IMG/VR virus record: IMGVR_UViG_3300034072_002211 | Location: 1 to 64,000 of that record | Strand: one strand, 5' to 3' | DNA length: 64,000 nt | In this document: positions 1-64,000 of the stretch, one piece after another | Numbering within the stretch: position 1 is the stretch's first letter | Layout of the letters: each line of letters begins with the position of its first letter | The notes under the pieces: model-generated | Told to the model about the DNA's origin: nothing | The model's database searches: none | What the model saw: the letters and a program-made list of their open reading frames with translations, nothing else | Made by a program: the position numbers and the translations under genes

Positions 1-2475
1 AGGTCGGATGGTAACGGCAACAGCTCGCCCAACACTGGCTTCTTCCTCTACTTCAAGCAGGGCACACTACAGAAGACCGACTATGCGATCTCTGAGCCAC
101 AGGAAAACCGCACCATCTATCTGGATACCCAGAACGTCAACGAAACTGACGTGTGGGTTCAGACGGTTGATGACTTTGGTTCGCTTCTGCCAAACGGTGA
201 TTGGACTCGTGTGGGTCACGTCCCCAGCGACGATCTCGTCAAGGTTCTGCTGACTACTGAGAACATCACCTACAACTCCATTGATCCAGAGGTTCAGACG
301 ATCTACCAGGTCGTTACTCAAGAACAGGACCGCGTTGCTCTGAGGTTTGGTGACGGTCGCTTCGGCAAGTCTCCAGTTGGCAACCTGCGCGTTTGGTATC
401 GTGTTTCTGCGAATCAGAACCTCAACATTCGTCCTGAAGACATGCAGGGCATTAGCATCCAGGTTCCTTTCTACGCACGCAACAATACCCAGAAGCGCGT
501 GACTTTCACCTTTGCGCTTCAGGAAGCTGTCAACAACAGCGTGGCAAGCGAGACCAACGCTGATATCCGTCGTCGCGCTGCTCGTGCGTATGGCACCCAG
601 GGTCGAATGGTGTCTGGCTCGGACTACAATGAGCTGCCAGTCCAGACCAATCTGGCCGTCAAGCTCAAGGCCGTGAACCGCGTTTATTCTGGCCAGAGCC
701 GTTTCATCGATCTCAACGACCCAACTGGTAACTATCAGAACACTCAGGTCTTTGCTGACGATGGTGCGTTCTACCTGCTGGAGAAGAACGATTCCGTGGA
801 AGTTGCCCACACTGTGGCTTCCGTGGAAGAGATGATGACCAACTATATCGCGACTGTGGCATCTAGTGTTCCTCTGCGCGACTTCTACAGCAACTGGCTC
901 TACAGAAATCTACCAGCAGACCAAATCTACTTGCCAACCTATAATCACTTCTCCAACGACTATACGGCGCGTTCCGATACCCGCCGCGAAGTTCGTGAGA
1001 ACCTAGAACTCAACCGCACCTTTGCTCTGGGCTTCAACAACGACCCAGCTGAAGGTTGGTATGTGCTGAGCTCTAGCGAGATCAACCCTGATCTCACCGC
1101 TGGTTATGAGTTTGGAACTACGGCAAACCCTGGTCCGAACAGCTGGCTCATCCATGTGGAATACACCAGTGGCTTCTGGCGTATTACCAACCGCGGCCTC
1201 AACTATGTCTTTGAGTCGGAGCAGGACTGCAAGTTCTTCTTTGTTAGCGACTACAAGAGCATTGACCCCAACACGGGTAAGGCCGGTTCGGACACCATCA
1301 CGTTGCTCAGGGCACCTAACAACTTCAACGGTGTTGTGCTCAAGCGTCCTGATCCCAACAACTCGGCGGTACTCCAGGATGTCAGGCTCTTTGAGGATCT
1401 GGTCCTCAAGCTTGAGGCACCATTTGTCTACGATGACGGCTTCCATGAGCCTTCGCGTGTCAAGGTGCGCTTCAACGATCGTCTGAGCGATGGTATTCCA
1501 GACTTTCCATACACCTACAAGGCACTCAAGAACCTCGATCCCAGCAAGAATGCGATTGTTCACTTGAACACCTATGATACTGACGGCTATCCAGTGCAGA
1601 AGCTAGTCAAGCGTCTGAGCACGGGTGAGAACGGTGTGATCACTGGTCAGCTGATGCCAGGTGTGTTTGGCTTTGTGGAGCGCGTTGAAGGTGGAAATCG
1701 TCTGGTGAGCATCTACAAGGGTAATCCCGCCTACTTGACGCCAAAGGCCGCTGATATGGTTCTTTTCCCTGGTAGTGATTCGCTTCCTGTCACTGACCGT
1801 GCCGCTGATTTCGTTTCGGTTTCGGGTGACAAGTTCACGGTTCAGGAAGGTATCAACGGTCTGATCTACAAGTGGCAGCATTTTGCTCCATCGAACCATC
1901 GCATCGACCCAGCAATCTCGAACATCATCGATATCTTTGTTCTCACTCGTGAGTATAATGATTCGATGATCAGCTGGCGCAACGCTGGTGCTGTCTTGGC
2001 TGATATGCCCAAGGCCCCCAGCGAACTCAACCTGAGGACCACGTTCAATCCTCTCGAGGAGTTCAAGATGTTCAGCGATGAAATCATCTGGCGTCCGGTG
2101 AAGTTCAAGCTGCTCTTTGGACAGAGTGCTGCTCCTCAGTATCAGAGCAAGTTCAAGATTGTTAAGCTGGCGGGCACCGCAATGTCCGATGGTGAAATCA
2201 AGAGCCAGGTCATCGAAGCCATCCGAGATTTCTTCGATGTAAATAACTGGGAATTTGGTGAGACGTTCTTCTTCTCTGAGTTGGGTGCCTACATTCACAG
2301 GCGCCTCAGCACTTCGATTTCGAGCGTTGAAATTGTTCCAGTTCTCAATGATAGTTACTTTGGTAACTTGCGTGAAATTAGGTGCGCTCCCGACGAGCTG
2401 TTCTTCGCAACGGCACAGGTCAGTGACATTGACATCATCAGCGCAAACACGCCAACGAACCTCAGGATTAGGTAA
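1..2475 (+). CDS. Baseplate wedge subunit (T4 gp6-like), 5'-truncated by window edge
   Basis: Frame is open from base 1 (RSDGNGNSSPNTGFFLYFKQG...), upstream of the tracked GTG at 151; contains LRFGDGRFGKSP and AYGTQGRMVSGSDY, typical of myophage gp6-like wedge proteins; TAATG overlap with next gene. Confidence 0.7.
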   Translation, partial: RSDGNGNSSPNTGFFLYFKQGTLQKTDYAISEPQENRTIYLDTQNVNETDVWVQTVDDFGSLLPNGDWTRVGHVPSDDLVKVLLTTENITYNSIDPEVQTIYQVVTQEQDRVALRFGDGRFGKSPVGNLRVWYRVSANQNLNIRPEDMQGISIQVPFYARNNTQKRVTFTFALQEAVNNSVASETNADIRRRAARAYGTQGRMVSGSDYNELPVQTNLAVKLKAVNRVYSGQSRFIDLNDPTGNYQNTQVFADDGAFYLLEKNDSVEVAHTVASVEEMMTNYIATVASSVPLRDFYSNWLYRNLPADQIYLPTYNHFSNDYTARSDTRREVRENLELNRTFALGFNNDPAEGWYVLSSSEINPDLTAGYEFGTTANPGPNSWLIHVEYTSGFWRITNRGLNYVFESEQDCKFFFVSDYKSIDPNTGKAGSDTITLLRAPNNFNGVVLKRPDPNNSAVLQDVRLFEDLVLKLEAPFVYDDGFHEPSRVKVRFNDRLSDGIPDFPYTYKALKNLDPSKNAIVHLNTYDTDGYPVQKLVKRLSTGENGVITGQLMPGVFGFVERVEGGNRLVSIYKGNPAYLTPKAADMVLFPGSDSLPVTDRAADFVSVSGDKFTVQEGINGLIYKWQHFAPSNHRIDPAISNIIDIFVLTREYNDSMISWRNAGAVLADMPKAPSELNLRTTFNPLEEFKMFSDEIIWRPVKFKLLFGQSAAPQYQSKFKIVKLAGTAMSDGEIKSQVIEAIRDFFDVNNWEFGETFFFSELGAYIHRRLSTSISSVEIVPVLNDSYFGNLREIRCAPDELFFATAQVSDIDIISANTPTNLRIR

Positions 2476-5400
2476 TGGCCAAGAAGACTAATCGTAACCC
2501 ATTCGCGTTCACTCCGATTGTCCTGGATCAGGACAACCATGAGAAGCGCCGCGTCATCAAGCAGCTTCCTGCTGTCCATCAGACTGAAACGCTTCAGAAG
2601 TTCTTTGGCGCTTCCTTGGATCATCTCTTTGATCCAGGTAAGGGTAAGCCAATCAATGGTTACGTGGGTCAGAAGCCTCTTTGGTATGATCCTGATCAGG
2701 ACTATTACCTCGAAGAGGGAACGGACGACCGCACCTTCTACCAGCTGGAAGCCAGCATGGTCAGCAAGAACGTCGAGGGTCAGCTCACTGACCTTCTGCC
2801 TTATCCTGATCTGGTTAACCAGCTGCGCTTCCAGGGCGCTCTGACGAACAACCACAACAGGTTGTTCTCGCAGGATTTCTACACCTGGTGCCCACCCATC
2901 GATCTGGACAAGATTGTCAACTTCCGCCAGTATGTCTGGCTTCCAATTGACGACGTCGCACCAACGAGCACCTTTGAAGACGGTCAGACCGACGGTTGGA
3001 TCCTAGCCGATGGTACCCCAGCCCCTGTGAGTGGTCCATACTCAGGAATCAACAAGTTCGTTGGTCGATTCGCTGGCACTCCAGCTGGCGATCAGGTTGT
3101 CAGCAAGACCTTCACGCTGAATAGCGCAATCACGACTGCTAATGCTCAGTTCGACTTCCTTAAGTTGGACTCGTGGGACTACGCTGGCGGCTCTGCTGGT
3201 GTTCGTGAGCGTTTGGTCGTTTACATCAACGATCAGGTTGCTTTTGAATTCACCCCAGTTGGTATCTCAGGTGAAGGCGGTCTAAGCCTCGGTAGTGGCA
3301 CGATTTCGCTCGGCGATATTACCGGCACCTACAACGTGACCTCACCAGGTGTTGACACTCACCTGGGCGCTTCGGCGACTTGGACTGATCGCGTTTATCG
3401 TGTTACGGTCAATCTCACTGGCACTGGTAAGACCTTCAAGCTTGGCTTTGGTTCCACTACCAACCAGGCCATCGATGACGAATCGCTTGGTATCGACAAC
3501 GTTCGCGTTTGGCAGTCCAGCAAGACTGGTATTGAACTCAACGGTCCGACTCACAAGAGCATCAGTCCTGGAACCACCAAGGACTACTTCCTGCCAGGAT
3601 ATGGTCCAACCGGCGATCCTGAGCTTAAGAAGTTCTACGATCTCAGCATCCTGACTGACAAGCTGATCCATGCTGAAGTCGATGGCGTCTCGAGGTCGTT
3701 CACTTACGTTCCGGGTCAGGACAAGATCACCTTTGACCAGCGCCCAGCTGCTGACGCGGAAGTCTCGATCTCTGTTTATAGCGATCTTGAGAATAACGCC
3801 ATTGGCCTGCCAAACGCACGTCCCGAAGCTTTCGGTGGTGTTCAGCTGAGCTCTGGTATGAGGGTGATCATTACCCTCGATCGCAACTCGGATTTCAAGA
3901 AGAGCAACGTCTATATTGTTGAAGGCGTTGGTAGCAGCATCTTCCTCATCAAGGAAGAAGATTGGGGCGCGGGCGCAGCACCTGACTATATGGTCATGGC
4001 CCGTGGCGCAGCAAACCGAAATGAGTGGTCCACCCGTAACCGTTGGTTCCATGTCAGCACTCTGCCTGACAACATGGATCCAGACTATGTGTTGAAGCAG
4101 AGGGCAACTCGTCCAATCATTGAGTTCAACAGGGATCTGGAACTCTACAACTATGGTCTGCGTCGTCGACTCGACGTTGATCTGGTCGTGGAGAACATTG
4201 AAGACCTCAATGGTTACATGAACCAGTTTCCACAGGATGTGACGCTCGGTGGTGTTCGCATCACCACTCGCGGAACCACTCTGATCAATGTTGCGGCAGT
4301 TAACCCACGCACTGGCACCACCTACGGTGACGTGTCGAGCATCCGCGTGATGGTCCGCAACACCGTGAACCCACTGCTGAACAACAATGTCCTGGTTCTG
4401 GTAAACCAGGGTGGTGCTCTCAAGTTGATCCTTGAAACTGATGGTGAGAATCCATCGGGTGAGCCAGTTTACGGTGAAGTGTTCAACGTTCTGCTGGGCA
4501 GCTACTCGGGCAAGAACCTACACTGGGATGGTACCAACTGGGTTGAAAGCCAGCACAAGGTTAAGGCTAATCAGGCTCCTCTGTTTGAGCTCTATGATCT
4601 CAACGGCAACAGCCTGCGCGATGAGGGTCTCTATCCCAACAGCACTTTCAAGGGTTCGCGACTGTTTGGCTACAGGATTGACACTACTGGTTCGCGCATT
4701 GCGGATCAGGCACTTGGCTTGCCACTGATTCACGACAACAAGGGTCAGATCCAGTTTGAGAACTATCTCTCGACTGAGACCTACCAGTATGTGGTGGGCG
4801 GCAAGTTCCTCGATATCGTGGGCTTCTACTTCCACAAGGTCGGCAATATCGACGCTGAGCTAGAGACTCTGAGTAACGACTGGTATAAGGCTCCAACTCA
4901 GACTCGCCAGTTCATGGTTGACCGTTATGTGAGCGATGGCCGCACCAAGCTCTTCAACATCAGCCAGAACGCACAGGACATCACAGTGACCCGAGGTCGC
5001 GTGAATGAGAGCAAGTCCTTCGAGCGCACCACGCTGGTTGAAGACAAGGACTTTATCCGCGTTGGTCGTCAGATCATGATCATCAACATCCAGCTGGGTG
5101 ATGTGATTGAGATCCGCACCTACAGCTCTGAGAATCCACCGGCTGATGCCAAGGGTCACTATGAGGTTCCTCTGAACCTGCAGGCTAACCCAGACAACGC
5201 TGAGGTCGATTTCATGACCAAGGGCGACTTCTACGATCACTTCAGTGAGATCATGAAGAAGCAGGCTGGTTTCAAGGGTGCTGAATACAGCGACAACAAT
5301 TTCCGTGACACCCCCAAGGCGCCAAACCTCGGCACGCATATCATTCAGCACTCTGCTGGTCTGCTGAAGACCATGTTGCTGGCTGGTAACTCGCAGCTGG

Positions 5401-8400
5401 ATATTACCGCAGCTATCCGTTATGCTGATGCTGAGTATGCTCGCTTCAAGGACAAGTTCCAGAAGAAGATCCTCAGCTACACCTTCACTGGTCGTCTCGC
5501 AAATGCCGAGAACTATGACGTGTGGATCAACACGGCACTGGATGAGCTGAACAAGGGCAAGACCAAGCACTTTGCGTTCTACCTTTCGGGTATGGCGCAG
5601 AACGAGTCCAACCGTCTGCCAACGTTCATCCCACCAACTCCAAGTTTCCTCGGCGTCTACCCTCTGTATGCCCCTGAGCTGATCTCTCAGGAGGTCGAGG
5701 GCGCGGACGATGTCTGGTTCGTTCGAGGCCATGATGGTTCTCTGACCCTGGGTGAGAACGAAACTTGCGCCCGTGTGCTCCATGCTCTCGAGCTCAGGAT
5801 CTTCGACAGCGTTACGGCAACTGTTCGCTTGCGTGACCGTCCTGCTTGTGACTTCCAGGAAGCCTATAGTGATCAGTATCGAACCAACGAGTATTCCTAT
5901 GAGGAATACCTACAGGTTCTGCGCCCATCCTTTGAGCGTTGGAGCGTTGCTTACCGTCAGGATTACAAGGTCAACGACCTATCGGATACCACTATTGAGT
6001 CCAAGATCAACCGTAAGGCGAATCCTTGGATGTGGAACTGGTCGTCGGTCCCAATGGCCAATGGTCAGAGTGTCCCAGGTCACTGGCGTGGTATCTATGA
6101 GAAGTTCTATGGCACTCAGCGTCCTGATCTGACGCCTTGGGAAAGCCTAGGCTTTGCGATCAAGCCAGAATGGTGGGATGACCGTTATGGTCCAGCGCCT
6201 TACACCAGCGAGAACCTTGTTCTCTGGGATGATTTGGAGCAGGGTTATATCCATGAGGGTGAACGTCGCGGTATCAATGCCAAGTGGGCTCGCCCAGGTC
6301 TTCAGCAGTTCATGCCTGTTGACGCAAGGGGTCGCCTGCGCCACCCTGGTCCTCGCGATTTGATTGCTTACAATAATGTGACTGCTGACACTGATCTCAG
6401 CTACATTCCAGACCCAACCTACTTCACTGAAGAAAACGGCGGTGGCTGGTTCTGGAAGGTTGAGAACGACACCTACTTGGGTGATGAAGTCCGTGGTCGC
6501 TTTGAGACCAAGGCCGAAGCACTGGCTGACTACGTTCGCTCCTGGGAAGACCGTCACGATGACGGGGTGCTGGGTTGTGGCATCTGTCCTCAGGTTCCTC
6601 TTTACAGCGATCGCGCTGCTGACTGGAACTTTGGTGATATTGGTCCAGTGGAGCAGACTTGGAGGCGTTCGAGCGCATTCGCATTCGCTGCCGCAACTGC
6701 CGGCTATCTCATGAAGCCAGCAAAGTTCGTTGAGCTGGGCTGGAACACCCAGGACATTGGTCTGTTCTTCAAGAACACTCCAAACGAGCAGTGGCTGAAT
6801 CAGGATACCAAGGGCCGCCCACAGCATCGTGAGCTGCAGGTTCATGGCGAAGTCTTGGAAGATCTCAGCCTCGTGACTAAGGTTGGTATTCAGCAGTGGG
6901 TCAGTGACCTGCTCGCCAGCAAGAACACCGCAATCAACGAGAACTTCGCAACTCGCGTGCGCGGTCTGGGTTCACAGCTCAGCTATAAGGTGGCCGGTTT
7001 CACTGATAGCCAGACTCTGGTTGCAGTTACTGACGCATTTGGCCGCGTGCCAAGTGAAGATATCACTATCTCGCTCTACAGGTCACCAAGCATTCGTGAG
7101 GAAACCTACAGTGGTGTGGCAATTGAATACACCGGTCGTGGATATGAGATCTACGGTTATGACGCACTGAATCCTTACTTCAGTGTGATGGCTCCTGCCA
7201 TCCACGCTGGTAGGATCAGTGTTGGTGACGGCGCCAAGAGCGCAGCGGTTCCAAACTGGAACCCAGGCACCTATTACAGCGTTGATATCACGGTCAAGTA
7301 TCAGGACAACTTCTATCGTTCCAACAAGACCCACACCAGCTCTAGCTTCTTTGAGCCTGAGTTCTGGACGCAGGTTGCTCGCCCTCAGTATGCTGATGGT
7401 TCCACTCTGCTTTGGTATCTCGAGGGTGAACTAGACCCTGTTGCTGAGAAGATTGCCTATGGCACCGTGCTCAAGACGCCACAGGATGTCGCTGACTTCC
7501 TCAATGGCTACCAGCGTTACCTGGAATCTCGTGGCTGGATCTTTGAAAATCTGGGCGAGGATGAACAGGAAGTTCGCGATTGGAAGCAGGCACTGAAGAG
7601 CTTCATCACTTGGAGCCGCGCAGATGTTCGTCAGCCAGGCGATTACATCACTTTGAGCCCAAGCAGCAAGCTGGTTCGTTTCGCTACGGATCAGGGCACT
7701 ATTCAGCCCATCGAGCAGATCATCAATGGTCTCTATGCGATTGTGGATCAGAATGGCCAGCCCATTGACAGCCAGGCAACTCGCGTGGTTCGCAACGATG
7801 GCAACATCACAGTGACCTGTGACGCGTCTACGAGCGGCATCTTTGGTCTGAGGCTCTACGTAAGTGAACTGGAGCATGTTCTGGTCTTCAACAACAAGAC
7901 CATCTTCGGCGATACCATTTACTCGCCGCTGCTGAACATCAAGCAGCCACGTATTCGCCTTCAGGGCTTCAAGACTGTTGGCTGGAAGGGTCGCATTGAC
8001 GCCCCTGGTTTCATCGTTACTGGTGACCGTCTGACGCCAAACTTTGAACGTGCGGCTGACGACTTCCGTCGCTTCTTCGACATTGAATCCATGGAGAACA
8101 AGAAGCTTCAGGACCGTGCGCGTGCGAACTTTGGTTATGAGGAAAAGGAATACCTCAACAACCTGCTGCTCACCCCAACGAACCAGTTTGAGTTCTATCA
8201 GGGCATGATTCAGCAGAAGGGTTCTTCGACCTCGATGCGCCGTCTCCTGCGCTCCAACTTCATCCGCCACAACAAGGGCCTGAAGCTGTTCGAGGAGTGG
8301 GCATTCCGCGTTGGTGATTACGGCGGCCAGGAGGTTACGCCGCAGCTGGATATCCAGATTCGCCAAAGCGAGTTCAAGCACAACCCACAGCTGATTCAGT

Positions 8401-11400
8401 TCAGCAATGCTGTGACGCCAAACACCTATGGTATCATCGACGTGGTGGACCTCAATGTGGGTCAGGACAACCGCGCACTTGATGATCGTTGGCACTGGCG
8501 CCCAGACATGAAGGCAATTGAATGGCCACTCCGTGACTTCGGTCAGGGCGATGCTCCTCTGCCAACTGCTGGCTATGTGAACCTCGATGAAGTCCGCTTC
8601 ACAGTTGCCACCAAGGCTGAGTTTGAGGACTTCTTCGGTCAGCAAGAAGCTACCGATGAGCCCCTGGAAGCAGGCGACCGCGTTTGGGTTTACGGCATCG
8701 GTTCTGGCAAGCCAGAGGATTCGTGGATGACCTACAAGTTCCACGACACTGGTTACAACATCCTGAACACCTTTATGCCAACCTTTGAGGGTCAGGGCAC
8801 TGTGGTTCAGTTGGACCAGAACATCAAGGGTTATCAGAACGCTGACACAAACCCATGGAACACCACGTTCTATGTGGCTCAGCCTCTGCTGGCAGGTGAA
8901 AACGACGAGAATGGTAACGCAATCTCGGGCGAAATGCTGGTTCTCAAGAACCTCCAGGATGCTGACGTTAACCCACGCACTACCTACAAGCCAAGGGTGC
9001 TGGGCAAGGCAAAGCTGGCTCTCACTGGAACCAGTGGCACCACCGGCTTTGTGATGGGCTTCACTCCTGAGGCTCAGCAGATGATCCACAGGATCAAGGT
9101 TATTGTCGATGAACCATTCGCTGAGGGTTCCACGTTTGAGCTGGGATACCAGAACGACTTGGATGCTTTCGTGGCTATCCGTGAGGAAGATCAGAGGGAC
9201 ATTTATCCAACCAACTACGACAACGAAGCGGTGTTGGTTCAGACCCCTGCGACGTCCTACATGCCACCAAACGTCTCGACTGCTGACGTTGAATTGATCC
9301 GTGTGGGTCGAGTCTCGAACTTCTGTGCTCAGACGGTGGTTGAATGGTATTGGACCCGCAGCGACGGTTCTACGGCAAATGGCTCGGTGACGTTCCTGCG
9401 TCCTAGCGACGTTGTTGGTGACACTGACACGGATGATGCCTACCTGCAGACCATCCAGCTGCCAGTTACCCCTTCTGCTATGTCGGGCACATTGAGGGTT
9501 GTGACCAACGGTGTTCAGACTGACGTTCAGGTTCTGACTTTCCTCCGCACAAACCAGGCCGGCATCAACTCGGTTGATCTGACCCGTGCTGCTACCTATG
9601 AGTTCAGCCGCGCTGTCGGTATGTCCATGTATCCATGGAACACCAACACGGCTGGTGCTGATCGCGAGATGATCGCAACTCTGAACAGCCTTGGCACGCA
9701 GGGTTCTTTGCGCGTTGAGGTCGACTACTTCTACGTCAAGGGTTTTGAGCTTACCGAAGTGCTTAACGGCGCTGTGGTTCCAGCAACTTCCAACGTTGAT
9801 GGCGGCACCGCTGATGTGTTCACTTGGATTAAGACTCGCTACCCAAGCCTGAACGGCATCTCGGGTGCCCTACAGGACGGCGATCTTATTGAGGTTGACT
9901 CGGCACATGACACCCCAGGTCGTTGGGCTGTCTACAAGAAGGTCGTCAGTGAGTGGACCATCGTGCGTCGTCAGAATCGCAAGATCAACAGCGATCTCCT
10001 GACTAGCGCAGGTATCTTCAACAGCCAGGAGAACAAGCTCAAGCTGATTCTTCAGGTCTATGATCCCTACAAGGGCTTCATCCCAGGTGTCGCTGATCGC
10101 GAACTGGAATTCAAGACCTTTAACGATCCTGCGGTTTACAATGACGGTCGTATGATCTGGGGTAAGGAACAGGTTGGTAAGCTGTGGTGGGACCTCAGCG
10201 CTGTTCGCTATCTCGATTATGAAATCTATGACTCTTGGAAGTCGAATGACCACAGTGGTGTAAACTACCGCTGGAAGAACTGGGGCCGTGTTGCTCCAAA
10301 CTCCAGCGTGGATATCTACCAGTGGGTCAGGAGTCCAGTTGCTCCAAATGGCTGGTCTGACTACGTTGAGAGCAAGGCTGATCTGAAGATTGACAACAAG
10401 CCAACTGGCACTGTCGAGGAAGACGCCAAGTATGTCACCGCCACTGAGTGGAATGATGATATCCAAGCTGACGAGACAATCTATTACTTTTGGGTTAAGA
10501 ACCCAACGGTTGTTCCAACTCTGCCTTCGCGCAAGCTGTCGGCAAAGCAGGTCAGCAACATCCTCACGGATCCAGCAGCCAACGACATTCCGTTCTTTGC
10601 GGTCATTGACACCAACAAGGTGATCGTAGGTGGTATCAAGCAGTTCCTCAACGAAACTGATACGGTGCTCAAGATCAAGTGGCTCAAGGATGCTGAGATC
10701 ACCAACAACCACCACAAGCAGTGGATGATTCTGCGTGAGGAAGACGAGCGCAACACCATCAACGACACGCTATGGAACAAGATGCGTGACTCGCTGGTTG
10801 GTTGGGACTCGACTCAGAAGTATGTGCCTGATGAGAAGCTACCAGGGGCTCAGCAGATTGGTGCTATGGTTCGTCCTCGCCAGAGCTGGTTCCCAGCTGA
10901 TGCTTCGCCAAATGGCGGGCAGCGTCCAAGTCGTAGCGCCCGCGCGGCATTCGTGGATTGTCTGAATGACATCCTGAGTGAGCAGCCGTTCATCGACCAG
11001 TGGTATAACTGGAGCGAAGTGTTTGACAAGGGTGAGAACCTGCCAGCACCAGACCGCTACATCACCACTGCGCTGGATCTTGTTGATCTTCGCAACTTGC
11101 TGCCAGCGGCACGCAATATGGTTCAGCCCGGCGAATGCGTGCTCATTCAGAACACTGCAGAAGCTGCTGGTTTCTGGACCCTGTGGAAGCTGGTTGAAAT
11201 TGCTGGCCAGCGCCAGTTTATCCTCGAGGACTTCCAGAAGTGGAGGATGCAGGAGGGCGAACTGTGGAGTCTTGCTGATTGGTATGCTGATGGTTGGTCG
11301 GCTAAGAACTTCCCCAACTATCGTTTCCCAACCACTGCGGCACGCGATGCGGCAGGTAACTTGGACGTGACTCTGCTGAAGGGCACGTTGGTTCAGATTG

Positions 11401-13574
11401 ACCACAGCGATGGCGATGGCCGTTGGACTTGGGACGTCTACACCTCAACCTCGAAGTATCAGGTTGCTAAGGCGCGTTCCACGATGAAGCTCAGCGAAGC
11501 ATTCTATGATGATTCGCGCGTGGAGTTTGGTCCTCGCCAGGTGGCAGCAATCCTAGGCGCAAGTGAAGCAACCCGTATCACACCAGAGAGGATTCAGGAA
11601 CTCGCAGACATCATCAACTATCGCGATGGTTCAAGCGAGATTGAGTTCATGCTGAACACCATGAAGACTATCCTTCTGAACACCCTTCAGAAGAACAGGC
11701 TCTTCTTTGGCATGGTCAAGAGCGCGTTTAAGCAGAGCCAGGTCGTTGACTGGGCATTCAAGACGTCGTTCCTCTACCTGGGCGGCTATTCGGAGACCCT
11801 GCGTCAGAGCCCAGTTGCCTTCAAGGATCAGATTGACAACGTCATTGCCTACTTGGAAGAGGTCAAGCCATACCACGTCAAGATTCGTGAGTATGTGCGC
11901 CGACTGAGCTATGGTCCTGACCTTGCTGATCTGGCAATCACTGACTTTGACAAGCCTGTCTATCCAGACGGTCAGCGCAATCGCGTTCTCGACGTTAAGA
12001 ACGAGAACGACCGCAACATCATGGGTATCAACCGTCCTTGGAAGGATTGGTTCGAGAACTATGAGAAGGCACCAACGCCACTGACCAAGTGGGATCTGGA
12101 GTGGAACGGCGTTCGCAAGATGAACGTGACCATGAAGTTCGACCGCATTTCTTGCGGCACGGTTCGTGGTTGGGATACGGCTCCTTGGGATCCACCACTT
12201 CTCGTCTACAGCCAGATTGGCAGCAATACGCAGAGCCTCAGTCAGCTGAATGCTCTCTACAGGAATGTGAACACCCAGGGTGAGCTCAACTACTTCCGCG
12301 ATCAGACTGTGGAAACCATTGAGGAACGCAACTTCCTGGTGCGTAAGGGCATCATTACACCAGACCGTCCAGGTTCGATTGTAACTGTCCTTCAGGAAGG
12401 CTCCCACTATATGTGGACCGGCAACGAGTGGATCAAGTTCGAGGCCATTGGCTGGGATCAGGATCCCGACATGGGCACCGCAACCCGCATCGAAGATGCT
12501 TACCGTCCTCTGCCTGGTATGACCCGTAAGGATGATCCAGGTGTGATTGCTGGTTGTGAATTTGACGGCACGGTGATGACTGACACGTTCCAATATGACG
12601 CTTGGGACATCTTCGAGTGGGATTCCACTGGCTACAGCCAGGGTATCCGTGAACGTGCTGGCTTCGATCAGGAAACTGTTGATGGCAACACTACTCCTGC
12701 TGATGAGAACGATCCTGCTTACGTGGGCATCACTGGCAATGAGTTCAGCCAGCCAGCAGTGAACGGCGCACGTCCTCATGAGCTGGTTCAGATCCGTGGC
12801 GTTGAAAGCGTTGTGATCAACGTCCGCAAGGCTTCTGGCCCTTACATGAAGAACTTCATGAACGCACAGGGCAAGTGGCAGGACACTCTGGTCAGTCAGA
12901 GCGAAATGACGTTTGTTTCCTGGGATCAGAGCGCCCACTCAGTGACCCTGACGGTGCCTAGCTGGACTGAGGATGCTCAGGGCTACACGCCGCTACATGA
13001 CCCTCAGAACCCTTCTACGGGCTTCATCAAGAATGTCATGTTGAGCAAGGGTTACAGGTCTTCAAGCAATGTGGACATGAGTGCCGCAGGAACCAAGACC
13101 TTCAAGCTTCGCGATCTCAGTGATATTGATGGTATTCCAGCTGGTCTGAGGGGCGACAATGTGAACGTTGCGGTTGTGAACACCAAGGATCCAACCAAGC
13201 GCGCAATTGGTGTTCTGTCAAACAGCAAGGGTAGCGAAAAGAACTGGGACGGTCAGGTCACTATCACGTTCTCAACGGGCTTCGTGAACCTTGGTTCGGG
13301 TAAGAGCTGGAACATCATCCCAGTTGATATGTTCAACGAACCAGGCATCGTGTGGGTAGGTGACGCACGCTTCACCTACAACAGCATGACCCGCAATGGT
13401 TCGACTGTGGTCCTCGAAAATGCCTACCTGTCAGCAAGCACCTTGGCACCACTGAACATCACTGAAGATGGTGTTTCGCTGGTCAAGACTTCGCCGGTGC
13501 TGGACGGCTCTATCCAGCGCAGGATGGCAAGCAACCATTCTGACGCAGTGCCTCACGGCCCTAACAGGCCGTGA
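2475..13574 (+). CDS. Giant virion structural protein (baseplate wedge/hub, 3699 aa)
   Basis: Uninterrupted 3699-aa ORF between gp6-like gene and fibre genes; ends with YLEEVKPYHVKIRE-type segment seen in jumbo-myophage baseplate proteins. Confidence 0.7.
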   Translation: MAKKTNRNPFAFTPIVLDQDNHEKRRVIKQLPAVHQTETLQKFFGASLDHLFDPGKGKPINGYVGQKPLWYDPDQDYYLEEGTDDRTFYQLEASMVSKNVEGQLTDLLPYPDLVNQLRFQGALTNNHNRLFSQDFYTWCPPIDLDKIVNFRQYVWLPIDDVAPTSTFEDGQTDGWILADGTPAPVSGPYSGINKFVGRFAGTPAGDQVVSKTFTLNSAITTANAQFDFLKLDSWDYAGGSAGVRERLVVYINDQVAFEFTPVGISGEGGLSLGSGTISLGDITGTYNVTSPGVDTHLGASATWTDRVYRVTVNLTGTGKTFKLGFGSTTNQAIDDESLGIDNVRVWQSSKTGIELNGPTHKSISPGTTKDYFLPGYGPTGDPELKKFYDLSILTDKLIHAEVDGVSRSFTYVPGQDKITFDQRPAADAEVSISVYSDLENNAIGLPNARPEAFGGVQLSSGMRVIITLDRNSDFKKSNVYIVEGVGSSIFLIKEEDWGAGAAPDYMVMARGAANRNEWSTRNRWFHVSTLPDNMDPDYVLKQRATRPIIEFNRDLELYNYGLRRRLDVDLVVENIEDLNGYMNQFPQDVTLGGVRITTRGTTLINVAAVNPRTGTTYGDVSSIRVMVRNTVNPLLNNNVLVLVNQGGALKLILETDGENPSGEPVYGEVFNVLLGSYSGKNLHWDGTNWVESQHKVKANQAPLFELYDLNGNSLRDEGLYPNSTFKGSRLFGYRIDTTGSRIADQALGLPLIHDNKGQIQFENYLSTETYQYVVGGKFLDIVGFYFHKVGNIDAELETLSNDWYKAPTQTRQFMVDRYVSDGRTKLFNISQNAQDITVTRGRVNESKSFERTTLVEDKDFIRVGRQIMIINIQLGDVIEIRTYSSENPPADAKGHYEVPLNLQANPDNAEVDFMTKGDFYDHFSEIMKKQAGFKGAEYSDNNFRDTPKAPNLGTHIIQHSAGLLKTMLLAGNSQLDITAAIRYADAEYARFKDKFQKKILSYTFTGRLANAENYDVWINTALDELNKGKTKHFAFYLSGMAQNESNRLPTFIPPTPSFLGVYPLYAPELISQEVEGADDVWFVRGHDGSLTLGENETCARVLHALELRIFDSVTATVRLRDRPACDFQEAYSDQYRTNEYSYEEYLQVLRPSFERWSVAYRQDYKVNDLSDTTIESKINRKANPWMWNWSSVPMANGQSVPGHWRGIYEKFYGTQRPDLTPWESLGFAIKPEWWDDRYGPAPYTSENLVLWDDLEQGYIHEGERRGINAKWARPGLQQFMPVDARGRLRHPGPRDLIAYNNVTADTDLSYIPDPTYFTEENGGGWFWKVENDTYLGDEVRGRFETKAEALADYVRSWEDRHDDGVLGCGICPQVPLYSDRAADWNFGDIGPVEQTWRRSSAFAFAAATAGYLMKPAKFVELGWNTQDIGLFFKNTPNEQWLNQDTKGRPQHRELQVHGEVLEDLSLVTKVGIQQWVSDLLASKNTAINENFATRVRGLGSQLSYKVAGFTDSQTLVAVTDAFGRVPSEDITISLYRSPSIREETYSGVAIEYTGRGYEIYGYDALNPYFSVMAPAIHAGRISVGDGAKSAAVPNWNPGTYYSVDITVKYQDNFYRSNKTHTSSSFFEPEFWTQVARPQYADGSTLLWYLEGELDPVAEKIAYGTVLKTPQDVADFLNGYQRYLESRGWIFENLGEDEQEVRDWKQALKSFITWSRADVRQPGDYITLSPSSKLVRFATDQGTIQPIEQIINGLYAIVDQNGQPIDSQATRVVRNDGNITVTCDASTSGIFGLRLYVSELEHVLVFNNKTIFGDTIYSPLLNIKQPRIRLQGFKTVGWKGRIDAPGFIVTGDRLTPNFERAADDFRRFFDIESMENKKLQDRARANFGYEEKEYLNNLLLTPTNQFEFYQGMIQQKGSSTSMRRLLRSNFIRHNKGLKLFEEWAFRVGDYGGQEVTPQLDIQIRQSEFKHNPQLIQFSNAVTPNTYGIIDVVDLNVGQDNRALDDRWHWRPDMKAIEWPLRDFGQGDAPLPTAGYVNLDEVRFTVATKAEFEDFFGQQEATDEPLEAGDRVWVYGIGSGKPEDSWMTYKFHDTGYNILNTFMPTFEGQGTVVQLDQNIKGYQNADTNPWNTTFYVAQPLLAGENDENGNAISGEMLVLKNLQDADVNPRTTYKPRVLGKAKLALTGTSGTTGFVMGFTPEAQQMIHRIKVIVDEPFAEGSTFELGYQNDLDAFVAIREEDQRDIYPTNYDNEAVLVQTPATSYMPPNVSTADVELIRVGRVSNFCAQTVVEWYWTRSDGSTANGSVTFLRPSDVVGDTDTDDAYLQTIQLPVTPSAMSGTLRVVTNGVQTDVQVLTFLRTNQAGINSVDLTRAATYEFSRAVGMSMYPWNTNTAGADREMIATLNSLGTQGSLRVEVDYFYVKGFELTEVLNGAVVPATSNVDGGTADVFTWIKTRYPSLNGISGALQDGDLIEVDSAHDTPGRWAVYKKVVSEWTIVRRQNRKINSDLLTSAGIFNSQENKLKLILQVYDPYKGFIPGVADRELEFKTFNDPAVYNDGRMIWGKEQVGKLWWDLSAVRYLDYEIYDSWKSNDHSGVNYRWKNWGRVAPNSSVDIYQWVRSPVAPNGWSDYVESKADLKIDNKPTGTVEEDAKYVTATEWNDDIQADETIYYFWVKNPTVVPTLPSRKLSAKQVSNILTDPAANDIPFFAVIDTNKVIVGGIKQFLNETDTVLKIKWLKDAEITNNHHKQWMILREEDERNTINDTLWNKMRDSLVGWDSTQKYVPDEKLPGAQQIGAMVRPRQSWFPADASPNGGQRPSRSARAAFVDCLNDILSEQPFIDQWYNWSEVFDKGENLPAPDRYITTALDLVDLRNLLPAARNMVQPGECVLIQNTAEAAGFWTLWKLVEIAGQRQFILEDFQKWRMQEGELWSLADWYADGWSAKNFPNYRFPTTAARDAAGNLDVTLLKGTLVQIDHSDGDGRWTWDVYTSTSKYQVAKARSTMKLSEAFYDDSRVEFGPRQVAAILGASEATRITPERIQELADIINYRDGSSEIEFMLNTMKTILLNTLQKNRLFFGMVKSAFKQSQVVDWAFKTSFLYLGGYSETLRQSPVAFKDQIDNVIAYLEEVKPYHVKIREYVRRLSYGPDLADLAITDFDKPVYPDGQRNRVLDVKNENDRNIMGINRPWKDWFENYEKAPTPLTKWDLEWNGVRKMNVTMKFDRISCGTVRGWDTAPWDPPLLVYSQIGSNTQSLSQLNALYRNVNTQGELNYFRDQTVETIEERNFLVRKGIITPDRPGSIVTVLQEGSHYMWTGNEWIKFEAIGWDQDPDMGTATRIEDAYRPLPGMTRKDDPGVIAGCEFDGTVMTDTFQYDAWDIFEWDSTGYSQGIRERAGFDQETVDGNTTPADENDPAYVGITGNEFSQPAVNGARPHELVQIRGVESVVINVRKASGPYMKNFMNAQGKWQDTLVSQSEMTFVSWDQSAHSVTLTVPSWTEDAQGYTPLHDPQNPSTGFIKNVMLSKGYRSSSNVDMSAAGTKTFKLRDLSDIDGIPAGLRGDNVNVAVVNTKDPTKRAIGVLSNSKGSEKNWDGQVTITFSTGFVNLGSGKSWNIIPVDMFNEPGIVWVGDARFTYNSMTRNGSTVVLENAYLSASTLAPLNITEDGVSLVKTSPVLDGSIQRRMASNHSDAVPHGPNRP

Positions 13575-13583
13575 GTAGCTGAA

Positions 13584-13589
13584 TAAATA
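13584..13589 (+). promoter_or_regulatory. TAAATA motif, candidate T4-type late promoter
   Basis: Intergenic TAAATA also at 14202 (+) and on - strand at 21575, 33444, 38316, 40520, 47260, 63688; resembles T4 gp55 TATAAATA. Confidence 0.5.
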
Positions 13590-13614
13590 CACACATAATA
13601 GGAGTGGAGAAACC

Positions 13615-14178
13615 ATGAGCGAAGATTTCAAGGACGACGTTCTTCCCAAGATTACGGGTCACGTTCTGATTCGCGACCCAGAAACTGGTCATGTCCTGCT
13701 GGACAAGAAGAACGCGGTTCACTATGAAAACATGAGCCTTGCGATTGGCTATGCCCTCGCAAACAAGGGTGAAGGTGTTATCTACGCCATGGCGTTTGGT
13801 AATGGTGGTAGTGCGGTGTCTGGCACTGGCGCAATCACCTATTTCCCAACCAACACCCAGGATCCTAAGGCTGACCTCTACGATCCCACGTATCAGAAGC
13901 TGATCAACGGCACCTCGACCAACTTTATTGAGGTCAAGCATCTGTTGGGCACGCCTTACACTGACATCGTGGTCACCTGCACGCTGGATTACAATGAGCC
14001 AAGCGGACAGGAAGCCTTCGACGACGCAACCAATGCCGACGGTATGTTCGTGTTCGACGAACTTGGACTCAAGACTAGCGAAGGCATGTTGCTCACTCAC
14101 GTGATCTTCAATCCAATTCAGAAGTCCCTGAACCGACTGATTGAGGTTGTCTACACGCTCAGGATCCAGATGTCCTAA
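13615..14178 (+). CDS. Conserved baseplate/tail structural protein
   Basis: RBS GGAG; KKNAVHYENMS...FDELGL...LLTHVIFNPIQKSLNR pattern; structural module context. Confidence 0.6.
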   Translation: MSEDFKDDVLPKITGHVLIRDPETGHVLLDKKNAVHYENMSLAIGYALANKGEGVIYAMAFGNGGSAVSGTGAITYFPTNTQDPKADLYDPTYQKLINGTSTNFIEVKHLLGTPYTDIVVTCTLDYNEPSGQEAFDDATNADGMFVFDELGLKTSEGMLLTHVIFNPIQKSLNRLIEVVYTLRIQMS

Positions 14179-14225
14179 TAAGTGCGTGGTTTATAGGACA
14201 CTAAATATCAGAAATTGGAGGGCTT

Positions 14226-15335
14226 ATGAGCTATCGACTCACAAAGGCAGACGGTAAGAGCGTCATTGTCCAGGACATGGCCAAGGAAATCGTTGGCGGT
14301 CTGACTATGCTGGGTTATGGCTTCACCAACTATGGTGATGAAGTGGCTCAGAACTTTATCAAGGATCTAGAAAACAACGCTGGTCTTGCTGAACCAGCTA
14401 ACCCAGTGCTTGGTCAGTTCTGGTTCCAGTTGCCATTGGATCAAGCCACTCAGAACAAGAATCTTCGCGTCTGCGTTTCTACTTCTGCTCCTACGCTAGA
14501 GGGACGCTGGAAGATTCTATTCGGCATTAGCCCAGCCGGACAGGTTCTGCTTGATGCTTGGACTCTGCGTGGCGCAGGCCCTGATGCTAATCCCGGTGTT
14601 CCTGGCTCTGTTGTGACCCGTGGTTCCAACGGCAAGATCCTCTCCTCCAACATTGATTTCCCAGCTCAGGCCAGTACGGTTGATGCTGCGAACCGTCTAA
14701 CCAATACTCGTATTTTTGGTTCGCGTAACGGCGGTCTTCCGTTCAACGGAACTCAAGACGTCGGTCTCACGACTGCCCATATCGCAGAAGCTGACCAGCT
14801 CTATTATAGAACTGATCGTGCCCGTCAGGCATTCTCCGGTGGTCGTTATATCACTGTTGATCAGAATACTGGTCAGATCAGTTTCAATGGTCCAGATCCA
14901 ACAAGTGGTGCAACTGGTCCACAGGGACCGGCCGGTCCAACTGGTCCACAGGGCCCACAGGGCCCTCAAGGTCCACAGGGCCCACAGGGACCCCAGGGCG
15001 CAACCGGCACCTTTGATGGGTCTGCTGGTTTTGAAGGTTCAAAGGATTTGAATGGTTGGCAGAAACTGCCAAGTGGTCTGATTATCCAGTGGGGTCAGTT
15101 CTACTGGCCTGACACTGACGGCCCAATGTATATCAGCTATCCGGTCTCTTACCCAAGTCAGGCTTTTAACGTCTGGCTATCTATTCTTGGAAACCCAAAT
15201 AGAGGTGGTGACCGAAACGAAGAAGACGACGAGCAGATCTGGGCCAACACTTATACTAATTCTCAGTTCGTTGTCCGAGACACTGGTGACGACAACGCCG
15301 GCTACAATGTGGCTTGGCTTTCGATAGGATATTAA
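14226..15335 (+). CDS. Tail fibre protein 1 with collagen-like (GPQ)n linker and C-terminal receptor-binding tip
   Basis: N-terminal baseplate-anchor motif (LGYGFTNYG...NF...GQFWF); GPTGPQGPQ repeats; C-terminal GWQKLPSGLIIQWG motif typical of tail-fibre tip domains. Confidence 0.8.
   Translation: MSYRLTKADGKSVIVQDMAKEIVGGLTMLGYGFTNYGDEVAQNFIKDLENNAGLAEPANPVLGQFWFQLPLDQATQNKNLRVCVSTSAPTLEGRWKILFGISPAGQVLLDAWTLRGAGPDANPGVPGSVVTRGSNGKILSSNIDFPAQASTVDAANRLTNTRIFGSRNGGLPFNGTQDVGLTTAHIAEADQLYYRTDRARQAFSGGRYITVDQNTGQISFNGPDPTSGATGPQGPAGPTGPQGPQGPQGPQGPQGPQGATGTFDGSAGFEGSKDLNGWQKLPSGLIIQWGQFYWPDTDGPMYISYPVSYPSQAFNVWLSILGNPNRGGDRNEEDDEQIWANTYTNSQFVVRDTGDDNAGYNVAWLSIGY
14868..14980 (+). repeat. Copy 1 of 113-bp near-identical block shared by the two fibre genes
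   Basis: Matches 16474..16586 at 111/113 nt; a further identical 35-mer at 14775..14809 = 16381..16415. Confidence 0.9.
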
Positions 15336-15336
15336 C

Positions 15337-15723
15337 ATGGCAACCCATTTCTACAGCCCCAAGACGTCAGGGTTCTATAACAAGAACATTCACACCTCGA
15401 TGCCAGAGGATGCTTTCCCTGTTTCTGACGCCAAGTATGACGAACTCATGGAAGGTCAGTCCGCTGGTAAGAAGATTGTCTACAAGGCCAGGAAGCTTCA
15501 GCTTGAAGATTATGAAGTTGCGACCGTCACTTGGGAAAAGATTCGTGATCGTCGTGACACACTCCTGACAAAATGCGACTGGACTCAGATTCCAGACGCT
15601 CCTATGGACGAGGAAACCCGCACCGACTGGCGTGAATATCGTCAGAAGCTGCGCGATATTACTGAATCGTTCCCTTCGCCAGAGCAGGTTGTTTGGCCAA
15701 TGGCTCCTGACGCTACTTCGTAA
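15337..15723 (+). CDS. Tail fibre assembly chaperone
   Basis: FYSPKTSGFY N-terminus and WEKIRDRRDTLLTKCDWTQIPDAP...WREYRQKLRDI...WP motif; lies between two fibre genes. Confidence 0.85.
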   Translation: MATHFYSPKTSGFYNKNIHTSMPEDAFPVSDAKYDELMEGQSAGKKIVYKARKLQLEDYEVATVTWEKIRDRRDTLLTKCDWTQIPDAPMDEETRTDWREYRQKLRDITESFPSPEQVVWPMAPDATS

Positions 15724-15735
15724 ACTGGAGACAAA

Positions 15736-16950
15736 ATGAGCTACACAGTCAACAATAGCAACGGCGACATTGTTTCGATCGTCAACGACTTCAGGAAGGA
15801 GATCGCTGGCGGTCTGAACCTCCTAGGTTATGGCTATGTGAACTTTGGTGAAGACATTGCTGAAAACTTTGTCAAGATTGCTGAAAACTTCACCAAGATC
15901 AGTCCACCCTACAAGTATAGGATTGGTCAGATCTGGATGGACAGCCTGATTGATCCAACGGCAGATCTCAAGGACGACAGTGGTGCGCTGATTGTTAAGA
16001 GGAACAACTATTACACCCTGAGGGTGGCAGTTGCGAACTCTACCTATGAGGCCCTGGACGAAACCACGGTCAAGCATGTCCCATATGTGGACAACCACTG
16101 GGTTCCTCTATTTGCCATCGACGGTGCCGGCAAACGTGCGGCTCTTGTCTACAATGGTGTTGCGGCTTTTCCAGATGTGAACGCAACCCCTGGCTCACTG
16201 GTCATTCGTGGTTCCGATGGTAAGATCCCATCGAGCAGCTTGCCTTCGATTGATAACGTGCCTAGTGCTGCCAACTCCAACCACTCAAACTCGTCTACAA
16301 AGCTGGACAATGTTCGTGTCTTTGGTTCGCGTAATGGTGGTATCGGTTTTGATGGTACGCAGAACGTTCCCCTAACTACAGCCCATATCGCAGAAGCTGA
16401 CCAGCTCTATTATAGCGACGGTCGAGCTCGTAACGCGATTTCAGGTGGACGCTATATCACAGTTGACCACAACACTGGTCAGATCAGTTTCAATGGTCCA
16501 GATCCAACAAGCGGTGCCACTGGTCCACAGGGACCGGCCGGTCCAACTGGTCCACAGGGCCCACAGGGCCCTCAAGGTCCACAGGGTCCACAGGGCCCTC
16601 AAGGTCCACAGGGCCCCGCAGGCTCCTCCGCAGACGTTATCGTGGCTTCTTCCTACGGCACCAACGGCTATGTAGTTTATAATGGTGGCTTCTGTATCCA
16701 GTGGGGTAGGTATCGAGGCTATATGTCAGGAGAACGTTCGCTTTTGGTAACTCTTCCAATTGCTTTCGCTAGTTCGCCGTACGTCGTAAATACGGTCGCT
16801 TACCTGAATGCATACAGAAATAAGGCGGACCTTTGGGTTCAGCGTGTAGGGGAAGGTACTAGCACTTACTTTTCAGTTGCGCTACAGAGTGATGACGGTG
16901 ATGACGCGAACGTTGATGGTTTCGACTGGGTAGCATACGGTAGGGTCTAA
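15736..16950 (+). CDS. Tail fibre protein 2 (paralog of 14226..15335)
   Basis: Same N-terminal anchor and collagen linker; different tip (YGTNGYVVYNGGFCIQWG). Confidence 0.8.
   Translation: MSYTVNNSNGDIVSIVNDFRKEIAGGLNLLGYGYVNFGEDIAENFVKIAENFTKISPPYKYRIGQIWMDSLIDPTADLKDDSGALIVKRNNYYTLRVAVANSTYEALDETTVKHVPYVDNHWVPLFAIDGAGKRAALVYNGVAAFPDVNATPGSLVIRGSDGKIPSSSLPSIDNVPSAANSNHSNSSTKLDNVRVFGSRNGGIGFDGTQNVPLTTAHIAEADQLYYSDGRARNAISGGRYITVDHNTGQISFNGPDPTSGATGPQGPAGPTGPQGPQGPQGPQGPQGPQGPQGPAGSSADVIVASSYGTNGYVVYNGGFCIQWGRYRGYMSGERSLLVTLPIAFASSPYVVNTVAYLNAYRNKADLWVQRVGEGTSTYFSVALQSDDGDDANVDGFDWVAYGRV
16474..16586 (+). repeat. Copy 2 of shared fibre block
   Basis: See 14868..14980. Confidence 0.9.
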
Positions 16951-16954
16951 GACA

Positions 16955-16985
16955 GTTGAACCCCGGACTAGGTCCGGGGTTCAAC
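16955..16985. terminator. Perfect 14-bp hairpin between convergent late and early genes (probable bidirectional terminator)
   Basis: GTTGAACCCCGGAC-tag-GTCCGGGGTTCAAC; no strong U tract. Confidence 0.7.
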
Positions 16986-17000
16986 CATGAGTAGAAGACC

Positions 17001-17939
17001 TTAGAGCTTGAAAGCAGCCTTGAACTCGTTGAGCTCACGCTTGCTCATACGGAAGTGATCCAGCATTTCGGCTTCAGTTTCGAACTGCGCCTGAATGTGG
17101 TCATAAGCTTCCGAGAAGCTGAGATCGAACTCGTTGGAACGAGTGATCAGTGCCTGAAGGAATTCCACTTCCATACCCGAGAGGGTCTTGGCGTCGCGGA
17201 TGTAGTCCTCATAGGCTTCGCAAGCTGCTGGGAACAGAGGCTGAATCAGCTTGTAGATGGCGCGTGCGAACTCCTGGATCTCCCACTGAGCGTGTGAGTC
17301 TTCGCGCAGCTTCAGCATGTGGAAGAGGTTGTGCAGGTTCTGCTTCCAGTAGAGCTCAGTGTAACCGGCGACTGGCATCACAGTGCGAGCCAACTCACGA
17401 GTCATGCCAGGGAACTCTTCGGTAAAACCAAAGTTGTCCATGGTCATCTCGCTGCCCTCGCCGAGCAGGGTCTGATAGACCTGGTGGCTATGCTTGGTTG
17501 CCTGAGCAATCAGCTTCTGAGCTGCCTCAGCATCGCGTGGGTCCATTTCACCGCCGCGGCCCTGCTTGTTCAGGGTGCTCTGTGGCTGAATGTTCTCGAG
17601 CTTGGGGATATACATCTCGTCAGTGAGAACCGAGTAGCGGGCGCTATACTCGTTGAGGCTGCTGGTGCGGTGACGGACCAGCTGGCGCATGACGAAGATG
17701 GGAAGCTTGAGGTGAAGCTTTACTTCACACATCTCAAGCGGGCTGGTGTGCTTATGGCGCACTAGGTAGCGGATGAGTCCACGGTCCTCACGAACACTCT
17801 TGGTGCCGTTACCGTAAGAAACTCGAGCCGCGCTGACGATGTCTGCGTCGCTGCCCATGTGATCAACCAGGCCAACGAAGCCATGGTCGAGAACTGGGAC
17901 ATACTTGGCATCGCCAAGAACGTCGGTCTGAAGGGTCAT
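17001..17939 (-). CDS. thyX: Flavin-dependent thymidylate synthase ThyX
   Basis: RHRTSSLNEYSARY signature; AARVSY; start reassigned to ATG 17939 with GGAG RBS. Confidence 0.95.
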   Translation of the reverse strand: MTLQTDVLGDAKYVPVLDHGFVGLVDHMGSDADIVSAARVSYGNGTKSVREDRGLIRYLVRHKHTSPLEMCEVKLHLKLPIFVMRQLVRHRTSSLNEYSARYSVLTDEMYIPKLENIQPQSTLNKQGRGGEMDPRDAEAAQKLIAQATKHSHQVYQTLLGEGSEMTMDNFGFTEEFPGMTRELARTVMPVAGYTELYWKQNLHNLFHMLKLREDSHAQWEIQEFARAIYKLIQPLFPAACEAYEDYIRDAKTLSGMEVEFLQALITRSNEFDLSFSEAYDHIQAQFETEAEMLDHFRMSKRELNEFKAAFKL

Positions 17940-17956
17940 TCTACACTCCTGGTATT

Positions 17957-17988
17957 TTCTGGTTTGAGTGTGTCTTCTCAAACCAGAA
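17957..17988. terminator. 12-bp hairpin upstream of thyX
   Basis: TTCTGGTTTGAG-N8-CTCAAACCAGAA. Confidence 0.5.
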
Positions 17989-17994
17989 TATACG

Positions 17995-18279
17995 TTAGAG
18001 CGCGATATCCTTCAATATAATTTCGGCGAAGTGGCGGATTGTGTCCTTGACTTCGGAGAGATTGAGGATGAGACCAATTTCAGCGATGCCTTGCTCTTCG
18101 AGGCTCTCGTCGTCCAACATGATCTCCTCGAGCTCTTCGCGCGAGATGATGTAGACTTCGTCATCGAGGTCTGTAACGCACGCCGCTGAGACAAACTCAG
18201 CTGGAACATGGTCAGGTTCGATTTCGCTTAGGATCTTATCGAGAAGGTCCTCAAACTCCTGTGTCGCCATTGTCGTCAC
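17995..18279 (-). CDS. Hypothetical acidic protein
   Basis: 94-aa ORF, GGAG RBS, coding-like codon usage. Confidence 0.7.
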   Translation of the reverse strand: MTTMATQEFEDLLDKILSEIEPDHVPAEFVSAACVTDLDDEVYIISREELEEIMLDDESLEEQGIAEIGLILNLSEVKDTIRHFAEIILKDIAL

Positions 18280-18826
18280 TCCTTACGAGCTTGACCGCTA
18301 CTTGGTAGCGTTCATACACTTTGCGAACCACTTCGTTCTCTCGAACAATCCGTTGTTCGCTAATGTATTTAATCAAATTCTCGCGGGAGATGCTCTCTAC
18401 GGAACCGTCTTCCATTTCGACCTCGACCTTCTTCTCACTCTTGCTCACTCGAGGTGCAGCTTTGAAGTAGGTGTCATAGTCACCATATCCATAGGAATAG
18501 GGCTTGTAGCTTGGACCCAGCAACTTCATCATGTCCTGAAGGTCCTTGATCGTCAGGGAGGAGGTTGGAATGGTGCTCTTGGTAGTCACCACGGTATTAT
18601 TGGCAGGCTTCGTGGTGATCTGAGGCGAAATGCTGGTATGTGGCAACGTGATCTCTGTGCAGGGATTACTCAGATACTTCTTGTAGAGATCGTCCATTAC
18701 CTGCTTCTGATAGTCGTAGAGGTATGGATCCTTCTTGGGTTCGATGTATTGGATCTCATCAAACGTCTTGAAGGTATCATCCTTCTTGCCCAGGTTGCCA
18801 AAGCTGTAGGTTTTCTTGTCGCTCAT
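18251..18826 (-). CDS. Hypothetical protein (C-terminal helix family, member 4)
   Basis: ATGA overlap with upstream gene; C-terminus RENEVVRKVYERYQVAVKL. Confidence 0.7.
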   Translation of the reverse strand: MSDKKTYSFGNLGKKDDTFKTFDEIQYIEPKKDPYLYDYQKQVMDDLYKKYLSNPCTEITLPHTSISPQITTKPANNTVVTTKSTIPTSSLTIKDLQDMMKLLGPSYKPYSYGYGDYDTYFKAAPRVSKSEKKVEVEMEDGSVESISRENLIKYISEQRIVRENEVVRKVYERYQVAVKLVRSDDNGDTGV

Positions 18827-19227
18827 TGTTCAATCAACTTGAAAGTCATGACCAGCTTGTCCCAGCATCCTTTGAGGACCGCGTGGTCGTTGATACCCTT
18901 GAGCATGATCTCGAAGTCACGCCCCATTTTGACTAGTCTTGCGAGCTCTTCCTGAAAGGCATCCATGTCCGCAGGCACGGACAACTTGGGTTCATTGGTG
19001 AACGAAAAGATGCCGTCATCGTTAAGGACCTTGAGATCCTGGTCGTGCGCGACTAGGTAGTGCTGCTGAACCATCTTGACCATAGTCTGCCACTCAGTGC
19101 GAAGCAATGCTACTTCTTCGGACTCTTTCTTGAGCTTTTTGATCTGCTCGTGGTAGTCCAGTTTGCCTTGCTCTAGACCCTTTTTGTAGGCCTCGGTTTT
19201 GATCCGTTCGATTTCATCGGGTTCCAT
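18823..19227 (-). CDS. Hypothetical coiled-coil protein (C-terminal helix family, member 3)
   Basis: Coupled ORF; ends NDHAVLKGCWDKLVMTFKL. Confidence 0.7.
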   Translation of the reverse strand: MEPDEIERIKTEAYKKGLEQGKLDYHEQIKKLKKESEEVALLRTEWQTMVKMVQQHYLVAHDQDLKVLNDDGIFSFTNEPKLSVPADMDAFQEELARLVKMGRDFEIMLKGINDHAVLKGCWDKLVMTFKLIEQ

Positions 19228-19489
19228 CGTAACCTGCCAATCTCAGAGCCATCATGAATTTGTCCCAAGAGGCTTTGACCAGTTCGTTATCCTTGACGGC
19301 TCCCATAAGAATGTCGAAGTGGTCTGCTTTGGCCTTTGCTTCTGCCAACTCCTTGGTTCTGACGTCTAGAGTCAGCTTGAGTTGGTGATTCTGACCTTTG
19401 AGCCAAGTGTTCTCGTTGACAGCCTTAGAGAGCTGTTCCTCGATAGGTTCTGTTGCTCGAATGTGCTTATCAGACACCTTCGCTACCAC
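19214..19489 (-). CDS. Hypothetical coiled-coil protein (C-terminal helix family, member 2)
   Basis: Ends KDNELVKASWDKFMMALRL. Confidence 0.7.
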   Translation of the reverse strand: MVAKVSDKHIRATEPIEEQLSKAVNENTWLKGQNHQLKLTLDVRTKELAEAKAKADHFDILMGAVKDNELVKASWDKFMMALRLAGYDGTR

Positions 19490-19904
19490 CCAGCTTACGC
19501 ATCAGCTGGATGTCGTTGAACATCTTTTTCAGCTGTTCATTGTCTTTCAGGTCTTCCATGAGATAGTGCCACTTGAGTGCGTTGTGGCACATCTTGCGAT
19601 AGGCGCGCTCAAACTTCTTGATCTCTCGAAGATGGCGCTCTTCCATTTCACGGACGTTCTCGAGCGGCAGTTCAGCCTGATACCAGACTTCCTCCATAGG
19701 GAGGTCTTCCTGTTCGTAATGATCAGACGATGCTTCGCAGACTTCCTCTGCGTCATCATAGTCATAGACGCCGAAGATATCACAGGCCATCTGAGGACCA
19801 AAAGGATTGGAGTCCTTGGGATACGAAGACCTAGGACTGATTCTGTTATAGACAGACTTCGACAGAATGGATGCGCCACGAAGTGGCCGAGGGTTGCGAG
19901 CCAT
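19470..19904 (-). CDS. Hypothetical protein (C-terminal helix family, member 1)
   Basis: Start reassigned to MARNP (AGGA upstream); ends KDNEQLKKMFNDIQLMRKL. Confidence 0.6.
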   Translation of the reverse strand: MARNPRPLRGASILSKSVYNRISPRSSYPKDSNPFGPQMACDIFGVYDYDDAEEVCEASSDHYEQEDLPMEEVWYQAELPLENVREMEERHLREIKKFERAYRKMCHNALKWHYLMEDLKDNEQLKKMFNDIQLMRKLGGSEGV

Positions 19905-19966
19905 AGAAAAATCCTGGGAAGTGGTTAAACTCCCCAGGATTCTACACACCAGAGTCTAGAAGCGCA

Positions 19967-20227
19967 TTATTGAAGTTCGCCGCGGCCCTTCATGACTTCA
20001 ACATTCTCTAGTGCGGCAATAATGACAGCCGCAGCCTTAACCAAGTTGTCCTCGAACTCCTCAGTTTCAGGCACAATGCCATTGCGGCGCACCTCGGCAC
20101 TCACGTAGTGGCTGATCATAGCCACCCAGTCGCCTGGGGTGTTCTTGGCATCCCATTCAGAGCCAGGGAGGTCAGCTTGACGCTGACGCTCCGCACGGAT
20201 CTTTTCAAGAAGCGAATCTAGCTTCAC
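19967..20227 (-). CDS. Small all-alpha protein, possibly MazG-like NTP pyrophosphohydrolase fold
   Basis: AERQRQ...DWVAMI...EE..DNLVKAAAVIIAALE resembles MazG-like helices. Confidence 0.45.
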   Translation of the reverse strand: MKLDSLLEKIRAERQRQADLPGSEWDAKNTPGDWVAMISHYVSAEVRRNGIVPETEEFEDNLVKAAAVIIAALENVEVMKGRGELQ

Positions 20228-21225
20228 TTCTTGGCCTTAGGCGGACGACCGCGCTTCTTAGGCGCAGGAGCAGGTTCAGCCTTGCTACCAGCAGGAGTGC
20301 CATCCTTGCGGGGGCGACCAACTGGATTCTTGGGCTGCATTGCTTCCCACTTTTCCTTGTCAGCCTTGTCTTCACGCAGCGCAGCACGATCCAGGAACTC
20401 CTGGATAGCAGCATCGCTGGTGTCAACCTGATTGCCTTCAACCTCATCAGCGTCCGCGACCTCAGTAGCCACAAAAGCTTCTGGGTTGAACTCTGCCTGA
20501 GCAGCCGCAAGAGCAGCGGCAACCTCAGGTGGGAGCGAAGGGTCAACGGCAGGAGTAATCACTTCGGGTACTAGGACTGCTTCTGACAGCTCTTCAACCT
20601 CAGTGACGCTCGCAGGGGCTTCTAGGGGTGCCTCAGGCGCAAGAGCAGGAGCCGATGCCTCGGTTACTTCTGGACTAGCCGTCACCTGTGGGCGAAGCTG
20701 CGGAACCATGCGGTATGCCTGCTCACGCTTGCGAGCAGCTTCAGCTTCGAGGTCTTCGGCCTGACGCAGGATGTTTTGCGCGATGTCGACCTGCGACTGC
20801 GCGACGTCTGCCTTCTGATTTTCAAGAACGCGGTTCTCGAGTTCAGTCTTGACCTCCACTGGAGCATCTTCGCCGTTCATGTAGTCGACGATGGTGCGGA
20901 GAGGGCAAGGCGCATTTGGCGCAGGATACATCACGATGTTGTCAATGTTCACAGGACGGAGGAAACCGTAAGTGTGGAGGGCATTCATCATGTCCAGTCC
21001 AGTGTTTGGCATGGGACGACGAGCCAGTAGGGTGTGGAGGTGTGGCACCTGCTGACCTTCGACGGAATCAATGATTTCCATCAGAGGATCATGGAAACGG
21101 TCTGGCAGCGCATCAGTGTCTACGATAAGAGCATTCTCCTCGTTGCCTGGGATCTGCATGTAAACCACGACGCAGCGGCGGTCAGTGTTCCTGATGCGAC
21201 CAACGTGCTTCTTGAAATTGCTCAT
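20224..21225 (-). CDS. Hypothetical protein with low-complexity linker and two C-terminal AT-hook-like motifs
   Basis: PVGRPRKDG and KKRGRPPKAKK at C-terminus; Ala/Pro/Glu-rich middle. Confidence 0.7.
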   Translation of the reverse strand: MSNFKKHVGRIRNTDRRCVVVYMQIPGNEENALIVDTDALPDRFHDPLMEIIDSVEGQQVPHLHTLLARRPMPNTGLDMMNALHTYGFLRPVNIDNIVMYPAPNAPCPLRTIVDYMNGEDAPVEVKTELENRVLENQKADVAQSQVDIAQNILRQAEDLEAEAARKREQAYRMVPQLRPQVTASPEVTEASAPALAPEAPLEAPASVTEVEELSEAVLVPEVITPAVDPSLPPEVAAALAAAQAEFNPEAFVATEVADADEVEGNQVDTSDAAIQEFLDRAALREDKADKEKWEAMQPKNPVGRPRKDGTPAGSKAEPAPAPKKRGRPPKAKK

Positions 21226-21276
21226 TATTGAGTCTCCTTATTGGGTGATTGCCAGTCACCAGACAGGCAGAAAGGA

Positions 21277-21486
21277 TCAGGCTTCTGCCTGATCCTCTGC
21301 TGGTTCTTCTTCCTTGGGCATGGTTGCCTCGAGGAAAGCGGCAAGCTTATCGCGAACCGAGCCAACGCTCGAGAGTTCGCCGCCCTTGAAAGCACCACGC
21401 TCGGCCGCAACATCAATGATGCGGAGCGTGTTCTGCAGATCGACCAACGTGATCTGTGGGGCTTCCGTCTGGGTCTCTTCAGCCAT
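21277..21486 (-). CDS. Small conserved phage protein
   Basis: ITLVDLQNTLRIIDVAAERGAFKGGELSSVG; GGAG RBS. Confidence 0.75.
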   Translation of the reverse strand: MAEETQTEAPQITLVDLQNTLRIIDVAAERGAFKGGELSSVGSVRDKLAAFLEATMPKEEEPAEDQAEA

Positions 21487-21604
21487 AGGTGTTCTCCTTG
21501 ATTTCGGCTTATCCGATCTCTGGAGAATACTAGAATTGGTGAGGAAAACTCAATATTCTAGCGGCACCCAACCATATTTAGTTAAGTGCCGCTAGAACTC
21601 CCTT

Positions 21605-22183
21605 TTAGAGGATGGAAGTGCGCCTGCGCCTCTTGGCCTTCACGGTGACGAGGTCCTCGTTCCAGCCAGTGAACTGCGCCCACGACTCGTGAGGCACCTC
21701 GATGGGCATCTGCTGCGCCTTGGCCACCAACTGGTAGTAGTCAGGACGCTTGGGAGTGCCGCACTTGGGCTTCATGTTCATGAAGTGCGCCTTCTCGAGG
21801 TTGCAGGGACCACAAGCGGCCACCACGTTCTCCCAGCGAGTCTTACCGCCGTGGAAGCGGGGAACAACGTGGTCGAGCGTCAGCAGCGACTTGTCGTGCT
21901 TGCAGTCCTTGCCGCAGTATTGGCACTGGTAGTCGTCGCGCAACAGAACGTTAGCCCTGCTGAACTTGACCCCGCGGTTCACCTTGACATAGTCGCGGAG
22001 CAAGAGCACCGCGGGCACCTGGATGGTGGTCGAAGGCGAATGCACGTCCCAGTCCTCATAGTGGGCGAGGACCTCGGCGTTCTCGAGGAATTGCAGCTTG
22101 ATGGCAGCTTGCCAGTTGAGGGTGCTCAGGGGCACCACGCTCAAGGGCAAACCGTCCGCGTTCAGGATCAACGTGTCAGACAT
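21605..22183 (-). CDS. HNH endonuclease (McrA-like/HNH_5 type)
   Basis: LLRDDYQCQYCG...LTLDHVVPRFHGGKTRWENVVAACGPCNLEK. Confidence 0.9.
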   Translation of the reverse strand: MSDTLILNADGLPLSVVPLSTLNWQAAIKLQFLENAEVLAHYEDWDVHSPSTTIQVPAVLLLRDYVKVNRGVKFSRANVLLRDDYQCQYCGKDCKHDKSLLTLDHVVPRFHGGKTRWENVVAACGPCNLEKAHFMNMKPKCGTPKRPDYYQLVAKAQQMPIEVPHESWAQFTGWNEDLVTVKAKRRRRTSIL

Positions 22184-22293
22184 GGGGCACCTAATCGTTC
22201 TATGCGTTTGTGTACCCCTACACTCTTTTACTTATACAGACAGATAGGATAGAATCAATCTAAAAGTGCAGGGACACCAGAAAAAACGCTAAG

Positions 22294-23565
22294 TTAATGA
22301 TACTTAAAGTTTTGAACCACGAGTTCGTCGCCTTGGAAGAACACATCTGCGGAGGTTAGGCGACCACCCTTGCCGCTTCCTGTGTCCATGAAATATGCTA
22401 CACCTCCCTGGCTACCACGGACCAAAAGCGGCTTCACAGTGCTCCTAATGTCATGGCCGACCATGACCTGCTTGCCCTGTGGAATCCTATTCACCCACTC
22501 GTAAATGCGCGTGGGATAGCCGTCTGCCCTCTGGGGAGCCGTGTTGTCGACTTCACCAAAGAGCGCCATGGTCTCGAACTTGCCGGTCAAGCGAGCACTC
22601 GTGATGTCAAACATCTCAGGCTCAGCCGCGCCATGCGTGAAGAGAGTGTTGCCAATGATCCAATGGTGCCTAGAGAACCCTAGCAGGGCCCTGTAGCGCG
22701 TTTCGAACTTACGACGGGCGTCGGATGCTAGAGCTTCAATGGCCCTTGTAGTGACCTTGTTACCGTCACTGAGACGCACTCTTACGTCGTTGTGCTTGAC
22801 TTGTTCTAGCCAACGCTCAATCTTGCGCTCATGATTGCCAATGAGGCTGATGCCACGACCGCGCGTCACAATGCTGTAGACGTGATCCACACACTCAAGT
22901 GAATTGATACCATAATCCAGAATATCGCCCAGGAACACGCAGAAAAGCTTTCTCTGAGTTGCCCACTCGGTAGCATTCTTAAGCGGTTCAATCATACCAT
23001 GGACGTCGCCGACTACCATGATTCCGCGATAGCCACGGTTCTCAATGACCTTCTTGAGATCGATGTTGGTCAGTTTGCTGACAACCTCAAAATCCTCATT
23101 ACGAAAGTCAATGACGTTCGCAATACCATCACCCCTGAGAATATCACGCTCATTGGTGCGGAAAACATGCTCGTGCTTGGAGATTGTACCAGTAGCCGAA
23201 AGCCGCCAACTACGCTTGGCATCTGAGAGCTTGGTCTCCAGATTCCTATTACATACGATATAGAAAATGGGAACGCCAGTTCTCGAGCCAATATCGGCGA
23301 GACTCATACGATCCTTTTTGCGGAGATTGGTAGCATCGACGACCACGCGCTCGCCAAGCTCTAGCTTGAGCTGGGTGCGGCGATGAATCTCCTTGAACAC
23401 CACATCATTGATATCAAGACGCTGATAGTCTCCCGAGAGCTCATAGCGGATTTCTTCGCTGCTCATGATCTCATAGGGATCGAACTTCAAGCTAGTCAGG
23501 TGGGTCTTTCCGCCGCCCGCGGGGCCAACCATGATAACCAAACTATGGAGCGGAATTCTTTTCAT
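22294..23565 (-). CDS. pnkp: Polynucleotide kinase-phosphatase (P-loop kinase + metallophosphoesterase), no ligase domain
   Basis: GPAGGGKT P-loop, VVDATN; VGDVHG, LGDILDYG, GNHE, GHD, DTG phosphoesterase motifs as in bacterial Pnkp N-terminal two domains. Confidence 0.85.
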   Translation of the reverse strand: MKRIPLHSLVIMVGPAGGGKTHLTSLKFDPYEIMSSEEIRYELSGDYQRLDINDVVFKEIHRRTQLKLELGERVVVDATNLRKKDRMSLADIGSRTGVPIFYIVCNRNLETKLSDAKRSWRLSATGTISKHEHVFRTNERDILRGDGIANVIDFRNEDFEVVSKLTNIDLKKVIENRGYRGIMVVGDVHGMIEPLKNATEWATQRKLFCVFLGDILDYGINSLECVDHVYSIVTRGRGISLIGNHERKIERWLEQVKHNDVRVRLSDGNKVTTRAIEALASDARRKFETRYRALLGFSRHHWIIGNTLFTHGAAEPEMFDITSARLTGKFETMALFGEVDNTAPQRADGYPTRIYEWVNRIPQGKQVMVGHDIRSTVKPLLVRGSQGGVAYFMDTGSGKGGRLTSADVFFQGDELVVQNFKYH

Positions 23566-23639
23566 ATCACCAGCTTACTTGCTAATTGACTTTGGTGTCA
23601 ATTTAACCTCATAATAACACATACTGGTGAGGATACCAT

Positions 23640-24092
23640 ATGCGCCGTGCTTTTCTTCTTGCCGGCATTGCTGCTGGCGCTGTTGCTCTATTTACAACTG
23701 TCTCTGTGACCGTTTCTGCTCGTCAGGCTTCGCAGATCCAGACCTTCAAGACCAAACTCGCTGATCTGACGTTCTGCCGGACTGGCTACGACATTGCGAG
23801 TTCGCGTCCCCACTACATTGCGAGGTTCACAGAGGACGCCCAAGAAAAGGCTGACCTCATTGAACTCAGTGATGTCCTTCTCGAACGCAAAGAGCAGCTG
23901 GATCAGCTGATCTCTGACCATCTCAAGGAAGCTAAGGACCTTCCCTTGGATGCCTATGAGCGTTCGTTGCTGGTCGAAAAGACCACGTGGGAGGCAGAAC
24001 TTGATGCCGTTCATACGGCAGGATGGGTCCAGGAACCCGAAGCATTCCTGGACCACCTGTTGGAGCGTTGCGAGCCCTATATCAACGAATAA
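23640..24092 (+). CDS. Hypothetical exported/membrane-anchored protein
   Basis: Signal-peptide-like N-terminus MRRAFLLAGIAAGAVALF; GAGG RBS; divergent promoter region 23572-23615. Confidence 0.65.
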   Translation: MRRAFLLAGIAAGAVALFTTVSVTVSARQASQIQTFKTKLADLTFCRTGYDIASSRPHYIARFTEDAQEKADLIELSDVLLERKEQLDQLISDHLKEAKDLPLDAYERSLLVEKTTWEAELDAVHTAGWVQEPEAFLDHLLERCEPYINE

Positions 24093-24609
24093 CCGCATTG
24101 CCCTCGGCATCAATGCTGAGGGTGCCGCGCTTGACTCGAAGTGAGCCCTTAGTGCTGGGATGCTCCGGGGTCTCACGGGTCGTGAAGCCGGCCAGACAAT
24201 CCATGTGGTTGACGTAGAAGGTCTTGCCCCGGGCCTTCACAACCCACATGGGGATGAAGTCGAACTCGATGGACTTCTTGTTGAAGTGGAAGTCGATGTT
24301 CTTGCTTTCGACCTCCAGGGGAAACTCCTTCTTCTGCTCCTCGACACCCTTTTTCATGTCCTTGATCTGCTGCCAGCGGATCTTGGCCGTTTCGAGTGCG
24401 GTCATGAGCTTGCGAGCGATTGCGCGCTTGTGACCATGCTCCTTGATCAGGGCGCCGACCGGCTGACCTGCGCGCTGTCGAGCCTTGATCTCGAACTTGC
24501 TCGCCCGGACCTCCGAAGAGGCGTGAGCATAAAGCTCACGCCAATCGGAACGCCACTCGCTGTAGCCCTGGTAGTCGGTGAACTTGGGCTGCATACCGTG
24601 AACGCTCAT
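24082..24609 (-). CDS. Hypothetical protein (N-terminal domain paralogous to 24623..24880)
   Basis: FTDYQGYSEWRSDWRELY vs FTTRDEYLAYRTDWRAKY. Confidence 0.7.
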   Translation of the reverse strand: MSVHGMQPKFTDYQGYSEWRSDWRELYAHASSEVRASKFEIKARQRAGQPVGALIKEHGHKRAIARKLMTALETAKIRWQQIKDMKKGVEEQKKEFPLEVESKNIDFHFNKKSIEFDFIPMWVVKARGKTFYVNHMDCLAGFTTRETPEHPSTKGSLRVKRGTLSIDAEGNAVIR

Positions 24610-24622
24610 CAGTCCTACTCCC

Positions 24623-24880
24623 TTACGCTGCCTGAGCGACCGAAGCCGCCAGCTGGTTGTTCTTGAACTCCGTGGCTGCCGTGCGCTCCAACATCATCTT
24701 GTTGGCGCGAACGCGCAGGTAGTGGAGTGCGGACTGCAGGTCGGCGTTGTCGCCCTTGTTGGCACGCTGAGCGGCCTTGTTGGCGCGGATCTCGAGGGTG
24801 AGAGCCTTATACTTGGCACGCCAGTCGGTGCGGTAAGCCAGGTATTCGTCGCGGGTGGTGAAAGTGAAATTGTAAGTCAT
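24623..24880 (-). CDS. Hypothetical basic protein
   Basis: 85 aa, coupled to neighbours. Confidence 0.7.
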   Translation of the reverse strand: MTYNFTFTTRDEYLAYRTDWRAKYKALTLEIRANKAAQRANKGDNADLQSALHYLRVRANKMMLERTAATEFKNNQLAASVAQAA

Positions 24881-25200
24881 TACTGTGCTCCTCCGAAAGT
24901 AAGTTTGAAAAGGACCGCCAGGTCCTGCTTCTCGAAATACCAGCGATTACCGCCGCTGGTGTGCCAGTAGCTACCGGCGCGTTCCTCGCACCACTGCTTC
25001 ATTTCGGCCATCAGGGTGCTGTTGGGCTCCCTCAGGTCGACAGTGGTCATCTCCGGCCAGGCTTCCCGAAGGTGCCGTGACCAGTGCTTGTCTCGAGTGT
25101 TTGCGCCAATGGGTGGACAGAACTTGAGGCCCTGTTCCCGCCAGACCTTAAGGTAGGCCTGGGTAGCGAGGCTTTGTGCGGTTTTGAAATCCGTCGCCAT
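24880..25200 (-). CDS. Hypothetical protein, FxxxxDAxxFKL family
   Basis: EMKQWCEE...WYFEKQDLAVLFKLTFGG. Confidence 0.7.
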   Translation of the reverse strand: MATDFKTAQSLATQAYLKVWREQGLKFCPPIGANTRDKHWSRHLREAWPEMTTVDLREPNSTLMAEMKQWCEERAGSYWHTSGGNRWYFEKQDLAVLFKLTFGGAQ

Positions 25201-25658
25201 CAGTTGATCGCCGAGAATCGCTTGGTGATCGCATGGGCCTGCTCCTTGGTGCAGGGACCAATGCCGAGGGCGGTCACGATGGGGCTACCATCGAACGCGG
25301 TTCCTGGGATCACGTGGTTCTTGTCGATAATCAGCGAGGTGATCAGACCAGCAGCCTGGGCTTCTTCGTAAGCGCGCTGGAGAGCGGCTTCGTTCTTAGC
25401 CTTGAGGATGATCTGGGTGCCGATGAAGTCGGGGCCCTGATAGACCCGGAGCAACTCGGGATCGCGACGGCTCGCGAGGAGCACACAATTCTTGGCCGCG
25501 TGACAAGCCTGGCTTGCCATCTTACCCGGAGCCATGTCCAGGTCGCCGCGAATGATGCTGTAGATGCGAAGCTTTTCCGAGGCAGCTTCGAACGCCTCAT
25601 AGTCGTTGTCGTTGTCGTAACGAGCAGCGGCTTCCTACAGGAACGAATTGGTAAGCAT
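25200..25658 (-). CDS. pth2: Peptidyl-tRNA hydrolase type 2 (Pth2) with in-frame TAG at codon 8 (25635-25637); read-through or pseudogene
   Basis: LRIYSIIRGDLDMAPGKMASQACHA, IILKA, IID...T.LGIGP = Pth2 motifs; ATG 25658 preceded by AGGAG; translation MLTNSFL*EAAARYDNDNDYEAFEAASEKLRIYS... Confidence 0.85.
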
Positions 25659-25737
25659 TAAACTTCTCCTTCTCTTTTTGTCCAACATCGGACAACGCTC
25701 AACATAGGCACTCTTTTTCCTACGTCAACCGTTTTTC

Positions 25738-26106
25738 TTACCTCCAACGCAATTTGAACATCATTGCGTCTTTGCCATTCTCGAAAACCACACCCACGCT
25801 GGACGAGCAACCGCTGCTCCAGCCGACCTTTTTGAAGTCGCCGAACTTGACGTTCTCTTCCAACCAGGGAAGCATCTCAGAGAATGTTGAAGCAATAAAG
25901 CCTGTGATACGAACCAAATACCAACCGGGGTATTTGGCATTCACAGAATCAGCAAATTCGAGGTCAGGGAACTCATCCTCCTCGAACATACTGTTGAGCT
26001 TGGCCTCACCCAAGACACCATCGGTCTCAGGCTCTGCGAGGTCGTCGAACCACTCGTCGACATGCTCGTTATTGGGATTGTAATAGTAGGGGGTAAACGT
26101 CGTCAT
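25738..26106 (-). CDS. Hypothetical protein, FxxxxDAxxFKL family
   Basis: EMLPWLEEN...VVFENGKDAMMFKLRWR. Confidence 0.75.
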   Translation of the reverse strand: MTTFTPYYYNPNNEHVDEWFDDLAEPETDGVLGEAKLNSMFEEDEFPDLEFADSVNAKYPGWYLVRITGFIASTFSEMLPWLEENVKFGDFKKVGWSSGCSSSVGVVFENGKDAMMFKLRWR

Positions 26107-26172
26107 CTCTCATCTCACTCTTAAACCAAAATCACAGGGGACCTTGGGAGTGAGTGGAGGGGCTCGAGGGGC

Positions 26173-26196
26173 CTAGACGTGGATGTTGGTCTTCAT
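26173..26196 (-). CDS. Putative leader peptide MKTNIHV ending in TAG
   Basis: ATG 7 nt downstream of a TTGACT-N17-TATAAG promoter (26204-26232); followed by C-rich non-coding tract. Confidence 0.45.
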   Translation of the reverse strand: MKTNIHV

Positions 26197-26234
26197 GCTT
26201 CTACTTATACGCAGAAAGCGTGTGGAAGTCAAAA

Positions 26235-26675
26235 TTAGATCAATCCACGCTCATGGCACTCTTCGAGCACGCCACGATAGACGCGCATGTTGGGCTGATA
26301 CGGACCCCGGCCAAAATACTTGGCATCGTCCCCGTTGAGGGCCTTGTCGAGGGCCGCGCCAATGGCTGCGCTGCGGCACCGCCCCATGAGGCAGTGGATG
26401 TAGATGACGCTCACATCCTTGCTTTTCATGTCCTCCACGAAGTCGAGGACAGCTTCAGCATGGGTGGGATTGAACAGAATGCGAGCTTCCTCTTCGGGCT
26501 CACCATTCTTGTATTCGTCAATGTCATGGAACTTGAGGTTGAGCCTTCCAGTCAGGTGCTCGTTCTCATAGACCTCCGGAAAGTCACCTTTCTCGCAGAT
26601 GCTGATGAGCGCCCAAGGCTTGTCGGGCGGAGTTGCGGTCATCATGACCGCACGGCTGTAGACTACGAACTTCAT
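26235..26675 (-). CDS. Protein-tyrosine/dual-specificity phosphatase-like protein
   Basis: IYIHCLMGRCRSAAIG = HCxxGxxRS P-loop; ISI...LNLKFHDID. Confidence 0.85.
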   Translation of the reverse strand: MKFVVYSRAVMMTATPPDKPWALISICEKGDFPEVYENEHLTGRLNLKFHDIDEYKNGEPEEEARILFNPTHAEAVLDFVEDMKSKDVSVIYIHCLMGRCRSAAIGAALDKALNGDDAKYFGRGPYQPNMRVYRGVLEECHERGLI

Positions 26676-26705
26676 GTCACCAGTCTACAGCCTAGCACCA
26701 GTTTG

Positions 26706-26981
26706 TCAACCCTCGATGCTGGAGATCTCGATCTCCAGATAATAGTCTTCAGCCATCATCTGGAGAACTCCGCCTTCGATCCATGCTTCTTGGCGAGGAT
26801 CGAACTCAGCCCAATCCAGAGAAGCCGGCGACACTGTGACGGCCTTTCCTTTGTGGTGTTGGACGAAGAGATCCATGGGAGCGAAAGCCGGTGGATTCTC
26901 GGCATCACGAGCTCGATACTTGCGGGCGCTGTAGGTCTGGCCATTGACCAGCTTGTCAGCTAGATCTGAACCCTTGCTCAT
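26706..26981 (-). CDS. Hypothetical protein
   Basis: 91 aa; ATGA overlap with upstream synthetase-like gene. Confidence 0.65.
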   Translation of the reverse strand: MSKGSDLADKLVNGQTYSARKYRARDAENPPAFAPMDLFVQHHKGKAVTVSPASLDWAEFDPRQEAWIEGGVLQMMAEDYYLEIEISSIEG

Positions 26982-27796
26982 TCACTCGGCTCCCTGTTGA
27001 TGTCGTCACGCTGGGCCTGTTGCCAGTTGTAGACGCAACGGTCGAGGCCGATGGCAATCTCGAGCACGAGCGCATCCTTTTCGACCAGACCTTTCTTGCT
27101 CTGGAAAGCCAGCTTCTGAGGGAAATCAGTCCGCTTGCTGATGCTGCAGACTTCCATCCACTTGTCGCCGTTCCAGACCTCGACGTCCATGGTGCGGAGC
27201 GAATAAGCGGGCAGACGATCACTCTCCACAAGCCGCGTCGGCAAGTGAATCTGAGAAGCGATCATCTTGCGGACCTTCTCCAGCATCTCTTCCTGATAGT
27301 CGAGAGCTGTGTCGGCGCTGTAGACGCACTGAAACTCCTGCTGGTAGAATTCCTTGAGCCGCATGTGCTTGGTTGGCTGGACGATCTCGCGCCGGAAACT
27401 CTTACCGGCCTGCCAGACGCAGAAGGGCGGGAAGATGCTCAGTTGATTGTTGAGCAGGTATTGCGCGTAGGCGTAGCTGCCGGGCGTCGTTTCGGGCCGC
27501 AGAGCCAGTTCACGGTAGCCTTGCCGCGCCTGCGTCAGAGCCTCGAACTCTTCTTCAGTTTTGGCAGGAGCATCCACGTCTTCCTGAACCCAGATATCCT
27601 GTTCGGTATAGTTGACGTTGAGGAGGTCGCGCGGAGTCAGCAGCGGTGCTTCCACGAAGAAGAACTTCCACTGTGGGTTGAGGGCAACAAGGTCCCGCTG
27701 AACTGTCTGGGCGAAGAAGTCCCGGAAGTGTTCGCGGAGCCGGATCTCTTCCTCACTCCAGAAGATCAGGCCGTTGATGTCAAAGGTATTCTGCAT
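26978..27796 (-). CDS. Minimal class II aminoacyl-tRNA synthetase, GlyRS (alpha2-type)-like catalytic core without anticodon-binding domain
   Basis: LRPETT (GlyRS LRPETAQ), motif 2 QAGKSFRRE...MRLKEFYQQE, WMEVCSISKRTDF, motif 3 VLEIAIGLDR; ends about 15 aa after motif 3 (272 aa). Confidence 0.8.
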   Translation of the reverse strand: MQNTFDINGLIFWSEEEIRLREHFRDFFAQTVQRDLVALNPQWKFFFVEAPLLTPRDLLNVNYTEQDIWVQEDVDAPAKTEEEFEALTQARQGYRELALRPETTPGSYAYAQYLLNNQLSIFPPFCVWQAGKSFRREIVQPTKHMRLKEFYQQEFQCVYSADTALDYQEEMLEKVRKMIASQIHLPTRLVESDRLPAYSLRTMDVEVWNGDKWMEVCSISKRTDFPQKLAFQSKKGLVEKDALVLEIAIGLDRCVYNWQQAQRDDINREPSE

Positions 27797-27797
27797 G

Positions 27798-28178
27798 TCA
27801 GACCAACTTCATTGGCGTGGGCAGGGCAACGTAGGCGCCTGTCTTGGGATAACGGATGTGGGTTGCGGTGGTCGTCCCGTCCTCTTGGATCTCCACGCGG
27901 AAGTAGATCTCCAGCCCCGAATAGCGGAAGTTGTCGCTACAGCTTTCCGGGAGGTTGAGCTGGATGGCGTCATGATCCCGCGAGTCCTTGGTGGACCCTA
28001 CCTGATAGTCGTCCCAGATGATGGGAAACTTGGGCTTCTTGGCCTCTTCCTCACGGCGAGCCAGCTCAGCCTGCATCCGCTGGATCTGCCCCTGTAGGTC
28101 CTCGTCGCTCTTCCCGGCGAAAGGATCGCGCTTGGGCGCGGTATCGTCAATACCACCGGGAAGAGGAGAAATGCTCAT
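27798..28178 (-). CDS. Hypothetical protein
   Basis: Start reassigned to MSISPL (ATGA overlap at 28175-28178); stop 1 nt before synthetase ATG. Confidence 0.7.
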   Translation of the reverse strand: MSISPLPGGIDDTAPKRDPFAGKSDEDLQGQIQRMQAELARREEEAKKPKFPIIWDDYQVGSTKDSRDHDAIQLNLPESCSDNFRYSGLEIYFRVEIQEDGTTTATHIRYPKTGAYVALPTPMKLV

Positions 28179-28696
28179 TTGAATGCTCCAAGGGCAACGA
28201 GAATCAGACCTAGGATCACAGCCATAGTGCCAATAATCAGCGTGGGAAAGCTGATTCCTTTCTTCACGACCTGTGGTGCAGGTGGAGTTGGCTTGACCGG
28301 CTCGGGCTTGGGAACGCGAATGCCCAACGAACCACCCCAATCGAGATTGTCCCAGGGGATGCCACCCCGATTGTTGTTGCCCATACTGTGGCCGGTGCGG
28401 ATAAACAGGTTCTCCGAAGCGGCCCAAGCATCCAACTCACGCCACACCGCATTGTAGGGGCTCTGAGGGTTGCTATGGGAGTTCTTGTAGCCAGCATCCA
28501 GAGGAGCGGCAAAGAGATGCCGGATCTCTTTGGGAGCCAGGACGGGAGCATAGTCATTCCCGCCCTTGTCGATTTGTGTTGTCAGCGCGTTGAGGAGGTC
28601 CTCTTTGACAAACTTACGGAGCATGTCCGACCTGCGCGTCACTCGTTCCTGGCGGCGCAGTTCTTCAGTTTGCTTCAGTTGTTCACCAATCGACAC
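28175..28696 (-). CDS. Hypothetical C-terminally membrane-anchored protein
   Basis: GTG 28696 with GAGG RBS just downstream of tRNA; C-terminal TM LIIGTMAVILGLILVALG. Confidence 0.65.
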   Translation of the reverse strand: MSIGEQLKQTEELRRQERVTRRSDMLRKFVKEDLLNALTTQIDKGGNDYAPVLAPKEIRHLFAAPLDAGYKNSHSNPQSPYNAVWRELDAWAASENLFIRTGHSMGNNNRGGIPWDNLDWGGSLGIRVPKPEPVKPTPPAPQVVKKGISFPTLIIGTMAVILGLILVALGAFK

Positions 28697-28716
28697 TACA
28701 CTGACCTCACAAGTTT

Positions 28717-28792
28717 TGGCGCTCCCGGTGGGGCTCGAACCCACGACCCGCAGATTTAGAGTCCGCTGCTCTGCCAGCTGAGCTACGGGAGC
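28717..28792 (-). tRNA. Amber suppressor tRNA, anticodon CUA
   Basis: 76 nt: GCTCCCG-TA-GCTC-AGCTGGCA-GAGC-A-GCGGA-CTCTAAA-TCTGC-GGGTC-GTGGG-TTCGAGC-CCCAC-CGGGAGC-G-CCA; 7-bp acceptor, D-loop GG, U33, anticodon CTA at 28757-28759, encoded CCA. Confidence 0.95.
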
Positions 28793-28803
28793 ATGTAACC
28801 TGT

Positions 28804-29262
28804 TTAGGACTTTTTCTCCAAAGCGTCAAGCCGTGCGGCAATTTCCTGGACCAGTCGCAGCGTCTCCTCAGAGTTCTGCTTGATCTGCTCCTGCTCATCA
28901 TGAGTCCAGGCGTTGCTGTCTACGATCATGTGGGCGGCCAGCTTGGCCGTGATGATCGGTGCCACGAGGAAGGAGCAGATGTGCATGAAGATTGCGCCGA
29001 AGAATCGGCTGCTCGTGTGGGTTGGCGAATAGTCGCCATAGCCGACGGTGGTCGCCGTGACGCTGGCCCACCAGTAGCCCTCTGCGAGCTTCTTGCCCTC
29101 GATGAAGCTGAACATGACCGCTGCGAGGGTCATGATCAGTAGGTATGCGATCAACAGGCTGAATAACCGGTTGAACATCTTTTGCATCAGCGTGAGCTCT
29201 TGTCCCGCATGGACTGCGGTGCTCAGGATGTCGCTACCGGCTTGTTCGATCTGTCTACGCAT
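28804..29262 (-). CDS. Two-TM potassium channel (KcsA/Ion_trans_2-like)
   Basis: YWWASVTATTVGYGDYSP selectivity filter flanked by TM helices; GGAGG RBS. Confidence 0.9.
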   Translation of the reverse strand: MRRQIEQAGSDILSTAVHAGQELTLMQKMFNRLFSLLIAYLLIMTLAAVMFSFIEGKKLAEGYWWASVTATTVGYGDYSPTHTSSRFFGAIFMHICSFLVAPIITAKLAAHMIVDSNAWTHDEQEQIKQNSEETLRLVQEIAARLDALEKKS

Positions 29263-29360
29263 TTGTGCCTCCTTTCCTGAACCGTAACACAGGAGAGCAG
29301 CCTGTCAACAGAAAAGGGCGCCAGTTTCCTGACGCCCTTATAACCGTAGTGAGCTGTCGG

Positions 29361-29951
29361 TTAATTCAGCTCGCTATACTTGCTCGCCATGCCGTCCGAC
29401 ATGCGCTGGAGCATTCCAGCCAGCGTCTTGTAGATCGTGTTGAACACACGGACCAGGAAGTCGCCGAGGAAAGTCTCGAGCAGCGAGAAAGGCCAGAACA
29501 CCATCCAGGTCGTGATACGACCCTTGTTGTGACGAACCATGCGGTTGTAGTTGACGTCCAGACGTGCCACGTCGTGCTGGTCGTTGAACTCCTTGCGGAC
29601 TGCCGGATCAGCAGGCATCTCGTCGAGACCCTTGCGCTTCAGGAAGTTGTAGCGAAGCTCTTCATACTTCTCGAACAGTGCCGGAAGGAAGAACGCGCGC
29701 CACTTGATGGTCGCCCAGAGAGCTGCCACGCCCAGATAGCCCAGGAAACCATAGAGATAGTAGATCGGCGGAATGCCAGCGAGCAGCTTGACCGTGTTGG
29801 TCAGTGCGACGACCGCCGCAACTGCGGCGAGGAGGGTAAAGGCGGCCCAGCCGACCTTCTCCTCATGAACCTGGGTCGTGATGACCAGGGCAACAATGCC
29901 GACGATGCTCCAGAACAGGAGACCGCCGAACGTAACGATATCCCAAAGCAT
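29361..29951 (-). CDS. Membrane protein
   Basis: Three or four hydrophobic segments in N-terminal half. Confidence 0.7.
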   Translation of the reverse strand: MLWDIVTFGGLLFWSIVGIVALVITTQVHEEKVGWAAFTLLAAVAAVVALTNTVKLLAGIPPIYYLYGFLGYLGVAALWATIKWRAFFLPALFEKYEELRYNFLKRKGLDEMPADPAVRKEFNDQHDVARLDVNYNRMVRHNKGRITTWMVFWPFSLLETFLGDFLVRVFNTIYKTLAGMLQRMSDGMASKYSELN

Positions 29952-31304
29952 TTAGGACTTCCTCCATTCGGTGCCGTGAACGCCATCGGCCAGCGTGATC
30001 CCCATATCAGTGAGCTGCTGACGGATCCTATCAGCCTCCCCGTAGTTTTTGGCCCTACGTGCCTCTTGACGAGCCGCAATTAGAGCCTCGACAGCCTCCT
30101 TGTCAACACCAAGTGTCCGCCATTGGTGCGGAGTATGGTTAAAGAGACCGAGAAACTGACCAGCCTTGATCAGTCGAGCCTTTGCGGGCGCCTTGTCCTT
30201 GGCATGGTCGAGGTCATCTGCGAGTCTATGGAGGACAGACAGAGCTGTGGTGGTATTGAGGTCCTGCGATAGCGCAGAGATGATCTCTGCTGGCACATCA
30301 ACGTCCTCGGCGTAGTTGAGCTCGTCGTGCCGATAGAGGACCTCATAGAGCCCGTCGAGGGCACGATGCGCCATGTCCAGCTTGTCCATAGTAAAGTCCA
30401 TGGGCGAGCGGTAATGTGACTGCATGAAGAGGTAACGAACGCTCTCCGCGGGATACTGATCGAAAAGCTCGTTCAAGAGGATCACGTTGCCGCGGCTCTT
30501 GCTCATCTTTTCGCCATTCACTGTCAGGAGACCGTTGTGTATCCAGTAGTTGGCAAGCGGAGCACCGTTGTGGTGGCACTGGCTCTGAGCGCACTCGGCT
30601 TCATGATGCGGAAAGCGCAGATCCTGACCACCACCGTGAATGTCGATTGTTGGACGTGCGAACGTGTGGTTGATCATGGCCGAGCATTCAATATGCCAAC
30701 CCGGCCGCCCCTGGCCCCAAGGCGAGAACCAGCTTGGCTCGCCCAGCTTTGCGGGTTTCCAGAGCACGAAATCTCTGGGGTCCTTTTTCTTGGGATCGAC
30801 CTCAACCCGTGAACCCGCTTCCGTGTGGGTGTGATTTGCGAGACCGGGATGGGGATTGCTGGGAACGTGGAAGAAAACCTCCCCGTCCACCGCATAGGCA
30901 TAGCCGTGATCGATCAGTGCGATGATCATGGCAATCATACCAGGAATGTGCTGGGTGGCCCTTGGTTCCACAGTGGGCGGCAAGCAAGCCAGAGCCTCGA
31001 GATCCATATGGTAGGCCGCGAGTGCCGTGTCAGTGATCTGGCTGATCGGAACACCGCGCTCGATTGATGCTGCGATGATCTTGTCATCCACGTCCGTGAT
31101 GTTGCGGACATAGCGGACTTCGCGCTCTCCGTAGACGTGGCGCAGAAGCCGGAAGACCTGGTCGAACACGATGGCTGGGCGCGCGTTACCGATATGCGCT
31201 GGCCCATAGACCGTTGGACCACAGACATACATAGCCACCTGCTGCGAAAACGCAGGCTTGAACTCTTCCACTTGGCGGCTCTGACTGTTGTAGAATGTGA
31301 TCAT
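29952..31304 (-). CDS. cysS: Cysteinyl-tRNA synthetase
   Basis: MYVCGPTVY, HIGN, NITDVDDKII, GRPGWHIECSAM, DIHGGGQDLRFPHHEAE, KMSKS, C-terminal ADRIRQQL...I.L.D. Confidence 0.97.
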   Translation of the reverse strand: MITFYNSQSRQVEEFKPAFSQQVAMYVCGPTVYGPAHIGNARPAIVFDQVFRLLRHVYGEREVRYVRNITDVDDKIIAASIERGVPISQITDTALAAYHMDLEALACLPPTVEPRATQHIPGMIAMIIALIDHGYAYAVDGEVFFHVPSNPHPGLANHTHTEAGSRVEVDPKKKDPRDFVLWKPAKLGEPSWFSPWGQGRPGWHIECSAMINHTFARPTIDIHGGGQDLRFPHHEAECAQSQCHHNGAPLANYWIHNGLLTVNGEKMSKSRGNVILLNELFDQYPAESVRYLFMQSHYRSPMDFTMDKLDMAHRALDGLYEVLYRHDELNYAEDVDVPAEIISALSQDLNTTTALSVLHRLADDLDHAKDKAPAKARLIKAGQFLGLFNHTPHQWRTLGVDKEAVEALIAARQEARRAKNYGEADRIRQQLTDMGITLADGVHGTEWRKS

Positions 31305-31342
31305 CTGTCCTATCTACGACAGATAGGCTTGATGTCAACCAA

Positions 31343-31666
31343 TCATCGACCGCCCAATGTGAGCTTACACATCAAGGCGGTATTGAGATCCGTGAAGCCA
31401 ATCTCGACCAAGGGCGCTTGGTAGTTCAAGAGACTTCTATAGCCTCCTACACCACCTGGATATTCCTTTCCATGGGCGGTATATCGCATCAGGCCCTTGC
31501 CATGTGCTTTGAACCACTTCTGGAGATCAACTCCATTGTTGCTCACAACGGTCCAGTCCTGACCCTTGATGCGAGGACAAAGCCAGGTCTTGAGTTCAGC
31601 ATCATGGAGGACCACCCGGTAGCTGTAAAGGGTTGTCCAGTGCCACCAGCGGCGCCACCGTCCCAT
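31343..31666 (-). CDS. Hypothetical protein, FxxxxDAxxFKL family (start uncertain)
   Basis: DLQKWFKAHG...IGFTDLNTALMCKLTLGG; ATG 31666 avoids overlap with upstream gene. Confidence 0.55.
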   Translation of the reverse strand: MGRWRRWWHWTTLYSYRVVLHDAELKTWLCPRIKGQDWTVVSNNGVDLQKWFKAHGKGLMRYTAHGKEYPGGVGGYRSLLNYQAPLVEIGFTDLNTALMCKLTLGGR

Positions 31667-31694
31667 GACCCTTACGAAATCACTGGATAGTGGC

Positions 31695-32534
31695 TTATTC
31701 CAGATCCAGACCGGACCACTCTCTAAGAGCCGCTCGGCTAACGCCTTCAACGACTTTTGCCAAGTCGCAAGCATAGAGTCCCGCGCAGCTGAATCCGTTG
31801 AGTTCGACAATGCGAGGTCCTTCCGCAGTTAGCGCAACGTCACAGGTATAGGCAATGTCAACTTGCCACTCATGATCAGCTACCATTTGCGCCAAGTCCC
31901 AGCATTCCTGGGGCCAATCACGCCTGATGTCAAGCTTGCCATCCCAGCGATATTCGGATGCTGCGATAACTTGCTTGTCGGCAATCACAAAACGGAATTC
32001 ACCCTGGATATCAATACCAGGATTCACAAAGCACATGGTTTCATCCATGACACCAGAGAGCTTGTCTAGCGTCTCGATATCATGGTCGATTGTGCCATAC
32101 ATCATGCGCTGACCCGCAAAGGTCTTGAACCCACTATCGGGGCGCAGAAACAGCATGTTGGTATCGTGCTGATAGAATAGATCCCGGCGACGTTGCTTGA
32201 ACATCGCCCAGGTCATGAACACGCCGTCACGGTTGAGAAACCAGTAGATCGGCAAATTGCTCATGTAGGCGGAGGCACGAGTCCGCTCGTTTACACCCAG
32301 ATGCCCTGGCTGAAATCTTCCGTCGGGATTGACGGCTTTGACGAAGCTGTGTGATCCAAAAAGAATCGTGCATTCATCAGGTCGAGGAGCCACACTGGCG
32401 TAGGACCCGTCAGCGTTGCGTTCAACTCCGACAACTTCATAGCCTGCGGCTCGAATGGTATCGGGGAGGCCTCGCCTATCATGCGTGAGCCTTTCTAGGA
32501 TCTGATTGTCAAGAATCCAGGTAATGGGTGCCAT
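31695..32534 (-). CDS. ATP-grasp domain protein (DUF4343/R2K-like)
   Basis: FLRPDSGFKTFAG, EFRFVI, YTCDVA, IVELNGFSCAGLY. Confidence 0.75.
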   Translation of the reverse strand: MAPITWILDNQILERLTHDRRGLPDTIRAAGYEVVGVERNADGSYASVAPRPDECTILFGSHSFVKAVNPDGRFQPGHLGVNERTRASAYMSNLPIYWFLNRDGVFMTWAMFKQRRRDLFYQHDTNMLFLRPDSGFKTFAGQRMMYGTIDHDIETLDKLSGVMDETMCFVNPGIDIQGEFRFVIADKQVIAASEYRWDGKLDIRRDWPQECWDLAQMVADHEWQVDIAYTCDVALTAEGPRIVELNGFSCAGLYACDLAKVVEGVSRAALREWSGLDLE

Positions 32535-32574
32535 CCAATCATATTAAGACTGGATAGCACCCAAGTCAACCTGT

Positions 32575-32976
32575 TTAGGCTGCGCGACGAACGTCCTCGT
32601 CGTAAGCCTTCTCGAACGGCAATTCTGTCGAGATCTCAACATCGTCGCCGATCGCCTCCACGCTCATATTGGCCTGAGCCATAAGCGTGATCATCATTTT
32701 GCGGATCTGCTCCGACATCTTGATGACTTTGACGTCTGCGTCCATGGCCTGATCGCGTCGGATGCGATGTAGTTCATCCTTGGCGGCCCTGCGAGCCTCA
32801 TTGATGAACATACGAGTCACGACGTCCTCAACCACGTCTGTTCCGACGGGGGTTGGACCCATGAGCATTTCCGGCGCAATCTGGGTGAGATCCAGATTGA
32901 ACGAAACCTTGAACTTAGACACTATCGATCTCCCTACTGGGACCTCCAATACGGAAAAGGGAGGTTGTTTAGGCAT
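32575..32976 (-). CDS. Hypothetical protein
   Basis: 133-aa ORF with coding-like codon usage. Confidence 0.65.
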   Translation of the reverse strand: MPKQPPFSVLEVPVGRSIVSKFKVSFNLDLTQIAPEMLMGPTPVGTDVVEDVVTRMFINEARRAAKDELHRIRRDQAMDADVKVIKMSEQIRKMMITLMAQANMSVEAIGDDVEISTELPFEKAYDEDVRRAA

Positions 32977-33094
32977 TTGGAGCGAACTCCATTAGGCCCT
33001 AGAGCCCTTTTCCGATCTGCGCCTAAGCAACGCAAATCGTTTAGCAGAATTGCGCCTACGCGCCAAGCGAAAATTGTCAAGAAATAACACACCC

Positions 33095-33439
33095 TTAAAT
33101 AAGGGCTGGACCACTTAGGGAAACGGTGTTGCTATGAAAGCACACAAAGAGTGGCATCTCGGGTTTGCTGTAGAGAGAATGTGGGCCCATTTTGAAATAC
33201 AGGGCCTCACGCACGTCTTTGAAAACAATGCGAATATAAGTGTGAACCTTGTGGTCGGCTGTTTGGGCTACCTCTTCCAACTGTGTTAGGTCCCAAGGGC
33301 TTTTACAGTTCTTGAAAAGCCATGCTTCGATGAAGCTGTAGAGGAGATCAACAGTCATTTTCTTGAGATGCGAAACCTCAAGGGTGACCGTAAACCCATC
33401 GGCCAGAGTCTTTTCGTGCGACTCTCTTAGCAAGTTCAT
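33095..33439 (-). CDS. Hypothetical protein, FxxxxDAxxFKL family
   Basis: FIEAWLFKNCKSPW...IVFKDVREALYFKM. Confidence 0.6.
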   Translation of the reverse strand: MNLLRESHEKTLADGFTVTLEVSHLKKMTVDLLYSFIEAWLFKNCKSPWDLTQLEEVAQTADHKVHTYIRIVFKDVREALYFKMGPHSLYSKPEMPLFVCFHSNTVSLSGPALI

Positions 33440-33449
33440 CCCTTATTTA

Positions 33450-33479
33450 TGAGCCGTGCTAGGGGTATAGCACGGCTCA
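33450..33479 (-). terminator. 12-bp hairpin downstream of RNA ligase
   Basis: TGAGCCGTGCTA-N6-TAGCACGGCTCA, immediately followed on - strand by TAAATA. Confidence 0.6.
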
Positions 33480-33488
33480 CAGGGTGGA

Positions 33489-34691
33489 TCACTCGCTTAG
33501 ACTGTTGTCCCGGTAATCAGACCAGCTCGCCCCTCCCCAGAGGTGCCGCATGGCATTGACCTTGCTCTGACTACCAAGCTGCGAGCCCACAAACTTGATG
33601 ATGTTGGCGTAAACGCCTTCTTCGCCCTCGTCCAAACGATCCCAGGCAGTGAACTTGAAGCCCTGGAGACCATCATTGACCTTGGTCACCTTCTCCGCGA
33701 ACTTCTTCTTGCTGCCGTTGAGGTTGTCGAACTCAGCCTGGACTTCCCAGAAGATGTCACTGGCCAGCTTCTTCAACCCGGTGAAGATGGTCTTGGCGAA
33801 GTCGTCGCTAGCCTTGACTAGATCCTCGGGCAGGAAGGGCTTTGCATCATCCAGCTTCTCGTCCACAATGAGACGGATCACATCCTTCTCATGGGTCAAG
33901 TGCTCAAGCGTCTTGTGGAGTAGCGAATACCACTCGCCCTTCAACTTGAGCATGGTGCCATCGGGCCAACGCAGAACGTCGCCTTCTTCACCCTCGATTG
34001 CTCGGATCTCTTCAATCATCTCCTCGTCCAGGCCATCCTGGAGAGAAGAGAACGAGCAGCAAGGAATGCCATAAGCGGCTGCTTCTTCCTTGAGCTCAGG
34101 TGCATCCATGTATTCACCGGTGGTGTTGTCACGGATTGCGGTGAGAACCAGCTGAGTCACAGGATAGTCGATGACGATCCGCTGAATACGAGAGCACCAC
34201 TCAAAGATTGGAGTCTTGCCTTGGCTCATCCAATACTTGCAGAACTCGTGATACTCAACACGGTCCTTGGCCCACTCGTCAACGGGCGCAGCCACGCCAG
34301 TGAGGCCCATCTTAGTGCAGAAGCGCACCTGACCCTTGATCAACAGAGGCGTGATCATAGATCCGTCTAGCTTCTTGAAGCGACGGTAGGGCTTGGACCA
34401 GTCCACATTCTCAGGAAGCGTTTCGTTGCGCTCACCGAGGTTGAAGAACTTGTGATACTTGCGAGCAAGGACCTTGCCAGTGGCCGTGTCAAACGTGATG
34501 CCGCGGCATTCACGCAGGAGCGCCGTCCGGCGATCGGTCACAGGTGGGAAGGTGTCCTCGAAGTTGACCAGATAGTTGACGACCGTGTAGCCGTGCTCTT
34601 CGTCAACCTTGACCACGAACTCTTCACGGCCCTCAATGGCCTCAAGGATTTCACTCAAGTGAGTGATCGTGGGAAACTGATAGTGAGTCAT
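33489..34691 (-). CDS. rnl1: RNA ligase 1 (T4 Rnl1-like)
   Basis: ECRGITFD...KYHKFFNLGE, motif I KLDGS, IFEWCS, EGDV, LKLKGEWY. Confidence 0.9.
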   Translation of the reverse strand: MTHYQFPTITHLSEILEAIEGREEFVVKVDEEHGYTVVNYLVNFEDTFPPVTDRRTALLRECRGITFDTATGKVLARKYHKFFNLGERNETLPENVDWSKPYRRFKKLDGSMITPLLIKGQVRFCTKMGLTGVAAPVDEWAKDRVEYHEFCKYWMSQGKTPIFEWCSRIQRIVIDYPVTQLVLTAIRDNTTGEYMDAPELKEEAAAYGIPCCSFSSLQDGLDEEMIEEIRAIEGEEGDVLRWPDGTMLKLKGEWYSLLHKTLEHLTHEKDVIRLIVDEKLDDAKPFLPEDLVKASDDFAKTIFTGLKKLASDIFWEVQAEFDNLNGSKKKFAEKVTKVNDGLQGFKFTAWDRLDEGEEGVYANIIKFVGSQLGSQSKVNAMRHLWGGASWSDYRDNSLSE

Positions 34692-34780
34692 AGGTGGCCC
34701 CTGGGCAGAAATCGATCTGCGGCAGATTAGGACTAAGCAGGGAGCGCGATGGCTCCCTGCGTCTCAGGCCACGGTTAGGA

Positions 34781-35398
34781 TTACTTGATTGTCACTCGGA
34801 AACGGCGGATGTAATCTTCCACGTTCCCAAGGGCTGTCGCATTGTTGCTCAGGACGCGGAGATAGAGATCATCCCCATCCTTCAGCAACCCACCGGGGCC
34901 GTCTATTGCGGTGCCGGGACCCACATAAGCGACAAATACCTCATCAGCCGGAATGGCATCGCCCACATAAACAGCAATGCCGCCAATAGCAACGCCTTTC
35001 TTTTCCCAGCGACCCACGGTCTCCTGAGGGACCGACTGGAAGCCATTAGAGCCGATAGCCGTATAGGCATCCTCTAGCTTTTGGTAGACATCGCGACCCA
35101 TGAGAATCACATTGCCAGAGCCACGGCGCGAGCAAGAAGCAATAGTGTTGCCGTAGCGCATTGCCTGGATCAGGATACCAGCAAAGACCTCCGGGACCTG
35201 TTTACCATCAGTATCAACCTCATGGTCGATAACAGAACCAACCGCTAGGAGAACGTCTTCGGCTTCCTCCACGCTGGCCACCAGTTGGCAGTCAGCGGGA
35301 GTTACCTTCTCCATCTTGATAGCAATCCCACTTGCGGTCGCGCTCACGCGGACCTCGTAGGAAACATTGCCATGAATGGTGGGGAACAGCGGGCTCAC
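34781..35398 (-). CDS. Small protein resembling the C-terminal part of T4 gp23/gp24 capsid proteins
   Basis: [23 protein letters not shown] and [20 protein letters not shown]...IDG echo gp23 motifs (RRGxGNFIIxS; YIDPY...VGYKG). Confidence 0.5.
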
Positions 35399-36015
35399 GG
35401 ACGGTGCTCGATGACCTTGTCGCCGAGACCCATCGCGACTGCTTCTTCAGCCGAGAGGAAAGTGTCGAACTTCATGCTCTCGAACATCTCCTCGTAGGTC
35501 TTGCCGGCGGTGTTGTGGCGCACGTAGAGCTCAGTGAGGCGCTGGTTGATGCGCTCCGACTCTTCGAACGAACGCTTGGCATCCTCGAACTGCAGGGCCT
35601 GGACGTGGACCGAACCGCTGGTGCCACGAGTGCCCGACGACACGCGATGAATCATGGTGCGCGACTCGGGAAGCAGGTAACGCTTGCCAGCAGCACCCGC
35701 CTGGGCCAGGAACGAACCCATCGAGCAAGCCTGACCCATGACCAACGTGGCCACGTCCGGCTTGATGAAGCGCATGGTGTCATAGATTGCCAGACCGGCA
35801 GTCACCGCGCCACCCGGCGAGTTGATGTAGAGCCAGATGTCCTTGGTGGGATCCTCGGACTCGAGGAACAGAAGCTGGGCGCAAACAATCTGCGCCATGT
35901 GGTCTTCAACCTCGCCATTGAGGAACACGATGCGCTCCTTGAGCAGGCGCGAGTAGATGTCGTAAGCGCGCTCGCCGCGACCCGTCGTCTCAATGACCGT
36001 TGGAACCAGTGCCAT
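35395..36015 (-). CDS. clpP: ATP-dependent Clp protease proteolytic subunit
   Basis: [37 protein letters not shown], catalytic [21 protein letters not shown]. Confidence 0.97.
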
Positions 36016-36082
36016 AAACCGAAAACTCCTTGCGTTACTTCACCGTGTTACAACCAGTAGAACACCAGCTGCAATATTCTTG

Positions 36083-36421
36083 TCACATATTTTCGTAGGC
36101 CTGATGACCGCCGCGAAGCTTGAACATCAGCGCATCATTCTTGTCCTCAAACCGCACGACCATGACGTGGTCGTTGGTCTTACCTCGGGGGCTCTGATAG
36201 TTGTAGGTAGCCCAGCGGCCGGGGCAGTTCTCGTTGAGCCACTGCTCGACCTTCCTAGGGGCATCGTATGCGTCCGGAACAACAAATTGCGTCCGAACCC
36301 AGTCGAGGTTCATTGGGCCCAAGTGCGACTTGCGGAACAATGCTTCAGTGGGGATCTCGAAATCAGTGAACTTGAGACTTGCTGGCTTTTCCATACGTCC
36401 AGCATATGGCGAGTCGCTCAC
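36083..36421 (-). CDS. Hypothetical protein, FxxxxDAxxFKL family
   Basis: VEQWLNENCPGRW...VRFEDKNDALMFKLRGG. Confidence 0.75.
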   Translation of the reverse strand: MSDSPYAGRMEKPASLKFTDFEIPTEALFRKSHLGPMNLDWVRTQFVVPDAYDAPRKVEQWLNENCPGRWATYNYQSPRGKTNDHVMVVRFEDKNDALMFKLRGGHQAYENM

Positions 36422-36440
36422 CAGAGTCTATATTGGTGAC

Positions 36441-36466
36441 AAAAAAGAGCCCCGCAGAGCGGGGCT
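36441..36466 (-). terminator. Rho-independent terminator
   Basis: AGCCCCGC-tct-GCGGGGCT followed by CTTTTTT on - strand. Confidence 0.85.
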
Positions 36467-36488
36467 AGTTGGCAGCAAACACAAGGAG

Positions 36489-36644
36489 TTAAAGCGTTAT
36501 CCCAGCCCCAGCGAGCAGCTTCTGAGGGTCAAGCGTAGGGTCCTGTTGCGCGGCTTTAGTCACAACATGCTGAACAACGTCGCCGTTCTCAGGCTTGTAA
36601 TCACGGAGGATGCGAAGAACTTTCAGGAGGGTTGGTTTATGCAT
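36489..36644 (-). CDS. Small protein (51 aa) not in ORF track
   Basis: MHKPTLLKVLRILRDYKPENGDVVQHVVTKAAQQDPTLDPQKLLAGAGITL; TAATG coupling with upstream gene; followed by terminator. Confidence 0.65.
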   Translation of the reverse strand: MHKPTLLKVLRILRDYKPENGDVVQHVVTKAAQQDPTLDPQKLLAGAGITL

Positions 36645-36925
36645 TAGAATGCCGTCAGCGTTTGCTCACAACGCTCTTCAGCAACTTCTCTCGCCAGGCG
36701 ACCTTTATTGGGGTAGGCGTGAAGCTTGGGATAAGAGCCCATTTCCTTAAAATAGGCAATTCCTCGCTCGGTACACGCCGCGACTGAATCTTCAGTTTCG
36801 TTCGGTTCTGGCTCTGCGGCTTTTGCCTGGCTCGTCACCGGAGATGTCTTTTGGCCAGCTTCGTGATTGCTGGCTACTATTGCGAGCAGAACTAGTCCGC
36901 CCACAATCCAAGCAGCTTTCTTCAT
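36644..36925 (-). CDS. Hypothetical exported protein
   Basis: Start MKKAAWIVGGLVLLAIVAS (signal peptide-like). Confidence 0.6.
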   Translation of the reverse strand: MKKAAWIVGGLVLLAIVASNHEAGQKTSPVTSQAKAAEPEPNETEDSVAACTERGIAYFKEMGSYPKLHAYPNKGRLAREVAEERCEQTLTAF

Positions 36926-36943
36926 GCTACACTTCCGATCTAT

Positions 36944-36965
36944 GGGGAGGGCCGGAGCCCTCCCC
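36944..36965 (-). terminator. GC-rich hairpin after VWA gene
   Basis: GGGGAGGGC-cgga-GCCCTCCCC. Confidence 0.55.
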
Positions 36966-36971
36966 GAAGCC

Positions 36972-38258
36972 TTACGCCGCCTGGCGCTCGTCTTCCTTGA
37001 CATAGTAGGCCGTCATGCCGAACGGCGCCACAATGCTGGTGTTGCCGTGGACGATGAAGAGGGTATCGCAATAGTCCTCTTCGCCCCACGTGCCGCACGG
37101 ATAGCCGTCCGTGAACATCACGAACTTCTTGGGCTCGATGCTGTCACCGATGCCCTCGATGTCGCCGAAGCCATAGCCGGCCGGATCGCGCATGAACTCC
37201 CAGTTGCACTCGAACATGGTGCCACCGCCGCCCTTGGGCTCGTAGTCCATGATCTCGTCGATGTTGTTGTGCGTGAACACCTTGGGGTTATAGACCTGCG
37301 TGTCGAACGTCCAGAGCGTCAGCTTGAAGTCGTCGAACGTCTCCATGATGCCCTTGGTCTCCGAGAGGAAGTCCCGCAGCATCTGGTCGGTCATGGAGCC
37401 CGAGGTGTCGATGCAGACCGCAACGTCCACCGTGTCCTTGAAGTTCTGACCGGGCAGGATGACCGAGGCACCGCCGCCCACGCCCCACGAACGCTTGCTC
37501 GGGCGGTTGAACGTGTAGTCGTCCTTGATCGAGCTCTGGATGTGCATTTCCAGCAGCGTCCGCCAGTCCATGATCGGGTTGGTGAACGCGTCGATGAGCC
37601 GCTTGACACCCGCGGGAACCTTGCCGGCGCCGACCGCCTGGGCCGCGTTGATCACAGCCGCCTTGATCTCGTTGCGGATCTTCTGCTTGTCCTCTTCGGT
37701 CAGCTGGGGAGGTCCGTCGGGGCCGCCCTGGACCGTGACCGTGATGGTCTTGCCGCCGCCCTGGCCGTCACCGTCGTCGCCGTCCGAGCCGTCCATTTCC
37801 AGGTGCTCGTCGAGCGTCATCTGGATCTTGGCCTGGTTCTGCTCCAGCAGGCGGTAGACTTCCTCGGAGGTCATCTCGTCGGTGTACTTGTCGTCGTAGA
37901 GGCCGCCCTTGGGCATGTCGCCCAGCTTCTCCTTGACGAGGGTGTAGTTGACGATGTAGTCGTTCGCCATGTTCCAGAGCTTGTGCTCGCGCGAACCCTT
38001 ACGACCGAGGTGGTCGTAGACGCAGTGCATGACTTCGTGACCGATAAGGAAGAGCAGCTCTTCCTGGGTCAGCGACTTGATGAACTCGCGATTGTAATAG
38101 AGCTTGCGGCCGTCCGTGGCAGCAGTCTTACACCACTTGGTGGCGTCGACCAGTTCCATGCGGGTCGCGAGGTTGCCGAAGAACGGCTGGTTGAAGAGAA
38201 GCCCCACTCGGGCCTGGACGATGGCCTGAACCACCGGATCCGACATATTCGCTGCCAT
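36972..38258 (-). CDS. Metallopeptidase-like + VWA domain protein (DUF2201-like)
   Basis: TAATDGRKLYYN, HEVMHCVYDH (HExxH), VCIDTSGSM (MIDAS), GGGGT, MFTDGY; tracked ATG 38288 overlaps the -10 box so start reassigned to 38258. Confidence 0.88.
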   Translation of the reverse strand: MAANMSDPVVQAIVQARVGLLFNQPFFGNLATRMELVDATKWCKTAATDGRKLYYNREFIKSLTQEELLFLIGHEVMHCVYDHLGRKGSREHKLWNMANDYIVNYTLVKEKLGDMPKGGLYDDKYTDEMTSEEVYRLLEQNQAKIQMTLDEHLEMDGSDGDDGDGQGGGKTITVTVQGGPDGPPQLTEEDKQKIRNEIKAAVINAAQAVGAGKVPAGVKRLIDAFTNPIMDWRTLLEMHIQSSIKDDYTFNRPSKRSWGVGGGASVILPGQNFKDTVDVAVCIDTSGSMTDQMLRDFLSETKGIMETFDDFKLTLWTFDTQVYNPKVFTHNNIDEIMDYEPKGGGGTMFECNWEFMRDPAGYGFGDIEGIGDSIEPKKFVMFTDGYPCGTWGEEDYCDTLFIVHGNTSIVAPFGMTAYYVKEDERQAA

Positions 38259-38286
38259 GAGATCCTTCCTTGTTGTTCTGCCCGCC

Positions 38287-38314
38287 ATTATAGCGGACTG
38301 CCCCTGCGTGTCAA
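38287..38314 (-). promoter_or_regulatory. Sigma70-type promoter
   Basis: TTGACA-N16-TATAAT. Confidence 0.8.
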
Positions 38315-38362
38315 CTATTTAGGTGACGCGGGTGGAGCGAAAACTACTCGCCGTTCGCCTGT

Positions 38363-38399
38363 AAAATGAAGGGGCGGCACGTTGCCGCACCGCCCCTTC
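38363..38399 (-). terminator. Terminator after AAA+ gene
   Basis: GAAGGGGCGG-N12-CCGCCCCTTC then ATTTT. Confidence 0.7.
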
Positions 38400-38427
38400 C
38401 CCGTTAGGCCACGGGAGCCGTAGCGCA

Positions 38428-39627
38428 TCAGGCCTGCAGGATGAGGTCCTGATACTTGTCCGAGAATTCGTCCCAGTTCTTCATGCCCGACGGGTCGAAC
38501 TGGATCCGGAAGATCGCCAGCGCCGTCCGCGAGCCCATGATGACCATTTCCGACTGGAAGTTCTTCATCATGAAGCCGAGGAAGTTGTCCACGTTGGCCG
38601 AGAACTTCTTCTTGTCCTCCGCCTTGGCGCCCTTCGCCGAGGAATTCTCGTAGCGGTCCTTCAGCTCGTAGCAGAGCGCCGTGGTCAGCGCATACATCAG
38701 GCTGATGTCCGCGCCCTTCTTCAGGTCCGTCACGCGACCCTCGAGGATGTCGCTGGCGTCCGGCAGGCTGGCCGCGTTCTTGCGATATTCCAGGAACTTG
38801 ACCGCGATGCCGTCACCGACCGAGCCGGCGATCAGGCCCATCTGGACCATTTCCGGAATGTTCGGGTCGCCGCGCAGAATGTCGGAGACCATTTCCCAGG
38901 AACGCGGGGTCGGGAAGCCGCGCGACGCGCTGGTCGCCTCGAACTGGAACAGCTCGTGCTTGAAAGCGGTCAGGTAGCCGACGACCGCCTGGTGGAAGCC
39001 GGTCTGGAGCGCGAAGGTCTGGAAGTCCTCGAAGTCCACGCGCATCTCGATGTGCGTGAAGCGATTCTGGAGCGGGGTCGGCATCTTGAAGGTCGCGCCC
39101 TTGTCCGTCTCGCGGTTACCGGCCGCCATCACGATCACGTTGTCGGGAACGTAATATTCGCCGAGCGCGCCGTCGAGAACGAGCTGGTAGGAGCCGGCCT
39201 GGACCGAAGGAGCAGCGTTGGGCAGCTCGTCCAGCAGGATGATCGCGCCGTCATATTCCTTGCCGAACTGGTCGGTCACGGTCGCGGTGCGCTTGCCTTC
39301 ATCGCGCTTCGGCAGCAGAGCCGGGATGGCCCACTCCACGAACGCCTTGCCGTCGTCCGACTTGAACGGAACCGGGATACCGCGAAGGTCGGTCGGCTCC
39401 ATCTGGGTGAGGCGAATATCGATGAGCTTGAAGTTCAGCTCGTCGGCGACCTGCTCGACGACCGACGACTTCGCAATGCCCGGCGCACCCCAGACGAAAA
39501 GACCACGGCGCTTCTTGCCGCGCTTTGCGTTCTCGAGGTTCACATTCACCATGTGCTTGATCGCGATCGCTGCTTCCGACGGCTTCAGCGTCAGCGAGTC
39601 GATACGCGAGGAACCCTTCTTGCTCAT
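38428..39627 (-). CDS. MoxR-like AAA+ ATPase
   Basis: Walker A WGAPGIAKS, Walker B ILLDELPNA, AAGNRETD, PLQNRF, FPTPRSWE; start MSKKG with AAGGAG RBS. Confidence 0.9.
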   Translation of the reverse strand: MSKKGSSRIDSLTLKPSEAAIAIKHMVNVNLENAKRGKKRRGLFVWGAPGIAKSSVVEQVADELNFKLIDIRLTQMEPTDLRGIPVPFKSDDGKAFVEWAIPALLPKRDEGKRTATVTDQFGKEYDGAIILLDELPNAAPSVQAGSYQLVLDGALGEYYVPDNVIVMAAGNRETDKGATFKMPTPLQNRFTHIEMRVDFEDFQTFALQTGFHQAVVGYLTAFKHELFQFEATSASRGFPTPRSWEMVSDILRGDPNIPEMVQMGLIAGSVGDGIAVKFLEYRKNAASLPDASDILEGRVTDLKKGADISLMYALTTALCYELKDRYENSSAKGAKAEDKKKFSANVDNFLGFMMKNFQSEMVIMGSRTALAIFRIQFDPSGMKNWDEFSDKYQDLILQA

Positions 39628-39812
39628 TTGAACTCCTTTGTTTGGCCTAACGGTCTGTAAAACCACAACCACCAATAGCACCGAGGAAAAAGGTGTCAAC
39701 CAACTTTTTCTGGGCCTTGGTGAGGAATTGCTTCCCCCGCCGCTGTCCTGTGGTTAGCGGGGGCGAATCAAACTCGCAATATAGAAAATGCACCAAAGGT
39801 AAGATTTTTGGG

Positions 39813-40208
39813 TCAGCCCTCGAAAGCTGTGAGCAGAATGTCCAAGTCACCTACTAGCTTGGCTCGCATGGCCAGGTCGGCCTCAAAGAATGTAATCTCG
39901 ATAGGGAGAAAGTTGGTCGCATACCATGGCATGGTGCATTTGCGATCCAAGTACAATATATGACGGCTAGAAAAAGTCGTCTGATCAGGGAACGTCACCA
40001 CAAACTTCTTGAAGAAGCTGCTCATGATAGCCAGACCACCCTGACTCAGCTGAAGCCCATGCTTGTGCTCGTTGCCGTTTCGGAAATTCACAAACATCAT
40101 GCGGATGACTTCTTCATCCGTCATGCCAGGGATTTCACTCGCGTGCTTTACCGGCTTGGCGTCGTTGGCCTTCCGGATTGCGGCAACAATGGGATAGTGG
40201 ATGCTCAC
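39813..40208 (-). CDS. Hypothetical protein (divergent FxxxxDAxxFKL-like C-terminus)
   Basis: ITFFEADLAMRAKLVG; ATGA coupling. Confidence 0.7.
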   Translation of the reverse strand: MSIHYPIVAAIRKANDAKPVKHASEIPGMTDEEVIRMMFVNFRNGNEHKHGLQLSQGGLAIMSSFFKKFVVTFPDQTTFSSRHILYLDRKCTMPWYATNFLPIEITFFEADLAMRAKLVGDLDILLTAFEG

Positions 40209-40492
40209 TCGGAGATAGGCTTGCCGCCTGTTAGCTCATAGACCTTGAACTTGTCGGTCTTGAAGAGCTTGTTGAGCTTTTCAGCCAGATTGAAAGCATG
40301 GCCAGGATTGCTGAAGCTGACCTTCTTATACTTGGGACCTGGATAGTTGACCAAGCTGTTGATCGATCTCAGGTTAATAGGCTTGCCCTCATAGAAGACA
40401 GCATAGATCGCCTCAGCCTCCAAGACCTGTTCAGCCTTGTAGGTCTTGGGATCTGTGTAGTCCAGGAGAATCTTAGGCTTTGGACGCGACAT
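40205..40492 (-). CDS. Conserved jumbo-phage hypothetical protein
   Basis: MSRPKPKILL...IYAVFYEGKPINLR...YPGPKYKKVSFSNPGHAFNLAEKLN. Confidence 0.75.
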   Translation of the reverse strand: MSRPKPKILLDYTDPKTYKAEQVLEAEAIYAVFYEGKPINLRSINSLVNYPGPKYKKVSFSNPGHAFNLAEKLNKLFKTDKFKVYELTGGKPISE

Positions 40493-40530
40493 TTCCAACC
40501 TCTCTATTAAGCACATGGTTATTTATCCAA

Positions 40531-40558
40531 TTGACACTTTGGAGACCAGTGCTAGATA
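40531..40558 (+). promoter_or_regulatory. Sigma70-type promoter of coaE-coaD, probably leaderless transcript
   Basis: TTGACA-N16-TAGATA-ggacag-ATG; the same TAGATAGGACAGATG 15-mer precedes cysS (31302-31316, - strand). Confidence 0.75.
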
Positions 40559-40564
40559 GGACAG

Positions 40565-41152
40565 ATGGAAGAGTTCACTCGCATCGTAGGACTGACCGGC
40601 GGCATGGGCGCAGGCAAGAGCACCCTCGTCGAAGTCATCAGGAAAGCTAGTATTCCAGTCTTTGATGTGGACGCAGAGGTCCATGCCCTCTATGAGAATC
40701 CAGAGATCGCAGACCATATTGGCTGGTTGATCGGCTTGCCAAAGCCAGTGACCCGGCAGCTGGTCAGCCAGGAGATCGTCAAGTGTCCTGATCTTTTGCC
40801 CATCGTGGAAGAAGCCATGATGCGGAATCTGGAGCAGGAACTCCGGCGGCGACTTCTCCAACCCTATGACCCATTCCTCGTCATCGACGCTCCCCTGCTC
40901 TTTGAAATGGGCTGGGACAAGCGTTGCGACATGATCATCGCCATTCAGTGCCCAAGAGAGATCCGGGAAGCACGGGTGATTCAGCGCCCCAACATGACGC
41001 AGGAGAAGATGAAGCTGCTCATGGACAAGCAGGTGGACGAAACATTCCGCCTCATGAACAGCCACTTCATCATCCACAACGACAAAAGCATCGAAGAGGC
41101 CAAGGCCAAGATGGCCGGTATCATCGAGCACCTCAAGGATTTCTACGCATGA
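40565..41152 (+). CDS. coaE: Dephospho-CoA kinase
   Basis: IVGLTGGMGAGKST, VFDVDAEVH, VIDAPLLFEMG, R..R...R, QVD...R...SHFIIHN. Confidence 0.92.
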   Translation: MEEFTRIVGLTGGMGAGKSTLVEVIRKASIPVFDVDAEVHALYENPEIADHIGWLIGLPKPVTRQLVSQEIVKCPDLLPIVEEAMMRNLEQELRRRLLQPYDPFLVIDAPLLFEMGWDKRCDMIIAIQCPREIREARVIQRPNMTQEKMKLLMDKQVDETFRLMNSHFIIHNDKSIEEAKAKMAGIIEHLKDFYA

Positions 41153-41673
41153 GCACGATCGCACTCTACGCTGGATCCTTTGATCCCCTGACCCGTGGTC
41201 ACCTGGATATTGTGAGTAAGGCGGTTCAGACTTTTGAGACCACGCATGTGGCAGTGGGTCGCAATGCCACGAAGAAGGGCTTCTTTGCGGTGGAAAAGCG
41301 ATTGGAGCTCATCAAGAGCGCGATCGAGGAATGGGAGAATCCCATCCTGGCTCAGGCTCTGGCACATGGTCGTCTTCTGATCGGAGACTATGCGGGCATT
41401 TCCATTATCAAGTATGCCCATGAGATTGGCGCTACTCACATCGTGCGCGGCTTGCGTCAGGCAGGCGACTTCAATGATGAGTTCACACTCACGGGAGCGG
41501 CGGCCCATCTGGACCACACTGTGATCTTCACGCACTTCATCGGCAAGGAGAAATACCTCCATGTTTCGAGTGGTGTTGCGCGAGAGCTCGCCAGTCTTCA
41601 AGAGGACATCAGCTGGTTGGTAACACCCAGCGTGGAAAAGGCTCTGAAGGACGAATTCGCCTCCAGAGCCTAA
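41149..41673 (+). CDS. coaD: Phosphopantetheine adenylyltransferase
   Basis: IALYAGSFDPLTRGHLDIV, VAVGRNATKKGFF, IVRGLRQAGDFNDEF, HVSSGVARELA; ATGA overlap with coaE. Confidence 0.92.
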   Translation: MSTIALYAGSFDPLTRGHLDIVSKAVQTFETTHVAVGRNATKKGFFAVEKRLELIKSAIEEWENPILAQALAHGRLLIGDYAGISIIKYAHEIGATHIVRGLRQAGDFNDEFTLTGAAAHLDHTVIFTHFIGKEKYLHVSSGVARELASLQEDISWLVTPSVEKALKDEFASRA

Positions 41674-41678
41674 ACCAA

Positions 41679-41933
41679 TCAGTAGTCATCGCGGTCGTTG
41701 AGATCTGCGCGACGTTCCTGCCAAGTCTTCTCACCAAACCACTTGCGGGGATTACCGCAACAATAGCTTGAGCAAGGATGAGGGGTGACCGCGTTCTTGC
41801 GGATTGCCACCTCTCCCTCTGGATCACTCCAGCGGGTGAATGGATCAGTAAACCAGCCGTGGGACTTCATCCAACGACGAGTGTGGGCGATTGCGCGTTC
41901 TCGTTGCGCGCGGCGCCAGGACCTATCTCGCAT
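41679..41933 (-). CDS. Small basic Cys-containing phage protein
   Basis: MRDRSWRRAQRER...TPHPCSSYCCGNPRKWFGEKT; GGAGG RBS. Confidence 0.7.
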   Translation of the reverse strand: MRDRSWRRAQRERAIAHTRRWMKSHGWFTDPFTRWSDPEGEVAIRKNAVTPHPCSSYCCGNPRKWFGEKTWQERRADLNDRDDY

Positions 41934-42020
41934 GTTAACCTCCACATGCCTAGGCCCCGGAGCCAATTCCCCGGGGTCAGGGCATGAACGGAGGATTGAA
42001 TCCCTGTGTGTTCATATCGC

Positions 42021-42896
42021 CTACTTAGTAGCAACCTCGATTTGAGTCAAGGTAAAGGGTGGATTTTCCCTCGGATAGCCCCGAGCGTTATTGGCATAAA
42101 TCACACCATCAATCTCGGTCATCTTCCGCGTGTGAGTGTGACCATAGATCCAGTAACGAATCTTGTTGTTCACATCCGCATCAAGAACTTGCGACAAGGC
42201 GGTGTTCACGTAGCTGGGAGTCAGCGCATTCCAGACCGTGTTGCCGGGCTTCCACTCCATGATGTCAGCACGTGGGCTCATATGGGTAGCAACCACAATA
42301 CTCTCAATGGCATCGTCCTCACTGGCCAGCTTTACCTGGGATGCTAAGTTGATTGCCTGCTCAGCAGCAAGGCTTTCGGGGCTCTTGAGGTCGAAGTTGG
42401 GATAGCGGGAGTCATTGGAATACTGAACCCACGCGCGCTTGGCCGTGAAGTCAGGAATACCAGCCGTCTCATAGGCCTTGAAATCATACCAGCCCACCGC
42501 TCCAAAGAATGCTACCCCATCCACGAGCAAGCCAGTGTCATGCTTGAGGTGGTAGACGTTTGGATACTTGGCGAGTAGCTGAGTGAAGAAGGCATTGCCC
42601 TGATCTACCGTCATATCATTCTGGTAGTGATCATGGTTGCCTTCCACGACGACCACATACTCATATTCTTCCGCTGCCGCAGCAACCACCTGCCAGCTGG
42701 TCATCATGGTGTTCGCAATATCACCTGCGATCACTAGAACACGGCTGTCTGGGTTCTTAAACTGGCGCCAGTCAATGTAATAGAACATGGACTTGAAAGG
42801 CTCACCGGCCCACATGCGACGCTCAGGGTCGTGAAGCTGAGTCTTGCCGAACCAAGCATCCACGTGGAGGTCAGAGCAGAAATCAATCTTCATCAT
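42021..42896 (-). CDS. Metallophosphoesterase
   Basis: SDLHVD, IAGDI, VEGNHDHY, THMSP, YGHTH. Confidence 0.9.
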   Translation of the reverse strand: MMKIDFCSDLHVDAWFGKTQLHDPERRMWAGEPFKSMFYYIDWRQFKNPDSRVLVIAGDIANTMMTSWQVVAAAAEEYEYVVVVEGNHDHYQNDMTVDQGNAFFTQLLAKYPNVYHLKHDTGLLVDGVAFFGAVGWYDFKAYETAGIPDFTAKRAWVQYSNDSRYPNFDLKSPESLAAEQAINLASQVKLASEDDAIESIVVATHMSPRADIMEWKPGNTVWNALTPSYVNTALSQVLDADVNNKIRYWIYGHTHTRKMTEIDGVIYANNARGYPRENPPFTLTQIEVATK

Positions 42897-43114
42897 GACT
42901 TGAAAGATCCTCCACCGATCACAACTTCGGTGACCTGATTGGTATTTTGTAGCTTGCTGATTTCCTGGAGGAGTTCATTCTCCCTCAGGAGCAGCAGAGC
43001 GAGTTCGTTGGCGAGGTCCTGTGCCTCATCCATTGGCATATTGAGAACTGAGGTGCGGGACCGCGCCTGCTGGCGCACTCGGTCCACAAAGCGACGAATA
43101 ACAGGGTGGTTCAC
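42893..43114 (-). CDS. Hypothetical protein
   Basis: 73 aa, coupled to neighbours. Confidence 0.65.
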   Translation of the reverse strand: MNHPVIRRFVDRVRQQARSRTSVLNMPMDEAQDLANELALLLLRENELLQEISKLQNTNQVTEVVIGGGSFKS

Positions 43115-43578
43115 TTGTCTTGTCCCACCGAGAGATTTGCCTGTGTGTTCAACATGCTAATGTGGTTACTCAGCTCAAGCTTATTGCGGAATGGACCAAC
43201 GCTTTCGTAGTCCACGGTGGTCTTCTGCTTGGGGCAGTAGGCAATGGTCCAGCCGTTGGGATACTTGAGACCCCAATAGCCGGCCGCAAAGACCTGGCGT
43301 CCACCAGTCGTGTAGAGAGGCGGCTTCTCGCTCTGAACCACAATATGCTCATGCTTGACGGGAAAGCCGGCGATGTGGCTGACTTCGTCCTCATCTTGGC
43401 GCTGTTCAAGAGACAGCTTGCCAAACTTCTTCACCACCGCATCATAATCCTCGAACTCAATGCGAGTCGTTGGGCTCATGAAGAGGTAGCCAGGATCGAC
43501 CTTGAATAGAAGGCCTGAAGTGCCTGAATTTGCGCGAATGAGCCAGCTGTTGCTGGTCAATTGGAGCATTTTGCTCAT
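43111..43578 (-). CDS. Hypothetical protein
   Basis: 155 aa, GGAG RBS. Confidence 0.7.
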   Translation of the reverse strand: MSKMLQLTSNSWLIRANSGTSGLLFKVDPGYLFMSPTTRIEFEDYDAVVKKFGKLSLEQRQDEDEVSHIAGFPVKHEHIVVQSEKPPLYTTGGRQVFAAGYWGLKYPNGWTIAYCPKQKTTVDYESVGPFRNKLELSNHISMLNTQANLSVGQDK

Positions 43579-43636
43579 AGAAATCTCCAGTTAGTAGCTC
43601 AGTTGTAACTGAACCACTAACCAGAATTCAATAAAC

Positions 43637-44197
43637 TCAGCGGTCTAGAATGGCTTTCAGATGGTCCTGAATCACAGTGGGATTGCCTGAACCATGGAGG
43701 CGTTTCATAACCTGCCCTACTAGATAAGACAACAGAGCAGGGTTGCCATTCTTATAGCCCGTAACGTGAGGAGTATTCTTGCCCAAGGTTTCAGCAATGG
43801 CTTGCCACATTTTGGCCTCAGCATCCTGCCCGGTCTGCATCATATTGTCAATGCGGCCAGCCAGCGGATGATCCAGCCCTACTTGTCGCTCAGCAGTTTC
43901 AGGGATTACCTGACCCGTCGCCGCGTAGGCTTTGTGAAAAATGGGTCGGGTGCGATCCCGCTCGGCAGAAAAGTCGAGCACACCACGGCAGCGCATCACG
44001 CCTTGAACGCAGCCAATCCAGCGGCTGATCTTGTCGATGGGCCATACAAACAGATGCTCCAAGCAGCGATTCATCATCCAGCGGAGATGAGGAAAAGAAG
44101 TGTCGTCAGTCTCTGGAAGTGTGTCCTCAGAGGGGATCATATCCAAGAGACCAACGATGGTCTCCCGGTGTGCTACCCTGAGTGGGAGGTCGCTCAC
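43637..44197 (-). CDS. Hypothetical protein with C-terminal GatB/YqeY-like domain
   Basis: C-terminus YKNGNPALLSYLVGQVMKRLHGSGNPTVIQDHL matches GatB tail (YxxGKxxxxGFLVGQVMK..KGKANP). Confidence 0.65.
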   Translation of the reverse strand: MSDLPLRVAHRETIVGLLDMIPSEDTLPETDDTSFPHLRWMMNRCLEHLFVWPIDKISRWIGCVQGVMRCRGVLDFSAERDRTRPIFHKAYAATGQVIPETAERQVGLDHPLAGRIDNMMQTGQDAEAKMWQAIAETLGKNTPHVTGYKNGNPALLSYLVGQVMKRLHGSGNPTVIQDHLKAILDR

Positions 44198-44628
44198 AGG
44201 GCCTCCGCAGGGGCTTCTGAGGGGCGATAATAGTCCTTGGAAGCCTTGCTGTCTAGGCGGTGTTCGTCATTTTTGTCGTTGGCCCAAGCCGAAACGATGA
44301 AGCCCTCGCGAGCCAGAACGTATGAATAGTCATACTGCTCGTTGAGGTTGTGAACGCGGATCAGCATTTTCTGAATCTTGTTCAGCGACACACCGAACTC
44401 GTTGATCTGCTCGTAGATCTCCACCAGCGTGTTGCTGGGGTGGAAGATTTCCTCGCGGCTCGGCAGCGGGATGATGCCCCGGCGATCCTCGATCAACTGT
44501 TCAGCGGCATGGTAGGTAATGTCAACGTCGTTGATCTGGCCAATGAATTCAGCGCACATTGCGCCAAGGTTTTCAGGAAAGTAGATCTTGTTGTGGTAAC
44601 GACGCAGATTGGGACGTGGCTTTGCCAT
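44194..44628 (-). CDS. Hypothetical protein
   Basis: 144 aa, coupled. Confidence 0.7.
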   Translation of the reverse strand: MAKPRPNLRRYHNKIYFPENLGAMCAEFIGQINDVDITYHAAEQLIEDRRGIIPLPSREEIFHPSNTLVEIYEQINEFGVSLNKIQKMLIRVHNLNEQYDYSYVLAREGFIVSAWANDKNDEHRLDSKASKDYYRPSEAPAEAL

Positions 44629-44631
44629 GAT

Positions 44632-45192
44632 TTAGGCGATCTCCTTGAGCAACTTTTCTACGAGCTTGCGCTCGCAGAGCTTGCGGTTCTTGAACCGACT
44701 ATCATCTTCTGGGACTGCATAAACGAGGTAGTCCCTGACAAGCGGATGAAGTCGATCGGGAGGTCCTGCGTCAGCGGGAACCTCAAACTCCGCCATAGCC
44801 AAGTAGATGCCTTGTTCGTCTTTGAAGAGATCAATTTCCCACACGCCTGCGGTGTTATTGCAGGGTAGCAGGTATCGGGTCTTGGAAAGTTTGTGGTCGG
44901 CCTCACTCCATGCGAGGTCAAAGTCCTCCGTGCTCATTGGCATCTCGAGTTCGAGACAACCGGGTTGCTGCGTCAGATCATATTTGTAGGTGAAGATGCG
45001 TTCAACCTTGGGCTTGTCTGCTTCAGCATGAAAAGCCCATTCGCGCTTGCGGATACGACCTCCCTTGCCCAGGTAAGCCTGAGCGATATCGGCTCGACCG
45101 ATCAGCAAACCCGAAGTGGTGATGGGCTGAAGACGCGCATACAGTTCTTCGGGTGAGCGAAGGACATACTTGAATTCACGTTCGATAGGCAT
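44632..45192 (-). CDS. CYTH/triphosphate tunnel metalloenzyme
   Basis: IEREFKY (ExExK), RIRK, ELEM, SKTRY, WEIDLF, AEFE. Confidence 0.85.
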   Translation of the reverse strand: MPIEREFKYVLRSPEELYARLQPITTSGLLIGRADIAQAYLGKGGRIRKREWAFHAEADKPKVERIFTYKYDLTQQPGCLELEMPMSTEDFDLAWSEADHKLSKTRYLLPCNNTAGVWEIDLFKDEQGIYLAMAEFEVPADAGPPDRLHPLVRDYLVYAVPEDDSRFKNRKLCERKLVEKLLKEIA

Positions 45193-45276
45193 GCAACTTT
45201 CCCCTACGCTCCAGCGTTATATGCTGCCAGTGGAAGTGCGGGTCAACACCAAACACTGGCATTGCCCGCACCGCTG

Positions 45277-46323
45277 TTAATCCTGACTGTACGCGGCCTG
45301 AAGCAGCGTCGCATAGTCGTTAGGGTTGCTGGCCAATCGGGGCAGATTCATTTCCTCGCAGAACTTGAGAAACCAAATACCCACGCCAGTCTTCTTCGGC
45401 TGCTGAACCGCTTCGAGGATCACAGAATCCATAAGAGCTTTGATCTCATCGGGTTGTGCCCGGAGGTCGATGAGCTCTTGGTTGCGCTTGTAGGCGTCCT
45501 GGACCTTGATCATGTTGCCTTCGTGATCTTCCCATTCATCCTGCATGAACAGAGTCCAGTCGTAACCGCGACCATGGCGGTCTTCGTAGGCTTCCTTGAT
45601 GCCGGGCTTCTTGGAAGAGCCGTTCTCACGGACACCAGGTTTGGCAGACATGATGTTGTCCGAGGAGTCACCGCGAATGATCTTCTTGAAGAGTTCATAC
45701 TCTGGATCAGGTGGGCTGATCTTTTCGGTGACCTTCTTCTTGACCTCGCGAATCTTGCCAGTCTTACCTTCAATCTTTTCGGTGACCGTGCGCTCCTTGG
45801 AAGCTGGCTTGCCGTTCTCATCCAGGATTTCATCCTTGGAAATTGTCCAGCCCTTGACGCCATCGTAGATCTTTACCTTGTCCGAGAGCAGCTGATAGAA
45901 ATCGCTGTCGCCGGAGAGGATCACATGGTTGTCATCGGGATGAAGGTCAATCCAGCGAGCAATGAAGTCATCTGCTTCACAGCCCACAGACTCGAGAATA
46001 GTCACGTTGGTGCGCTTCTTGAGGAACTCGATGAGATGCTTCATGGCATCAAAGTAGAGCTCATCTTCCTCACGCTCAGCCTTAGTCTTGAGAGCATCCT
46101 GAACGCGGCGGTGTGCCTTATAGTCTGGGTAGACTTCTTTACGCCAGGAACTCTTGTCTAGAGCAACCACAACGTGGCTGGCTCCAAACTTGCGCCACAT
46201 CATGCGAAGGCTGTTGAAGCAGATGTGGAGGGCCATACCGGCCTTGGTTGCTGCGTCGCCCATGGTGGCGTGCTTGCAGCGATGGAATAGGTTGCTTGCG
46301 TCTACGATCGCGTAGGTTGCCAT
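45277..46323 (-). CDS. rnh: RNase H / 5'-3' flap exonuclease (T4 rnh-like)
   Basis: IVDASN, ALDKSSWRKEVYPDYKAHR, EADDFI, ILSGDSDFYQL, IRGDSSDNI. Confidence 0.92.
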   Translation of the reverse strand: MATYAIVDASNLFHRCKHATMGDAATKAGMALHICFNSLRMMWRKFGASHVVVALDKSSWRKEVYPDYKAHRRVQDALKTKAEREEDELYFDAMKHLIEFLKKRTNVTILESVGCEADDFIARWIDLHPDDNHVILSGDSDFYQLLSDKVKIYDGVKGWTISKDEILDENGKPASKERTVTEKIEGKTGKIREVKKKVTEKISPPDPEYELFKKIIRGDSSDNIMSAKPGVRENGSSKKPGIKEAYEDRHGRGYDWTLFMQDEWEDHEGNMIKVQDAYKRNQELIDLRAQPDEIKALMDSVILEAVQQPKKTGVGIWFLKFCEEMNLPRLASNPNDYATLLQAAYSQD

Positions 46324-46328
46324 AAGGA

Positions 46329-46365
46329 AACTCCTGAGTGTCACCTAATGTAACACTCAGGAGTT
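46329..46365 (-). promoter_or_regulatory. 13-bp hairpin sequestering the rnh Shine-Dalgarno
   Basis: AACTCCTGAGTGT-N11-ACACTCAGGAGTT; 3' arm contains AGGAG, which lies 7 nt upstream of the ATG. Confidence 0.6.
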
Positions 46366-46381
46366 CAGGGAATCATTATTC

Positions 46382-47236
46382 TTAGCGGTATTCCGTCAGA
46401 CCGTCATCGCGCTTGAAACGATGGCTTCCGGCTAGTGGCATGGGATCTGCTGATCCATCATCAATGCCGCCCATCTCTTCAATGTCGAGCATCTGTCGCA
46501 TGGCTGATTCAAACCACTTGTCAACAATCTCGTCTGGGCTTCGACCTTCCCAACCTTTGCTCTCAAGGAACTGAACAAAGTATTCGTTCCAGTCTAGCTC
46601 AACTGCCATCTGAACATTTTCGCCCTGGATCCTCTGATCAGCGCCAACGACGTTGAACCAAGGCTCGCGCAGCAAGGTAGCAACTTCCTTGTCGTGCTGG
46701 TTCTCAGTGATATTGCCCCACTTGAGCTCCAACCCTAGCCTCTTGACCTGGTAATCAATGGACGTCTTGTCATCGAACTGTAGATCCAAGAGCTCGTGAT
46801 CGGCTTCCTCTTCGGTCTTCTTGCCGAACCTGACGTCTAATTTTAGTTTTTCGCGCCGATAAGCCTCAGTGTCCTTGACTTCAAAAGAGAGTTCAAAGAG
46901 CTTGTATTCCATCTCTTCGGCGGTGATTCGCCCGTAACGATTCAGATATTTGGCAATTTCACGTTCGCGTTCAGACTCGGTGAGCTTGATGTCGTTTTCC
47001 AGTAGGCCCAAACCGTAGTCGAACTCGCCAATCTTGTGGTAGCGATAGTCCAAGCGCAGCTTGTCAGTGCGATACTCCTTGGAGTCCTTGTCCTCATGGT
47101 CGATATCCAGAAGACGATAGGCAAGGTCTTCACCTTCCCAATAGTATTCGGCTTCGGCTACTGCCCTGCGGGTGCCCGTCAATCCCCAGTTGGCTGGCCA
47201 CCAGCCGAATGGAATAATGCGTTTGATCTTCGCCAT
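46382..47236 (-). CDS. Hypothetical protein with four internal ~33-aa helical repeats
   Basis: Repeats of D..Y...KL.L..+.G.I.E.E.D..L. Confidence 0.75.
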   Translation of the reverse strand: MAKIKRIIPFGWWPANWGLTGTRRAVAEAEYYWEGEDLAYRLLDIDHEDKDSKEYRTDKLRLDYRYHKIGEFDYGLGLLENDIKLTESEREREIAKYLNRYGRITAEEMEYKLFELSFEVKDTEAYRREKLKLDVRFGKKTEEEADHELLDLQFDDKTSIDYQVKRLGLELKWGNITENQHDKEVATLLREPWFNVVGADQRIQGENVQMAVELDWNEYFVQFLESKGWEGRSPDEIVDKWFESAMRQMLDIEEMGGIDDGSADPMPLAGSHRFKRDDGLTEYR

Positions 47237-47245
47237 ATTAACCTC

Positions 47246-47797
47246 TTACTTAACTGGAGTATTTACCCCAATCATGTTGAGGATCTGGGTTGTGCGATCA
47301 ACGTAAGGATCGTTGGTTACGCGGGTATATGCGACTTTGTGGCTGTCCAGCATATTCTGGATCAAGCAGTCGACCTCAACGGCTTCTTCTGCGGTCTGAT
47401 TGCGACCAGCGGCTTGATACGCAAAGTCCCGACCAATTAGGAAGTTGTGATTGTCGTAGCTGTTGAAGACTTCCATGGTGAAGTCATCGAACGTCTCAAA
47501 GTAGTCTGGGGTCTTGTAGATCAGACCAAGCAGGAGGGGAGAGTCGGTGATCACCCATTCAACCTGCCCCTTGAGGCGCTGAACCCTGCGATTCTGCTTG
47601 GCCAAAATGTAGAGCTGATCACTCAGCACATTGGTGCGCTTTTCCCACGTCATATCCTTGGCATACTCGGTGACGAGTTCTACCTCAATTTGACGCTTCT
47701 TCATTTCAAAGAAGAGACCAGCGGCAGTTGTGGACTTGCCCGCTCCTGGACCTCCGAAAACGTTCAGAACTTTTAGTTTTCCGTGTTCTTTGACCAT
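47246..47797 (-). CDS. P-loop NTPase / nucleotide kinase-like (AAA_28/NadR-type)
   Basis: GGPGAGKSTTA, VTEYAKD, ITDSPLLL, GRNQ. Confidence 0.8.
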   Translation of the reverse strand: MVKEHGKLKVLNVFGGPGAGKSTTAAGLFFEMKKRQIEVELVTEYAKDMTWEKRTNVLSDQLYILAKQNRRVQRLKGQVEWVITDSPLLLGLIYKTPDYFETFDDFTMEVFNSYDNHNFLIGRDFAYQAAGRNQTAEEAVEVDCLIQNMLDSHKVAYTRVTNDPYVDRTTQILNMIGVNTPVK

Positions 47798-48393
47798 CGT
47801 TTCCTCAATGTTTCCGAGGCTATCTCTGAACGCCTCTGTCTTTGCTGTTCATTGAGTAGTTTTCCTGGTGACCATTCCGGTCCTGGAGATTCTACCGATC
47901 TTTTGTTGATGGAACCATCATTCCAGAAGGTTCCTAGTTTAGTCCCAATCTTAGGTCCAGTGCCAGACACGTTGCGTCCTCGATACCAACCCTCTCCAGG
48001 ACAATTCGTTGACTTTGTATCCTTATCACCATTAGTCCACCATACTTTACCACGATGGGCTAGGCCCCCTTTTCTACTGTGGACTGCTTTTTCTTCTGGT
48101 GAGAAGGCATGAAAGCCTTTCTTATCCTTAAAGGCTTGCTTACCAGCTAGAGAATCCAGACGCTTCTGTTCCTCTGATGAGATCCTTATTCTTCTAGCCA
48201 CCGCGGCAGCGGCTTGGTGATCACCCTGCTTCAAATGGATTTCGAAGTGCTCACGAATGGAGACACACTTCAGATTCTCTAACCGATTATCTGAGTGGTC
48301 TCCATTGATGTGATGAATCTCGTAAGACCGTCCTTCCTCATCTTTAGGAATAGGACCATTGGCTTCTCGCCAAATCTTACGGTAACACTTCAT
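47773..48393 (-). CDS. HNH homing endonuclease with C-terminal NUMOD-like repeats
   Basis: YRKIW...YEIHHINGDHSDNRLENL...EH...H; repeats WWTNG...PGEGWYRGR / FWNDG...PGPEWSPGK; AT-richer than flanks; start reassigned to MKCY. Confidence 0.85.
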   Translation of the reverse strand: MKCYRKIWREANGPIPKDEEGRSYEIHHINGDHSDNRLENLKCVSIREHFEIHLKQGDHQAAAAVARRIRISSEEQKRLDSLAGKQAFKDKKGFHAFSPEEKAVHSRKGGLAHRGKVWWTNGDKDTKSTNCPGEGWYRGRNVSGTGPKIGTKLGTFWNDGSINKRSVESPGPEWSPGKLLNEQQRQRRSEIASETLRKRWSKNTEN

Positions 48394-48394
48394 C

Positions 48395-49270
48395 TTACTT
48401 GCCGATGACGTTCCCAAAGACCCAAGTATGAACTCGGGCACTGACGGAATAGCCACGCTCAACTGCCTGCTCCGCGATGCGAGCCTGGTGACTCTCCTGC
48501 ATTTCACGGTCAGCACCAACTGGCATGATCCAAACGTCCCAGTCGATGCCTGCTTCACGGTAAGCCTCAGTCGCGCGAGCAACTTCGTCCCAAGCACGAT
48601 CGGTGCCGTTGCTGACGAACTTCAGCTGACCAGTCGGGCTGATTGCCTTGTAGTGAGCCAACACCTCAGGCTTGATTGCGTTTGCCCACATCTCACCAGA
48701 CAAGTAGAGCTTAGGAGAAACGGACCAGAACAGTTCACCATCATGGTTGGCAAACAGGTTCTCAAAAGCCGGACGTGGCTTCTGAGTGCCGTTGGTTTCA
48801 ATGGTCACGAACTTTGGCGTGTTGCCACGCGCTGCGAAGTTCTCCATAACATCCACGATGGCAGTCTGGCTCATCATTGGCTCACCGCCAGTGAATGCCA
48901 TGTGGTGCCACTGCTTGGACTGCGGATGAAGGAACTTACCATGAGGCAGAACAGCCTCAATCTTCTCGCAAATCTCGGCAGCGGTGCTCTGATGTGCGAG
49001 GTGCGAGAACTTCTTTGCCCAGCTGTAGCTGGAGTCACAACCACGATGGAAGACCGGCAAAGCTTCCATACTCTTGTATTCCGAAGGATCAATCTTCAGA
49101 TAGTCCAGATCGTAGGTCTCGGGCTTGTCTGGCTGCTCCTGGCCGAAACCAGCGCACTCAAAGTTACAACCCCAGACGCGCAACCATGCGGTTGGCCGAC
49201 CGGTGTACTGGCCTTCACCCTGAAAGGTCTGTCCGAAGATCTCGGAATAGCGGTATTTCTTCTCTGTCAT
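48395..49270 (-). CDS. queE: 7-carboxy-7-deazaguanine synthase (radical SAM)
   Basis: YSEIFGQTFQGEG...WLRVWGCNFECAGF...CDSSYSW, FTGGEP, IETNGT, SVSPK, SARVH. Confidence 0.9.
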   Translation of the reverse strand: MTEKKYRYSEIFGQTFQGEGQYTGRPTAWLRVWGCNFECAGFGQEQPDKPETYDLDYLKIDPSEYKSMEALPVFHRGCDSSYSWAKKFSHLAHQSTAAEICEKIEAVLPHGKFLHPQSKQWHHMAFTGGEPMMSQTAIVDVMENFAARGNTPKFVTIETNGTQKPRPAFENLFANHDGELFWSVSPKLYLSGEMWANAIKPEVLAHYKAISPTGQLKFVSNGTDRAWDEVARATEAYREAGIDWDVWIMPVGADREMQESHQARIAEQAVERGYSVSARVHTWVFGNVIGK

Positions 49271-49271
49271 T

Positions 49272-49766
49272 TTACAGTCCCTCAAACAGACCAGAACTTA
49301 CAAAGCTATAAGTTTGATCTTTCTTGGTGATCCATGTAGTCGCAACTGGAGCAGGCTTAGCGGCTTCACGTATCATCACTTCAATTGCTTTGGCCGGCGT
49401 GCAGTTAAACCATTCGCCGTGTCCCGTCTGCTTAGTGGTATCATGTCGCGAAACATACCCTTCTTTTCGAAGAGCAGAATGAACCCTGGCTTCTAGCTCT
49501 AAAGCTTCACGTTTGGCCGGCGAATCAGTCTTCGGCTGATATCCTTCACCAAGATCTTTTTCAAACCTGTGCGTGTATGAAAAGTCTAGTTTGCGAATAT
49601 TGCCCTGTTGAAGAGCCCTTCTGCGCTGATGGTATGGGTCTGCGTGGCAGCTTTCTGCCATTACACCAACCTTGCACCAGTTAGTAGCAGTCGGGAATCC
49701 TTCTTCCTCTACTTCATGTGCCACGTAAACATAAGCCACTCTTGGATCAGTTTGCGACTTAGCCAT
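49272..49766 (-). CDS. GIY-YIG-like (T5orf172/MUG113) nuclease
   Basis: AYVYV, CKVGV, LQQGN, LEARVH, GEWF. Confidence 0.7.
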   Translation of the reverse strand: MAKSQTDPRVAYVYVAHEVEEEGFPTATNWCKVGVMAESCHADPYHQRRRALQQGNIRKLDFSYTHRFEKDLGEGYQPKTDSPAKREALELEARVHSALRKEGYVSRHDTTKQTGHGEWFNCTPAKAIEVMIREAAKPAPVATTWITKKDQTYSFVSSGLFEGL

Positions 49767-50269
49767 TATGCTTTCCACCACTCCTCGTAGGGAAAGATCA
49801 CCCAACGCTCGTCTTCCGCGCGGGAGATCTCTCGACCCACATAATCTGCTTCAAAAACGTCTTGGCTGATGTTGTTCCACAACACCGCAACCTTCAGACG
49901 GGCTTCCCAACCCTGGTATGGATCGTTCCAACCCTTGGGCATCTGAGAAGTAATCTCATCCACCACTTTACGCAGGGTCTCTCCAGAATCGCAAATATCA
50001 TCAACCAGAAGGATCGAATTTCCTTCCTTGATCTTGCGCGCAGCGTCACTGATCTCTGAGACATGACTGACCATGTTGTCCCGGAGGCTGTAGTTGATAG
50101 TCTGGAGTGGCTTGCCTAGGTAATGGCTCAGCATGGTCGCCGGAACCAGTCCACCGCGCGCGATGCCAACAACCACGTCGGGCTTGAAATCGTCCTTGCC
50201 CATCTGACGGATGATCTCCTGGAGATCGCCCCGCATCTGGTCGTTGGTGTAGATGATCTTCTCAGGCAT
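49766..50269 (-). CDS. Purine phosphoribosyltransferase (Gpt-like)
   Basis: VVGIARGGLVPA, PRPP motif ILLVDDICDSGETL, WVIFPYE. Confidence 0.9.
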   Translation of the reverse strand: MPEKIIYTNDQMRGDLQEIIRQMGKDDFKPDVVVGIARGGLVPATMLSHYLGKPLQTINYSLRDNMVSHVSEISDAARKIKEGNSILLVDDICDSGETLRKVVDEITSQMPKGWNDPYQGWEARLKVAVLWNNISQDVFEADYVGREISRAEDERWVIFPYEEWWKA

Positions 50270-50945
50270 TCTTGATCTCCGAGAGGGTTGGGGCAGCGAG
50301 GGTGATGTTGCTACCCAGCGGGATTACAGTGGCATTGCCAGTTGTTGCTGGACCAACAGTCACCGTGAGGCGGTCTAGCGTCTTCTGGAAAAGGTCTGCG
50401 CGGACCATTGCGTCAAAGTGCTTGGTGGACTTGTCAGCGAACATCTGACGCGAATAACCAGTCCAGTCCGACTGAAGAGCATTGTACTTGGAGTCAATGG
50501 TCCTCAGTTCCTTGACATAATCCTCCCAAAGCTTGCGAGATGCCATGACATCATCGGCGTGGAAGATCGCGGTCTGGTTATACTTCTCAGAAGTCAGGAT
50601 GTAGATGCAACCTGCCTTGGGTGGAACACCATTATACATGGGCTTGTCACCCTTGGTGCTCTTGGCCTCTAGATCCTGGTAAGTGCCATCGCTGAAACGA
50701 ACGAGAAAGTCTGGATTGCCATTGGAACCAGCAGGCTGGCACACGAAATGACCAGCTGGAAGAGCAGCACGGACATTCTTATAGCCCGTGATCATACCCT
50801 TGTTGAACTCCTTGAAACCATACTGGATCAGAAGCTTGCGGATGGATTCCTCATGCTGTGAACCAGAATAGCTTCCCTGGGAGTAGGAAAGGTTCTGGAA
50901 TGCATCAGTGAGGAAGGCAATGAAAGTAGCAACATTTGCGTTCAC
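50262..50945 (-). CDS. Putative PD-(D/E)xK restriction endonuclease
   Basis: QPAGSNGNPDFLV...DLEAKS; GTGA-coupled to upstream MTase. Confidence 0.6.
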   Translation of the reverse strand: MNANVATFIAFLTDAFQNLSYSQGSYSGSQHEESIRKLLIQYGFKEFNKGMITGYKNVRAALPAGHFVCQPAGSNGNPDFLVRFSDGTYQDLEAKSTKGDKPMYNGVPPKAGCIYILTSEKYNQTAIFHADDVMASRKLWEDYVKELRTIDSKYNALQSDWTGYSRQMFADKSTKHFDAMVRADLFQKTLDRLTVTVGPATTGNATVIPLGSNITLAAPTLSEIKNA

Positions 50946-51799
50946 TTGTTGTATTCCTGTATTACGTCGGCTTTCCCAAATCCTGGGATGCCACTGTTTT
51001 TCTTGGAGAGCTCAACAAAGTCCAACTTGTTGAGCTTCTCGAGGGCTGCTGGAGTCTTGGCTTTGAAGAAGATCCATTGCTTCTTCCGGTCACAGTCTTC
51101 CTTTTTGTAAACCTTCACCGAATAGTCGTAGAAGCCCTGACGAGGGACAGCGAAGTCCCAGTCGTAATCAAAGAACTTCTCCGCTTCCTTGGTGCGGTTG
51201 TACTGCCACATCTCAAACTCAGGGTGGCTCGTAGGTGGTGCTTTGGACAAGCGCAGATCCTTGGACTGAGGATGCTGAGTTGACCAAACCTGAAACGAGC
51301 ACCTGAGTGCGTATGGCTTTCCGTTGAAGCTGAATGCTTCTTCAGGGAGGTCCTTGTCCATGATCAGGCTTGCGCCCTTGATGATCTTGGACTGAGCAGA
51401 CCATTTGCGGAACTGAATGGGGAGCACGAAACCAACAGTGCCGCAGAGTTCTAGGCACTTGTTGATGAACTGGATTGCGAGCACGCCTTTCTTGCCGAAA
51501 GGTGGATTGCCCACAAAGACAGCATCCTCGATATCAATGTGATCGCGAATGTCGTCAGCCAGAAAGTCCAGCTGGATGATTCCGGTATCCTCGGGAAGGA
51601 TATCAAAGCCCGTGATCGTGCGACCCACGGCTTGTGCAGCGCGGATAAAGGATCCGCCGCCTGCGCTTGGCTCAATGAGCGAAGCTGTCTCGGACACCAG
51701 CGGGAGGAAGTCTCCCAGACAGGTGGAAGCGACTTCGTCCCTTGTATAGTATTTGTCTAGGTCCTTGGCGGTCTTCGCCGCCTTGGGGGACTTGGTCAT
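50942..51799 (-). CDS. N6-adenine (amino) DNA methyltransferase
   Basis: DKYYT, motif I IEPSAGGGSF, FDI, LDFL, motif IV GNPPFG, FVLP. Confidence 0.88.
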   Translation of the reverse strand: MTKSPKAAKTAKDLDKYYTRDEVASTCLGDFLPLVSETASLIEPSAGGGSFIRAAQAVGRTITGFDILPEDTGIIQLDFLADDIRDHIDIEDAVFVGNPPFGKKGVLAIQFINKCLELCGTVGFVLPIQFRKWSAQSKIIKGASLIMDKDLPEEAFSFNGKPYALRCSFQVWSTQHPQSKDLRLSKAPPTSHPEFEMWQYNRTKEAEKFFDYDWDFAVPRQGFYDYSVKVYKKEDCDRKKQWIFFKAKTPAALEKLNKLDFVELSKKNSGIPGFGKADVIQEYNK

Positions 51800-51902
51800 T
51801 TCTCACCAGTTTGTTCTTATAGGGTGAAAGAGTCCCGCAGCCTTGAGGCTGTCTTGATTTCACCCAGTTATTGGAGCGTTTGCTCAGTACCCAGTTATAA
51901 CA

Positions 51903-52220
51903 CTAGGTTCGATGCCACCTCAATTTCATTTCGACCTCTCCCTTAGGATCGGTGAAATGAATGAGAGTGTAGCTGGTGTCCTCACATACAGTCACGCTTG
52001 GTTTCCAGCTACACTCTCGAGCCCACCTTTCAGCAGGTGGGAAGTCGTATAGAATGAACCATCCCTGGCCTAAATGTCCACAAGCAGAGTTGCTGTGGTT
52101 CCATTCAGCATGTTTGTTCCGAAACTCGTGAACGGCTTCGTGAAGCCCCTCAGGAACATCGGCCTTATCCAGGCTGATGATCATCTGAACGTAGGGATAG
52201 TCCATACTATCGGCGAGCAA
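51903..52220 (-). CDS. Hypothetical protein, FxxxxDAxxFKL family (start may be 52205)
   Basis: ERWARECSWK...IHFTDPKGEVEMKLRW; ends TAG. Confidence 0.55.
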   Translation of the reverse strand: MLADSMDYPYVQMIISLDKADVPEGLHEAVHEFRNKHAEWNHSNSACGHLGQGWFILYDFPPAERWARECSWKPSVTVCEDTSYTLIHFTDPKGEVEMKLRWHRT

Positions 52221-52221
52221 C

Positions 52222-52956
52222 TTAGGAGTGGCCCTTCATGCTCAGCATGAGCTTGTAGAACTCTTCCTTGAGGTGCGGCTCATCGCGGAACTTGCCGCGC
52301 ATGATGGCCGTTGTCATGTCGGACTCATGTTCACGCACGCCACGATGGGTCATGCAGTGGTGCTCGGCCTTCAGGACAACTGCGACGTTCTCGGTCTCCG
52401 CGTAGCGGACCAGTTCGTCAGCAATCTGAGTGGTCATCTCTTCCTGAATCTGCGGACGCTCCGCAATCCAGTGGACCAGGCGGTTGAACTTCGAGAGGCC
52501 AATGACCTTGTCCTCTGGGAAGATGCCAACCCAGCAGCGACCAACGATGTTCTGGAAGTGGTGCGCGCAGGTCGAACGGATCGAGATCGGACCAGCGGTG
52601 TAAAGATCCTGGTATCCCACGTTGGGGAACGAGGTGATCTTTGGTGCGCCAACATAGCGGCCGCCGTAGGTCTCGTTTACATACATCTTGGCGACTCGAC
52701 GAGCGGTGCCATTGGTATTGTGGTCATGCTCGGTGTCAATGACTAGACTGCGGAGAACCGCTTCCATCTTCTCAGTGACTTCGTCGACTAGAGCGGCGCG
52801 CTCTTCCTCGGTGATGAACTTCGAGATGTTGTCATTGCAGTGAAACTTCTGGCCGGCTTCAATGAGGCGCGCGCGGATCTTCTCAGAAACGGGAACCTCT
52901 TGCCCATGGGCGCAATCGTTCGAACCGCAACCCGTGGTAAGTTTGGTATCGGACAT
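52222..52956 (-). CDS. folE: GTP cyclohydrolase I
   Basis: TARRVAKMY, STCAHHF, GLSKFNRLV, PQIQEEMT, AEHHCMTHRGV. Confidence 0.96.
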   Translation of the reverse strand: MSDTKLTTGCGSNDCAHGQEVPVSEKIRARLIEAGQKFHCNDNISKFITEEERAALVDEVTEKMEAVLRSLVIDTEHDHNTNGTARRVAKMYVNETYGGRYVGAPKITSFPNVGYQDLYTAGPISIRSTCAHHFQNIVGRCWVGIFPEDKVIGLSKFNRLVHWIAERPQIQEEMTTQIADELVRYAETENVAVVLKAEHHCMTHRGVREHESDMTTAIMRGKFRDEPHLKEEFYKLMLSMKGHS

Positions 52957-53028
52957 TATCTGTCTCTCCTTATTGTTGTGCTACACTCTACTTAGAACTG
53001 GTGAGAGTGTCAATTATTGGGTGTTAAT

Positions 53029-53430
53029 TCAAATCGCACTCAATTTGAACATCACCGCGTGCTCCTTGACAAAGCGCGCATAGTCGGTATGGTCTTCAAA
53101 GAAGACGGTGATCTGGCCTCGTGCCGAATCACAATCTACCCGGAAGTCGTCACGATCCTTATAGGCTCGATGACCGTCCAGGAAGAACTGCTCATGCTTC
53201 TGAAAGGCGTAAAGACCCACATTATTGCCATCTAGGTCCCGACGGATATCTTTCATGAACTTGTCGAACATGATGCCCTTTTCCATGTCTACCATCTGCC
53301 TAGGAAAGGCGACGATAGCTTCAATGGTGACACGATTCCGCATCATTTCAACAAAGAGCTCACGGCAGTTCTGAACTGAGTCCCAGGTGATTTCCTTGCT
53401 CAGACTGACTTTGGTAATCTGAAGGTCCAT
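53029..53430 (-). CDS. Hypothetical protein, tandem triplet member 3 (FKL family)
   Basis: VFFEDHTDYARFVKEHAVMFKLS. Confidence 0.7.
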   Translation of the reverse strand: MDLQITKVSLSKEITWDSVQNCRELFVEMMRNRVTIEAIVAFPRQMVDMEKGIMFDKFMKDIRRDLDGNNVGLYAFQKHEQFFLDGHRAYKDRDDFRVDCDSARGQITVFFEDHTDYARFVKEHAVMFKLSAI

Positions 53431-53825
53431 TAGTAGGTCAACCTCACAATGGTGCCATGGTCCTTAAGGAACAACTCCAGTTCGTCTTCCTTCTCGAACA
53501 TCAGATCAAGCTCAAGCGACCGTGTCATACCATCGATATTGCGATTGCTGATCTTCCAGGTCCAATGTCCGGTGAGCTTGCTATCGCAGAACTCCTTGAC
53601 TCGTTCCCTGATCTGTCGGAATTCATCCGACTTGGATTCACGAGGAATGGTGAACCTCAACTCCACGCGATTGCGGAAGAAGGCCATGCCTAGATCCTTC
53701 ATTTCCTTACGAAGGCTGATACTCCGCTCCCATTCGGGCATGTGGTCTTCGCGCTTGATGTCAAAGACGATATCGCGGTCGATGAAACGACTGCGACGAA
53801 CATGGGTACAGACTAGATCACTCAT
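53430..53825 (-). CDS. Hypothetical protein, tandem triplet member 2
   Basis: EFCDSKLTGHW...LMFEKEDELELFLKDHGTIVRLTY. Confidence 0.7.
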   Translation of the reverse strand: MSDLVCTHVRRSRFIDRDIVFDIKREDHMPEWERSISLRKEMKDLGMAFFRNRVELRFTIPRESKSDEFRQIRERVKEFCDSKLTGHWTWKISNRNIDGMTRSLELDLMFEKEDELELFLKDHGTIVRLTY

Positions 53826-54229
53826 CAGTAGCTCAACTTCATTAGAATGGCACAGTCTTTGATGAAGCGCATGAGATCCTCCTCAAGCTCAAACATCAGG
53901 TGGACCTCAATGGACACTTCAGTGGCATTCTGATCCAGGTCTTCCTCATTGTCCCTGATGGACCAGAGGCCGGAACAATTGATATCACACCATTCTTCCA
54001 TACGGTCGAACATCTTGGTGTAGTCATCTGTGATCTCGTCAACGTCTCGGCCACCACTGGTGACTTGAGCCATATCCAACGTGATCATGAACTTGTTCCG
54101 AGTGAAGGCCTGGAAGAGGGAGGACCACTGGGCCCTCACCTCTGCCTTTGGATCTCTTCCAAGGAACAAATCCTCGTAGCGGACAAACCTGCTACGGCGC
54201 ATTGTTCCAATTGAGATCTTAGCCTGCAT
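53825..54229 (-). CDS. Hypothetical protein, tandem triplet member 1
   Basis: EEWCDINCSGLW...LMFELEEDLMRFIKDCAILMKLSY; start approximate. Confidence 0.65.
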   Translation of the reverse strand: MQAKISIGTMRRSRFVRYEDLFLGRDPKAEVRAQWSSLFQAFTRNKFMITLDMAQVTSGGRDVDEITDDYTKMFDRMEEWCDINCSGLWSIRDNEEDLDQNATEVSIEVHLMFELEEDLMRFIKDCAILMKLSY

Positions 54230-55361
54230 AGCGATACTGCTCACCATGTCCCATCAGAATGTCGATGGTGCGGTCAATGCTCTTGTGCTGGTCGTCAGCC
54301 GCATAGCTGACTTCTGAGTCATCGAGCGTGGTCAGCAGGTAGTTCATCTTGTTCACTGCGTCTTCAATCGACCATGGCACAAAGAGGTGCTTGGCCGAGT
54401 TGTTGAGCGCCTGTGGGAAGCTGCGGAAAGCAGGACAAAGCGACAGCGTGCCAAGTGCCGAAGCCTCGTTCAGGGTGTTGCTCTGCCAGTCCTGGCGAGC
54501 GCAGTTGAACTGAAGCTGCGAGTCTGCGAGGATCTCATAATACTCGCTCTTCTTCAGACCAGTCTTGATGACCAGCTTGCCCTCGGCAGCGAGACGCTCA
54601 GCGCGTTCCACATACTCAGGGTGAGTCGAGCGCAGCTTCTGCGAACCAGTGAGGATCCAGAACTCGTAGCCACGTTCCACGAAGTCACTCTGCTCAATGA
54701 GATCCATGAGGAACCATGGCTGCTTCTCATAGTCAAAGCGCGAGCTGTAGATAATGCGCTTCTTGCGCGCATGAAGCGGCTTGAGAGCCTGCCAACCACC
54801 AACTCGGCTGCGGACTTCCTCACGGTCGAACGGCAAGCCAGTGACGTAGAGTGGGGCTTCCAGGCACGCAATACGCATGTGGGGACCCATCTCAGTGTTG
54901 GCCATCAGAATGCCGTCACAGGTCTTGCTGACCAGCTGCTCAAAGTCACGCATCCAGTTGCGCCATGGGAACACAAAGTCATCGGGATCGATGCTCTGTG
55001 CCAGGTTGCGCGTGAAGACCTTGGGCTTCTTTTCAGCGGGCAGCTGGTTCATGATGTAGGGCAGCGATTCATAGCCGGGCTGGAACAGATCTTCGCTGAA
55101 GATCACGTCGTTGCCACCGACTTCACCGCTTTCCATGAGGCGGACCAGCTCTGCCATCTGGGTCATCGACCAATAGCAACGACCATGGGCATCGAGGACC
55201 TGTCCGGTCTTGATGTCCTTGTCTTCGCGCAGGGTGCGACCATGAACGGTCAGGAATGGAATGCCGCGCTCCTTGAACCTGCTCTCATTCCAGTCCTTGA
55301 GCTGTAGCGTGTAACGCTCCTCATAGGGTTCCAGAGGCAGGTAGACAATACGCTTGGTCAT
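54219..55361 (-). CDS. GT-B fold glycosyltransferase
   Basis: IIYSSRFDYEKQP, YYEILADS...NTLNEASALG...PAFRSFP (family-1-like nucleotide-sugar motif). Confidence 0.75.
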   Translation of the reverse strand: MTKRIVYLPLEPYEERYTLQLKDWNESRFKERGIPFLTVHGRTLREDKDIKTGQVLDAHGRCYWSMTQMAELVRLMESGEVGGNDVIFSEDLFQPGYESLPYIMNQLPAEKKPKVFTRNLAQSIDPDDFVFPWRNWMRDFEQLVSKTCDGILMANTEMGPHMRIACLEAPLYVTGLPFDREEVRSRVGGWQALKPLHARKKRIIYSSRFDYEKQPWFLMDLIEQSDFVERGYEFWILTGSQKLRSTHPEYVERAERLAAEGKLVIKTGLKKSEYYEILADSQLQFNCARQDWQSNTLNEASALGTLSLCPAFRSFPQALNNSAKHLFVPWSIEDAVNKMNYLLTTLDDSEVSYAADDQHKSIDRTIDILMGHGEQYRYAG

Positions 55362-55373
55362 TTGGTTCTCCTT

Positions 55374-55745
55374 TTACGCCTTGACGGCGTATTCTGCGAA
55401 CGAACCATTCTCACCATCTTCGCTAACTTCGATAGTGATGTGACGCCCAGGATACTTCGCAGTAATCTGAGCGTAGAGGTCGTCGCTGATCATTTCGCAG
55501 CTCTTGTAATCAAGCTGCAGGGTACCCTCGCTGTAGAGGCCTTCGAGCCAACGCTTGAACTGGATGAACTCCAGGTCGCGGTCGTCGTGGAAGACCTCAA
55601 TCCACACCTTGAACTTGAACATATGGCGGTGCGGATAACCCAGAAACTGAACGTCCTCTAGGTTAGGATCCGTAAGGGCTGCGGGATATTTGTGGATACC
55701 TTCCTTCTGAAAGGTCACCCAGATCATCTTGAAGTTTTCGGTCAT
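55374..55745 (-). CDS. queD: QueD/6-pyruvoyl-tetrahydropterin synthase-like T-fold protein
   Basis: EGIHKYP...HRHMF (Zn ligands), DRDLEFI, SCEMI, IEVSEDGENG; clustered with folE/queE. Confidence 0.7.
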   Translation of the reverse strand: MTENFKMIWVTFQKEGIHKYPAALTDPNLEDVQFLGYPHRHMFKFKVWIEVFHDDRDLEFIQFKRWLEGLYSEGTLQLDYKSCEMISDDLYAQITAKYPGRHITIEVSEDGENGSFAEYAVKA

Positions 55746-55781
55746 ATCCTGTTGTAACAGAACTGGTGACCGCTGGTCAAT

Positions 55782-56006
55782 TTACATCCACGTCAACTTG
55801 AACAACATCGCCTTCTGAGGGTCCTGGAACCAGATGGCTTCTACCGCGGCACCATTTCCAACTAGGCTATGGCGAGCCTTATTTTGAGACAACCAGGAGA
55901 CTATCTCAGGCTTCAAGGCAATGCGCTTGTGCTTGAACTCGTAGGGATCGCCTTTAAAGGAGGCCCATTCCCAGTGGTCCTTATACCTGATAGGAACTAT
56001 GGGCAT
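55782..56006 (-). CDS. Hypothetical protein, FxxxxDAxxFKL family
   Basis: Start MPIVP with GGAGG; LKPEIVSWL...WFQDPQKAMLFKLTWM. Confidence 0.7.
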   Translation of the reverse strand: MPIVPIRYKDHWEWASFKGDPYEFKHKRIALKPEIVSWLSQNKARHSLVGNGAAVEAIWFQDPQKAMLFKLTWM

Positions 56007-56418
56007 ATGATCCCTCCGCACCAAGTCGCCTGCGAATCTCAGCATCACTGATTGCGGCAACATTCCACACTGAGGCAAAATATCGCGCATCTTTGGTGCT
56101 TGTAAAGAAGAGGATCACGTCAGTGCCTTGCTGAACACCTGGACGCTTTTTGATCCTGAGCGCGTATTTCTTATAGACCATATTGCGCTGCTTGAGCCAA
56201 CGAGTGATCTCAGGGTTAACTCGCATTGTCCAGTTGCCATTGCCTGGATATTCGGGATTGTTGGATTCCCAACGCCAATGCTCACGACGCTTTAGGACAA
56301 CACCTACATCCAGGAAAGCTTGAACAGGATTGCCTGCTTTCTGTCGTGAACGTGAAGCATAGCGTTGAGTCCGCCTGTTGGCGTTAACGTGTAGGCCACC
56401 CTGTTCAACACCAACCAC
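55981..56418 (-). CDS. Hypothetical protein, FKL family (true start uncertain, likely downstream of tracked start)
   Basis: VNPEITRWLKQ...LFFTSTKDARYF. Confidence 0.5.
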   Translation of the reverse strand: MVGVEQGGLHVNANRRTQRYASRSRQKAGNPVQAFLDVGVVLKRREHWRWESNNPEYPGNGNWTMRVNPEITRWLKQRNMVYKKYALRIKKRPGVQQGTDVILFFTSTKDARYFASVWNVAAISDAEIRRRLGAEGSYAHSSYQV

Positions 56419-56528
56419 CGAAGGACTTCCTCTTTAAGAACCAACTGGCTACGACGATATGTCACATACTCAGATTCAAGATGCCGCTTGTCTAGTGCGA
56501 ACATCTGATCCAGAGCGGTTATATCCAT
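56304..56528 (-). CDS. Hypothetical protein, FKL family
   Basis: LKEEVLRWL...VHDRKQAILFKLSWM; ends TAG. Confidence 0.7.
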   Translation of the reverse strand: MDITALDQMFALDKRHLESEYVTYRRSQLVLKEEVLRWLVLNRVAYTLTPTGGLNAMLHVHDRKQAILFKLSWM

Positions 56529-56803
56529 GTGAGCTTGAATAGAGCCGCGTGGTTGTCTTGTTCAAATATGATTTTGCTCTGCCCACCGCCCTTGAGATTG
56601 AGGCGGTAGGGAAAGCCCATAGTGTCAAGCCATTCTTGGATCTCAGGCTTGAGGCGCCGCTTGGGCATTTGCCTGGTGTTGGGCTGACGTGGTTCGTTCT
56701 CGGGGATAGTCCAGTGAACGTTGAAATAAAGCCTGAACGACCGACGCCTGCGCTCTTTGTAGATCGCAGGGTCAGTCCATTTCTCAGGCAGTCTTTCGGG
56801 CAT
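56519..56803 (-). CDS. Hypothetical protein, FKL family
   Basis: LKPEIQEWL...IFEQDNHAALFKLTWI. Confidence 0.7.
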   Translation of the reverse strand: MPERLPEKWTDPAIYKERRRRSFRLYFNVHWTIPENEPRQPNTRQMPKRRLKPEIQEWLDTMGFPYRLNLKGGGQSKIIFEQDNHAALFKLTWI

Positions 56804-57359
56804 ACTTGTTCCAGATCATCATGTCGAAGTCTGCTACAGTCATCTTGGCCTGGTCCGCAAGCTTGATGAATTGCTCCTCAAGCTTCTTGTAGGTTGGACC
56901 AGCGGGTGGAGTGCCCTTCTGCGTAGTCAGACCCAAATCGCGCATGTGACGGATCATGTGGGTGTCGAGGGCAGCAACGCGAGCGCCCTTGCGGGTGTGG
57001 AGAACATAGAAACGCGAGGTCTTGGCACCAACGCCGGGGATGGTTTCCAGCTGGTCAGTGGTGACCGTCTTCATGTCGAACTGAAGCGAGTCCTTGAACA
57101 CGCGCTCCAAGCGTGTGAACTGACCCAAGCGGCTGTCCTTGATGCGCTGAAGGAGAACATTCGTGTCCACCATCCACTGGATCTTCTCAAAGGGCGTTGC
57201 GTCCTTGAGTTCATCGGGAATGTCAGTGGTCAAGAAACGCTCAAGCGCCTTGGCCTGAACCGTAGCAGTCTTACCGGCAACCACAACGCTGAACAACCAG
57301 TATTCCTGAAGTTCAGCGAGCGAGCGGTCGTAGTTCGTCACATCACTGGGATCAATCAC
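56784..57359 (-). CDS. Helix-hairpin-helix DNA glycosylase-like protein (HhH-GPD)
   Basis: LETIPGVGAKTSRF (HhH with Lys), AALDTHMIR, YKKLE...DFDMMIW. Confidence 0.8.
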   Translation of the reverse strand: MIDPSDVTNYDRSLAELQEYWLFSVVVAGKTATVQAKALERFLTTDIPDELKDATPFEKIQWMVDTNVLLQRIKDSRLGQFTRLERVFKDSLQFDMKTVTTDQLETIPGVGAKTSRFYVLHTRKGARVAALDTHMIRHMRDLGLTTQKGTPPAGPTYKKLEEQFIKLADQAKMTVADFDMMIWNKYARKTA

Positions 57360-57361
57360 GC

Positions 57362-57841
57362 TTATTCTCCTAGTAGCTCAATCGCACGGCGCTTGAAACC
57401 ATCCCAATCAATGCCACCGATGATGGGGCGTTCGTTGGCACGAACCCATCGCTGGCACATCATGACCATTGCTTCCTCGAGGGCAGCATCTTCGTCACGG
57501 ATTGGAAGGTTGTGGGCAAGGTTCCAGAGAATGGGCGAGACATCGCCATAGAAGATTTCACCAACGAGGTGATGAAAGACTTCATGCTCCCTAGCATAGC
57601 GCCAAATGTCGTCCCCATAGCCAGTGCGATGGGAAATCACATGATAGTGATGCGTGTCATGGGCATGAGCACCATATTCAGTGCCATCCCAGAAATAGGA
57701 CATACAACCCCAGTCCACATACTCGACGCGGACATCTTCGTTGATCTGAATAGTAGTCATTCGATCTGGGGGAGGCGCCCCTCCCCGCCTTCTGCCTGCT
57801 CTCGGGACACGCGGTCCCTCGGTGCGTTGCTCCGGAATCAC
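57362..57841 (-). CDS. Hypothetical protein with HE-x-x-H-H metal-binding-like motif (start uncertain)
   Basis: REHEVFHH; N-terminal 27 aa may be non-coding (alternative start MTTIQ). Confidence 0.6.
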   Translation of the reverse strand: MIPEQRTEGPRVPRAGRRRGGAPPPDRMTTIQINEDVRVEYVDWGCMSYFWDGTEYGAHAHDTHHYHVISHRTGYGDDIWRYAREHEVFHHLVGEIFYGDVSPILWNLAHNLPIRDEDAALEEAMVMMCQRWVRANERPIIGGIDWDGFKRRAIELLGE

Positions 57842-57944
57842 CTCCTCAGGTATAATGTATGGCAGGCTCCAGCAAAGCGTTGTGCTTCCTATGATGTCCT
57901 AAGACCCCACCTTTATACAGGTAGGGCCCAGGCCAGTCATTATT

Positions 57945-59435
57945 TCACCAACGCTGACTGATCAGCATTCCAGGGAAGAATCGCCCCCAGATACTCTCCG
58001 TGATGAAGGGCATGATGGGATGGAACAGCTTGAGGAGGATTCGCAATCCGTCCATGAGCGCGGACAATGCCTCGGCATCATCAGCGTAGAGCCGTTCCTT
58101 GATGTCCTCGAGGTATGAGCCGCAGAAGTCATCGAAGAGAATCCTCCGGCACTCAATAGCTGCCTTGCTGAACTCGAGATCCTTATAGAGGGCTCGAATA
58201 TGCTCCTGTCGCTCCCTGAGATGCTCTAGCAGGGCCTCATCGCGCTCATGTGTGCTCGACATAGCCGTGATACCGATACGTCTCAGATGGTGCTCAGCGA
58301 AGCGAGCAGCATTCCACAACTTGGTCGCTGTGGCTTTACCAGCTTGGAACTTCTCGTCCCACATCTTCATGTCTTGTGCTGGCTGAGTTGCCTCCGCAAG
58401 AGCATACCGCATTGCGTCGCAACCATAGCGGTCGATAATGGTTAGCGGATCAATACCGTTGCCCAGACTTTTGCTCATCTTGCGACCCTGCTTGTCACGC
58501 ATGATCCCGTGGAGGTAGATTGTCTGGAATGGCATCTTGTCTGTGAGGAGCAGACCCATCATCAGCATACGGGCGCACCAGAAGAACAGAATGTCGTCCG
58601 CGGTTTCAATCATGTCCGCAGGATAGAACTTCCGCATGTCTGGAGTATCGTTGGGCCAGCCAAGAGTGGCAAAGGGCCACAGGGCTGAGCTGAACCAAGT
58701 GTCCAAGCATCCTTCCTCACGCTGGTAACCTTCGGGACCCTCTAGACCAATGAAGATCTTCTCGCCCTTGGTCCAGATGGGAAGTTTGTGACCCCAACGG
58801 ATCTGACGGCTGATATTCCAGGGCTCGATGTTGTCCAAGAAGTGGATCAATGTCTTGTTCTCATGCTCAGGAATGATCTTGAGCTCACCCCGTATCATAC
58901 GATTTCTCAATTCCTTTGCAGGAATACGCATGTCGATAAACCACTGATTATCAGTGGTATAAAGGAGGCCTTGTGCGTGGATGCGGGCCAAAGCTTCAAT
59001 CACAGCATCGGAATATGATTTGTCGAGAGTAAAGGTATAGCGCGACCAATCACAGGATGCGCCAGTGCGGCGGATCTGCTGGTTGATCTCACCAGACAAG
59101 TTGGCCTTGTAGGTCTCCGCGAACGCGTCGAAGGCGGGACCCTTGGGATCCAAACCTTGAGCCAACATGGCTTCGTCCAGCTTTTGCTGAGTTGCTAGAC
59201 CCGCGTGATCAGTGCCAGGAAGCCATAGAGCTGCCTTGCCCTCAAAGCGAGCGTTGCGGATAGAGATGTCTTGAAGGGTTGTGAAAAGCGCGTGCCCCAT
59301 ATGGAGTTTGCCCGTGATATTGGGCGGGGGCATCGGGATAAAGTAGGGCTCTTGGCCCTCGGGCTTGAATGCGCCGCTTGCTTCCCACTTGTGATAGATG
59401 GACGCTTCTTCAGTGTGATCGAAGCGTTTGGTCAG
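57945..59435 (-). CDS. valS: Minimal valyl-tRNA synthetase lacking the CP1 editing domain and C-terminal coiled coil; non-canonical start
   Basis: PPPNITGKLHMGH, DHAGLATQ, WNISRQIRWGH, LDTWFSSALWP, DILFFW, KMSKS; ValRS-like N-terminus (KRFDHTEEASIYHKWEASGAF) extends 34 codons above tracked ATG to CTG 59435. Confidence 0.88.
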   Translation of the reverse strand: MTKRFDHTEEASIYHKWEASGAFKPEGQEPYFIPMPPPNITGKLHMGHALFTTLQDISIRNARFEGKAALWLPGTDHAGLATQQKLDEAMLAQGLDPKGPAFDAFAETYKANLSGEINQQIRRTGASCDWSRYTFTLDKSYSDAVIEALARIHAQGLLYTTDNQWFIDMRIPAKELRNRMIRGELKIIPEHENKTLIHFLDNIEPWNISRQIRWGHKLPIWTKGEKIFIGLEGPEGYQREEGCLDTWFSSALWPFATLGWPNDTPDMRKFYPADMIETADDILFFWCARMLMMGLLLTDKMPFQTIYLHGIMRDKQGRKMSKSLGNGIDPLTIIDRYGCDAMRYALAEATQPAQDMKMWDEKFQAGKATATKLWNAARFAEHHLRRIGITAMSSTHERDEALLEHLRERQEHIRALYKDLEFSKAAIECRRILFDDFCGSYLEDIKERLYADDAEALSALMDGLRILLKLFHPIMPFITESIWGRFFPGMLISQRW

Positions 59436-59452
59436 ACTTCCAACGTGGTCAT
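59432..59452 (-). CDS. Putative leader peptide MTTLEV coupled to valS
   Basis: GGAGG-N8-ATG ACC ACG TTG GAA GTC TGA; TGA overlaps valS-frame CTG as CTGA. Confidence 0.45.
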   Translation of the reverse strand: MTTLEV

Positions 59453-59476
59453 TTCGTTATCCTCCAGATAAGAGTA

Positions 59477-59506
59477 TAGGGAGAGTGGAACAATCCACTC
59501 TCCCTA
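59477..59506 (-). terminator. 13-bp hairpin between clamp and valS
   Basis: TAGGGAGAGTGGA-acaa-TCCACTCTCCCTA. Confidence 0.65.
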
Positions 59507-59535
59507 CTTATAGCATCGCGCTGGGCGCGATCCTA

Positions 59536-60291
59536 TTACTTCTTGCGCGCTGGCAGAATGTAGCGATACTCAGCAGTTGCGCTGGTCATGGTGATCTGGA
59601 GAGCACCACGCGAGCTGAACTGAAGCTTGAGGTTCTCTTCAGCACCCAGCTTGAGGATCGAGAGAACGCTCTGGATTGGCCAGTGCAGGTCGCCGCCCAG
59701 CGTGCCTTCAACGTCGTCGTTGATGGTCAGGAACGCGCGGTGCATGGACGAACCCTCTTCACCGATGTAGAAGCGCAGCTCGTTCTTGCCTTCGTCGCTC
59801 TTCACGGTCTTGACAGTGAAGTAGCTCTCGAACTGGCTGTAGAGGGTGGCCAGTGCCTGCAGTTCCTTCAGCTTGGAAGCCGAAGGGTCAACCTCAACGT
59901 CCCACTGAGTGCCAAGGAACTTGGCCTGCTCTGGAATGAGGTCAGTTGCCATCAGGCGGTAAGAAGCCGACGACTTGGTGGTTGCGTTGTGGAAGCTGAT
60001 CTCCTCGGGGACCTGCTTGCCATTGCGCTCACGACGCTTGACGTCAACGCTGACGCCGTCGCCTTTGTAGAGAGCCGAGCCAACGAGACCCTGGATCAGG
60101 CTCAGGTTGCTCATGCCGAATTCGCCCTTGAGATTGGTCTCAGGGGTCAGAAGCTTGCCCTTGACAATGACGGTACGCTCATTGTCCATGGCCTCAACCA
60201 GGGTCTCTTCTTCGCTTCCCGTGATCTTCACGGTTTCGATGAAGCCCAGACCGCCGGTGTGCTTTACGATATCCTGGATTGTTTCACGCAT
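59536..60291 (-). CDS. Probable DNA polymerase sliding clamp (gp45-like)
   Basis: 251 aa predicted beta-rich; ends LQITMTSATAEYRYILPA as in clamps; adjacent to polymerase. Confidence 0.6.
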   Translation of the reverse strand: MRETIQDIVKHTGGLGFIETVKITGSEEETLVEAMDNERTVIVKGKLLTPETNLKGEFGMSNLSLIQGLVGSALYKGDGVSVDVKRRERNGKQVPEEISFHNATTKSSASYRLMATDLIPEQAKFLGTQWDVEVDPSASKLKELQALATLYSQFESYFTVKTVKSDEGKNELRFYIGEEGSSMHRAFLTINDDVEGTLGGDLHWPIQSVLSILKLGAEENLKLQFSSRGALQITMTSATAEYRYILPARKK

Positions 60292-60362
60292 GTGGGATTT
60301 TATCCTTCTGTGTTGCTTGCCACCAATCTACAAAGACTGGTGGCAAGAGTCAATAATTGGTG

Positions 60363-60668
60363 TTAGATGACGCGAACTTCGCACTGGCCGCCGTGGCGGG
60401 TGGTGCCGTTTGCGTAAACAGCGACTTCATAGCCGTCCGCTTCAACGGTCTTAGCGAAGGTGTGGAACGCGGCCACATCATCTTCGTCAATGATCCAGTT
60501 GGCAGACTTGCGGTTGAAGCCTTCTGCGATGATGTAACCGGCCCAGCGGAGGTTAGGGAATTGGGCGAACAGGAGTTCTCCCGTCCGACGCTCGCTGGTG
60601 ACCAGCTCTTCACGGCTTGGGGCCTTGGTCTTGTTGATCAGGATTACTCTGTTCATTTCATTCCTCAA
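60363..60668 (-). CDS. Hypothetical protein
   Basis: 101 aa, ATGA-coupled to polymerase. Confidence 0.65.
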   Translation of the reverse strand: MRNEMNRVILINKTKAPSREELVTSERRTGELLFAQFPNLRWAGYIIAEGFNRKSANWIIDEDDVAAFHTFAKTVEADGYEVAVYANGTTRHGGQCEVRVI

Positions 60669-63655
60669 AAGCTAAACAGGTCGTTGAAGGTAGTGTCCTC
60701 ACGGGTTGCCGAGAGATCCCACTTCAGAACACCAATGAGGTTATTGACCTTTTTGTCAATAATTGTGTCCTCCATGGTCTCATGGTCGAAAGGCAATTCC
60801 TTATACCAATTCGGCAAATGGGGCTCGTCAAACGGGTATGCGACACTGTCCATCTTCAGTGGGTTAGGCTTCAGCTTACAGACGATGACCTTCTGACCGT
60901 CGGTGATCTCCATGGAGTAGTGATCACCATACATCTGGCGCAAGGTATTCCAGTTCATTGCCGCGCGAACGTGACCAGGAACCATGACCTTCTCCTTGGG
61001 GCCAGCCTTCAGAACGTCCTTGGCATTGTTGCCAGCATTCAGTCGGTCATTGTAACCGGTGATACCGTTGACCTTCTTGGGAGTGCCCTTGAGCCAACCA
61101 TCAAGGTTGCGGAAGTCGGTGCGGAAGTCCTTGATCATCTTGATGATGTCATCCTTCTCGCCGCCGTCCAGCAGCTTGGTGATGATCTGCTCCAAGAACT
61201 CCTGCATCATCTTGGGTGTGTCAGCGCGCTTGAGGTCCAGACCGACAGCCTTGACCTTACCTGGCTTGCCGTTCACATCCAAGCGCACGTTGTCCTTGTC
61301 ATACATCAGAAGCGCATAACGCTTCTTGGTGATGAACAGACCACGGCTGGCAATCAGTTCTCGACCTGCCTTGATGATCGCACCACGTTCCAGACCAGTA
61401 TTGAACGCCATGTCCATGAATGGTGGGAAGCTATCATTGACCGCCTCGCCGATGCCATTGTAGAGCTCGACCATTGCGTCCCTGTCGTCTAGCATCGACT
61501 TCATCTCCGGATCAGCTTCCAGCATGTTGACTGCCGTGAAGTAAACCGAGTCAGTGTCATTGTAGAGGATCGCGTCACCACGCACGTCGTAGACGCCAGT
61601 GATGATCTCGTTGGTCTTGCTGCTCATGTGCTTGGTGATCGAACGACCCGAGAGGGTAACCGACTGACCAATACGCGCGTCGTAGAACCTGCAGCCCTCG
61701 TTCAGCAAAGCGCCGTAGAGCGAGTTTAGAAGGATCTTACGTGCCTGCTGACGCTGGTTCCAGAACACCATGTGGCTCTTGGCTTCCTTCAAACGAGGTT
61801 CCTCGATGAAGACCTTGTTGTCAGCAATCCTGATATCACCGTTCTGGCAAAGGAACCTTAGCTTGGCAGCATCCTTGGACTTGATGTAATCTGGCAGATC
61901 AGCAAATAAAGCTTCCTCGGCAACCGTGCGGTCAGCAAAGACCTCCAATGCCAAGTCTTCCTTGATTTCAAAGCCCTTACCAGAAGCCATGGCCTCACTG
62001 AACACAGTCTCCTTGAACTGCATTGCCTTACGCTGCGAATACCACTTGCTCAGCAGACCAGGGATAACAGCTTCCACATCAGTGCGGAAGATGGTTCCAT
62101 TTGCTGTGATGCAATAGGGATTGCCCTGGAGGAAGATGTATTCGTAGAGCTGCTCGCCCGTGACTTCGATGGAAGAACCTTCCTCAAAATCAACGATCAT
62201 CTTCTCCTGCGACTTGGTGATCACCAAGTCATATTCGAGAGTTGCGAAGAGACCTTCCCAACATTCTGGACCAGGAATGCCCTGCGCCAAGCGGCTGTCG
62301 ATGAGCGCATTTGTGCGGTCAAGACGGATCTGACCAATGAGCGTCTCAGGACCCATGTTGAGGGCGCGCAGAGCCGACGGATACAGGGAGTTAATGTCGC
62401 AGCACGCGATTTCCCTGTGGATACCAATCTTTGGCTTCGCAACGTAAGCACCAACAACCGGTCGCTTTCCGTCCGACTTGAATGGACGTGGGCCGTCATC
62501 TTCTTCGTTCCAATCGTCATCTTCGTCCATGTCGACTTCCCAGTCTGGACGCTTGCGATTTGGAACGCACATTCCGCGCGAGTGCGCTTCGTTGATGATC
62601 GACTGCTCAATCAGTGCCACCGAGCCCATGGTCGTTGGCAGCAACACGGTATTCGTGTGAGCAATCTGGTTGGCCAGTTCGATGAAACGCTTCTTCTGGT
62701 CAATCTTGTAGAGCAGCGCGGTGTCCTGGCGGTTGTATTCCAGGAACAGCTTGAAGTCCCTCTTGTAGAGGTTGTCCAGAGTGCCACTATAGGCGACCTT
62801 GTTCTCACCAACTTCAATCTCACCAACATAGTCAAGTCGGTAGCTGTGAAGTTCCTGAGGGTTATGCTTCCTGTAGAGCTCTAGGTAGTCCAAGTGGATA
62901 CGACCAACTAGCTCGTAAGTTTCCTGTTCTTTCTTGAACTGGACAAACTTCTTCTTCTTGGGACGCTGGTTCCAGAGGCACATCCTCTTGGTGTAGTCCT
63001 TACCCATGATCCGCTCGATGCGGTTCACGATGTAGGGAATATCGAAGCCCTTTGAGTTCCAGCCCGAGAGAACGTCACAGTCCTCAATCAAGTCCAGGAA
63101 CATGGTGAGCAGCTGAGTCTCATCATTACACAGGAAGGTGTTGGGCAGCTCGTTACAGATCTTGTCTGCCATTTCCCACGTGAGATGGTCCTTGTCGACC
63201 ACTGGCAAGTTGGGCTTGAGGCAGAGGGTGATCAGTTCATTGTCGTGGCTGCGGTGAACAGAGACCGCCGTGATCGCGCTGAAGGGATCATCGGGTCGCG
63301 CAAAGCCGCGCTGAGGGTCAAAGTCCACCTCAATGTCGAAGAAGCCAATATTCAGAACTGGCGACTCAACATCTTTGTAATTCTCTTCGAGACAGCGGAA
63401 GATCGGATTCACATCCGATTCAAAAATCCTGCGCCCGCTCTGAAGCTTGAGCTCCTGCTGGAACTTCTTCTTGGACGTAAAGGTGCTCTTGGACACGGGG
63501 CGACCCCACATATCCTTGTAGCGACCACCGCGAGGATCATCATAGTAGAAGGAATAGGTAGCAGGGATCGTGTTGTAGACCCTCTGCCCATTGATGCGTT
63601 CTACGATGAGAATCTCGTCCGTCTCCTGGTTGTGCATGGCATCAACGTAGGACAT
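60665..63655 (-). CDS. polB: Family B DNA polymerase (T4 gp43-like) with 3'-5' exonuclease
   Basis: FFDIEVD, GWNSKGFDIPY, YNRQD, DINSLYPS, KILLNSLYG, YNDTDS, KKRYA. Confidence 0.97.
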   Translation of the reverse strand: MSYVDAMHNQETDEILIVERINGQRVYNTIPATYSFYYDDPRGGRYKDMWGRPVSKSTFTSKKKFQQELKLQSGRRIFESDVNPIFRCLEENYKDVESPVLNIGFFDIEVDFDPQRGFARPDDPFSAITAVSVHRSHDNELITLCLKPNLPVVDKDHLTWEMADKICNELPNTFLCNDETQLLTMFLDLIEDCDVLSGWNSKGFDIPYIVNRIERIMGKDYTKRMCLWNQRPKKKKFVQFKKEQETYELVGRIHLDYLELYRKHNPQELHSYRLDYVGEIEVGENKVAYSGTLDNLYKRDFKLFLEYNRQDTALLYKIDQKKRFIELANQIAHTNTVLLPTTMGSVALIEQSIINEAHSRGMCVPNRKRPDWEVDMDEDDDWNEEDDGPRPFKSDGKRPVVGAYVAKPKIGIHREIACCDINSLYPSALRALNMGPETLIGQIRLDRTNALIDSRLAQGIPGPECWEGLFATLEYDLVITKSQEKMIVDFEEGSSIEVTGEQLYEYIFLQGNPYCITANGTIFRTDVEAVIPGLLSKWYSQRKAMQFKETVFSEAMASGKGFEIKEDLALEVFADRTVAEEALFADLPDYIKSKDAAKLRFLCQNGDIRIADNKVFIEEPRLKEAKSHMVFWNQRQQARKILLNSLYGALLNEGCRFYDARIGQSVTLSGRSITKHMSSKTNEIITGVYDVRGDAILYNDTDSVYFTAVNMLEADPEMKSMLDDRDAMVELYNGIGEAVNDSFPPFMDMAFNTGLERGAIIKAGRELIASRGLFITKKRYALLMYDKDNVRLDVNGKPGKVKAVGLDLKRADTPKMMQEFLEQIITKLLDGGEKDDIIKMIKDFRTDFRNLDGWLKGTPKKVNGITGYNDRLNAGNNAKDVLKAGPKEKVMVPGHVRAAMNWNTLRQMYGDHYSMEITDGQKVIVCKLKPNPLKMDSVAYPFDEPHLPNWYKELPFDHETMEDTIIDKKVNNLIGVLKWDLSATREDTTFNDLFSF

Positions 63656-63690
63656 CAGATTCTCCTTATCTTATGTTCTTGGGTGCGTAT

Positions 63691-63978
63691 TTACCTTAGC
63701 ACCAGGACGGTTAACCCTACAATATTCAGGATGGTATTGAAGCCCATAAGGACAAACATCCAGGATGCTTTCCTCATATAGGCACCAATCATGATCATCG
63801 CTGATCCAACGAGCCAGATGGAGTAGCAGAGAATCATGGGCGGCACGTTGGCCCAGATGCTCAAGATGGTCGTTGAAGTCACACTCAGAAGGGTGCCTAG
63901 GAATTCAAACCAGAACATTGTCCGGTTGTTCTCCCAGTCGTGCTTCCAGTGATTCCAAACGTCACGTAGAATATTCAT
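63691..63978 (-). CDS. Small membrane protein
   Basis: Three hydrophobic segments. Confidence 0.65.
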   Translation of the reverse strand: MNILRDVWNHWKHDWENNRTMFWFEFLGTLLSVTSTTILSIWANVPPMILCYSIWLVGSAMIMIGAYMRKASWMFVLMGFNTILNIVGLTVLVLR

Positions 63979-64000
63979 GAAGCACTCACAGGTATGGGGA

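What the first reader, a model, noticed from the sequence alone, without database searches (positions are those of the whole stretch)
28717..28792. Stand-alone amber suppressor tRNA (CUA) with hybrid identity elements
Canonical cloverleaf with U33, CUA, A37/A38, G73 and encoded CCA. The body resembles tRNA-Arg (GCxCCCGTAGCTCAGCTGG...CGGGxGCG) but has C20 rather than the ArgRS determinant A20. G1-C72/C2-G71 match Gly acceptor determinants, but pair 3 (U-A) and G73 do not. U35+G73 are known to favour GlnRS or LysRS mischarging of amber suppressors. It is the only tRNA I found in 64 kb and sits inside a protein operon, not in a tRNA cluster, which suggests a dedicated role.
Basis: partly seen in the sequence, partly recalled or inferred. 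Interest (0 to 1): 0.75.

Follow-up and report, generated by a model that had tools for sequence, protein, structure and literature searches.

The report
Amber suppressor tRNA in huge phage
This is a real, conserved tRNA that reads the UAG stop codon, carried by a roughly 470 kb phage that still uses UAG only as a rare stop, which puts it in a puzzle already seen in cultured jumbo phages rather than in a new genetic code.

Summary
The tRNA is real. It lies at 28717-28792 on the minus strand, has anticodon CUA and scores 64 bits against the Rfam tRNA model. The window is the first 64 kb of a 277 kb piece of a roughly 468 kb huge phage.

- **Not the only tRNA.** The record has 25 tRNAs, including a second CUA tRNA. 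Complete relatives carry about 60 tRNAs and 2-3 CUA tRNAs.
- **Conserved.** Seven close relatives carry the same tRNA at the same place. Fifteen of 21 stem pairs show compensatory changes, while the loop CUCUAAA and G73 never change.
- **No recoding.** The standard code fits best. TAG ends 4-7% of genes, orthologous stops swap among TAG, TAA and TGA, and no in-frame TAG aligns inside a conserved protein.
- **Mixed identity.** The core is closest to phage tRNA-Lys and the acceptor stem to tRNA-Arg, but the acceptor stem is not conserved among orthologues.
- **Neighbouring GlyRS-like gene.** A catalytic-core-only enzyme lies nearby, but it also occurs in relatives with no CUA tRNA, so a dedicated pair is unlikely.
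- **Already seen elsewhere.** Xanthomonas phage XacN1 and Sinorhizobium jumbo phages carry such tRNAs (labelled Sup or "Pyl"), and no target was found in XacN1.

Verdict: a functional amber suppressor and a new member of a known kind. Its benefit to the phage is unresolved.

The parts
28717..28792 (-). tRNA gene, anticodon CUA (amber suppressor), 76 nt with encoded CCA, discriminator G73
   Evidence: ARAGORN. Rfam RF00005 at 64.1 bits. Eight orthologues show 15 of 21 compensatory pairs.
28757..28759 (-). Anticodon C34-U35-A36 (reads TAG on the plus strand), inside the invariant loop CUCUAAA
   Evidence: Sequence. Invariant in all 8 orthologues.
28804..29262 (-). Upstream gene for a K+-channel-like protein (152 aa). 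Its stop lies 11 nt before the tRNA 5' end.
   Evidence: Pfam Ion_trans_2 1.6e-10 and phrog_14690 9e-31. Present upstream of the tRNA in 5 of 7 relatives.
29314..29339 (-). Terminator-like hairpin (11 pairs, then a T-rich tail) upstream of the K+-channel gene. It may mark the start of the transcription unit that carries the tRNA.
   Evidence: Consensus scan only. Function not shown.
28175..28642 (-). 155-aa ORF of unknown function downstream of the tRNA. Present in only some relatives.
   Evidence: Gene call. No Pfam, PHROG or NCBIfam match. Presence varies.
27798..28178 (-). 126-aa ORF of unknown function. Its ends overlap those of both neighbouring genes by a few bases. Present in only some relatives.
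26978..27796 (-). GlyRS-like class IIa catalytic core only (272 aa, no anticodon-binding domain). Context gene, not shown to act on this tRNA.
   Evidence: Pfam tRNA-synt_2b 4e-11. NCBIfam GlyRS 9e-17, far below cut-off. PDB GlyRS 3e-9. Motif 2 (FRRE) and motif 3 (GLDR) invariant in 31 homologues. Model pLDDT 86, with best folds GlyRS and ProRS cores.
29952..31304 (-). Cysteinyl-tRNA synthetase (450 aa). Context gene in the same collinear translation and tRNA-repair block.
   Evidence: NCBIfam cysS 455.8 bits, above cut-off 340. Pfam 4e-108.

Best explanation
The gene encodes a functional amber (UAG) suppressor tRNA of a roughly 468 kb lytic huge phage that most likely infects Pseudomonadota. 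It is transcribed as part of a minus-strand block of early or middle genes for translation and tRNA repair. That block runs RNA ligase, ATP-grasp protein, CysRS, K+ channel, tRNA, GlyRS-like core. The tRNA would then be cut out of the long transcript by host tRNA-processing enzymes.

No phage enzyme fits its identity elements, so a host synthetase probably charges it. Lysine is the most likely amino acid and glutamine the next. The reasons are a core that looks like a tRNA-Lys(CUU) with a single U36-to-A change, the presence of U35, and A36-A37-A38, the motif known to direct i6A37 modification.

In the infected cell it would compete with release factor 1 and make UAG leaky. The phage does not use UAG as a sense codon. 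It keeps TAG as a true but rare stop (4-7% of genes), so the suppressor costs the phage little.

**Shown:** gene, fold, conservation, standard code, low TAG use.
**Inferred:** expression, processing, charging amino acid, actual read-through.
**Unresolved:** who benefits. The two readings I favour are (a) leaky UAG acts on host or competitor messages during take-over, with the phage protected by avoiding TAG, and (b) it is a stable version of the 'rare stop plus suppressor' state proposed as the step before recoding.
For: - **Real tRNA:**
- **Purifying selection on a CUA tRNA:** 8 syntenic orthologues with 15 of 21 compensatory pairs, none broken, and CUCUAAA and G73 invariant.
- **Several conserved CUA tRNAs per genome:** two in this record, three in G001, two in G003.
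- **Standard code, by gene calling:** my hexamer gene caller gives the best or equal coverage and score with code 11 in all seven genomes tested.
- **Standard code, by orthologues:** orthologues of TAG-terminated genes end at the same residue with TAA, TGA or TAG. No in-frame TAG aligns inside a confident orthologue.
- **TAG share of stops:** 4.0%, 6.8%, 6.0% and 3.8% in four CUA-bearing genomes, against 13.4% and 14.2% in two CUA-free relatives of similar GC.
- **Crude host comparator:** about 21% TAG among long ORFs in mostly proteobacterial loci.
- **Identity:** Lys-like core 0.85, Arg-like acceptor 0.87.
- **No phage-encoded candidates:** no LysRS/AspRS/AsnRS family, release factor, or PylS above cut-off.
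- **Host inference:** the closest CysRS homologues are Alpha- and Gammaproteobacteria. Cultured relatives infect Sinorhizobium and Xanthomonas.
- **Same situation published for XacN1:** CUA suppressors, only 18 amber stops, and no target found by in-silico read-through (PMC5852040).
Against: - No expression, processing or charging data exist. The source is a subsurface DNA metagenome and no RNA run was listed.
- No beneficiary of suppression was found.
- TAG-terminated phage genes show no shortened read-through tails or extra back-up stops, as might be expected if suppression were strong.
- One CUA-bearing relative (G007, GC 33%) uses TAG for 13% of stops, so the link between suppressor and TAG avoidance is not clean. 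It rests on only two or three independent lineages.
- G73 differs from the A73 of the phage's tRNA-Lys genes, so lysine charging is uncertain.
- If the host is an alphaproteobacterium without GlnRS (established knowledge, not tested here), the glutamine route would need GluRS plus an amidotransferase.
Confidence: 0.6

Rival explanations
1. Pre-recoding or buffering state only. TAG became rare first and a suppressor was then picked up. It persists because it cheaply masks TAG nonsense mutations in a very large genome, with no host-directed function.
For: Borges et al. propose this route and saw suppressors in standard-code relatives of recoded phages (10.1101/2021.08.26.457843). TAG is rare here.
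Against: - Two to three distinct CUA tRNAs are kept with invariant anticodon loops across genomes whose proteins have diverged by tens of percent. The same G73/A73 pair recurs in XacN1. That looks like sustained selection, not a transient state.
- No member of the clade examined has taken the next step and acquired sense TAGs.
- GC is 46-53%, not the low GC that the model invokes.
Confidence: 0.2
2. Programmed read-through. The suppressor extends a few specific TAG-terminated phage proteins into functional longer forms.
For: - A few TAG stops are conserved in all three genomes, for example G000 69443-69844, 238359-238691 and 244955-245254.
- TAG-terminated genes cluster mildly at G000 235-245 kb (p = 0.03).
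Against: - Extensions are short, not conserved and not coding-like. Only 1 of 24 TAG genes has a coding-like tail.
- In the best candidate, the downstream ORF has its own ribosome-binding site and ATG, and lies in a different frame in G003.
- Most orthologous stops interchange with TAA or TGA.
- The XacN1 authors found nothing by in-silico read-through.
Confidence: 0.08
3. Natural orthogonal pair. The neighbouring GlyRS-like core, which has no anticodon-binding domain, is the dedicated charging enzyme of this CUA tRNA.
For: - The tRNA lies 50-1900 nt upstream of this gene in all 8 close genomes, and directly next to it in two.
- The enzyme keeps motifs 2 and 3 and the GlyRS fold but has no anticodon-binding domain, so the anticodon would not matter to it.
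Against: - The adjacency is part of a fully collinear 12 kb block, so it is not independent evidence.
- The enzyme family (about 1800 homologues) also occurs in G005 and G008, which have no CUA tRNA.
- In Phosso, the enzyme and the CUA tRNA lie 270 kb apart.
- XacN1 has CUA tRNAs but no homologue of the enzyme at E <= 1e-5.
- The tRNA's acceptor stem, the only part such an enzyme could read, is not conserved and is unlike the phage's tRNA-Gly.
- The complex prediction was not folded, so it gives no evidence either way.
Confidence: 0.05
4. The phage uses a TAG-sense code (code 15-like) in some genes, and the tRNA decodes them.
For: A CUA tRNA is the hallmark of TAG-recoded phages.
Against: - Treating TAG as sense never improves coverage or coding score in seven genomes.
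- No in-frame TAG aligns inside a confident orthologue.
- TAG stops align with TAA or TGA stops in orthologues.
- No RF2 gene is present.
Confidence: 0.03
5. It is a pyrrolysine tRNA, as ARAGORN and GenBank records label such genes, or it is not a decoding tRNA at all (a decoy or relic).
For: Tool and database labels of 'tRNA-Pyl'.
Against: - The label only reflects the anticodon. The tRNA has canonical G18G19, T-loop, a 5-bp anticodon stem and a 5-nt variable loop.
- No PylS match above cut-off.
- A relic would not show compensatory stem evolution together with an invariant anticodon loop.
Confidence: 0.02

Closest known systems
tRNA-Sup (CUA) pair of Xanthomonas citri jumbo phage XacN1 (AP018399.1; PMC5852040)
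   Same: - 83% identical over positions 6-76.
- XacN1 has a G73 type (GCUUUCG..) and an A73 type (GGCCCGU..), matching this genome's two CUA tRNAs.
- It is a standard-code jumbo phage of a proteobacterium with few amber stops (18) and dozens of tRNAs.
- The authors found no target.
   Different: In XacN1 the two suppressors are tandem, lie inside the terminal-repeat tRNA array and share an identical core. Here the G73 type is solitary in a protein-gene block about 225 kb from the A73 type. No GlyRS-like homologue was detected in XacN1.
'tRNA-Pyl(cta)' of Sinorhizobium jumbo phages Phosso (PV764938.1) and AP-J-162 (PMC11242549)
   Same: - Phosso's CUA tRNA is 84% identical over the full length.
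- Phosso's GlyRS-like core is 61% identical.
   Different: In Phosso the tRNA is not next to the GlyRS-like gene, has A73, and shows two U-U mismatches in the acceptor stem. The records and the paper call it pyrrolysine tRNA, which the structure does not support.
Suppressor tRNAs of TAG-recoded (code 15) phages: crAss-like, Lak, jumbo gut phages
   Same: A phage-encoded CUA tRNA, thought to be charged by a host enzyme and expressed from standard-code genes.
   Different: Those phages have in-frame TAG in late and lysis genes and sometimes encode RF2. This clade has neither. GC here is 46-53%, not low.
Laboratory amber suppressors of E. coli (supE tRNA-Gln CUA; amber derivatives of tRNA-Lys and tRNA-Arg)
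   Same: The CUA anticodon is one base change away from a sense tRNA. U35 directs charging by LysRS or GlnRS (PMC1483225, plus established identity rules). The 31-39 pair here is A-U, as I recall it is in E. coli tRNA-Lys.
   Different: This one is natural, conserved and phage-borne. G73 combined with a Lys-like core does not match either identity set cleanly.

Membership tests
tRNA (Rfam RF00005) | Cloverleaf that scores above the family's gathering score | tested here: met
   64.1 bits against a gathering score of 29, full-length match. ARAGORN agrees.
tRNA (Rfam RF00005) | Stems maintained by compensatory change among homologues | tested here: met
   15 of 21 pairs have changes on both sides, and none is broken, in 8 orthologues.
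Amber suppressor tRNA | Anticodon 5'-CUA-3' in a 7-nt loop with U33 and a purine at 37 | tested here: met
   Loop CUCUAAA, invariant in 8 orthologues.
Amber suppressor tRNA | Is aminoacylated and inserts an amino acid at UAG in vivo | not testable with these tools
   No RNA run was listed for this DNA. Needs tRNA sequencing and an amber reporter with mass spectrometry.
Phage stop-codon recoding system (code 15) | In-frame TAG codons in phage genes, typically late or lysis genes | tested here: not met
   No gain from a TAG-sense code. No in-frame TAG inside orthologue alignments. Stops interchange among orthologues.
Phage stop-codon recoding system (code 15) | Accessory release factor 2 gene (present in some members) | tested here: not met
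   No PF00472 match in G000, G001, G003 or G005.
tRNA-Pyl | Pyl-type architecture (as I recall it: short D-loop without G18G19, 6-bp anticodon stem, 3-nt variable loop) | tested here: not met
   Canonical D-loop AGCUGGCA with G18G19, 5-bp anticodon stem and 5-nt variable loop.
tRNA-Pyl | Cognate PylRS encoded alongside | tested here: not met
   No TIGR02367 match above cut-off in G000, G001 or G003. The window's own record is only about 60% of the genome.
tRNA-Arg | ArgRS identity elements A20 and C35 (E. coli rules) | tested here: not met
   C20 and U35. The phage's own tRNA-Arg genes have GGAUAGAGC D-loops with A20. Only the acceptor stem is Arg-like (0.87).
tRNA-Gly | G1-C72, C2-G71, G3-C70, U73, C35 and C36 (bacterial rules) | tested here: not met
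   Has U3-A70, G73, U35 and A36. Pairs 1-72 and 2-71 vary among orthologues. Phage tRNA-Gly genes are GCGGG../U73.
tRNA-Lys | U35 (major), U36 and A73 (minor), Lys-type body | tested here: inconclusive
   U35 is present and the core (positions 8-65) is 0.85 identical to the phage tRNA-Lys(CUU). However, position 36 is A and the discriminator is G.
tRNA-Gln | U35, G73, G10, weak 1-72 pair, G2-C71, G3-C70 (E. coli rules) | tested here: inconclusive
   U35, G73 and G10 are present. The tRNA has G1-C72, C2-G71 and U3-A70, and the body is unlike the phage's tRNA-Gln genes (UGCCC..).

The most novel reading that the evidence does not exclude
The CUA tRNA and the adjacent GlyRS-like core, which has no anticodon-binding domain, form a natural phage-borne orthogonal pair. 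It would insert glycine, or another small amino acid, at UAG independently of host synthetases.
Probability: 0.05. Interest if true: 0.8.

Novelty: new member of a known kind. Interest (0 to 1): 0.35.

Why it matters
Amber suppressor tRNAs in phages are usually taken as a sign of stop-codon recoding. This clade shows that they can be kept for a long time, in two or three conserved versions, by huge phages that never use TAG as a sense codon. TAG stops appear to be depleted in most of the suppressor-bearing genomes examined.

That sharpens an open question first raised for XacN1 in 2018: what does a standard-code phage gain from making UAG leaky? Cultured relatives exist (XacN1, Phosso, AP-J-162), so the question can be tested directly.

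It also warns annotators in two ways. 'tRNA-Pyl' labels on phage CUA tRNAs are wrong, and a CUA tRNA alone is no reason to re-call genes with code 15.

Tried and rejected
- **TAG, TGA or TAA as sense.** I wrote a hexamer gene caller and ran it on seven genomes. The standard code was always best or equal. A first attempt using raw ORF length was uninformative because antisense shadow ORFs of a 3699-aa gene mimic TAG read-through.
- **First in-frame TAG search.** An all-ORF search against orthologues was swamped by off-frame conservation. Redone against confident genes only, it gave 0 hits for TAG and TAA and 8 collagen-repeat artefacts for TGA.
- **Read-through fusion** of the 133-aa gene at G000 69443-69844 to the 665-aa ORF downstream. 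Rejected because that ORF has its own RBS and ATG and is in another frame in G003.
- **Shorter tails or back-up stops after TAG.** None found.
- **Clustering of TAG stops.** Weak (p = 0.03, 0.09 and 0.27).
- **Dedicated GlyRS-like/tRNA pair.** Disfavoured by phyletic distribution and collinearity. The complex prediction was not folded.
- **Phage-encoded RF, TilS, LysRS family, PylS.** None above cut-off.
- **Phage GluRS as charger.** A phage GluRS exists, but the tRNA's D-arm is not Glu-like.
- **Ribozyme or other RNA next to the tRNA.** None credible.
- **Exact-match search** for the tRNA's 3' half in IMG/VR. No hits.
- **Expression data.** No RNA run was listed.

Full report
**1. The observation**

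ARAGORN finds one tRNA in the window, at 28717-28792 on the minus strand, with anticodon CUA. Rfam's tRNA model matches it full length at 64.1 bits, against a gathering score of 29. Read on the minus strand it has:
- acceptor stem GCUCCCG/CGGGAGC
- D-loop AGCUGGCA, so position 20 is C
- anticodon loop CUCUAAA
- a 5-nt variable loop and a canonical T-loop
- discriminator G73 and an encoded CCA

The gene starts 11 nt after the stop of a K+-channel-like ORF and ends 75 nt before the next ORF. All are on the minus strand.

**2. What the window is**

The window is the first 64 kb of a 277,444-bp IMG/VR virus record. A protein encoded in the window also occurs on a 468,011-bp contig, so the record is a piece of a roughly 468 kb genome.

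The window encodes phage and translation-related functions:
- collagen-like tail fibres
- family-B DNA polymerase, ThyX and a 5'-3' exonuclease
- an Rnl1-type RNA ligase and a kinase/phosphatase, as in tRNA repair
- GTP cyclohydrolase I
- CysRS
- a 462-aa ValRS-like enzyme, about half the length of the NCBIfam valS models (860-863 positions), so probably without the editing domain
- a GlyRS-like catalytic core

The whole record has 25 tRNAs, including a second CUA tRNA at 253634-253712. The closest bacterial CysRS homologues are Alpha- and Gammaproteobacteria at 45-50% identity. The DNA comes from a subsurface metagenome.

**3. Relatives**

The GlyRS-like protein recovered 31 huge-phage loci from IMG/VR. 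The seven closest (72-78% identity) all carry a CUA tRNA upstream of it on the same strand.

The surrounding block is collinear in all eight genomes. It runs RNA ligase, ATP-grasp protein, CysRS, a 196-aa ORF, the K+ channel, tRNA-CUA, small variable ORFs, the GlyRS-like core and two further ORFs.

Across the eight orthologous tRNAs, 15 of 21 stem pairs show compensatory changes and none is broken. The loop CUCUAAA and G73 never change. This is strong evidence for a functional tRNA whose CUA anticodon is under selection. The encoded CCA is present in only four of the eight.

Two complete relatives with terminal repeats were fetched:

| Genome | Size (bp) | tRNAs | CUA tRNAs |
|---|---|---|---|
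| G001 | 462,455 | 62 | 3 |
| G003 | 435,856 | 59 | 2 |

The CUA tRNAs fall into three types:
- a G73 type, which is the finding and its orthologues
- an A73 type with a GG.. acceptor stem, including this record's second copy
- a Gln-like type in G001

**4. Is TAG recoded?**

No. I wrote a hexamer-based gene caller and ran it on seven genomes.
- Standard code gives 85-91% coverage in all seven.
- Treating TAG as sense never improves coverage or total coding score.
- Orthologues of TAG-terminated genes end at the same residue, with TAA, TGA or TAG.
- No in-frame TAG, and no in-frame TAA, aligns inside a confident orthologous protein across G000, G001 and G003. The eight TGA hits are collagen-repeat artefacts.
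- In the most suggestive 'fusion', the downstream ORF has its own ribosome-binding site and start codon, and is in another frame in G003.
- No release-factor gene is present.

**5. TAG use**

These are TAG shares of stops among confident genes:

| Genome | CUA tRNAs | GC | TAG share |
|---|---|---|---|
| G000 | 2 (partial record) | 53% | 4.0% |
| G001 | 3 | 47.5% | 6.8% |
| G003 | 2 | 46.3% | 6.0% |
| G006 | 2 | 39.2% | 3.8% |
| G007 | 1 | 33.0% | 13.3% |
| G005 | none | 48.7% | 13.4% |
| G008 | none | 48.1% | 14.2% |

- ARAGORN on the whole G005 and G008 genomes found no suppressor-type anticodon.
- The close clade against the two CUA-free genomes gives Fisher p = 2e-12. That comparison rests on only two or three independent lineages, so I treat the link as suggestive.
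- G007 is the exception to the pattern.
- A crude comparator gives about 21% TAG. It is the set of long ORFs in 80 mostly proteobacterial cysS loci.
- TAG-terminated phage genes show no shorter read-through tails than other genes.

**6. Identity**

- Positions 8-65 are closest to the phage's own tRNA-Lys (0.85), which is one base (U36 to A) away from a CUU anticodon. The acceptor stem is closest to the phage's tRNA-Arg genes (0.87). 'Hybrid' is therefore a fair description.
- The acceptor stem changes freely among orthologues. Pair 1-72 is G-C or C-G, pair 2-71 is C-G or U-A, and pair 3-70 shows four pair types. It is unlikely to carry the identity.
- The conserved elements are the anticodon loop, the D-arm and G73.
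- A20 and C35 (Arg) and the Gly set are absent.
- By established E. coli identity rules, and by the LysRS/GlnRS 'seesaw' described in PMC1483225, U35 points to LysRS or GlnRS.
- The phage encodes CysRS, GluRS, a short ValRS, a further class II enzyme and the GlyRS-like core. It encodes no LysRS-family enzyme and no PylS.
- I infer charging by a host enzyme, with lysine the most likely amino acid. This is not shown.

**7. The GlyRS-like neighbour**

- It is a 272-aa class IIa catalytic core with invariant motif 2 (FRRE) and motif 3 (GLDR).
- The model is confident (pLDDT 86). Its best structural matches are GlyRS and ProRS catalytic domains. It has no anticodon-binding domain.
- It is tempting to pair it with the CUA tRNA, but several facts argue against that:
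  - The family has about 1800 homologues.
  - It is present in G005 and G008, which have no CUA tRNA.
  - In more distant relatives it sits among ordinary tRNA genes.
  - It lies 270 kb from the CUA tRNA in phage Phosso.
  - It was not detected in XacN1, which has CUA tRNAs.
- The complex prediction was not folded and counts for nothing.

**8. What is already known**

- Xanthomonas phage XacN1 (385 kb) has two CUA suppressor tRNAs, one with G73 and one with A73. The G73 copy is 83% identical to this tRNA.
- Its authors counted 18 amber stops and found no target by in-silico read-through (PMC5852040).
- Sinorhizobium phage Phosso (469 kb) has a CUA tRNA 84% identical to this one, annotated 'tRNA-Pyl'. 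The AP-J-162 paper (471.5 kb, 66 tRNAs) reports the same label (PMC11242549).
- Rhizobium phage RHph_I1_18 carries a relative of the A73 type.
- Borges et al. describe suppressors in standard-code relatives of recoded phages and propose them as a step towards recoding.

**9. Verdict**

The finding is a real and evidently functional amber suppressor tRNA gene, and a new member of a known kind. The identity analysis needs correcting to a Lys-like core with a drifting acceptor stem. The 'only tRNA, hence dedicated role' argument does not hold.

The mechanism I commit to is host-charged UAG suppression during infection, in a phage that has kept TAG rare and never uses it as a sense codon. The benefit is unresolved. 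Expression, charging and read-through remain untested.

Noticed in passing
window 26978-27796 (-): A GlyRS-like class IIa catalytic core of 272 aa with no anticodon-binding domain. Motifs 2 and 3 are invariant. About 1800 homologues of 245-300 aa exist, almost all on huge-phage or metagenomic contigs, and also in cultured Caulobacter, Brevundimonas, Xanthomonas and Sinorhizobium jumbo phages. Substrate unknown.
   Followed up: partly
window 57945-59333 (-): A 462-aa ValRS-like enzyme that matches ValRS models in two stretches (506 bits, below the 704-bit cut-off). It appears to lack the editing (CP1) domain, so it would be a compact, possibly error-prone phage ValRS.
   Followed up: no
G000 253634-253712 (-) (locus L002:1490-1568); XacN1 locus L172:2913-3071: A second CUA tRNA of a different type (GG.. 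acceptor stem, A73). The same G73/A73 pair recurs in G001, G003 and XacN1. In XacN1 the two are tandem with identical cores and differ only in the acceptor stem and discriminator.
   Followed up: partly
window 2475-13574 (+): A giant ORF of 3699 aa with no Pfam match, preceded by a 774-aa ORF that also has no match. Its antisense frames produce long false ORFs broken only by TAG.
   Followed up: no
window 33489-34691 (-) and 22294-23541 (-): A T4 Rnl1-type RNA ligase and a kinase plus metallophosphatase protein. Together they look like a tRNA-repair pair, in the same block as the aaRS genes and the suppressor.
   Followed up: no
G000 about 167.8-169.0 kb (L280:1039-2289, -): A phage-encoded bacterial-type GluRS (gltX model 444 bits, above cut-off). 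In this genome it lacks about 45 residues of the catalytic domain that the G001 orthologue has.
   Followed up: partly
whole record G000: IMG/VR labels the record 'provirus, 60% complete'. However, a protein encoded in the window occurs on a 468 kb contig, and close relatives are 436-465 kb genomes, two with direct terminal repeats. The provirus call is therefore probably a mis-trim at the tRNA array.
   Followed up: partly
G003 308345-308421; G001 172991-173066, 187178-187255: tRNAs with Leu anticodons (UAA, CAA) but only 76-78 nt long and without the long variable arm of bacterial tRNA-Leu. They are among the nearest relatives of the A73-type suppressors.
   Followed up: no
G000 235752-245254: Six of the record's 24 TAG-terminated genes fall within 20 consecutive genes (permutation p = 0.03). 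The syntenic region in G001 shows a weaker excess (p = 0.09).
   Followed up: partly
window 52222-52956 (-) and 48395-49270 (-): GTP cyclohydrolase I and a 4Fe-4S/radical-SAM-like protein. This could be part of a 7-deazaguanine (queuosine-type) DNA or tRNA modification pathway.
   Followed up: no

Follow-up and report, generated by a model that had tools for sequence, protein, structure and literature searches.

Why does a giant phage carry genes for the last two steps of coenzyme A synthesis: to enlarge the CoA pool of its host, or to rebuild CoA that a host defence has cleaved? The question is raised by a soil-type giant phage with a genome of about 468 kb (the record analysed holds 277 kb). 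A window of 64,000 nucleotides, the whole stretch on which the original prediction was made, contains on its plus strand coaE (40565-41152) and coaD (41149-41673), predicted to encode a dephospho-CoA kinase (DPCK) of 195 aa and a phage-type phosphopantetheine adenylyltransferase (PPAT) of 174 aa. Both answers predict identical gene content, and the physiological purpose of the pair is something that we infer. In our opinion the first answer is the better one: we lean towards an auxiliary metabolic operon that would turn host 4'-phosphopantetheine into CoA and thereby bypass the PPAT of the host. Indeed, the genes encode enzymes of a host pathway, lie in a genuine phage genome and are under purifying selection (among relatives, pN 0.21-0.35 against pS 0.71-0.82 for coaE, and pN 0.15-0.21 against pS 0.68-0.85 for coaD), as auxiliary metabolic genes should.

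The locus is arranged as the original prediction described it, that is, as a coupled two-gene operon running against its surroundings. The stop codon of coaE and the start codon of coaD overlap in ATGA (41149-41152, plus strand), an arrangement that indicates translational coupling, and AAGGA stands 9 nt 5' of the coaD ATG. The same junction is found in L008, L012 and L013, while the overlap in L114 is 14 nt instead. All the neighbouring genes (38428-39699, 39813-40208, 40205-40516, 41679-41966 and 42021-42896) are on the minus strand. Two of these, both of unknown function, form the edges of a variable slot. On the left is an upstream gene of 103 aa (40205-40516, minus), which is 81-96% identical across relatives and Sinorhizobium phage Phosso and for which searches of Pfam and PHROG gave no significant match; on the right is a conserved gene of 95 aa (41679-41966, minus; phrog_4499) that converges on coaD. 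A scan with E. coli-consensus promoters and terminators returned no terminator for the operon. The region is syntenic in virus genomes of 416-465 kb with terminal repeats, and in Phosso, which is an isolate. The host is probably an alphaproteobacterium, to judge solely from this distant isolate and from the nearest homologues of CoaD.

The operon has its own promoter. Its layout (40520-40564, plus strand), with the region of the transcription start, is kept in nine relatives and comprises a conserved upstream block TATTTATCC (40520-40528), a -35 element TTGACA (40531-40536) and, after a spacer of 16 nt, a -10 element TAGATA (40553-40558) extended by TG (40550-40551); 6 nt further on is the coaE ATG at 40565. 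The element survives in 9/9 relatives although synonymous sites are saturated. It also belongs to a class: the 277-kb record has 33 copies of the motif TTGAC-N12-15-TG[CT]TA[GA], where shuffled sequence leads one to expect 1.3 (at most 3), and the class drives about 30 units of small ORFs resembling early genes. Thus the claim of an own promoter stands. Its description as strong does not carry over to the E. coli standard, since a scan with that consensus misses it for want of the final T in the -10 element. At seven of the 33 sites a start codon (6 ATG, 1 TTG) follows 9-10 nt past the motif, and the spacing in front of coaE leads us to predict a leaderless coaE mRNA. Expression of the operon would presumably be early in infection.

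The identities given to the two proteins were confirmed, both being above the NCBIfam equivalog cut-offs, and the sequences suffice to show to which fold each belongs. CoaE scores 86.1 bits with TIGR00152 (cut-off 65.55) and 92.9 bits with PF01121 (E 2.5e-26; cut-off 27), and its sequence matches dephospho-CoA kinases in the PDB with E values down to 3e-16. The P-loop GxTGGxGxGKS/T, the acidic DxD after strand 2, PLLFE and the lid arginines are all present, with roles that we take to be those known from DPCK structures. Among 24 relatives G9, T11, G12, G15, G17, K18, S19, T20, D36, P110, L112, E114, R137 and R141 are invariant, and at least 90% of these relatives keep D34 and F113. The identity of the phage protein to any cellular CoaE found does not exceed 35%. 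By prediction it phosphorylates dephospho-CoA at the 3'-OH. CoaD scores 126.4 bits with TIGR01510 (cut-off 103.3) and matches 34 distinct PPAT sequences of the PDB (best E 1.7e-28). We checked the catalytic motif set (T/S)FDPxTxGH, Lys42, RGLR, SS(S) and Glu; S10, F11, D12, P13, T15, G17, H18, K42, R100, R103, S140, S141 and E146 are common to the phage-type subfamily and canonical CoaD, and the conserved catalytic residues map onto the ATP contacts given for the PPAT of M. abscessus (PMC9197168). The original prediction had allowed that CoaD could prove to be an NMN or some other adenylyltransferase. The first of these is rejected by the scores, as NMN/NaMN adenylyltransferase models give only 15-33 bits (the best 32.6 against 112) where their cut-offs are 112-449; of the second, what holds is that the subfamily is non-canonical and that its pantetheine pocket is changed, a point to which we return below.

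It was further suggested that coaD and coaE be surveyed together in phages, and the survey gave a mixed picture. The pair is indeed translationally coupled in at least 12 phage lineages, and coaE is present in 12 of the 17 coaD lineages whose status is known. Yet the two genes are not inherited as one unit across the syntenic phages. coaD occupies the slot in 10/10 syntenic relatives, whereas coaE adjoins it in only 6 of 11 syntenic loci and is absent from the other five (window counted); it is missing from the complete genome G001 and from G002, which is 90% complete. On the CoaD tree the presence or absence of coaE requires at least three changes of state. Two other huge-phage lineages (G307 and LR756500.1) have both genes, unlinked, and the Caulobacter/Brevundimonas jumbo phages (Dolichocephalovirinae) have coaD alone; a hidden divergent kinase beside it was sought in the adjoining ORFs, none of which matches a kinase family. 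In Phosso a glutaredoxin gene fills the slot, and the cassette is absent. coaD is the constant part of the cassette and, as we read it, the selected core, with coaE an optional addition. We did not count coaD of Microcystis phage MaAM05 (PhiMa05), which adjoins secE-nusG-rplK-rplA and a tRNA gene and resembles bacterial DNA; many further database matches labelled as phage turned out to be bacterial records or short contigs lacking annotation.

Where the genes do occur together they seem to have a shared history. Pairwise divergence of coaE and coaD is correlated (r 0.66, Mantel p ~0.0005), and the megaphage sequences are monophyletic in the trees of both CoaD and CoaE. The pair probably arose only once, although the tree does not place the distant CoaE of L114 firmly with the megaphage CoaE clade. 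In cells coaD was seen within 3 kb of coaE at 0 of 80 loci, and we conclude that the operon was assembled in phages.

Which substrate would such an operon use? The earlier genes of the pathway, coaA and coaBC, had been noted as lying outside the window, and this holds well beyond it: the 277-kb record, searched in full, gives no match to models for DFP, Flavoprotein or pantothenate kinase of types I and III, and DFP (CoaBC), type III pantothenate kinase and AcpH were not found in four relatives that are 90-100% complete (416-465 kb). Because the earlier steps are not made by the phage, it would draw on the 4'-phosphopantetheine of the host; a source encoded by the phage itself was considered, and no AcpH or ACP was found. 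As for consumers of CoA, two Nudix proteins of the phage are not of the CoA-pyrophosphatase type and have only weak, generic matches. The genome also has one GNAT gene, which lies apart from the operon and is not linked to it.

We can now put together how the operon may work. Transcription would begin from the recurrent sigma-70-like promoter class of the phage, at or beside the coaE ATG, and give a leaderless mRNA, from which coaD would be translated through coupling at the ATGA overlap. CoaD would then adenylylate host 4'-phosphopantetheine to dephospho-CoA, and CoaE would phosphorylate dephospho-CoA to CoA. With the PPAT of the host bypassed in this way, the pool of CoA and acyl-CoA could rise or be maintained during infection. 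PPAT is the rate-limiting, flux-controlling enzyme of the pathway and is feedback-inhibited by CoA, and 4'-phosphopantetheine accumulates in E. coli (PMC9197168). It is because PPAT is this known control step that we regard an auxiliary module bypassing it as the best reading. The original prediction had mentioned a boost of acyl-CoA supply only as an alternative; that the constant gene of the cassette is the one for PPAT fits this alternative well.

Of the other explanations, one concerns CoaD itself. A long branch with full support separates phage-type CoaD from its canonical counterpart in Alphaproteobacteria, and the phage type carries an insert of 11 residues. It is not an ortholog of the single housekeeping CoaD of bacteria, from which it stands apart as a clade and with which it coexists in Phenylobacterium terrae (canonical CoaD 198 bits, phage-type 138 bits). 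That species, the centre of the search itself, is the only one with the phage type among 301 sampled Alphaproteobacteria, a sample that takes in the unpublished genome G046, on which no conclusion rests. Bacterial copies of phage-type coaD lie in varied surroundings with TetR, HxlR, MFS and SDR genes. The phage type departs from canonical CoaD at 29 of the 62 columns that the latter conserves, including the pocket Asn, Pro and Leu-Leu, and canonical DFEYE has become DFNDE. In comparison with the pantetheine pocket of M. abscessus PPAT (Pro7, Leu73, Met101, Asn105 and Glu132; PMC9197168) Glu is kept and Met has been replaced conservatively by Leu, while the other three positions are changed: Ala stands for Pro and for Asn, and Ser for Leu, this Asn being 100% conserved in 20 canonical sequences. 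Because the subfamily is separate and has lost pocket residues (the Pro and the Asn) that every canonical enzyme sampled keeps, its substrate or regulation may differ from the canonical one. One could go further and propose that CoaD is not a true PPAT but serves another phosphorylated acceptor, or that it is a deregulated isozyme, insensitive to CoA, whose role is its own, as may be true of the bacterial paralogues. We hold this to be fairly unlikely. The protein passes the PPAT equivalog cut-off; no ATP-binding or catalytic residue has been lost, nor has the Glu that contacts the amide of pantetheine; and in at least 12 lineages the gene is coupled to that of a kinase not known to act on anything but the product of PPAT. 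That coaD is the only one of the two genes conserved throughout this clade and in Dolichocephalovirinae invites another thought, that its direct product, dephospho-CoA, is itself the purpose in place of CoA, perhaps as a nucleotide that starts, and thereby caps, phage RNAs instead of a canonical one, or as a precursor of a prosthetic group derived from it. Dephospho-CoA caps are reportedly documented on bacterial RNA. But coaE, which removes dephospho-CoA, accompanies coaD in most lineages and comes first in the operon, the kinase of the host would consume the product too, and no decapping or cap-reading partner was found, the matches of the two Nudix proteins being weak and generic; we judge this idea very improbable. 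That the phage picked up the genes recently and carries them without any selected function, as the variability of the slot might suggest, we find hardly credible: both are intact across relatives with saturated synonymous sites (pN/pS ~0.2-0.45), promoter and coupling are conserved, and in the tree of either protein the megaphage sequences are monophyletic.

The idea at the centre of the original prediction was a counter-measure to defence, in which an immune effector cleaves the pyrophosphate of CoA into 4'-phosphopantetheine and 3',5'-ADP, and the PPAT and DPCK of the phage rebuild CoA as NARP1 and NARP2 rebuild NAD+. Several observations favour the idea. CoaD and CoaE are exactly the enzymes that such a repair needs; the operon has its own promoter, runs against its neighbours and lies in a variable slot that holds another accessory gene in Phosso, a setting typical of accessory and anti-defence genes; and the promoter class is shared with the units that resemble early genes. 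A NAMPT-like gene is present in 4/4 near-complete relatives, because of which late-step cofactor supply appears to be a theme of this phage group, and this gene is one half of NARP2 (bioRxiv 10.1101/2024.02.11.579819). However, while NAD+-depleting defence is well documented, a CoA-depleting one was found neither in the full-text literature searched nor in the NARP papers nor in a 2026 review of counter-defence. The kinase, which such a repair would need, is dispensable, being absent from 5/11 loci and from two genomes that are 90-100% complete; neither protein has a meaningful match among PADLOC models; and the chemistry is that of classical enzymes, whereas NARP1 uses a reaction specific to phages. 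In our view a counter-defence module is unlikely, and nothing found in the analysis supports it. A more elaborate version, in which the remodelled pantetheine pocket yields a CoA-insensitive PPAT that, together with the optional kinase, rebuilds CoA after the action of an undiscovered CoA-cleaving immune effector and so makes a CoA counterpart of NARP, is more doubtful still.

Our preferred reading, the auxiliary operon that bypasses host PPAT, can be set beside several known systems. The NAD+ salvage module NARP2/NadV-NatV (Nampt and Nmnat, e.g. in Vibrio phage KVP40) is likewise a phage module of two classical host-type enzymes that complete the synthesis of an adenine-containing cofactor, and its Nmnat and CoaD are Rossmann-fold adenylyltransferases of the same superfamily; it differs in that the cofactor is NAD+ rather than CoA, and in the present case coaD and coaE do not always occur side by side. 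Bacterial CoaD and CoaE belong to the same curated families as the phage proteins and have the same catalytic motifs, but the phage CoaD forms a distinct subfamily, and the genes, adjacent in the phage, are not so in cells. Animal CoA synthase (COASY) also has these two steps physically joined and made together, but as a single PPAT-DPCK fusion with PPAT first; in the phage two proteins are linked by translational coupling, and the kinase gene leads. The coaD of Dolichocephalovirinae, annotated as PPAT, is of the same phage-type clade (42-44% identity), and these phages infect Alphaproteobacteria; no gene for an earlier step of CoA synthesis was noted close to it. A protein search of their genomes found no coaE, and their coaD is part of a co-directional block, in contrast to the divergent cassette described here. 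Viral coaD and coaE as auxiliary metabolic genes are already listed, as abundant in snow viromes and with a purpose "not entirely known" (PMC11097641), a listing at the level of annotation that comes without operon structure, phylogeny or distribution.

If the function is merely metabolic, the operon is one more auxiliary gene set, yet a rare one, since PHROGs v4, a reference collection of phage protein families, has no CoaE family. The history of NAD+ suggests a reason to look further, in that phage genes for its last steps were long taken for metabolic helpers and were then shown to defeat NAD+-depleting immunity; the CoA version poses the same question. That the constant gene encodes a phage-associated PPAT directs experiments to the PPAT control step and to the 4'-phosphopantetheine of the host. 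For such tests the cassette is defined and conserved, and nature provides variants with coaD only, with coaE and coaD and with neither in otherwise syntenic genomes, one of which is that of a cultured phage, Phosso.

The original prediction, that the last two steps of CoA synthesis are encoded here as a coupled operon on the strand opposite to its surroundings, stands. The dephospho-CoA kinase (DPCK) gene coaE (40565-41152, plus strand, 195 aa) matches PF01121 (E 2.5e-26) and TIGR00152 (86.1 bits against a cut-off of 65.55), and the phosphopantetheine adenylyltransferase (PPAT) gene coaD (41149-41673, plus strand, 174 aa) matches TIGR01510 (pantetheine-phosphate adenylyltransferase; 126.4 bits against 103.3). 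Compared by sequence with solved structures, CoaD matched 34 distinct PPAT sequences (best E 1.7e-28) and CoaE 13 distinct DPCK sequences (best E 3.4e-16). That the CoaD-like protein is an NMN adenylyltransferase, a concern raised together with the prediction, is ruled out: every NMN or NaMN adenylyltransferase model scores far below its own cut-off. The coaE stop and the coaD start overlap in ATGA, with AAGGA 9 nt upstream, and the neighbours, all of them minus-strand genes, are an AAA/MoxR-like ATPase, two small unknowns, a 95-aa unknown and a metallophosphoesterase. Both genes are under purifying selection (pN 0.15-0.21 for coaD, 0.21-0.35 for coaE). The long antisense ORFs over them are best read as shadow frames, since it is the plus strand that has the family matches and the selection pattern.

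The operon was also said to have its own promoter, and this promoter is real, by its conservation in relatives and by the recurrence of its motif in the genome. It consists of a -35 TTGACA (40531-40536), a 16-nt spacer with TG at 40550-40551, TAGATA at 40553-40558 and 6 nt before the ATG, all on the plus strand; a scan with the E. coli consensus gives no call here because the -10 lacks the final T. Nine syntenic relatives keep TATTTATCC..TTGAC(A)-N-TG(C/T)TA(G/A) upstream of their first plus-strand gene, even though synonymous sites are saturated between these genomes (pS 0.68-0.85). The pattern TTGAC-N12-15-TG[CT]TA[GA], often with CACCAGTTCTG as spacer, has 33 occurrences in the 277-kb record, where shuffles give 1.3 (maximum 3). 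Besides the copy at 40531-40555 and a plus-strand one at 134980 there are 31 minus-strand copies, at 69 kb and in the stretch from 142 to 268 kb (192524-192548 and 203315-203339 are examples).

These motifs fall into two spacing classes. One has the start codon 27-34 nt downstream, preceded by a ribosome-binding site that resembles GGAGATCG; the other has it 9-10 nt downstream, with seven cases including coaE (six ATG, one TTG). Since the -10 hexamer ends 6 nt before the ATG, transcription of coaE should begin on the A of the start codon, giving a leaderless mRNA. The 8-9-nt spacing is kept in six of nine loci, while the spacer sequence itself is not conserved; in three relatives with coaD alone the leader is longer by about 20 nt and contains GGAGAG. 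The layout appears to resemble the consensus of housekeeping promoters in Alphaproteobacteria, and in Caulobacter leaderless mRNAs are common. The operon is thus tied into a promoter class used across the phage genome, which is probably read by the host RNA polymerase early in infection, a timing that we infer; the motif probably marks one temporal class of phage genes.

Nine IMG/VR loci encode a CoaD with 66-82% identity; their genomes measure 416-465 kb, and two of these are 100% complete with terminal repeats. A tenth locus of the clade came from a later CoaE scan of IMG/VR. The flanking genes (among them 40205-40516 and 41679-41966, both minus strand) are 56-96% identical and their order is unchanged. 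Every syntenic relative locus has coaD. Where the left side of the locus is readable, coaE lies directly upstream of it in the window, L008, L012 and L013 and is missing from L009, L010, L011, L014 and L016. Both genes are also carried by L136 and by the much more distant L114 (CoaD 57% identical), and a CoaE family search of whole genomes found none in relatives G001 (100% complete) or G002 (90% complete). On the CoaD tree, many forks of which are weakly supported, the 17 scored lineages, of which 12 have coaE and 5 lack it, require at least three changes of state, and repeated loss is the simplest account, because the deepest branch has coaE. For the 19 phages that carry both genes, pairwise identity in CoaD correlates with that in CoaE (r 0.66, Mantel p about 0.0005), and CoaE is the faster-evolving protein (mean identity 51% versus 72%).

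Downstream of coaD, the plus strand of most relatives, namely L009 (6535-6703), L010-L014 and L016, has a small hydrophobic ORF (about 55-75 aa), which is missing in the window and L008. In L013 an inserted GIY-YIG-like homing endonuclease gene (about 4814-5370, minus strand), identified only by its N-terminal motif, separates the upstream flank gene from the coaE promoter. Phosso, a cultured Sinorhizobium phage of 469 kb, has the flanks in common (AAA ATPase 66% and upstream gene 81% identical); the place between them is an exchange site for accessory genes, since Phosso has there a minus-strand glutaredoxin gene and no coaD. The window's phage probably infects an alphaproteobacterium, judging by this distant isolate and by the nearest CoaD homologues. 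A pair of genes for a MoxR-like AAA ATPase and a DUF2201 metallopeptidase/VWA protein (36972-39699, minus strand) is kept in all relatives and Phosso.

CoaE and CoaD differ in their histories. The closest cellular CoaEs found (Rhodospirillaceae, Asaia, Solirubrobacterales) are only 27-35% identical, and the megaphage CoaEs form a well-supported clade. The operon was assembled in phages, because none of these 80 cellular coaE loci has coaD within 3 kb. In two other viruses the genes are apart: the 359-kb G307 has a CoaD of phage type at 95.5 kb with CoaE 60 kb off, and in the 462-kb uncultured phage LR756500.1 coaD and coaE are unlinked. Cellular CoaD homologues 53-58% identical occur in Phenylobacterium and Devosia; these are not housekeeping enzymes. 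In Phenylobacterium terrae, a canonical CoaD (198 bits) and one of the second type (138 bits) are encoded at separate places in the genome, and this genome is the only one of 301 sampled Alphaproteobacteria, with the search centred on it, to give a CoaD match above 40% identity (the tally includes an unpublished genome, G046, with a canonical-type match only, on which no claim rests). In the tree a fully supported long branch splits off 20 canonical alphaproteobacterial CoaDs from a clade in which the megaphage proteins group with the second copies from cells and with CoaDs from jumbo phages of Caulobacter and Brevundimonas.

In this subfamily the residues for catalysis and ATP binding are retained, as is the Glu that contacts the amide of pantetheine; there is an 11-residue insert, and DFNDE stands in place of DFEYE. 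The pantetheine pocket of the subfamily is altered (Pro to Ala, Leu-Leu to Ser-Ile, Asn to Ala) at positions invariant or nearly so in the canonical set (residue roles from PMC9197168). Bacterial coaD genes of the second type have varying neighbourhoods, with TetR, HxlR, MFS and short-chain dehydrogenase genes; that of P. terrae (L107 8001-8528) is between an MFS transporter and an HI0933-like flavoprotein gene, with ends touching or overlapping, possibly an operon. Locus L103 (Microcystis phage MaAM05, MW495066.1 32379-40843) was rejected as a phage coaD; it adjoins secE-nusG-rplK-rplA and tRNA-Trp, which suggests that this jumbo phage record holds bacterial sequence.

The absence of coaA and coaBC from the window, as first noted, extends to the 277-kb record, in which CoaBC (DFP and Flavoprotein models), pantothenate kinases of types I and III and acyl carrier protein were searched for with no match; in four relatives 90-100% complete, the models for DFP, type III pantothenate kinase and ACP phosphodiesterase likewise gave none. 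The phage would thus depend on 4'-phosphopantetheine from its host. Each of these four relatives carries a NAMPT-like gene, about 440 aa in length (G001 30370-31080; G002 38742-39449; G003 148100-148810; G004 324516-325226), which in the window's phage probably sits in the missing 40% of the record; the record itself encodes a 574-aa protein with an NMNAT-like domain (203346-205070, minus strand; match below cut-off). The two may form a pathway like NARP2 of the phage NAD+ reconstitution pathways (NARP), and given their presence late-step cofactor enzymes are a feature of this phage group. Also near the operon, at a distance of a few kb, are genes for an AAA_28 kinase-like protein of the NadR kinase-domain family (47246-47797, minus strand) and a purine/pyrimidine-type phosphoribosyltransferase (49766-50269, minus strand).

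That the two proteins are a PPAT and a DPCK is firmer than what they are for. PPAT is reported to catalyse a rate-limiting step and to be inhibited by CoA, and in E. coli 4'-phosphopantetheine accumulates (PMC9197168). A phage PPAT would turn this standing host pool into dephospho-CoA with no need of upstream enzymes; the kinase would then complete CoA, and would be dispensable if the host kinase suffices. Such a mechanism matches the pattern of PPAT always, kinase often and upstream steps never, and we lean slightly towards this metabolic reading. The original prediction, that CoA is rebuilt after a CoA-depleting host defence, predicts the same genes, and the accessory slot and the early-type promoter give it some support; we think it unlikely, as full-text searches, the NARP paper and a review yielded no such defence to oppose, and the frequent loss of the kinase is left unexplained.

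The changed pantetheine pocket raises the possibility that the phage-type CoaD has another acceptor or altered regulation, against which stands its repeated physical coupling to a dephospho-CoA kinase. That dephospho-CoA itself is the purpose, for example in RNA capping, is hard to square with coaE as the first gene of the operon.

The operon belongs with phage auxiliary genes for late cofactor steps, an already known kind. A study of snow viromes names the two together among the abundant viral auxiliary genes and says that their purpose is unknown (PMC11097641), and Dolichocephalovirinae genomes have an annotated coaD. In PHROGs v4 there is no family for CoaE and the one for CoaD is unannotated, and our literature search turned up no paper that treats CoA synthesis by phages as counter-defence. 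New here are the coupled, predicted leaderless operon, the phage-associated PPAT subfamily and the natural variants with and without the kinase.

The source record (277,444 bp, about 60% complete by estimate, the window being its first 64 kb) is labelled 'provirus' in IMG/VR. This is probably a trimming artefact of a huge phage, since a contig of 468,011 bp in the protein collection encodes the same proteins and relatives have terminal repeats. Genes for ClpP-family proteases lie at 35395-36015 and, in the record, at 99049-99738 (both minus strand); adjoining the former is a 205-aa ORF (34781-35398) with a partial match to the T4 Gp23 major capsid protein. The window further encodes a full-length cysteinyl-tRNA synthetase with anticodon-binding domain (29952-31304, minus strand; PF01406 E 4e-108) and a single 3,699-aa open frame (2475-13574, plus strand), preceded by one of at least 824 aa that runs off the window start.

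What the first reader, a model, noticed from the sequence alone, without database searches (positions are those of the whole stretch)
48395..57359. 7-deazaguanine pathway (folE, queD-like, queE) interleaved with a PRTase, glycosyltransferase and HhH glycosylase, but no queC/dpdA in view
FolE+QueD+QueE make 7-carboxy-7-deazaguanine (CDG) (established). Phages usually add QueC/QueF/Gat-QueC and a DpdA transglycosylase to insert the base in DNA; none is in this window. Instead queE sits near a purine phosphoribosyltransferase (49766) and a P-loop kinase (47246), queD is directly upstream of a GT-B glycosyltransferase (54219), and a DNA glycosylase lies nearby. Inference: a variant DNA (or tRNA) modification route, e.g. 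PRTase/kinase converting CDG into a nucleotide for polymerase incorporation, and/or glycosylation of the deazapurine.
Basis: partly seen in the sequence, partly recalled or inferred. Interest (0 to 1): 0.62.

Follow-up and report, generated by a model that had tools for sequence, protein, structure and literature searches.

The report
Jumbo-phage 7-deazaguanine DNA modification cluster
This stretch is the core of a known kind of phage system that replaces guanine in the phage's DNA with a 7-deazaguanine base; the "missing" insertion enzyme lies elsewhere on the same 468-kb phage genome, and a glycosyltransferase and a purine phosphoribosyltransferase prove to be regular, so far unexplained, partners of the system.

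Summary
The genes are real, all on the minus strand: QueE, a Gpt-like PRTase, FolE, a GT-B/GT4 glycosyltransferase, a QueD-like T-fold protein and an HhH glycosylase.

The "queD-like" gene is DpdL. It carries the LxxxHRHxF signature of the proposed 7-carboxy-7-deazaguanine (CDG) decarboxylase of Cellulophaga phage phiST, whose DNA has 7-deazaguanine (dDG) in place of all G (Cui 2023).

"No dpdA" is an artefact. The window comes from a 277-kb IMG/VR record that is the first part of a 468,011-bp contig. That contig also encodes a TGT-fold DpdA at about 381 kb and a true QueD at about 335 kb. Sinorhizobium phage Phosso scatters its genes the same way.

QueC absence is genuine: five complete relatives lack it.

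In 80 uncultured phage loci, counting only those with enough flank, DpdL is accompanied by:
- the GT in 66/68
- DpdA in 61/66
- FolE in 45/50
- the PRTase in 35/46
- the HhH glycosylase or the P-loop kinase in only 2/80

Best reading: FolE, QueD and QueE make CDG, DpdL acts on it, and DpdA exchanges the product into DNA. The GT is a core partner with an unknown acceptor. The PRTase is an accessory, most likely recycling released guanine. Routing through a deazaguanine nucleotide remains a weaker rival.

The parts
48395..49285 (-). QueE, 7-carboxy-7-deazaguanine synthase (radical SAM). The likely ATG start is at 49270.
   Evidence: phrog_2076 E 3.9e-55. NCBIfam QueE models are the best hits but score below their cut-offs. 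C-x3-C-x38-C spacing is shared with the ZZ01 and PA5oct QueE.
49766..50269 (-). Gpt-like type I purine phosphoribosyltransferase, a frequent accessory gene of the system.
   Evidence: PF00156 79 bits. PDB 1vdm 2.5e-11, XGPRT 1e-4. The DDxxD[ST]G motif is kept in all five phage homologues. Present beside DpdL in 35/46 loci with enough flank. Sits directly between FolE and QueE in relative L016.
52222..52956 (-). FolE, GTP cyclohydrolase I, the first step of the pathway.
   Evidence: PF01227 E 1.4e-45. NCBIfam FolE 1.5e-49.
54219..55361 (-). GT-B (GT4-like, retaining type) glycosyltransferase. Core partner of DpdL; acceptor unknown.
   Evidence: More than 6000 homologues, some carrying PF00534/PF13692. 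AF2 pLDDT 90.4. Foldseek matches BshA, MshA, PimA and BGluT at E 1e-13 to 1e-10. Beside DpdL in 66/68 loci.
55374..55745 (-). DpdL, a QueD paralogue proposed to be the CDG decarboxylase.
   Evidence: LxxxHRHxF motif read in the sequence. phiST DpdL 1.2e-13. phrog_17812 3.6e-38. An alignment with 10 DpdL and 4 QueD proteins separates the two groups.
56784..57359 (-). HhH (EndoIII/Ogg-like) DNA glycosylase with the HhH lysine and the downstream aspartate. Probably a repair or other function; not a conserved part of the system.
   Evidence: Ogg-HhH 1e-3. NCBIfam N-glycosylase/DNA lyase 5e-8. phrog_11575 1.6e-60. Found in only 2/80 DpdL loci. The family is mostly in Caulobacter phiCbK-like phages.
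47246..47797 (-). P-loop (AAA_28) nucleoside/nucleotide kinase-like protein. Not a conserved part of the system.
   Evidence: PF13521 4e-13. phrog_2107. Found in 2/80 DpdL loci.
47773..48597 (-). HNH homing-endonuclease-like gene inserted next to queE.
   Evidence: PF13392 6e-13, phrog_12324. Absent at this place in the close relative L016.
49272..49805 (-). T5orf172 (GIY-YIG-related) gene inserted between the PRTase and QueE.
   Evidence: PF10544 2.6e-5. Absent in L016, where the PRTase and QueE overlap by 4 nt.
50262..51799 (-). Inserted pair: an NPPF-motif DNA methyltransferase-like gene (50942-51799) and a PD-(D/E)xK-like gene (50262-50945). It splits FolE from the PRTase.
   Evidence: phrog_5172, phrog_799 and phrog_18119. 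Motifs read in the translations. Absent in L016.

Best explanation
The region is the central block of a DpdL-type 7-deazaguanine DNA-modification system in a jumbo phage of about 468 kb. The phage is related to Sinorhizobium phage Phosso and, more distantly, to Pseudomonas phage PA5oct.

Pathway:
1. FolE converts GTP to dihydroneopterin triphosphate.
2. QueD makes CPH4. It is encoded about 190 kb away round the genome, at about 335 kb of the contig.
3. QueE makes CDG.
4. There is no QueC, so the pathway stops at CDG. DpdL, a QueD paralogue, is proposed to decarboxylate CDG to 7-deazaguanine.
5. A TGT-fold DpdA at about 381 kb of the contig exchanges the base for guanine in phage DNA after replication, which protects the DNA from restriction.

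The GT4-type glycosyltransferase next to DpdL is as tightly linked to DpdL as DpdA is. It therefore belongs to the system, but its acceptor is unknown.

The Gpt-like PRTase is a common but dispensable accessory. I infer that it converts the guanine released by DpdA back to GMP. That would pull the exchange forward and refill the GTP that FolE consumes.

Shown: gene identities, folds, synteny and co-occurrence. Inferred: every enzymatic step of DpdL, DpdA, the GT and the PRTase.
For: - Family assignments.
- The window record is bases 1-277,444 of JGI contig Ga0310127_000018, 468,011 bp.
- The same contig encodes P0157, 559 aa, with a DSGGFQ motif. Its AF2 model (pLDDT 85.5) hits only tRNA-guanine transglycosylases in the PDB, top 50, probability 1.00.
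- A PF01242 QueD with an HC..LHGY motif is on the same contig.
- The complete Phosso genome scatters its genes the same way: cluster at 150 kb, DpdA at 323 kb, QueD at 372 kb.
- DpdA homologues lie beside GT and DpdL in PA5oct, BCSR5, BUDD, ACP17, ZZ01 and L110.
- Co-occurrence in 80 IMG/VR loci with enough flank: GT 66/68, DpdA 61/66, FolE 45/50, PRTase 35/46, QueE 31/44.
- QueC is absent from five complete relatives.
- phiST, which has FolE, QueD, QueE, DpdL and DpdA3 but no QueC, carries dDG in place of all dG (PMC10516641).
- PA5oct DNA resists G-containing restriction sites (PMC12191111).
- The PRTase keeps the DDxxD[ST]G motif of 6-oxopurine PRTases. It is less conserved than DpdA or the GT, as expected of an accessory.
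Against: - No chemistry is known for this phage or for any GT-bearing relative.
- The DpdL decarboxylase activity is only proposed. Co-expression of dpdL and dpdA from phiST and from ACP17 in E. coli gave no dDG.
- P0157 has no Pfam or NCBIfam TGT hit, and a profile of its family finds nothing in PDB sequences. Only the fold and the motifs link it to TGT.
- 7-deazaguanine has no obvious hydroxyl for a glycosyltransferase, so if the GT acts on the base the end product cannot be plain dDG.
- Complete replacement of G, as in phiST, is hard to reach by post-replicative exchange.
- QueC could not be looked for in about 132 kb of the contig.
Confidence: 0.7

Rival explanations
1. Nucleotide-level route. 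The PRTase joins CDG or 7-deazaguanine to PRPP. Kinases and the phage ribonucleotide reductase then make the deoxynucleoside triphosphate, a MazG-type enzyme removes dGTP, and the polymerase incorporates the analogue. DpdA would be secondary or would serve another purpose.
For: - The PRTase is almost confined to DpdL phages (17/18 records). It sits between FolE and QueE in L016 and abuts or lies next to QueE in ZZ01 and PA5oct.
- phiST replaces 100% of G and has a MazG-like gene and P-loop genes in or near its cluster.
- The ADG nucleoside was seen in Campylobacter cells infected by CP220, as cited.
- Heterologous dpdA plus dpdL gave no dDG.
- The phage has a class Ia RNR and a MazG.
- IMPDH/GMP-reductase-like and HIT genes occur in some clusters.
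- From my own knowledge, not checked here: TubE and ToyH of Streptomyces attach CDG or preQ0 to PRPP.
Against: - DpdA is present in this phage and in 61/66 loci, more often than the PRTase at 35/46.
- Phosso gave no PRTase hit in the tblastn search. ACP17 and BUDD gave none either, and none is annotated in the cluster regions inspected.
- The PRTase keeps the aspartate that 6-oxopurine PRTases use at N7, an atom that deazapurines lack (the role of the residue is from established HGPRT/XGPRT enzymology).
- The P-loop kinase is not conserved (2/80).
Confidence: 0.17
2. Pterin-glycoside branch. FolE, the T-fold protein and the GT make a glycosylated pterin, as cyanobacteria make biopterin glucoside with PTPS and BGluT. 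This would be independent of DNA modification.
For: - The GT model resembles small-molecule GT4 enzymes, including UDP-glucose:tetrahydrobiopterin glucosyltransferase 5zes (rank 39).
- DpdL is a PTPS-fold protein.
- FolE follows the GT in the canonical gene order.
Against: - DpdL lacks the catalytic cysteine of PTPS and QueD.
- DpdL in phiST goes with dDG in DNA and no GT.
- DpdL-GT travels with DpdA (61/66) and QueE and sits in the replication module next to the DNA polymerase.
- BGluT is only one of hundreds of similarly scoring GT4 matches.
Confidence: 0.05
3. tRNA rather than DNA is the target. The phage boosts queuosine-type modification of host or phage tRNA.
For: - TGT-fold enzymes act on tRNA in cells.
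- The phage carries translation-related genes: a ValRS fragment and a tRNA.
Against: - There is no QueC or QueF, so preQ0 and preQ1 cannot be made.
- The only tRNA in the window has a CUA anticodon, not GUN.
- Relatives with the same genes have modified DNA (phiST) or restriction-resistant DNA (PA5oct).
- The genes sit in the DNA replication module.
Confidence: 0.03

Closest known systems
DpdL/DpdA3 system of Cellulophaga phage phiST, dDG replacing all dG (Cui et al. 2023, NAR, PMC10516641)
   Same: - FolE, QueD, QueE and DpdL with no QueC.
- The same LxxxHRHxF DpdL signature.
- A homologous Gpt-like PRTase (34% identity).
- A transglycosylase-superfamily protein for insertion.
   Different: - phiST has the short DpdA3 (259 aa, no DSGGFQ), not the roughly 520-560-aa DSGGFQ type found here.
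- phiST has no GT.
- Its PRTase is about 17 kb from the cluster.
- It has a MazG-like gene inside the cluster.
- The phages themselves are unrelated: a 79-kb Bacteroidota phage against a 468-kb jumbo phage.
Clusters of Pseudomonas phage PA5oct (gp162-gp168), Acidovorax phage ACP17 (gp119-gp126), Synechococcus phage BUCT-ZZ01, Xanthomonas phage BUDD and Burkholderia phage BCSR5
   Same: - DpdA (TGT-like, DSGGFQ), GT, DpdL, FolE and QueE in one block beside the DNA polymerase.
- The PRTase is present in PA5oct and ZZ01.
- QueD lies far away in PA5oct and BUDD.
- PA5oct DNA behaves as G-modified.
   Different: - Here, and in Phosso, L016, L114 and L115, DpdA has moved out of the block and an HhH glycosylase lies upstream instead.
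- The cluster here is interrupted by homing-endonuclease and methyltransferase/nuclease insertions.
- The U181 protein (ACP17 gp122-like), usually found upstream of DpdL, is absent.
Classical phage preQ0/G+ systems: 9g, CAjan, iggy (DpdA1/2 with FolE, QueD, QueE, QueC)
   Same: - The same first three biosynthetic steps.
- Insertion by a TGT-superfamily DNA transglycosylase.
- An anti-restriction role.
   Different: - No QueC, Gat-QueC or QueF here, so the pathway branches at CDG.
- DpdL, the GT and the PRTase are added.
Deazapurine nucleoside antibiotic pathways: toyocamycin ToyH, tubercidin TubE (from my own knowledge, not checked with tools)
   Same: - GCH I, CPH4 synthase and CDG synthase combined with a PRPP-dependent phosphoribosyltransferase.
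   Different: - Those pathways make free nucleosides and have no transglycosylase.
- No homology test against ToyH or TubE could be run here.

Membership tests
DpdL (proposed CDG decarboxylase, QueD paralogue) | LxxxHRHxF in place of the CxxxHGH motif of QueD | tested here: met
   The sequence reads L-GYP-HRH-M-F at 55374-55745. An alignment with 10 DpdL and 4 QueD proteins separates the two groups.
DpdL (proposed CDG decarboxylase, QueD paralogue) | Sequence homology to phiST CGPG_00067 | tested here: met
   phmmer 1.2e-13. tblastn 35% identity over 88% of the query.
DpdL (proposed CDG decarboxylase, QueD paralogue) | Genome encodes FolE, QueD, QueE and a DpdA but no QueC | tested here: met
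   FolE and QueE are in the window. QueD and DpdA are on the same contig. No QueC was found in the 277-kb record or in the 58 kb walked. About 132 kb of the contig was not seen. Five complete relatives lack QueC.
DpdL (proposed CDG decarboxylase, QueD paralogue) | Decarboxylates CDG to 7-deazaguanine | not testable with these tools
   The activity is unproven even for phiST DpdL.
DpdA / TGT superfamily DNA transglycosylase (protein P0157, outside the window) | TGT TIM-barrel fold | tested here: met
   AF2 pLDDT 85.5. The Foldseek top 50 are all tRNA-guanine transglycosylases, E about 1e-6, TM by target about 0.5.
DpdA / TGT superfamily DNA transglycosylase (protein P0157, outside the window) | Catalytic-site motif DSGG[FL]Q | tested here: met
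   GDSGGFQ is present in P0157 and invariant in 28 homologues. It is shared with PA5oct gp168 and BCSR5.
DpdA / TGT superfamily DNA transglycosylase (protein P0157, outside the window) | Match to the Pfam TGT model PF01702 or to a curated DpdA model | tested here: not met
   No precomputed Pfam domain. No NCBIfam hit. PF01702 also misses the known phiST DpdA3, so this test is insensitive.
DpdA / TGT superfamily DNA transglycosylase (protein P0157, outside the window) | Exchanges guanine in DNA for a 7-deazaguanine base | not testable with these tools
   Needs biochemistry or genetics.
QueE (CDG synthase) | Radical-SAM protein matching QueE models, with three cluster cysteines | tested here: met
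   phrog_2076 3.9e-55. The best NCBIfam hits are all QueE models, though below their cut-offs. The cysteines are conserved with ZZ01 and PA5oct.
FolE (GTP cyclohydrolase I) | PF01227 above the gathering score | tested here: met
   155 bits against 27.
6-oxopurine (xanthine-guanine) phosphoribosyltransferase | Type I PRTase domain with a DDxxD[ST]G PRPP motif | tested here: met
   PF00156 79 bits. The motif is conserved in five phage homologues.
6-oxopurine (xanthine-guanine) phosphoribosyltransferase | Scores as an equivalog of Gpt or Hpt | tested here: not met
   The best hit, NF006613 xanthine PRTase, scores 42.9 bits against a cut-off of 138. The substrate is therefore open.
GT-B / GT4 glycosyltransferase | Two-Rossmann-domain GT-B fold similar to GT4 enzymes | tested here: met
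   pLDDT 90.4. Foldseek: BshA 1.4e-13 with TM 0.68-0.71, then MshA, PimA and glycogen synthase.
GT-B / GT4 glycosyltransferase | Pfam Glycos_transf_1 match on the protein itself | tested here: not met
   No family at E <= 0.01. Homologues at about 50% identity do carry PF00534 or PF13692.
HhH-GPD DNA glycosylase | HhH motif followed by a catalytic aspartate; a lysine in the HhH for lyase activity | tested here: inconclusive
   GVGAKT ... ALDTH was read in the translation. Pfam and NCBIfam hits are below their cut-offs. No structure was predicted.

The most novel reading that the evidence does not exclude
In this very common phage gene block (DpdA, DpdL, GT, FolE, PRTase, QueE), the glycosyltransferase would add a sugar to a 7-deazaguanine-derived base. 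That would give a glycosylated deazapurine in DNA, a modification not yet described. The PRTase would close a guanine to GMP to GTP to deazaguanine recycling loop, making wholesale replacement of G affordable. Sugar-nucleotide genes embedded in some clusters fit this reading: an epimerase/dehydratase in 22 of 80 loci, and a cupin, a nucleotidyltransferase and a UDP-glucose-dehydrogenase-like gene in L110.
Probability: 0.3. Interest if true: 0.8.

Novelty: new variant of a known kind. Interest (0 to 1): 0.55.

Why it matters
7-Deazaguanine DNA modifications let phages escape restriction enzymes and Cas9. They are in turn recognised by newly found defences such as END nucleases and antiviral glycosylases.

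The DpdL branch is the least understood. DpdL activity has never been reconstituted, and the only chemically defined product (dDG) comes from phiST-like phages, which lack the glycosyltransferase.

This analysis shows that in the much larger group of DpdL phages a GT4 glycosyltransferase is as constant a partner as DpdA, and a Gpt-like PRTase is present in about three quarters. DpdL itself has at least 598 IMG/VR hits and 2110 representative clusters. The main text of the key paper mentions neither gene. They may be the 'other unknown enzymes' whose absence made heterologous reconstitution fail.

The work also names cultured phages in which the chemistry can be tested directly: PA5oct, ACP17, Phosso, BUDD and BUCT-ZZ01. 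Finally, it shows that an IMG/VR 'provirus' trim can hide pathway genes.

Tried and rejected
- Megablast of 48-58 kb against the phage collection: no match.
- Pfam TGT, QueC and PTPS models on the 277-kb record: nothing, apart from a weak QueC hit that proved to be NadE. The TGT model also misses the known phiST DpdA3, so its silence carries no weight.
- phiST DpdA3 by phmmer and tblastn: it finds only Bacteroidota and Bacillus phages, and nothing here.
- Profiles of ACP17-type DpdA and of QueD on the record: nothing. This is explained by truncation of the record.
- Searching the relative's ENA scaffold as a genome: not held.
- QueD look-up through metagenome loci and through the word search: the source contig was not among the rows shown. 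QueD was finally found by walking the contig with five successful look-ups; one further look-up failed.
- Profile of the P0157 family against PDB sequences: no hit. The fold search was needed.
- Idea that the HhH glycosylase replaces DpdA in this clade: rejected. DpdA exists elsewhere on the contig, and the HhH family is mainly in Caulobacter phages that did not appear in the deazaguanine gene searches.
- Idea that the P-loop kinase belongs to the pathway: rejected (2/80 loci).
- Search for DpdL-GT fusion proteins: none. Only one fusion was found, to the unknown U181 family.
- The one PRTase-bearing phage record without DpdL (MT835497) showed no pathway genes within 7 kb.
- No complex prediction was run.
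- Supplementary tables of Cui 2023 are not held, so I could not check which DpdA subfamily they assign to ACP17.

Full report
**What is in the sequence**

All genes between 44 and 64 kb lie on the minus strand. Reading in the direction of transcription:
- a B-family DNA polymerase (60665-63670)
- a clamp-like or structural protein
- a truncated ValRS-like gene (57945-59333)
- an HhH glycosylase (56784-57359)
- small paralogous ORFs
- a 123-aa T-fold protein (55374-55745)
- a 380-aa glycosyltransferase (54219-55361)
- three more small paralogues
- FolE (52222-52956)
- a methyltransferase-like and PD-(D/E)xK-like pair (50262-51799)
- a PRTase (49766-50269)
- a T5orf172 gene
- QueE (48395-49285)
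- an HNH gene
- an AAA_28 kinase (47246-47797)
- a 5'-3' exonuclease

Family assignments come from Pfam, PHROGs, NCBIfam and the PDB. The 'queD-like' gene has no PTPS hit. It carries L-GYP-HRH-M-F where QueD has CxxxHG[H/Y]. That is exactly the LxxxHRHxF signature by which Cui et al. 2023 (PMC10516641) define DpdL, the proposed CDG decarboxylase of Cellulophaga phage phiST. phiST DpdL matches it at 1.2e-13.

**The missing genes are missing only from the record**

The window is the start of a 277,444-bp IMG/VR record classed as a 'provirus' and estimated 60% complete. TGT, QueC, PTPS and custom DpdA and QueD profiles find nothing in it.

The giant ORF at 2475-13574 is encoded at 2477-13576 of JGI contig 3300034072|Ga0310127_000018, which is 468,011 bp long. 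That is the size of the complete Sinorhizobium phage Phosso genome, 469,473 bp.

Phosso has the same block: glycosylase, DpdL, GT, FolE, QueE. It keeps QueD and a 549-aa DSGGFQ protein about 220 and 170 kb away from that block. A word search with the Phosso protein returned P0157, 55% identical, on a 468,011-bp contig. A look-up placed P0157 on Ga0310127_000018 at about 380.4-382.1 kb, next to a 256-aa ORF that lies where Phosso has its primase, and DnaB. Walking the contig along Phosso synteny found a PF01242 QueD at about 335 kb, and a class Ia ribonucleotide reductase at about 357-360 kb.

P0157 has no Pfam or NCBIfam hit, and its family profile finds nothing in PDB sequences. Its AlphaFold model (pLDDT 85.5) nevertheless matches only tRNA-guanine transglycosylases among the top 50 PDB hits. 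GDSGGFQ is invariant in its family. The phage therefore has a DpdA and a QueD.

QueC is a different matter. The one weak hit is NadE. None appeared in the 58 kb walked. The complete genomes of Phosso, PA5oct, ACP17, BUCT-ZZ01 and BUDD have none above the cut-off. This agrees with the published rule for DpdL phages.

**How conserved is the neighbourhood?**

Close relatives show the compact form:
- ENA scaffold L016 (GT 93% identical): HhH, DpdL, GT, two paralogues, FolE, PRTase, QueE, kinase, exonuclease. PRTase and QueE overlap by 4 nt, and there is no methyltransferase, nuclease, HNH or T5orf172 gene. Those four genes are therefore insertions in our phage.
- A JGI contig (GT 84% identical) has a similar block.
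- A distant 301-kb contig (L110): DNA polymerase, DpdA, an unknown 172-aa gene, DpdL, GT, epimerase/dehydratase, cupin, nucleotidyltransferase, glutaredoxin, FolE, PRTase, then a UDP-glucose-dehydrogenase-like gene and an acetyltransferase.

Among cultured phages, a DSGGFQ-type DpdA lies beside GT and DpdL in PA5oct (gp168, gp167, gp166), ACP17 (gp123-125), BUCT-ZZ01, BUDD (annotated there as queuine tRNA-ribosyltransferase) and BCSR5.

I then fetched 80 IMG/VR loci around DpdL homologues; there were at least 598 hits. I scored them with profiles of each family. Counting only loci with enough flank:

| Gene | Loci with the gene |
|---|---|
| GT | 66/68 |
| DpdA | 61/66 |
| FolE | 45/50 |
| PRTase | 35/46 |
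| QueE | 31/44 |
| QueD | 4/30 |
| HhH | 2/80 |
| kinase | 2/80 |

The two loci with HhH and the kinase are the nearest relatives, and they also lack a local DpdA.

In the isolate-phage collection, homologues of the PRTase occur in 18 of 50,697 records, 17 of which carry DpdL. Homologues of the GT occur in 14 records, all with DpdL. The HhH family is mostly in Caulobacter phiCbK-like phages, and Phosso's best match to it lies elsewhere in that genome.

**Interpretation**

The locus is a member of the DpdL branch of phage 7-deazaguanine DNA modification. FolE, QueD and QueE make CDG. With no QueC the pathway stops there. DpdL acts on CDG, by proposed decarboxylation to 7-deazaguanine. A TGT-fold DpdA exchanges the base into DNA.

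Experimental anchors exist only in relatives:
- phiST DNA has dDG in place of all dG.

**The two extra enzymes**

*The GT.* Its model (pLDDT 90.4) is a GT-B enzyme closest to retaining GT4 enzymes that mostly glycosylate small molecules: BshA, MshA, PimA, LmbT and, at rank 39, the tetrahydrobiopterin glucosyltransferase. Arg208, Lys213 and Glu299 are invariant and Asp291 nearly so, giving a D-x7-E spacing. This fits an active enzyme, though that step is my reading and not a test. The GT is as constant as DpdA and usually directly follows DpdL, so it is a core component. Its acceptor is unknown. 7-Deazaguanine offers no hydroxyl, so either the end product in GT-bearing phages is not plain dDG, or the GT acts on something else. 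Sugar-nucleotide genes inside some clusters point to a sugar-bearing product.

*The PRTase.* It is a divergent 6-oxopurine-type enzyme. The best NCBIfam hit is xanthine PRTase, far below its cut-off, and the nearest structures are archaeal purine PRTases and XGPRT. All five phage homologues keep DDxxD[ST]G, whose last aspartate contacts N7 in HGPRT and XGPRT (established enzymology). It is less conserved than DpdA or the GT.

I therefore favour an accessory salvage role: guanine released by DpdA goes to GMP, then to GTP, and back into FolE. This is inference. The alternative, making a CDG or DG nucleotide for polymerase incorporation, is kept as a rival. Points in its favour:
- phiST replaces all its G.
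- Heterologous dpdA plus dpdL failed.
- The phage has an RNR and a MazG.
- Some clusters hold IMPDH/GMP-reductase-like and HIT genes.

**Novelty**

The system type is known (Cui 2023). ACP17 and PA5oct have been mentioned as carrying deazaguanine genes. In the papers I could search:
- The main text of Cui 2023 contains no mention of a glycosyltransferase, PRPP, salvage or a kinase.
- Full-text searches combining deazaguanine with glycosyltransferase or with phosphoribosyltransferase gave nothing on this point.

The constant GT partner and the frequent PRTase partner therefore appear undescribed, and the chemistry of GT-bearing phages is unknown. I rate the finding a new variant of a known kind. 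It is of moderate interest as it stands, and of higher interest if a glycosylated deazapurine is found.

**Limits**

- No chemistry is available for this phage.
- About 132 kb of the contig was not inspected.
- Cui's supplementary tables were not available.
- ToyH and TubE could not be compared.
- Co-occurrence counts come from the 80 loci most similar to our DpdL. They are not phylogenetically independent.

Noticed in passing
window 1-64000 (whole record): The IMG/VR record, classed as a 'provirus' and 60% complete, is the first 277 kb of a 468,011-bp JGI contig (Ga0310127_000018). That matches the size of the complete phage Phosso genome. The provirus trimming looks like an artefact that cut a jumbo phage genome in two.
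   Followed up: yes
window 28717-28792 (-): This is the only tRNA in the window, and it has a CUA anticodon (an amber-suppressor type; ARAGORN calls it tRNA-Pyl). I did not examine whether any phage genes use in-frame TAG.
   Followed up: no
window 2475-13574 (+): A giant 3699-aa ORF with no Pfam family on record. It follows an 824-aa ORF that runs off the contig start.
   Followed up: no
window 57945-59333 (-): A 462-aa protein matching only positions about 351-685 of valine-tRNA ligase: the second half of the catalytic domain plus the anticodon-binding domain. The close relative L016 has the same truncated form (452 aa), so it is not a recent break.
   Followed up: partly
window 47773-48597, 49272-49805, 50262-51799 (-): An HNH endonuclease, a T5orf172 gene and a pair made of an NPPF methyltransferase-like gene and a PD-(D/E)xK-like gene interrupt the FolE-PRTase-QueE run. 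That run is contiguous in the close relative L016. They look like mobile insertions, and the pair looks like a small restriction-modification cassette.
   Followed up: partly
window 53029-54247, 55782-56090, 56519-56803, possibly 51903-52220 (-): Families of small paralogous proteins of about 95-140 aa whose C-termini end in ...[FMR]KL[TS][WYA].. They are scattered through the cluster and partly conserved in L016. They have no family hit and their function is unknown.
   Followed up: partly
IMG/VR loci L114-L193; ACP17 gp122; L110 6439-6957: An unknown protein family of about 181 aa ('U181') lies immediately upstream of DpdL in 70 of 80 loci, and one representative is fused to DpdL (P0469). 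It has no Pfam hit and is absent from this phage's 277-kb record.
   Followed up: partly
window 48395-49285 (-): QueE has an unusual spacing of its iron-sulfur cysteines, C-x3-C-x38-C. The insertion of about 36 residues before the third cysteine is shared with the PA5oct and BUCT-ZZ01 QueE.
   Followed up: partly
G000 118576-118782 (-); G000 about 214.5-215.6 kb (-): Outside the window the record encodes a MazG-family pyrophosphatase, and a NAD synthase (NadE) next to a 2OG-Fe(II) oxygenase.
   Followed up: no
contig Ga0310127_000018, about 334-392 kb (loci L023, L104-L106, L108): The unseen half of the phage genome carries PAS-domain sensor kinase and response-regulator genes, SPFH/flotillin, TelA, a NADAR domain protein, a CCA-adding-enzyme-like nucleotidyltransferase and an Smr protein. 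Phosso has SPFH, TelA, a PAS protein, a nucleotidyltransferase and Smr in the same order.
   Followed up: no
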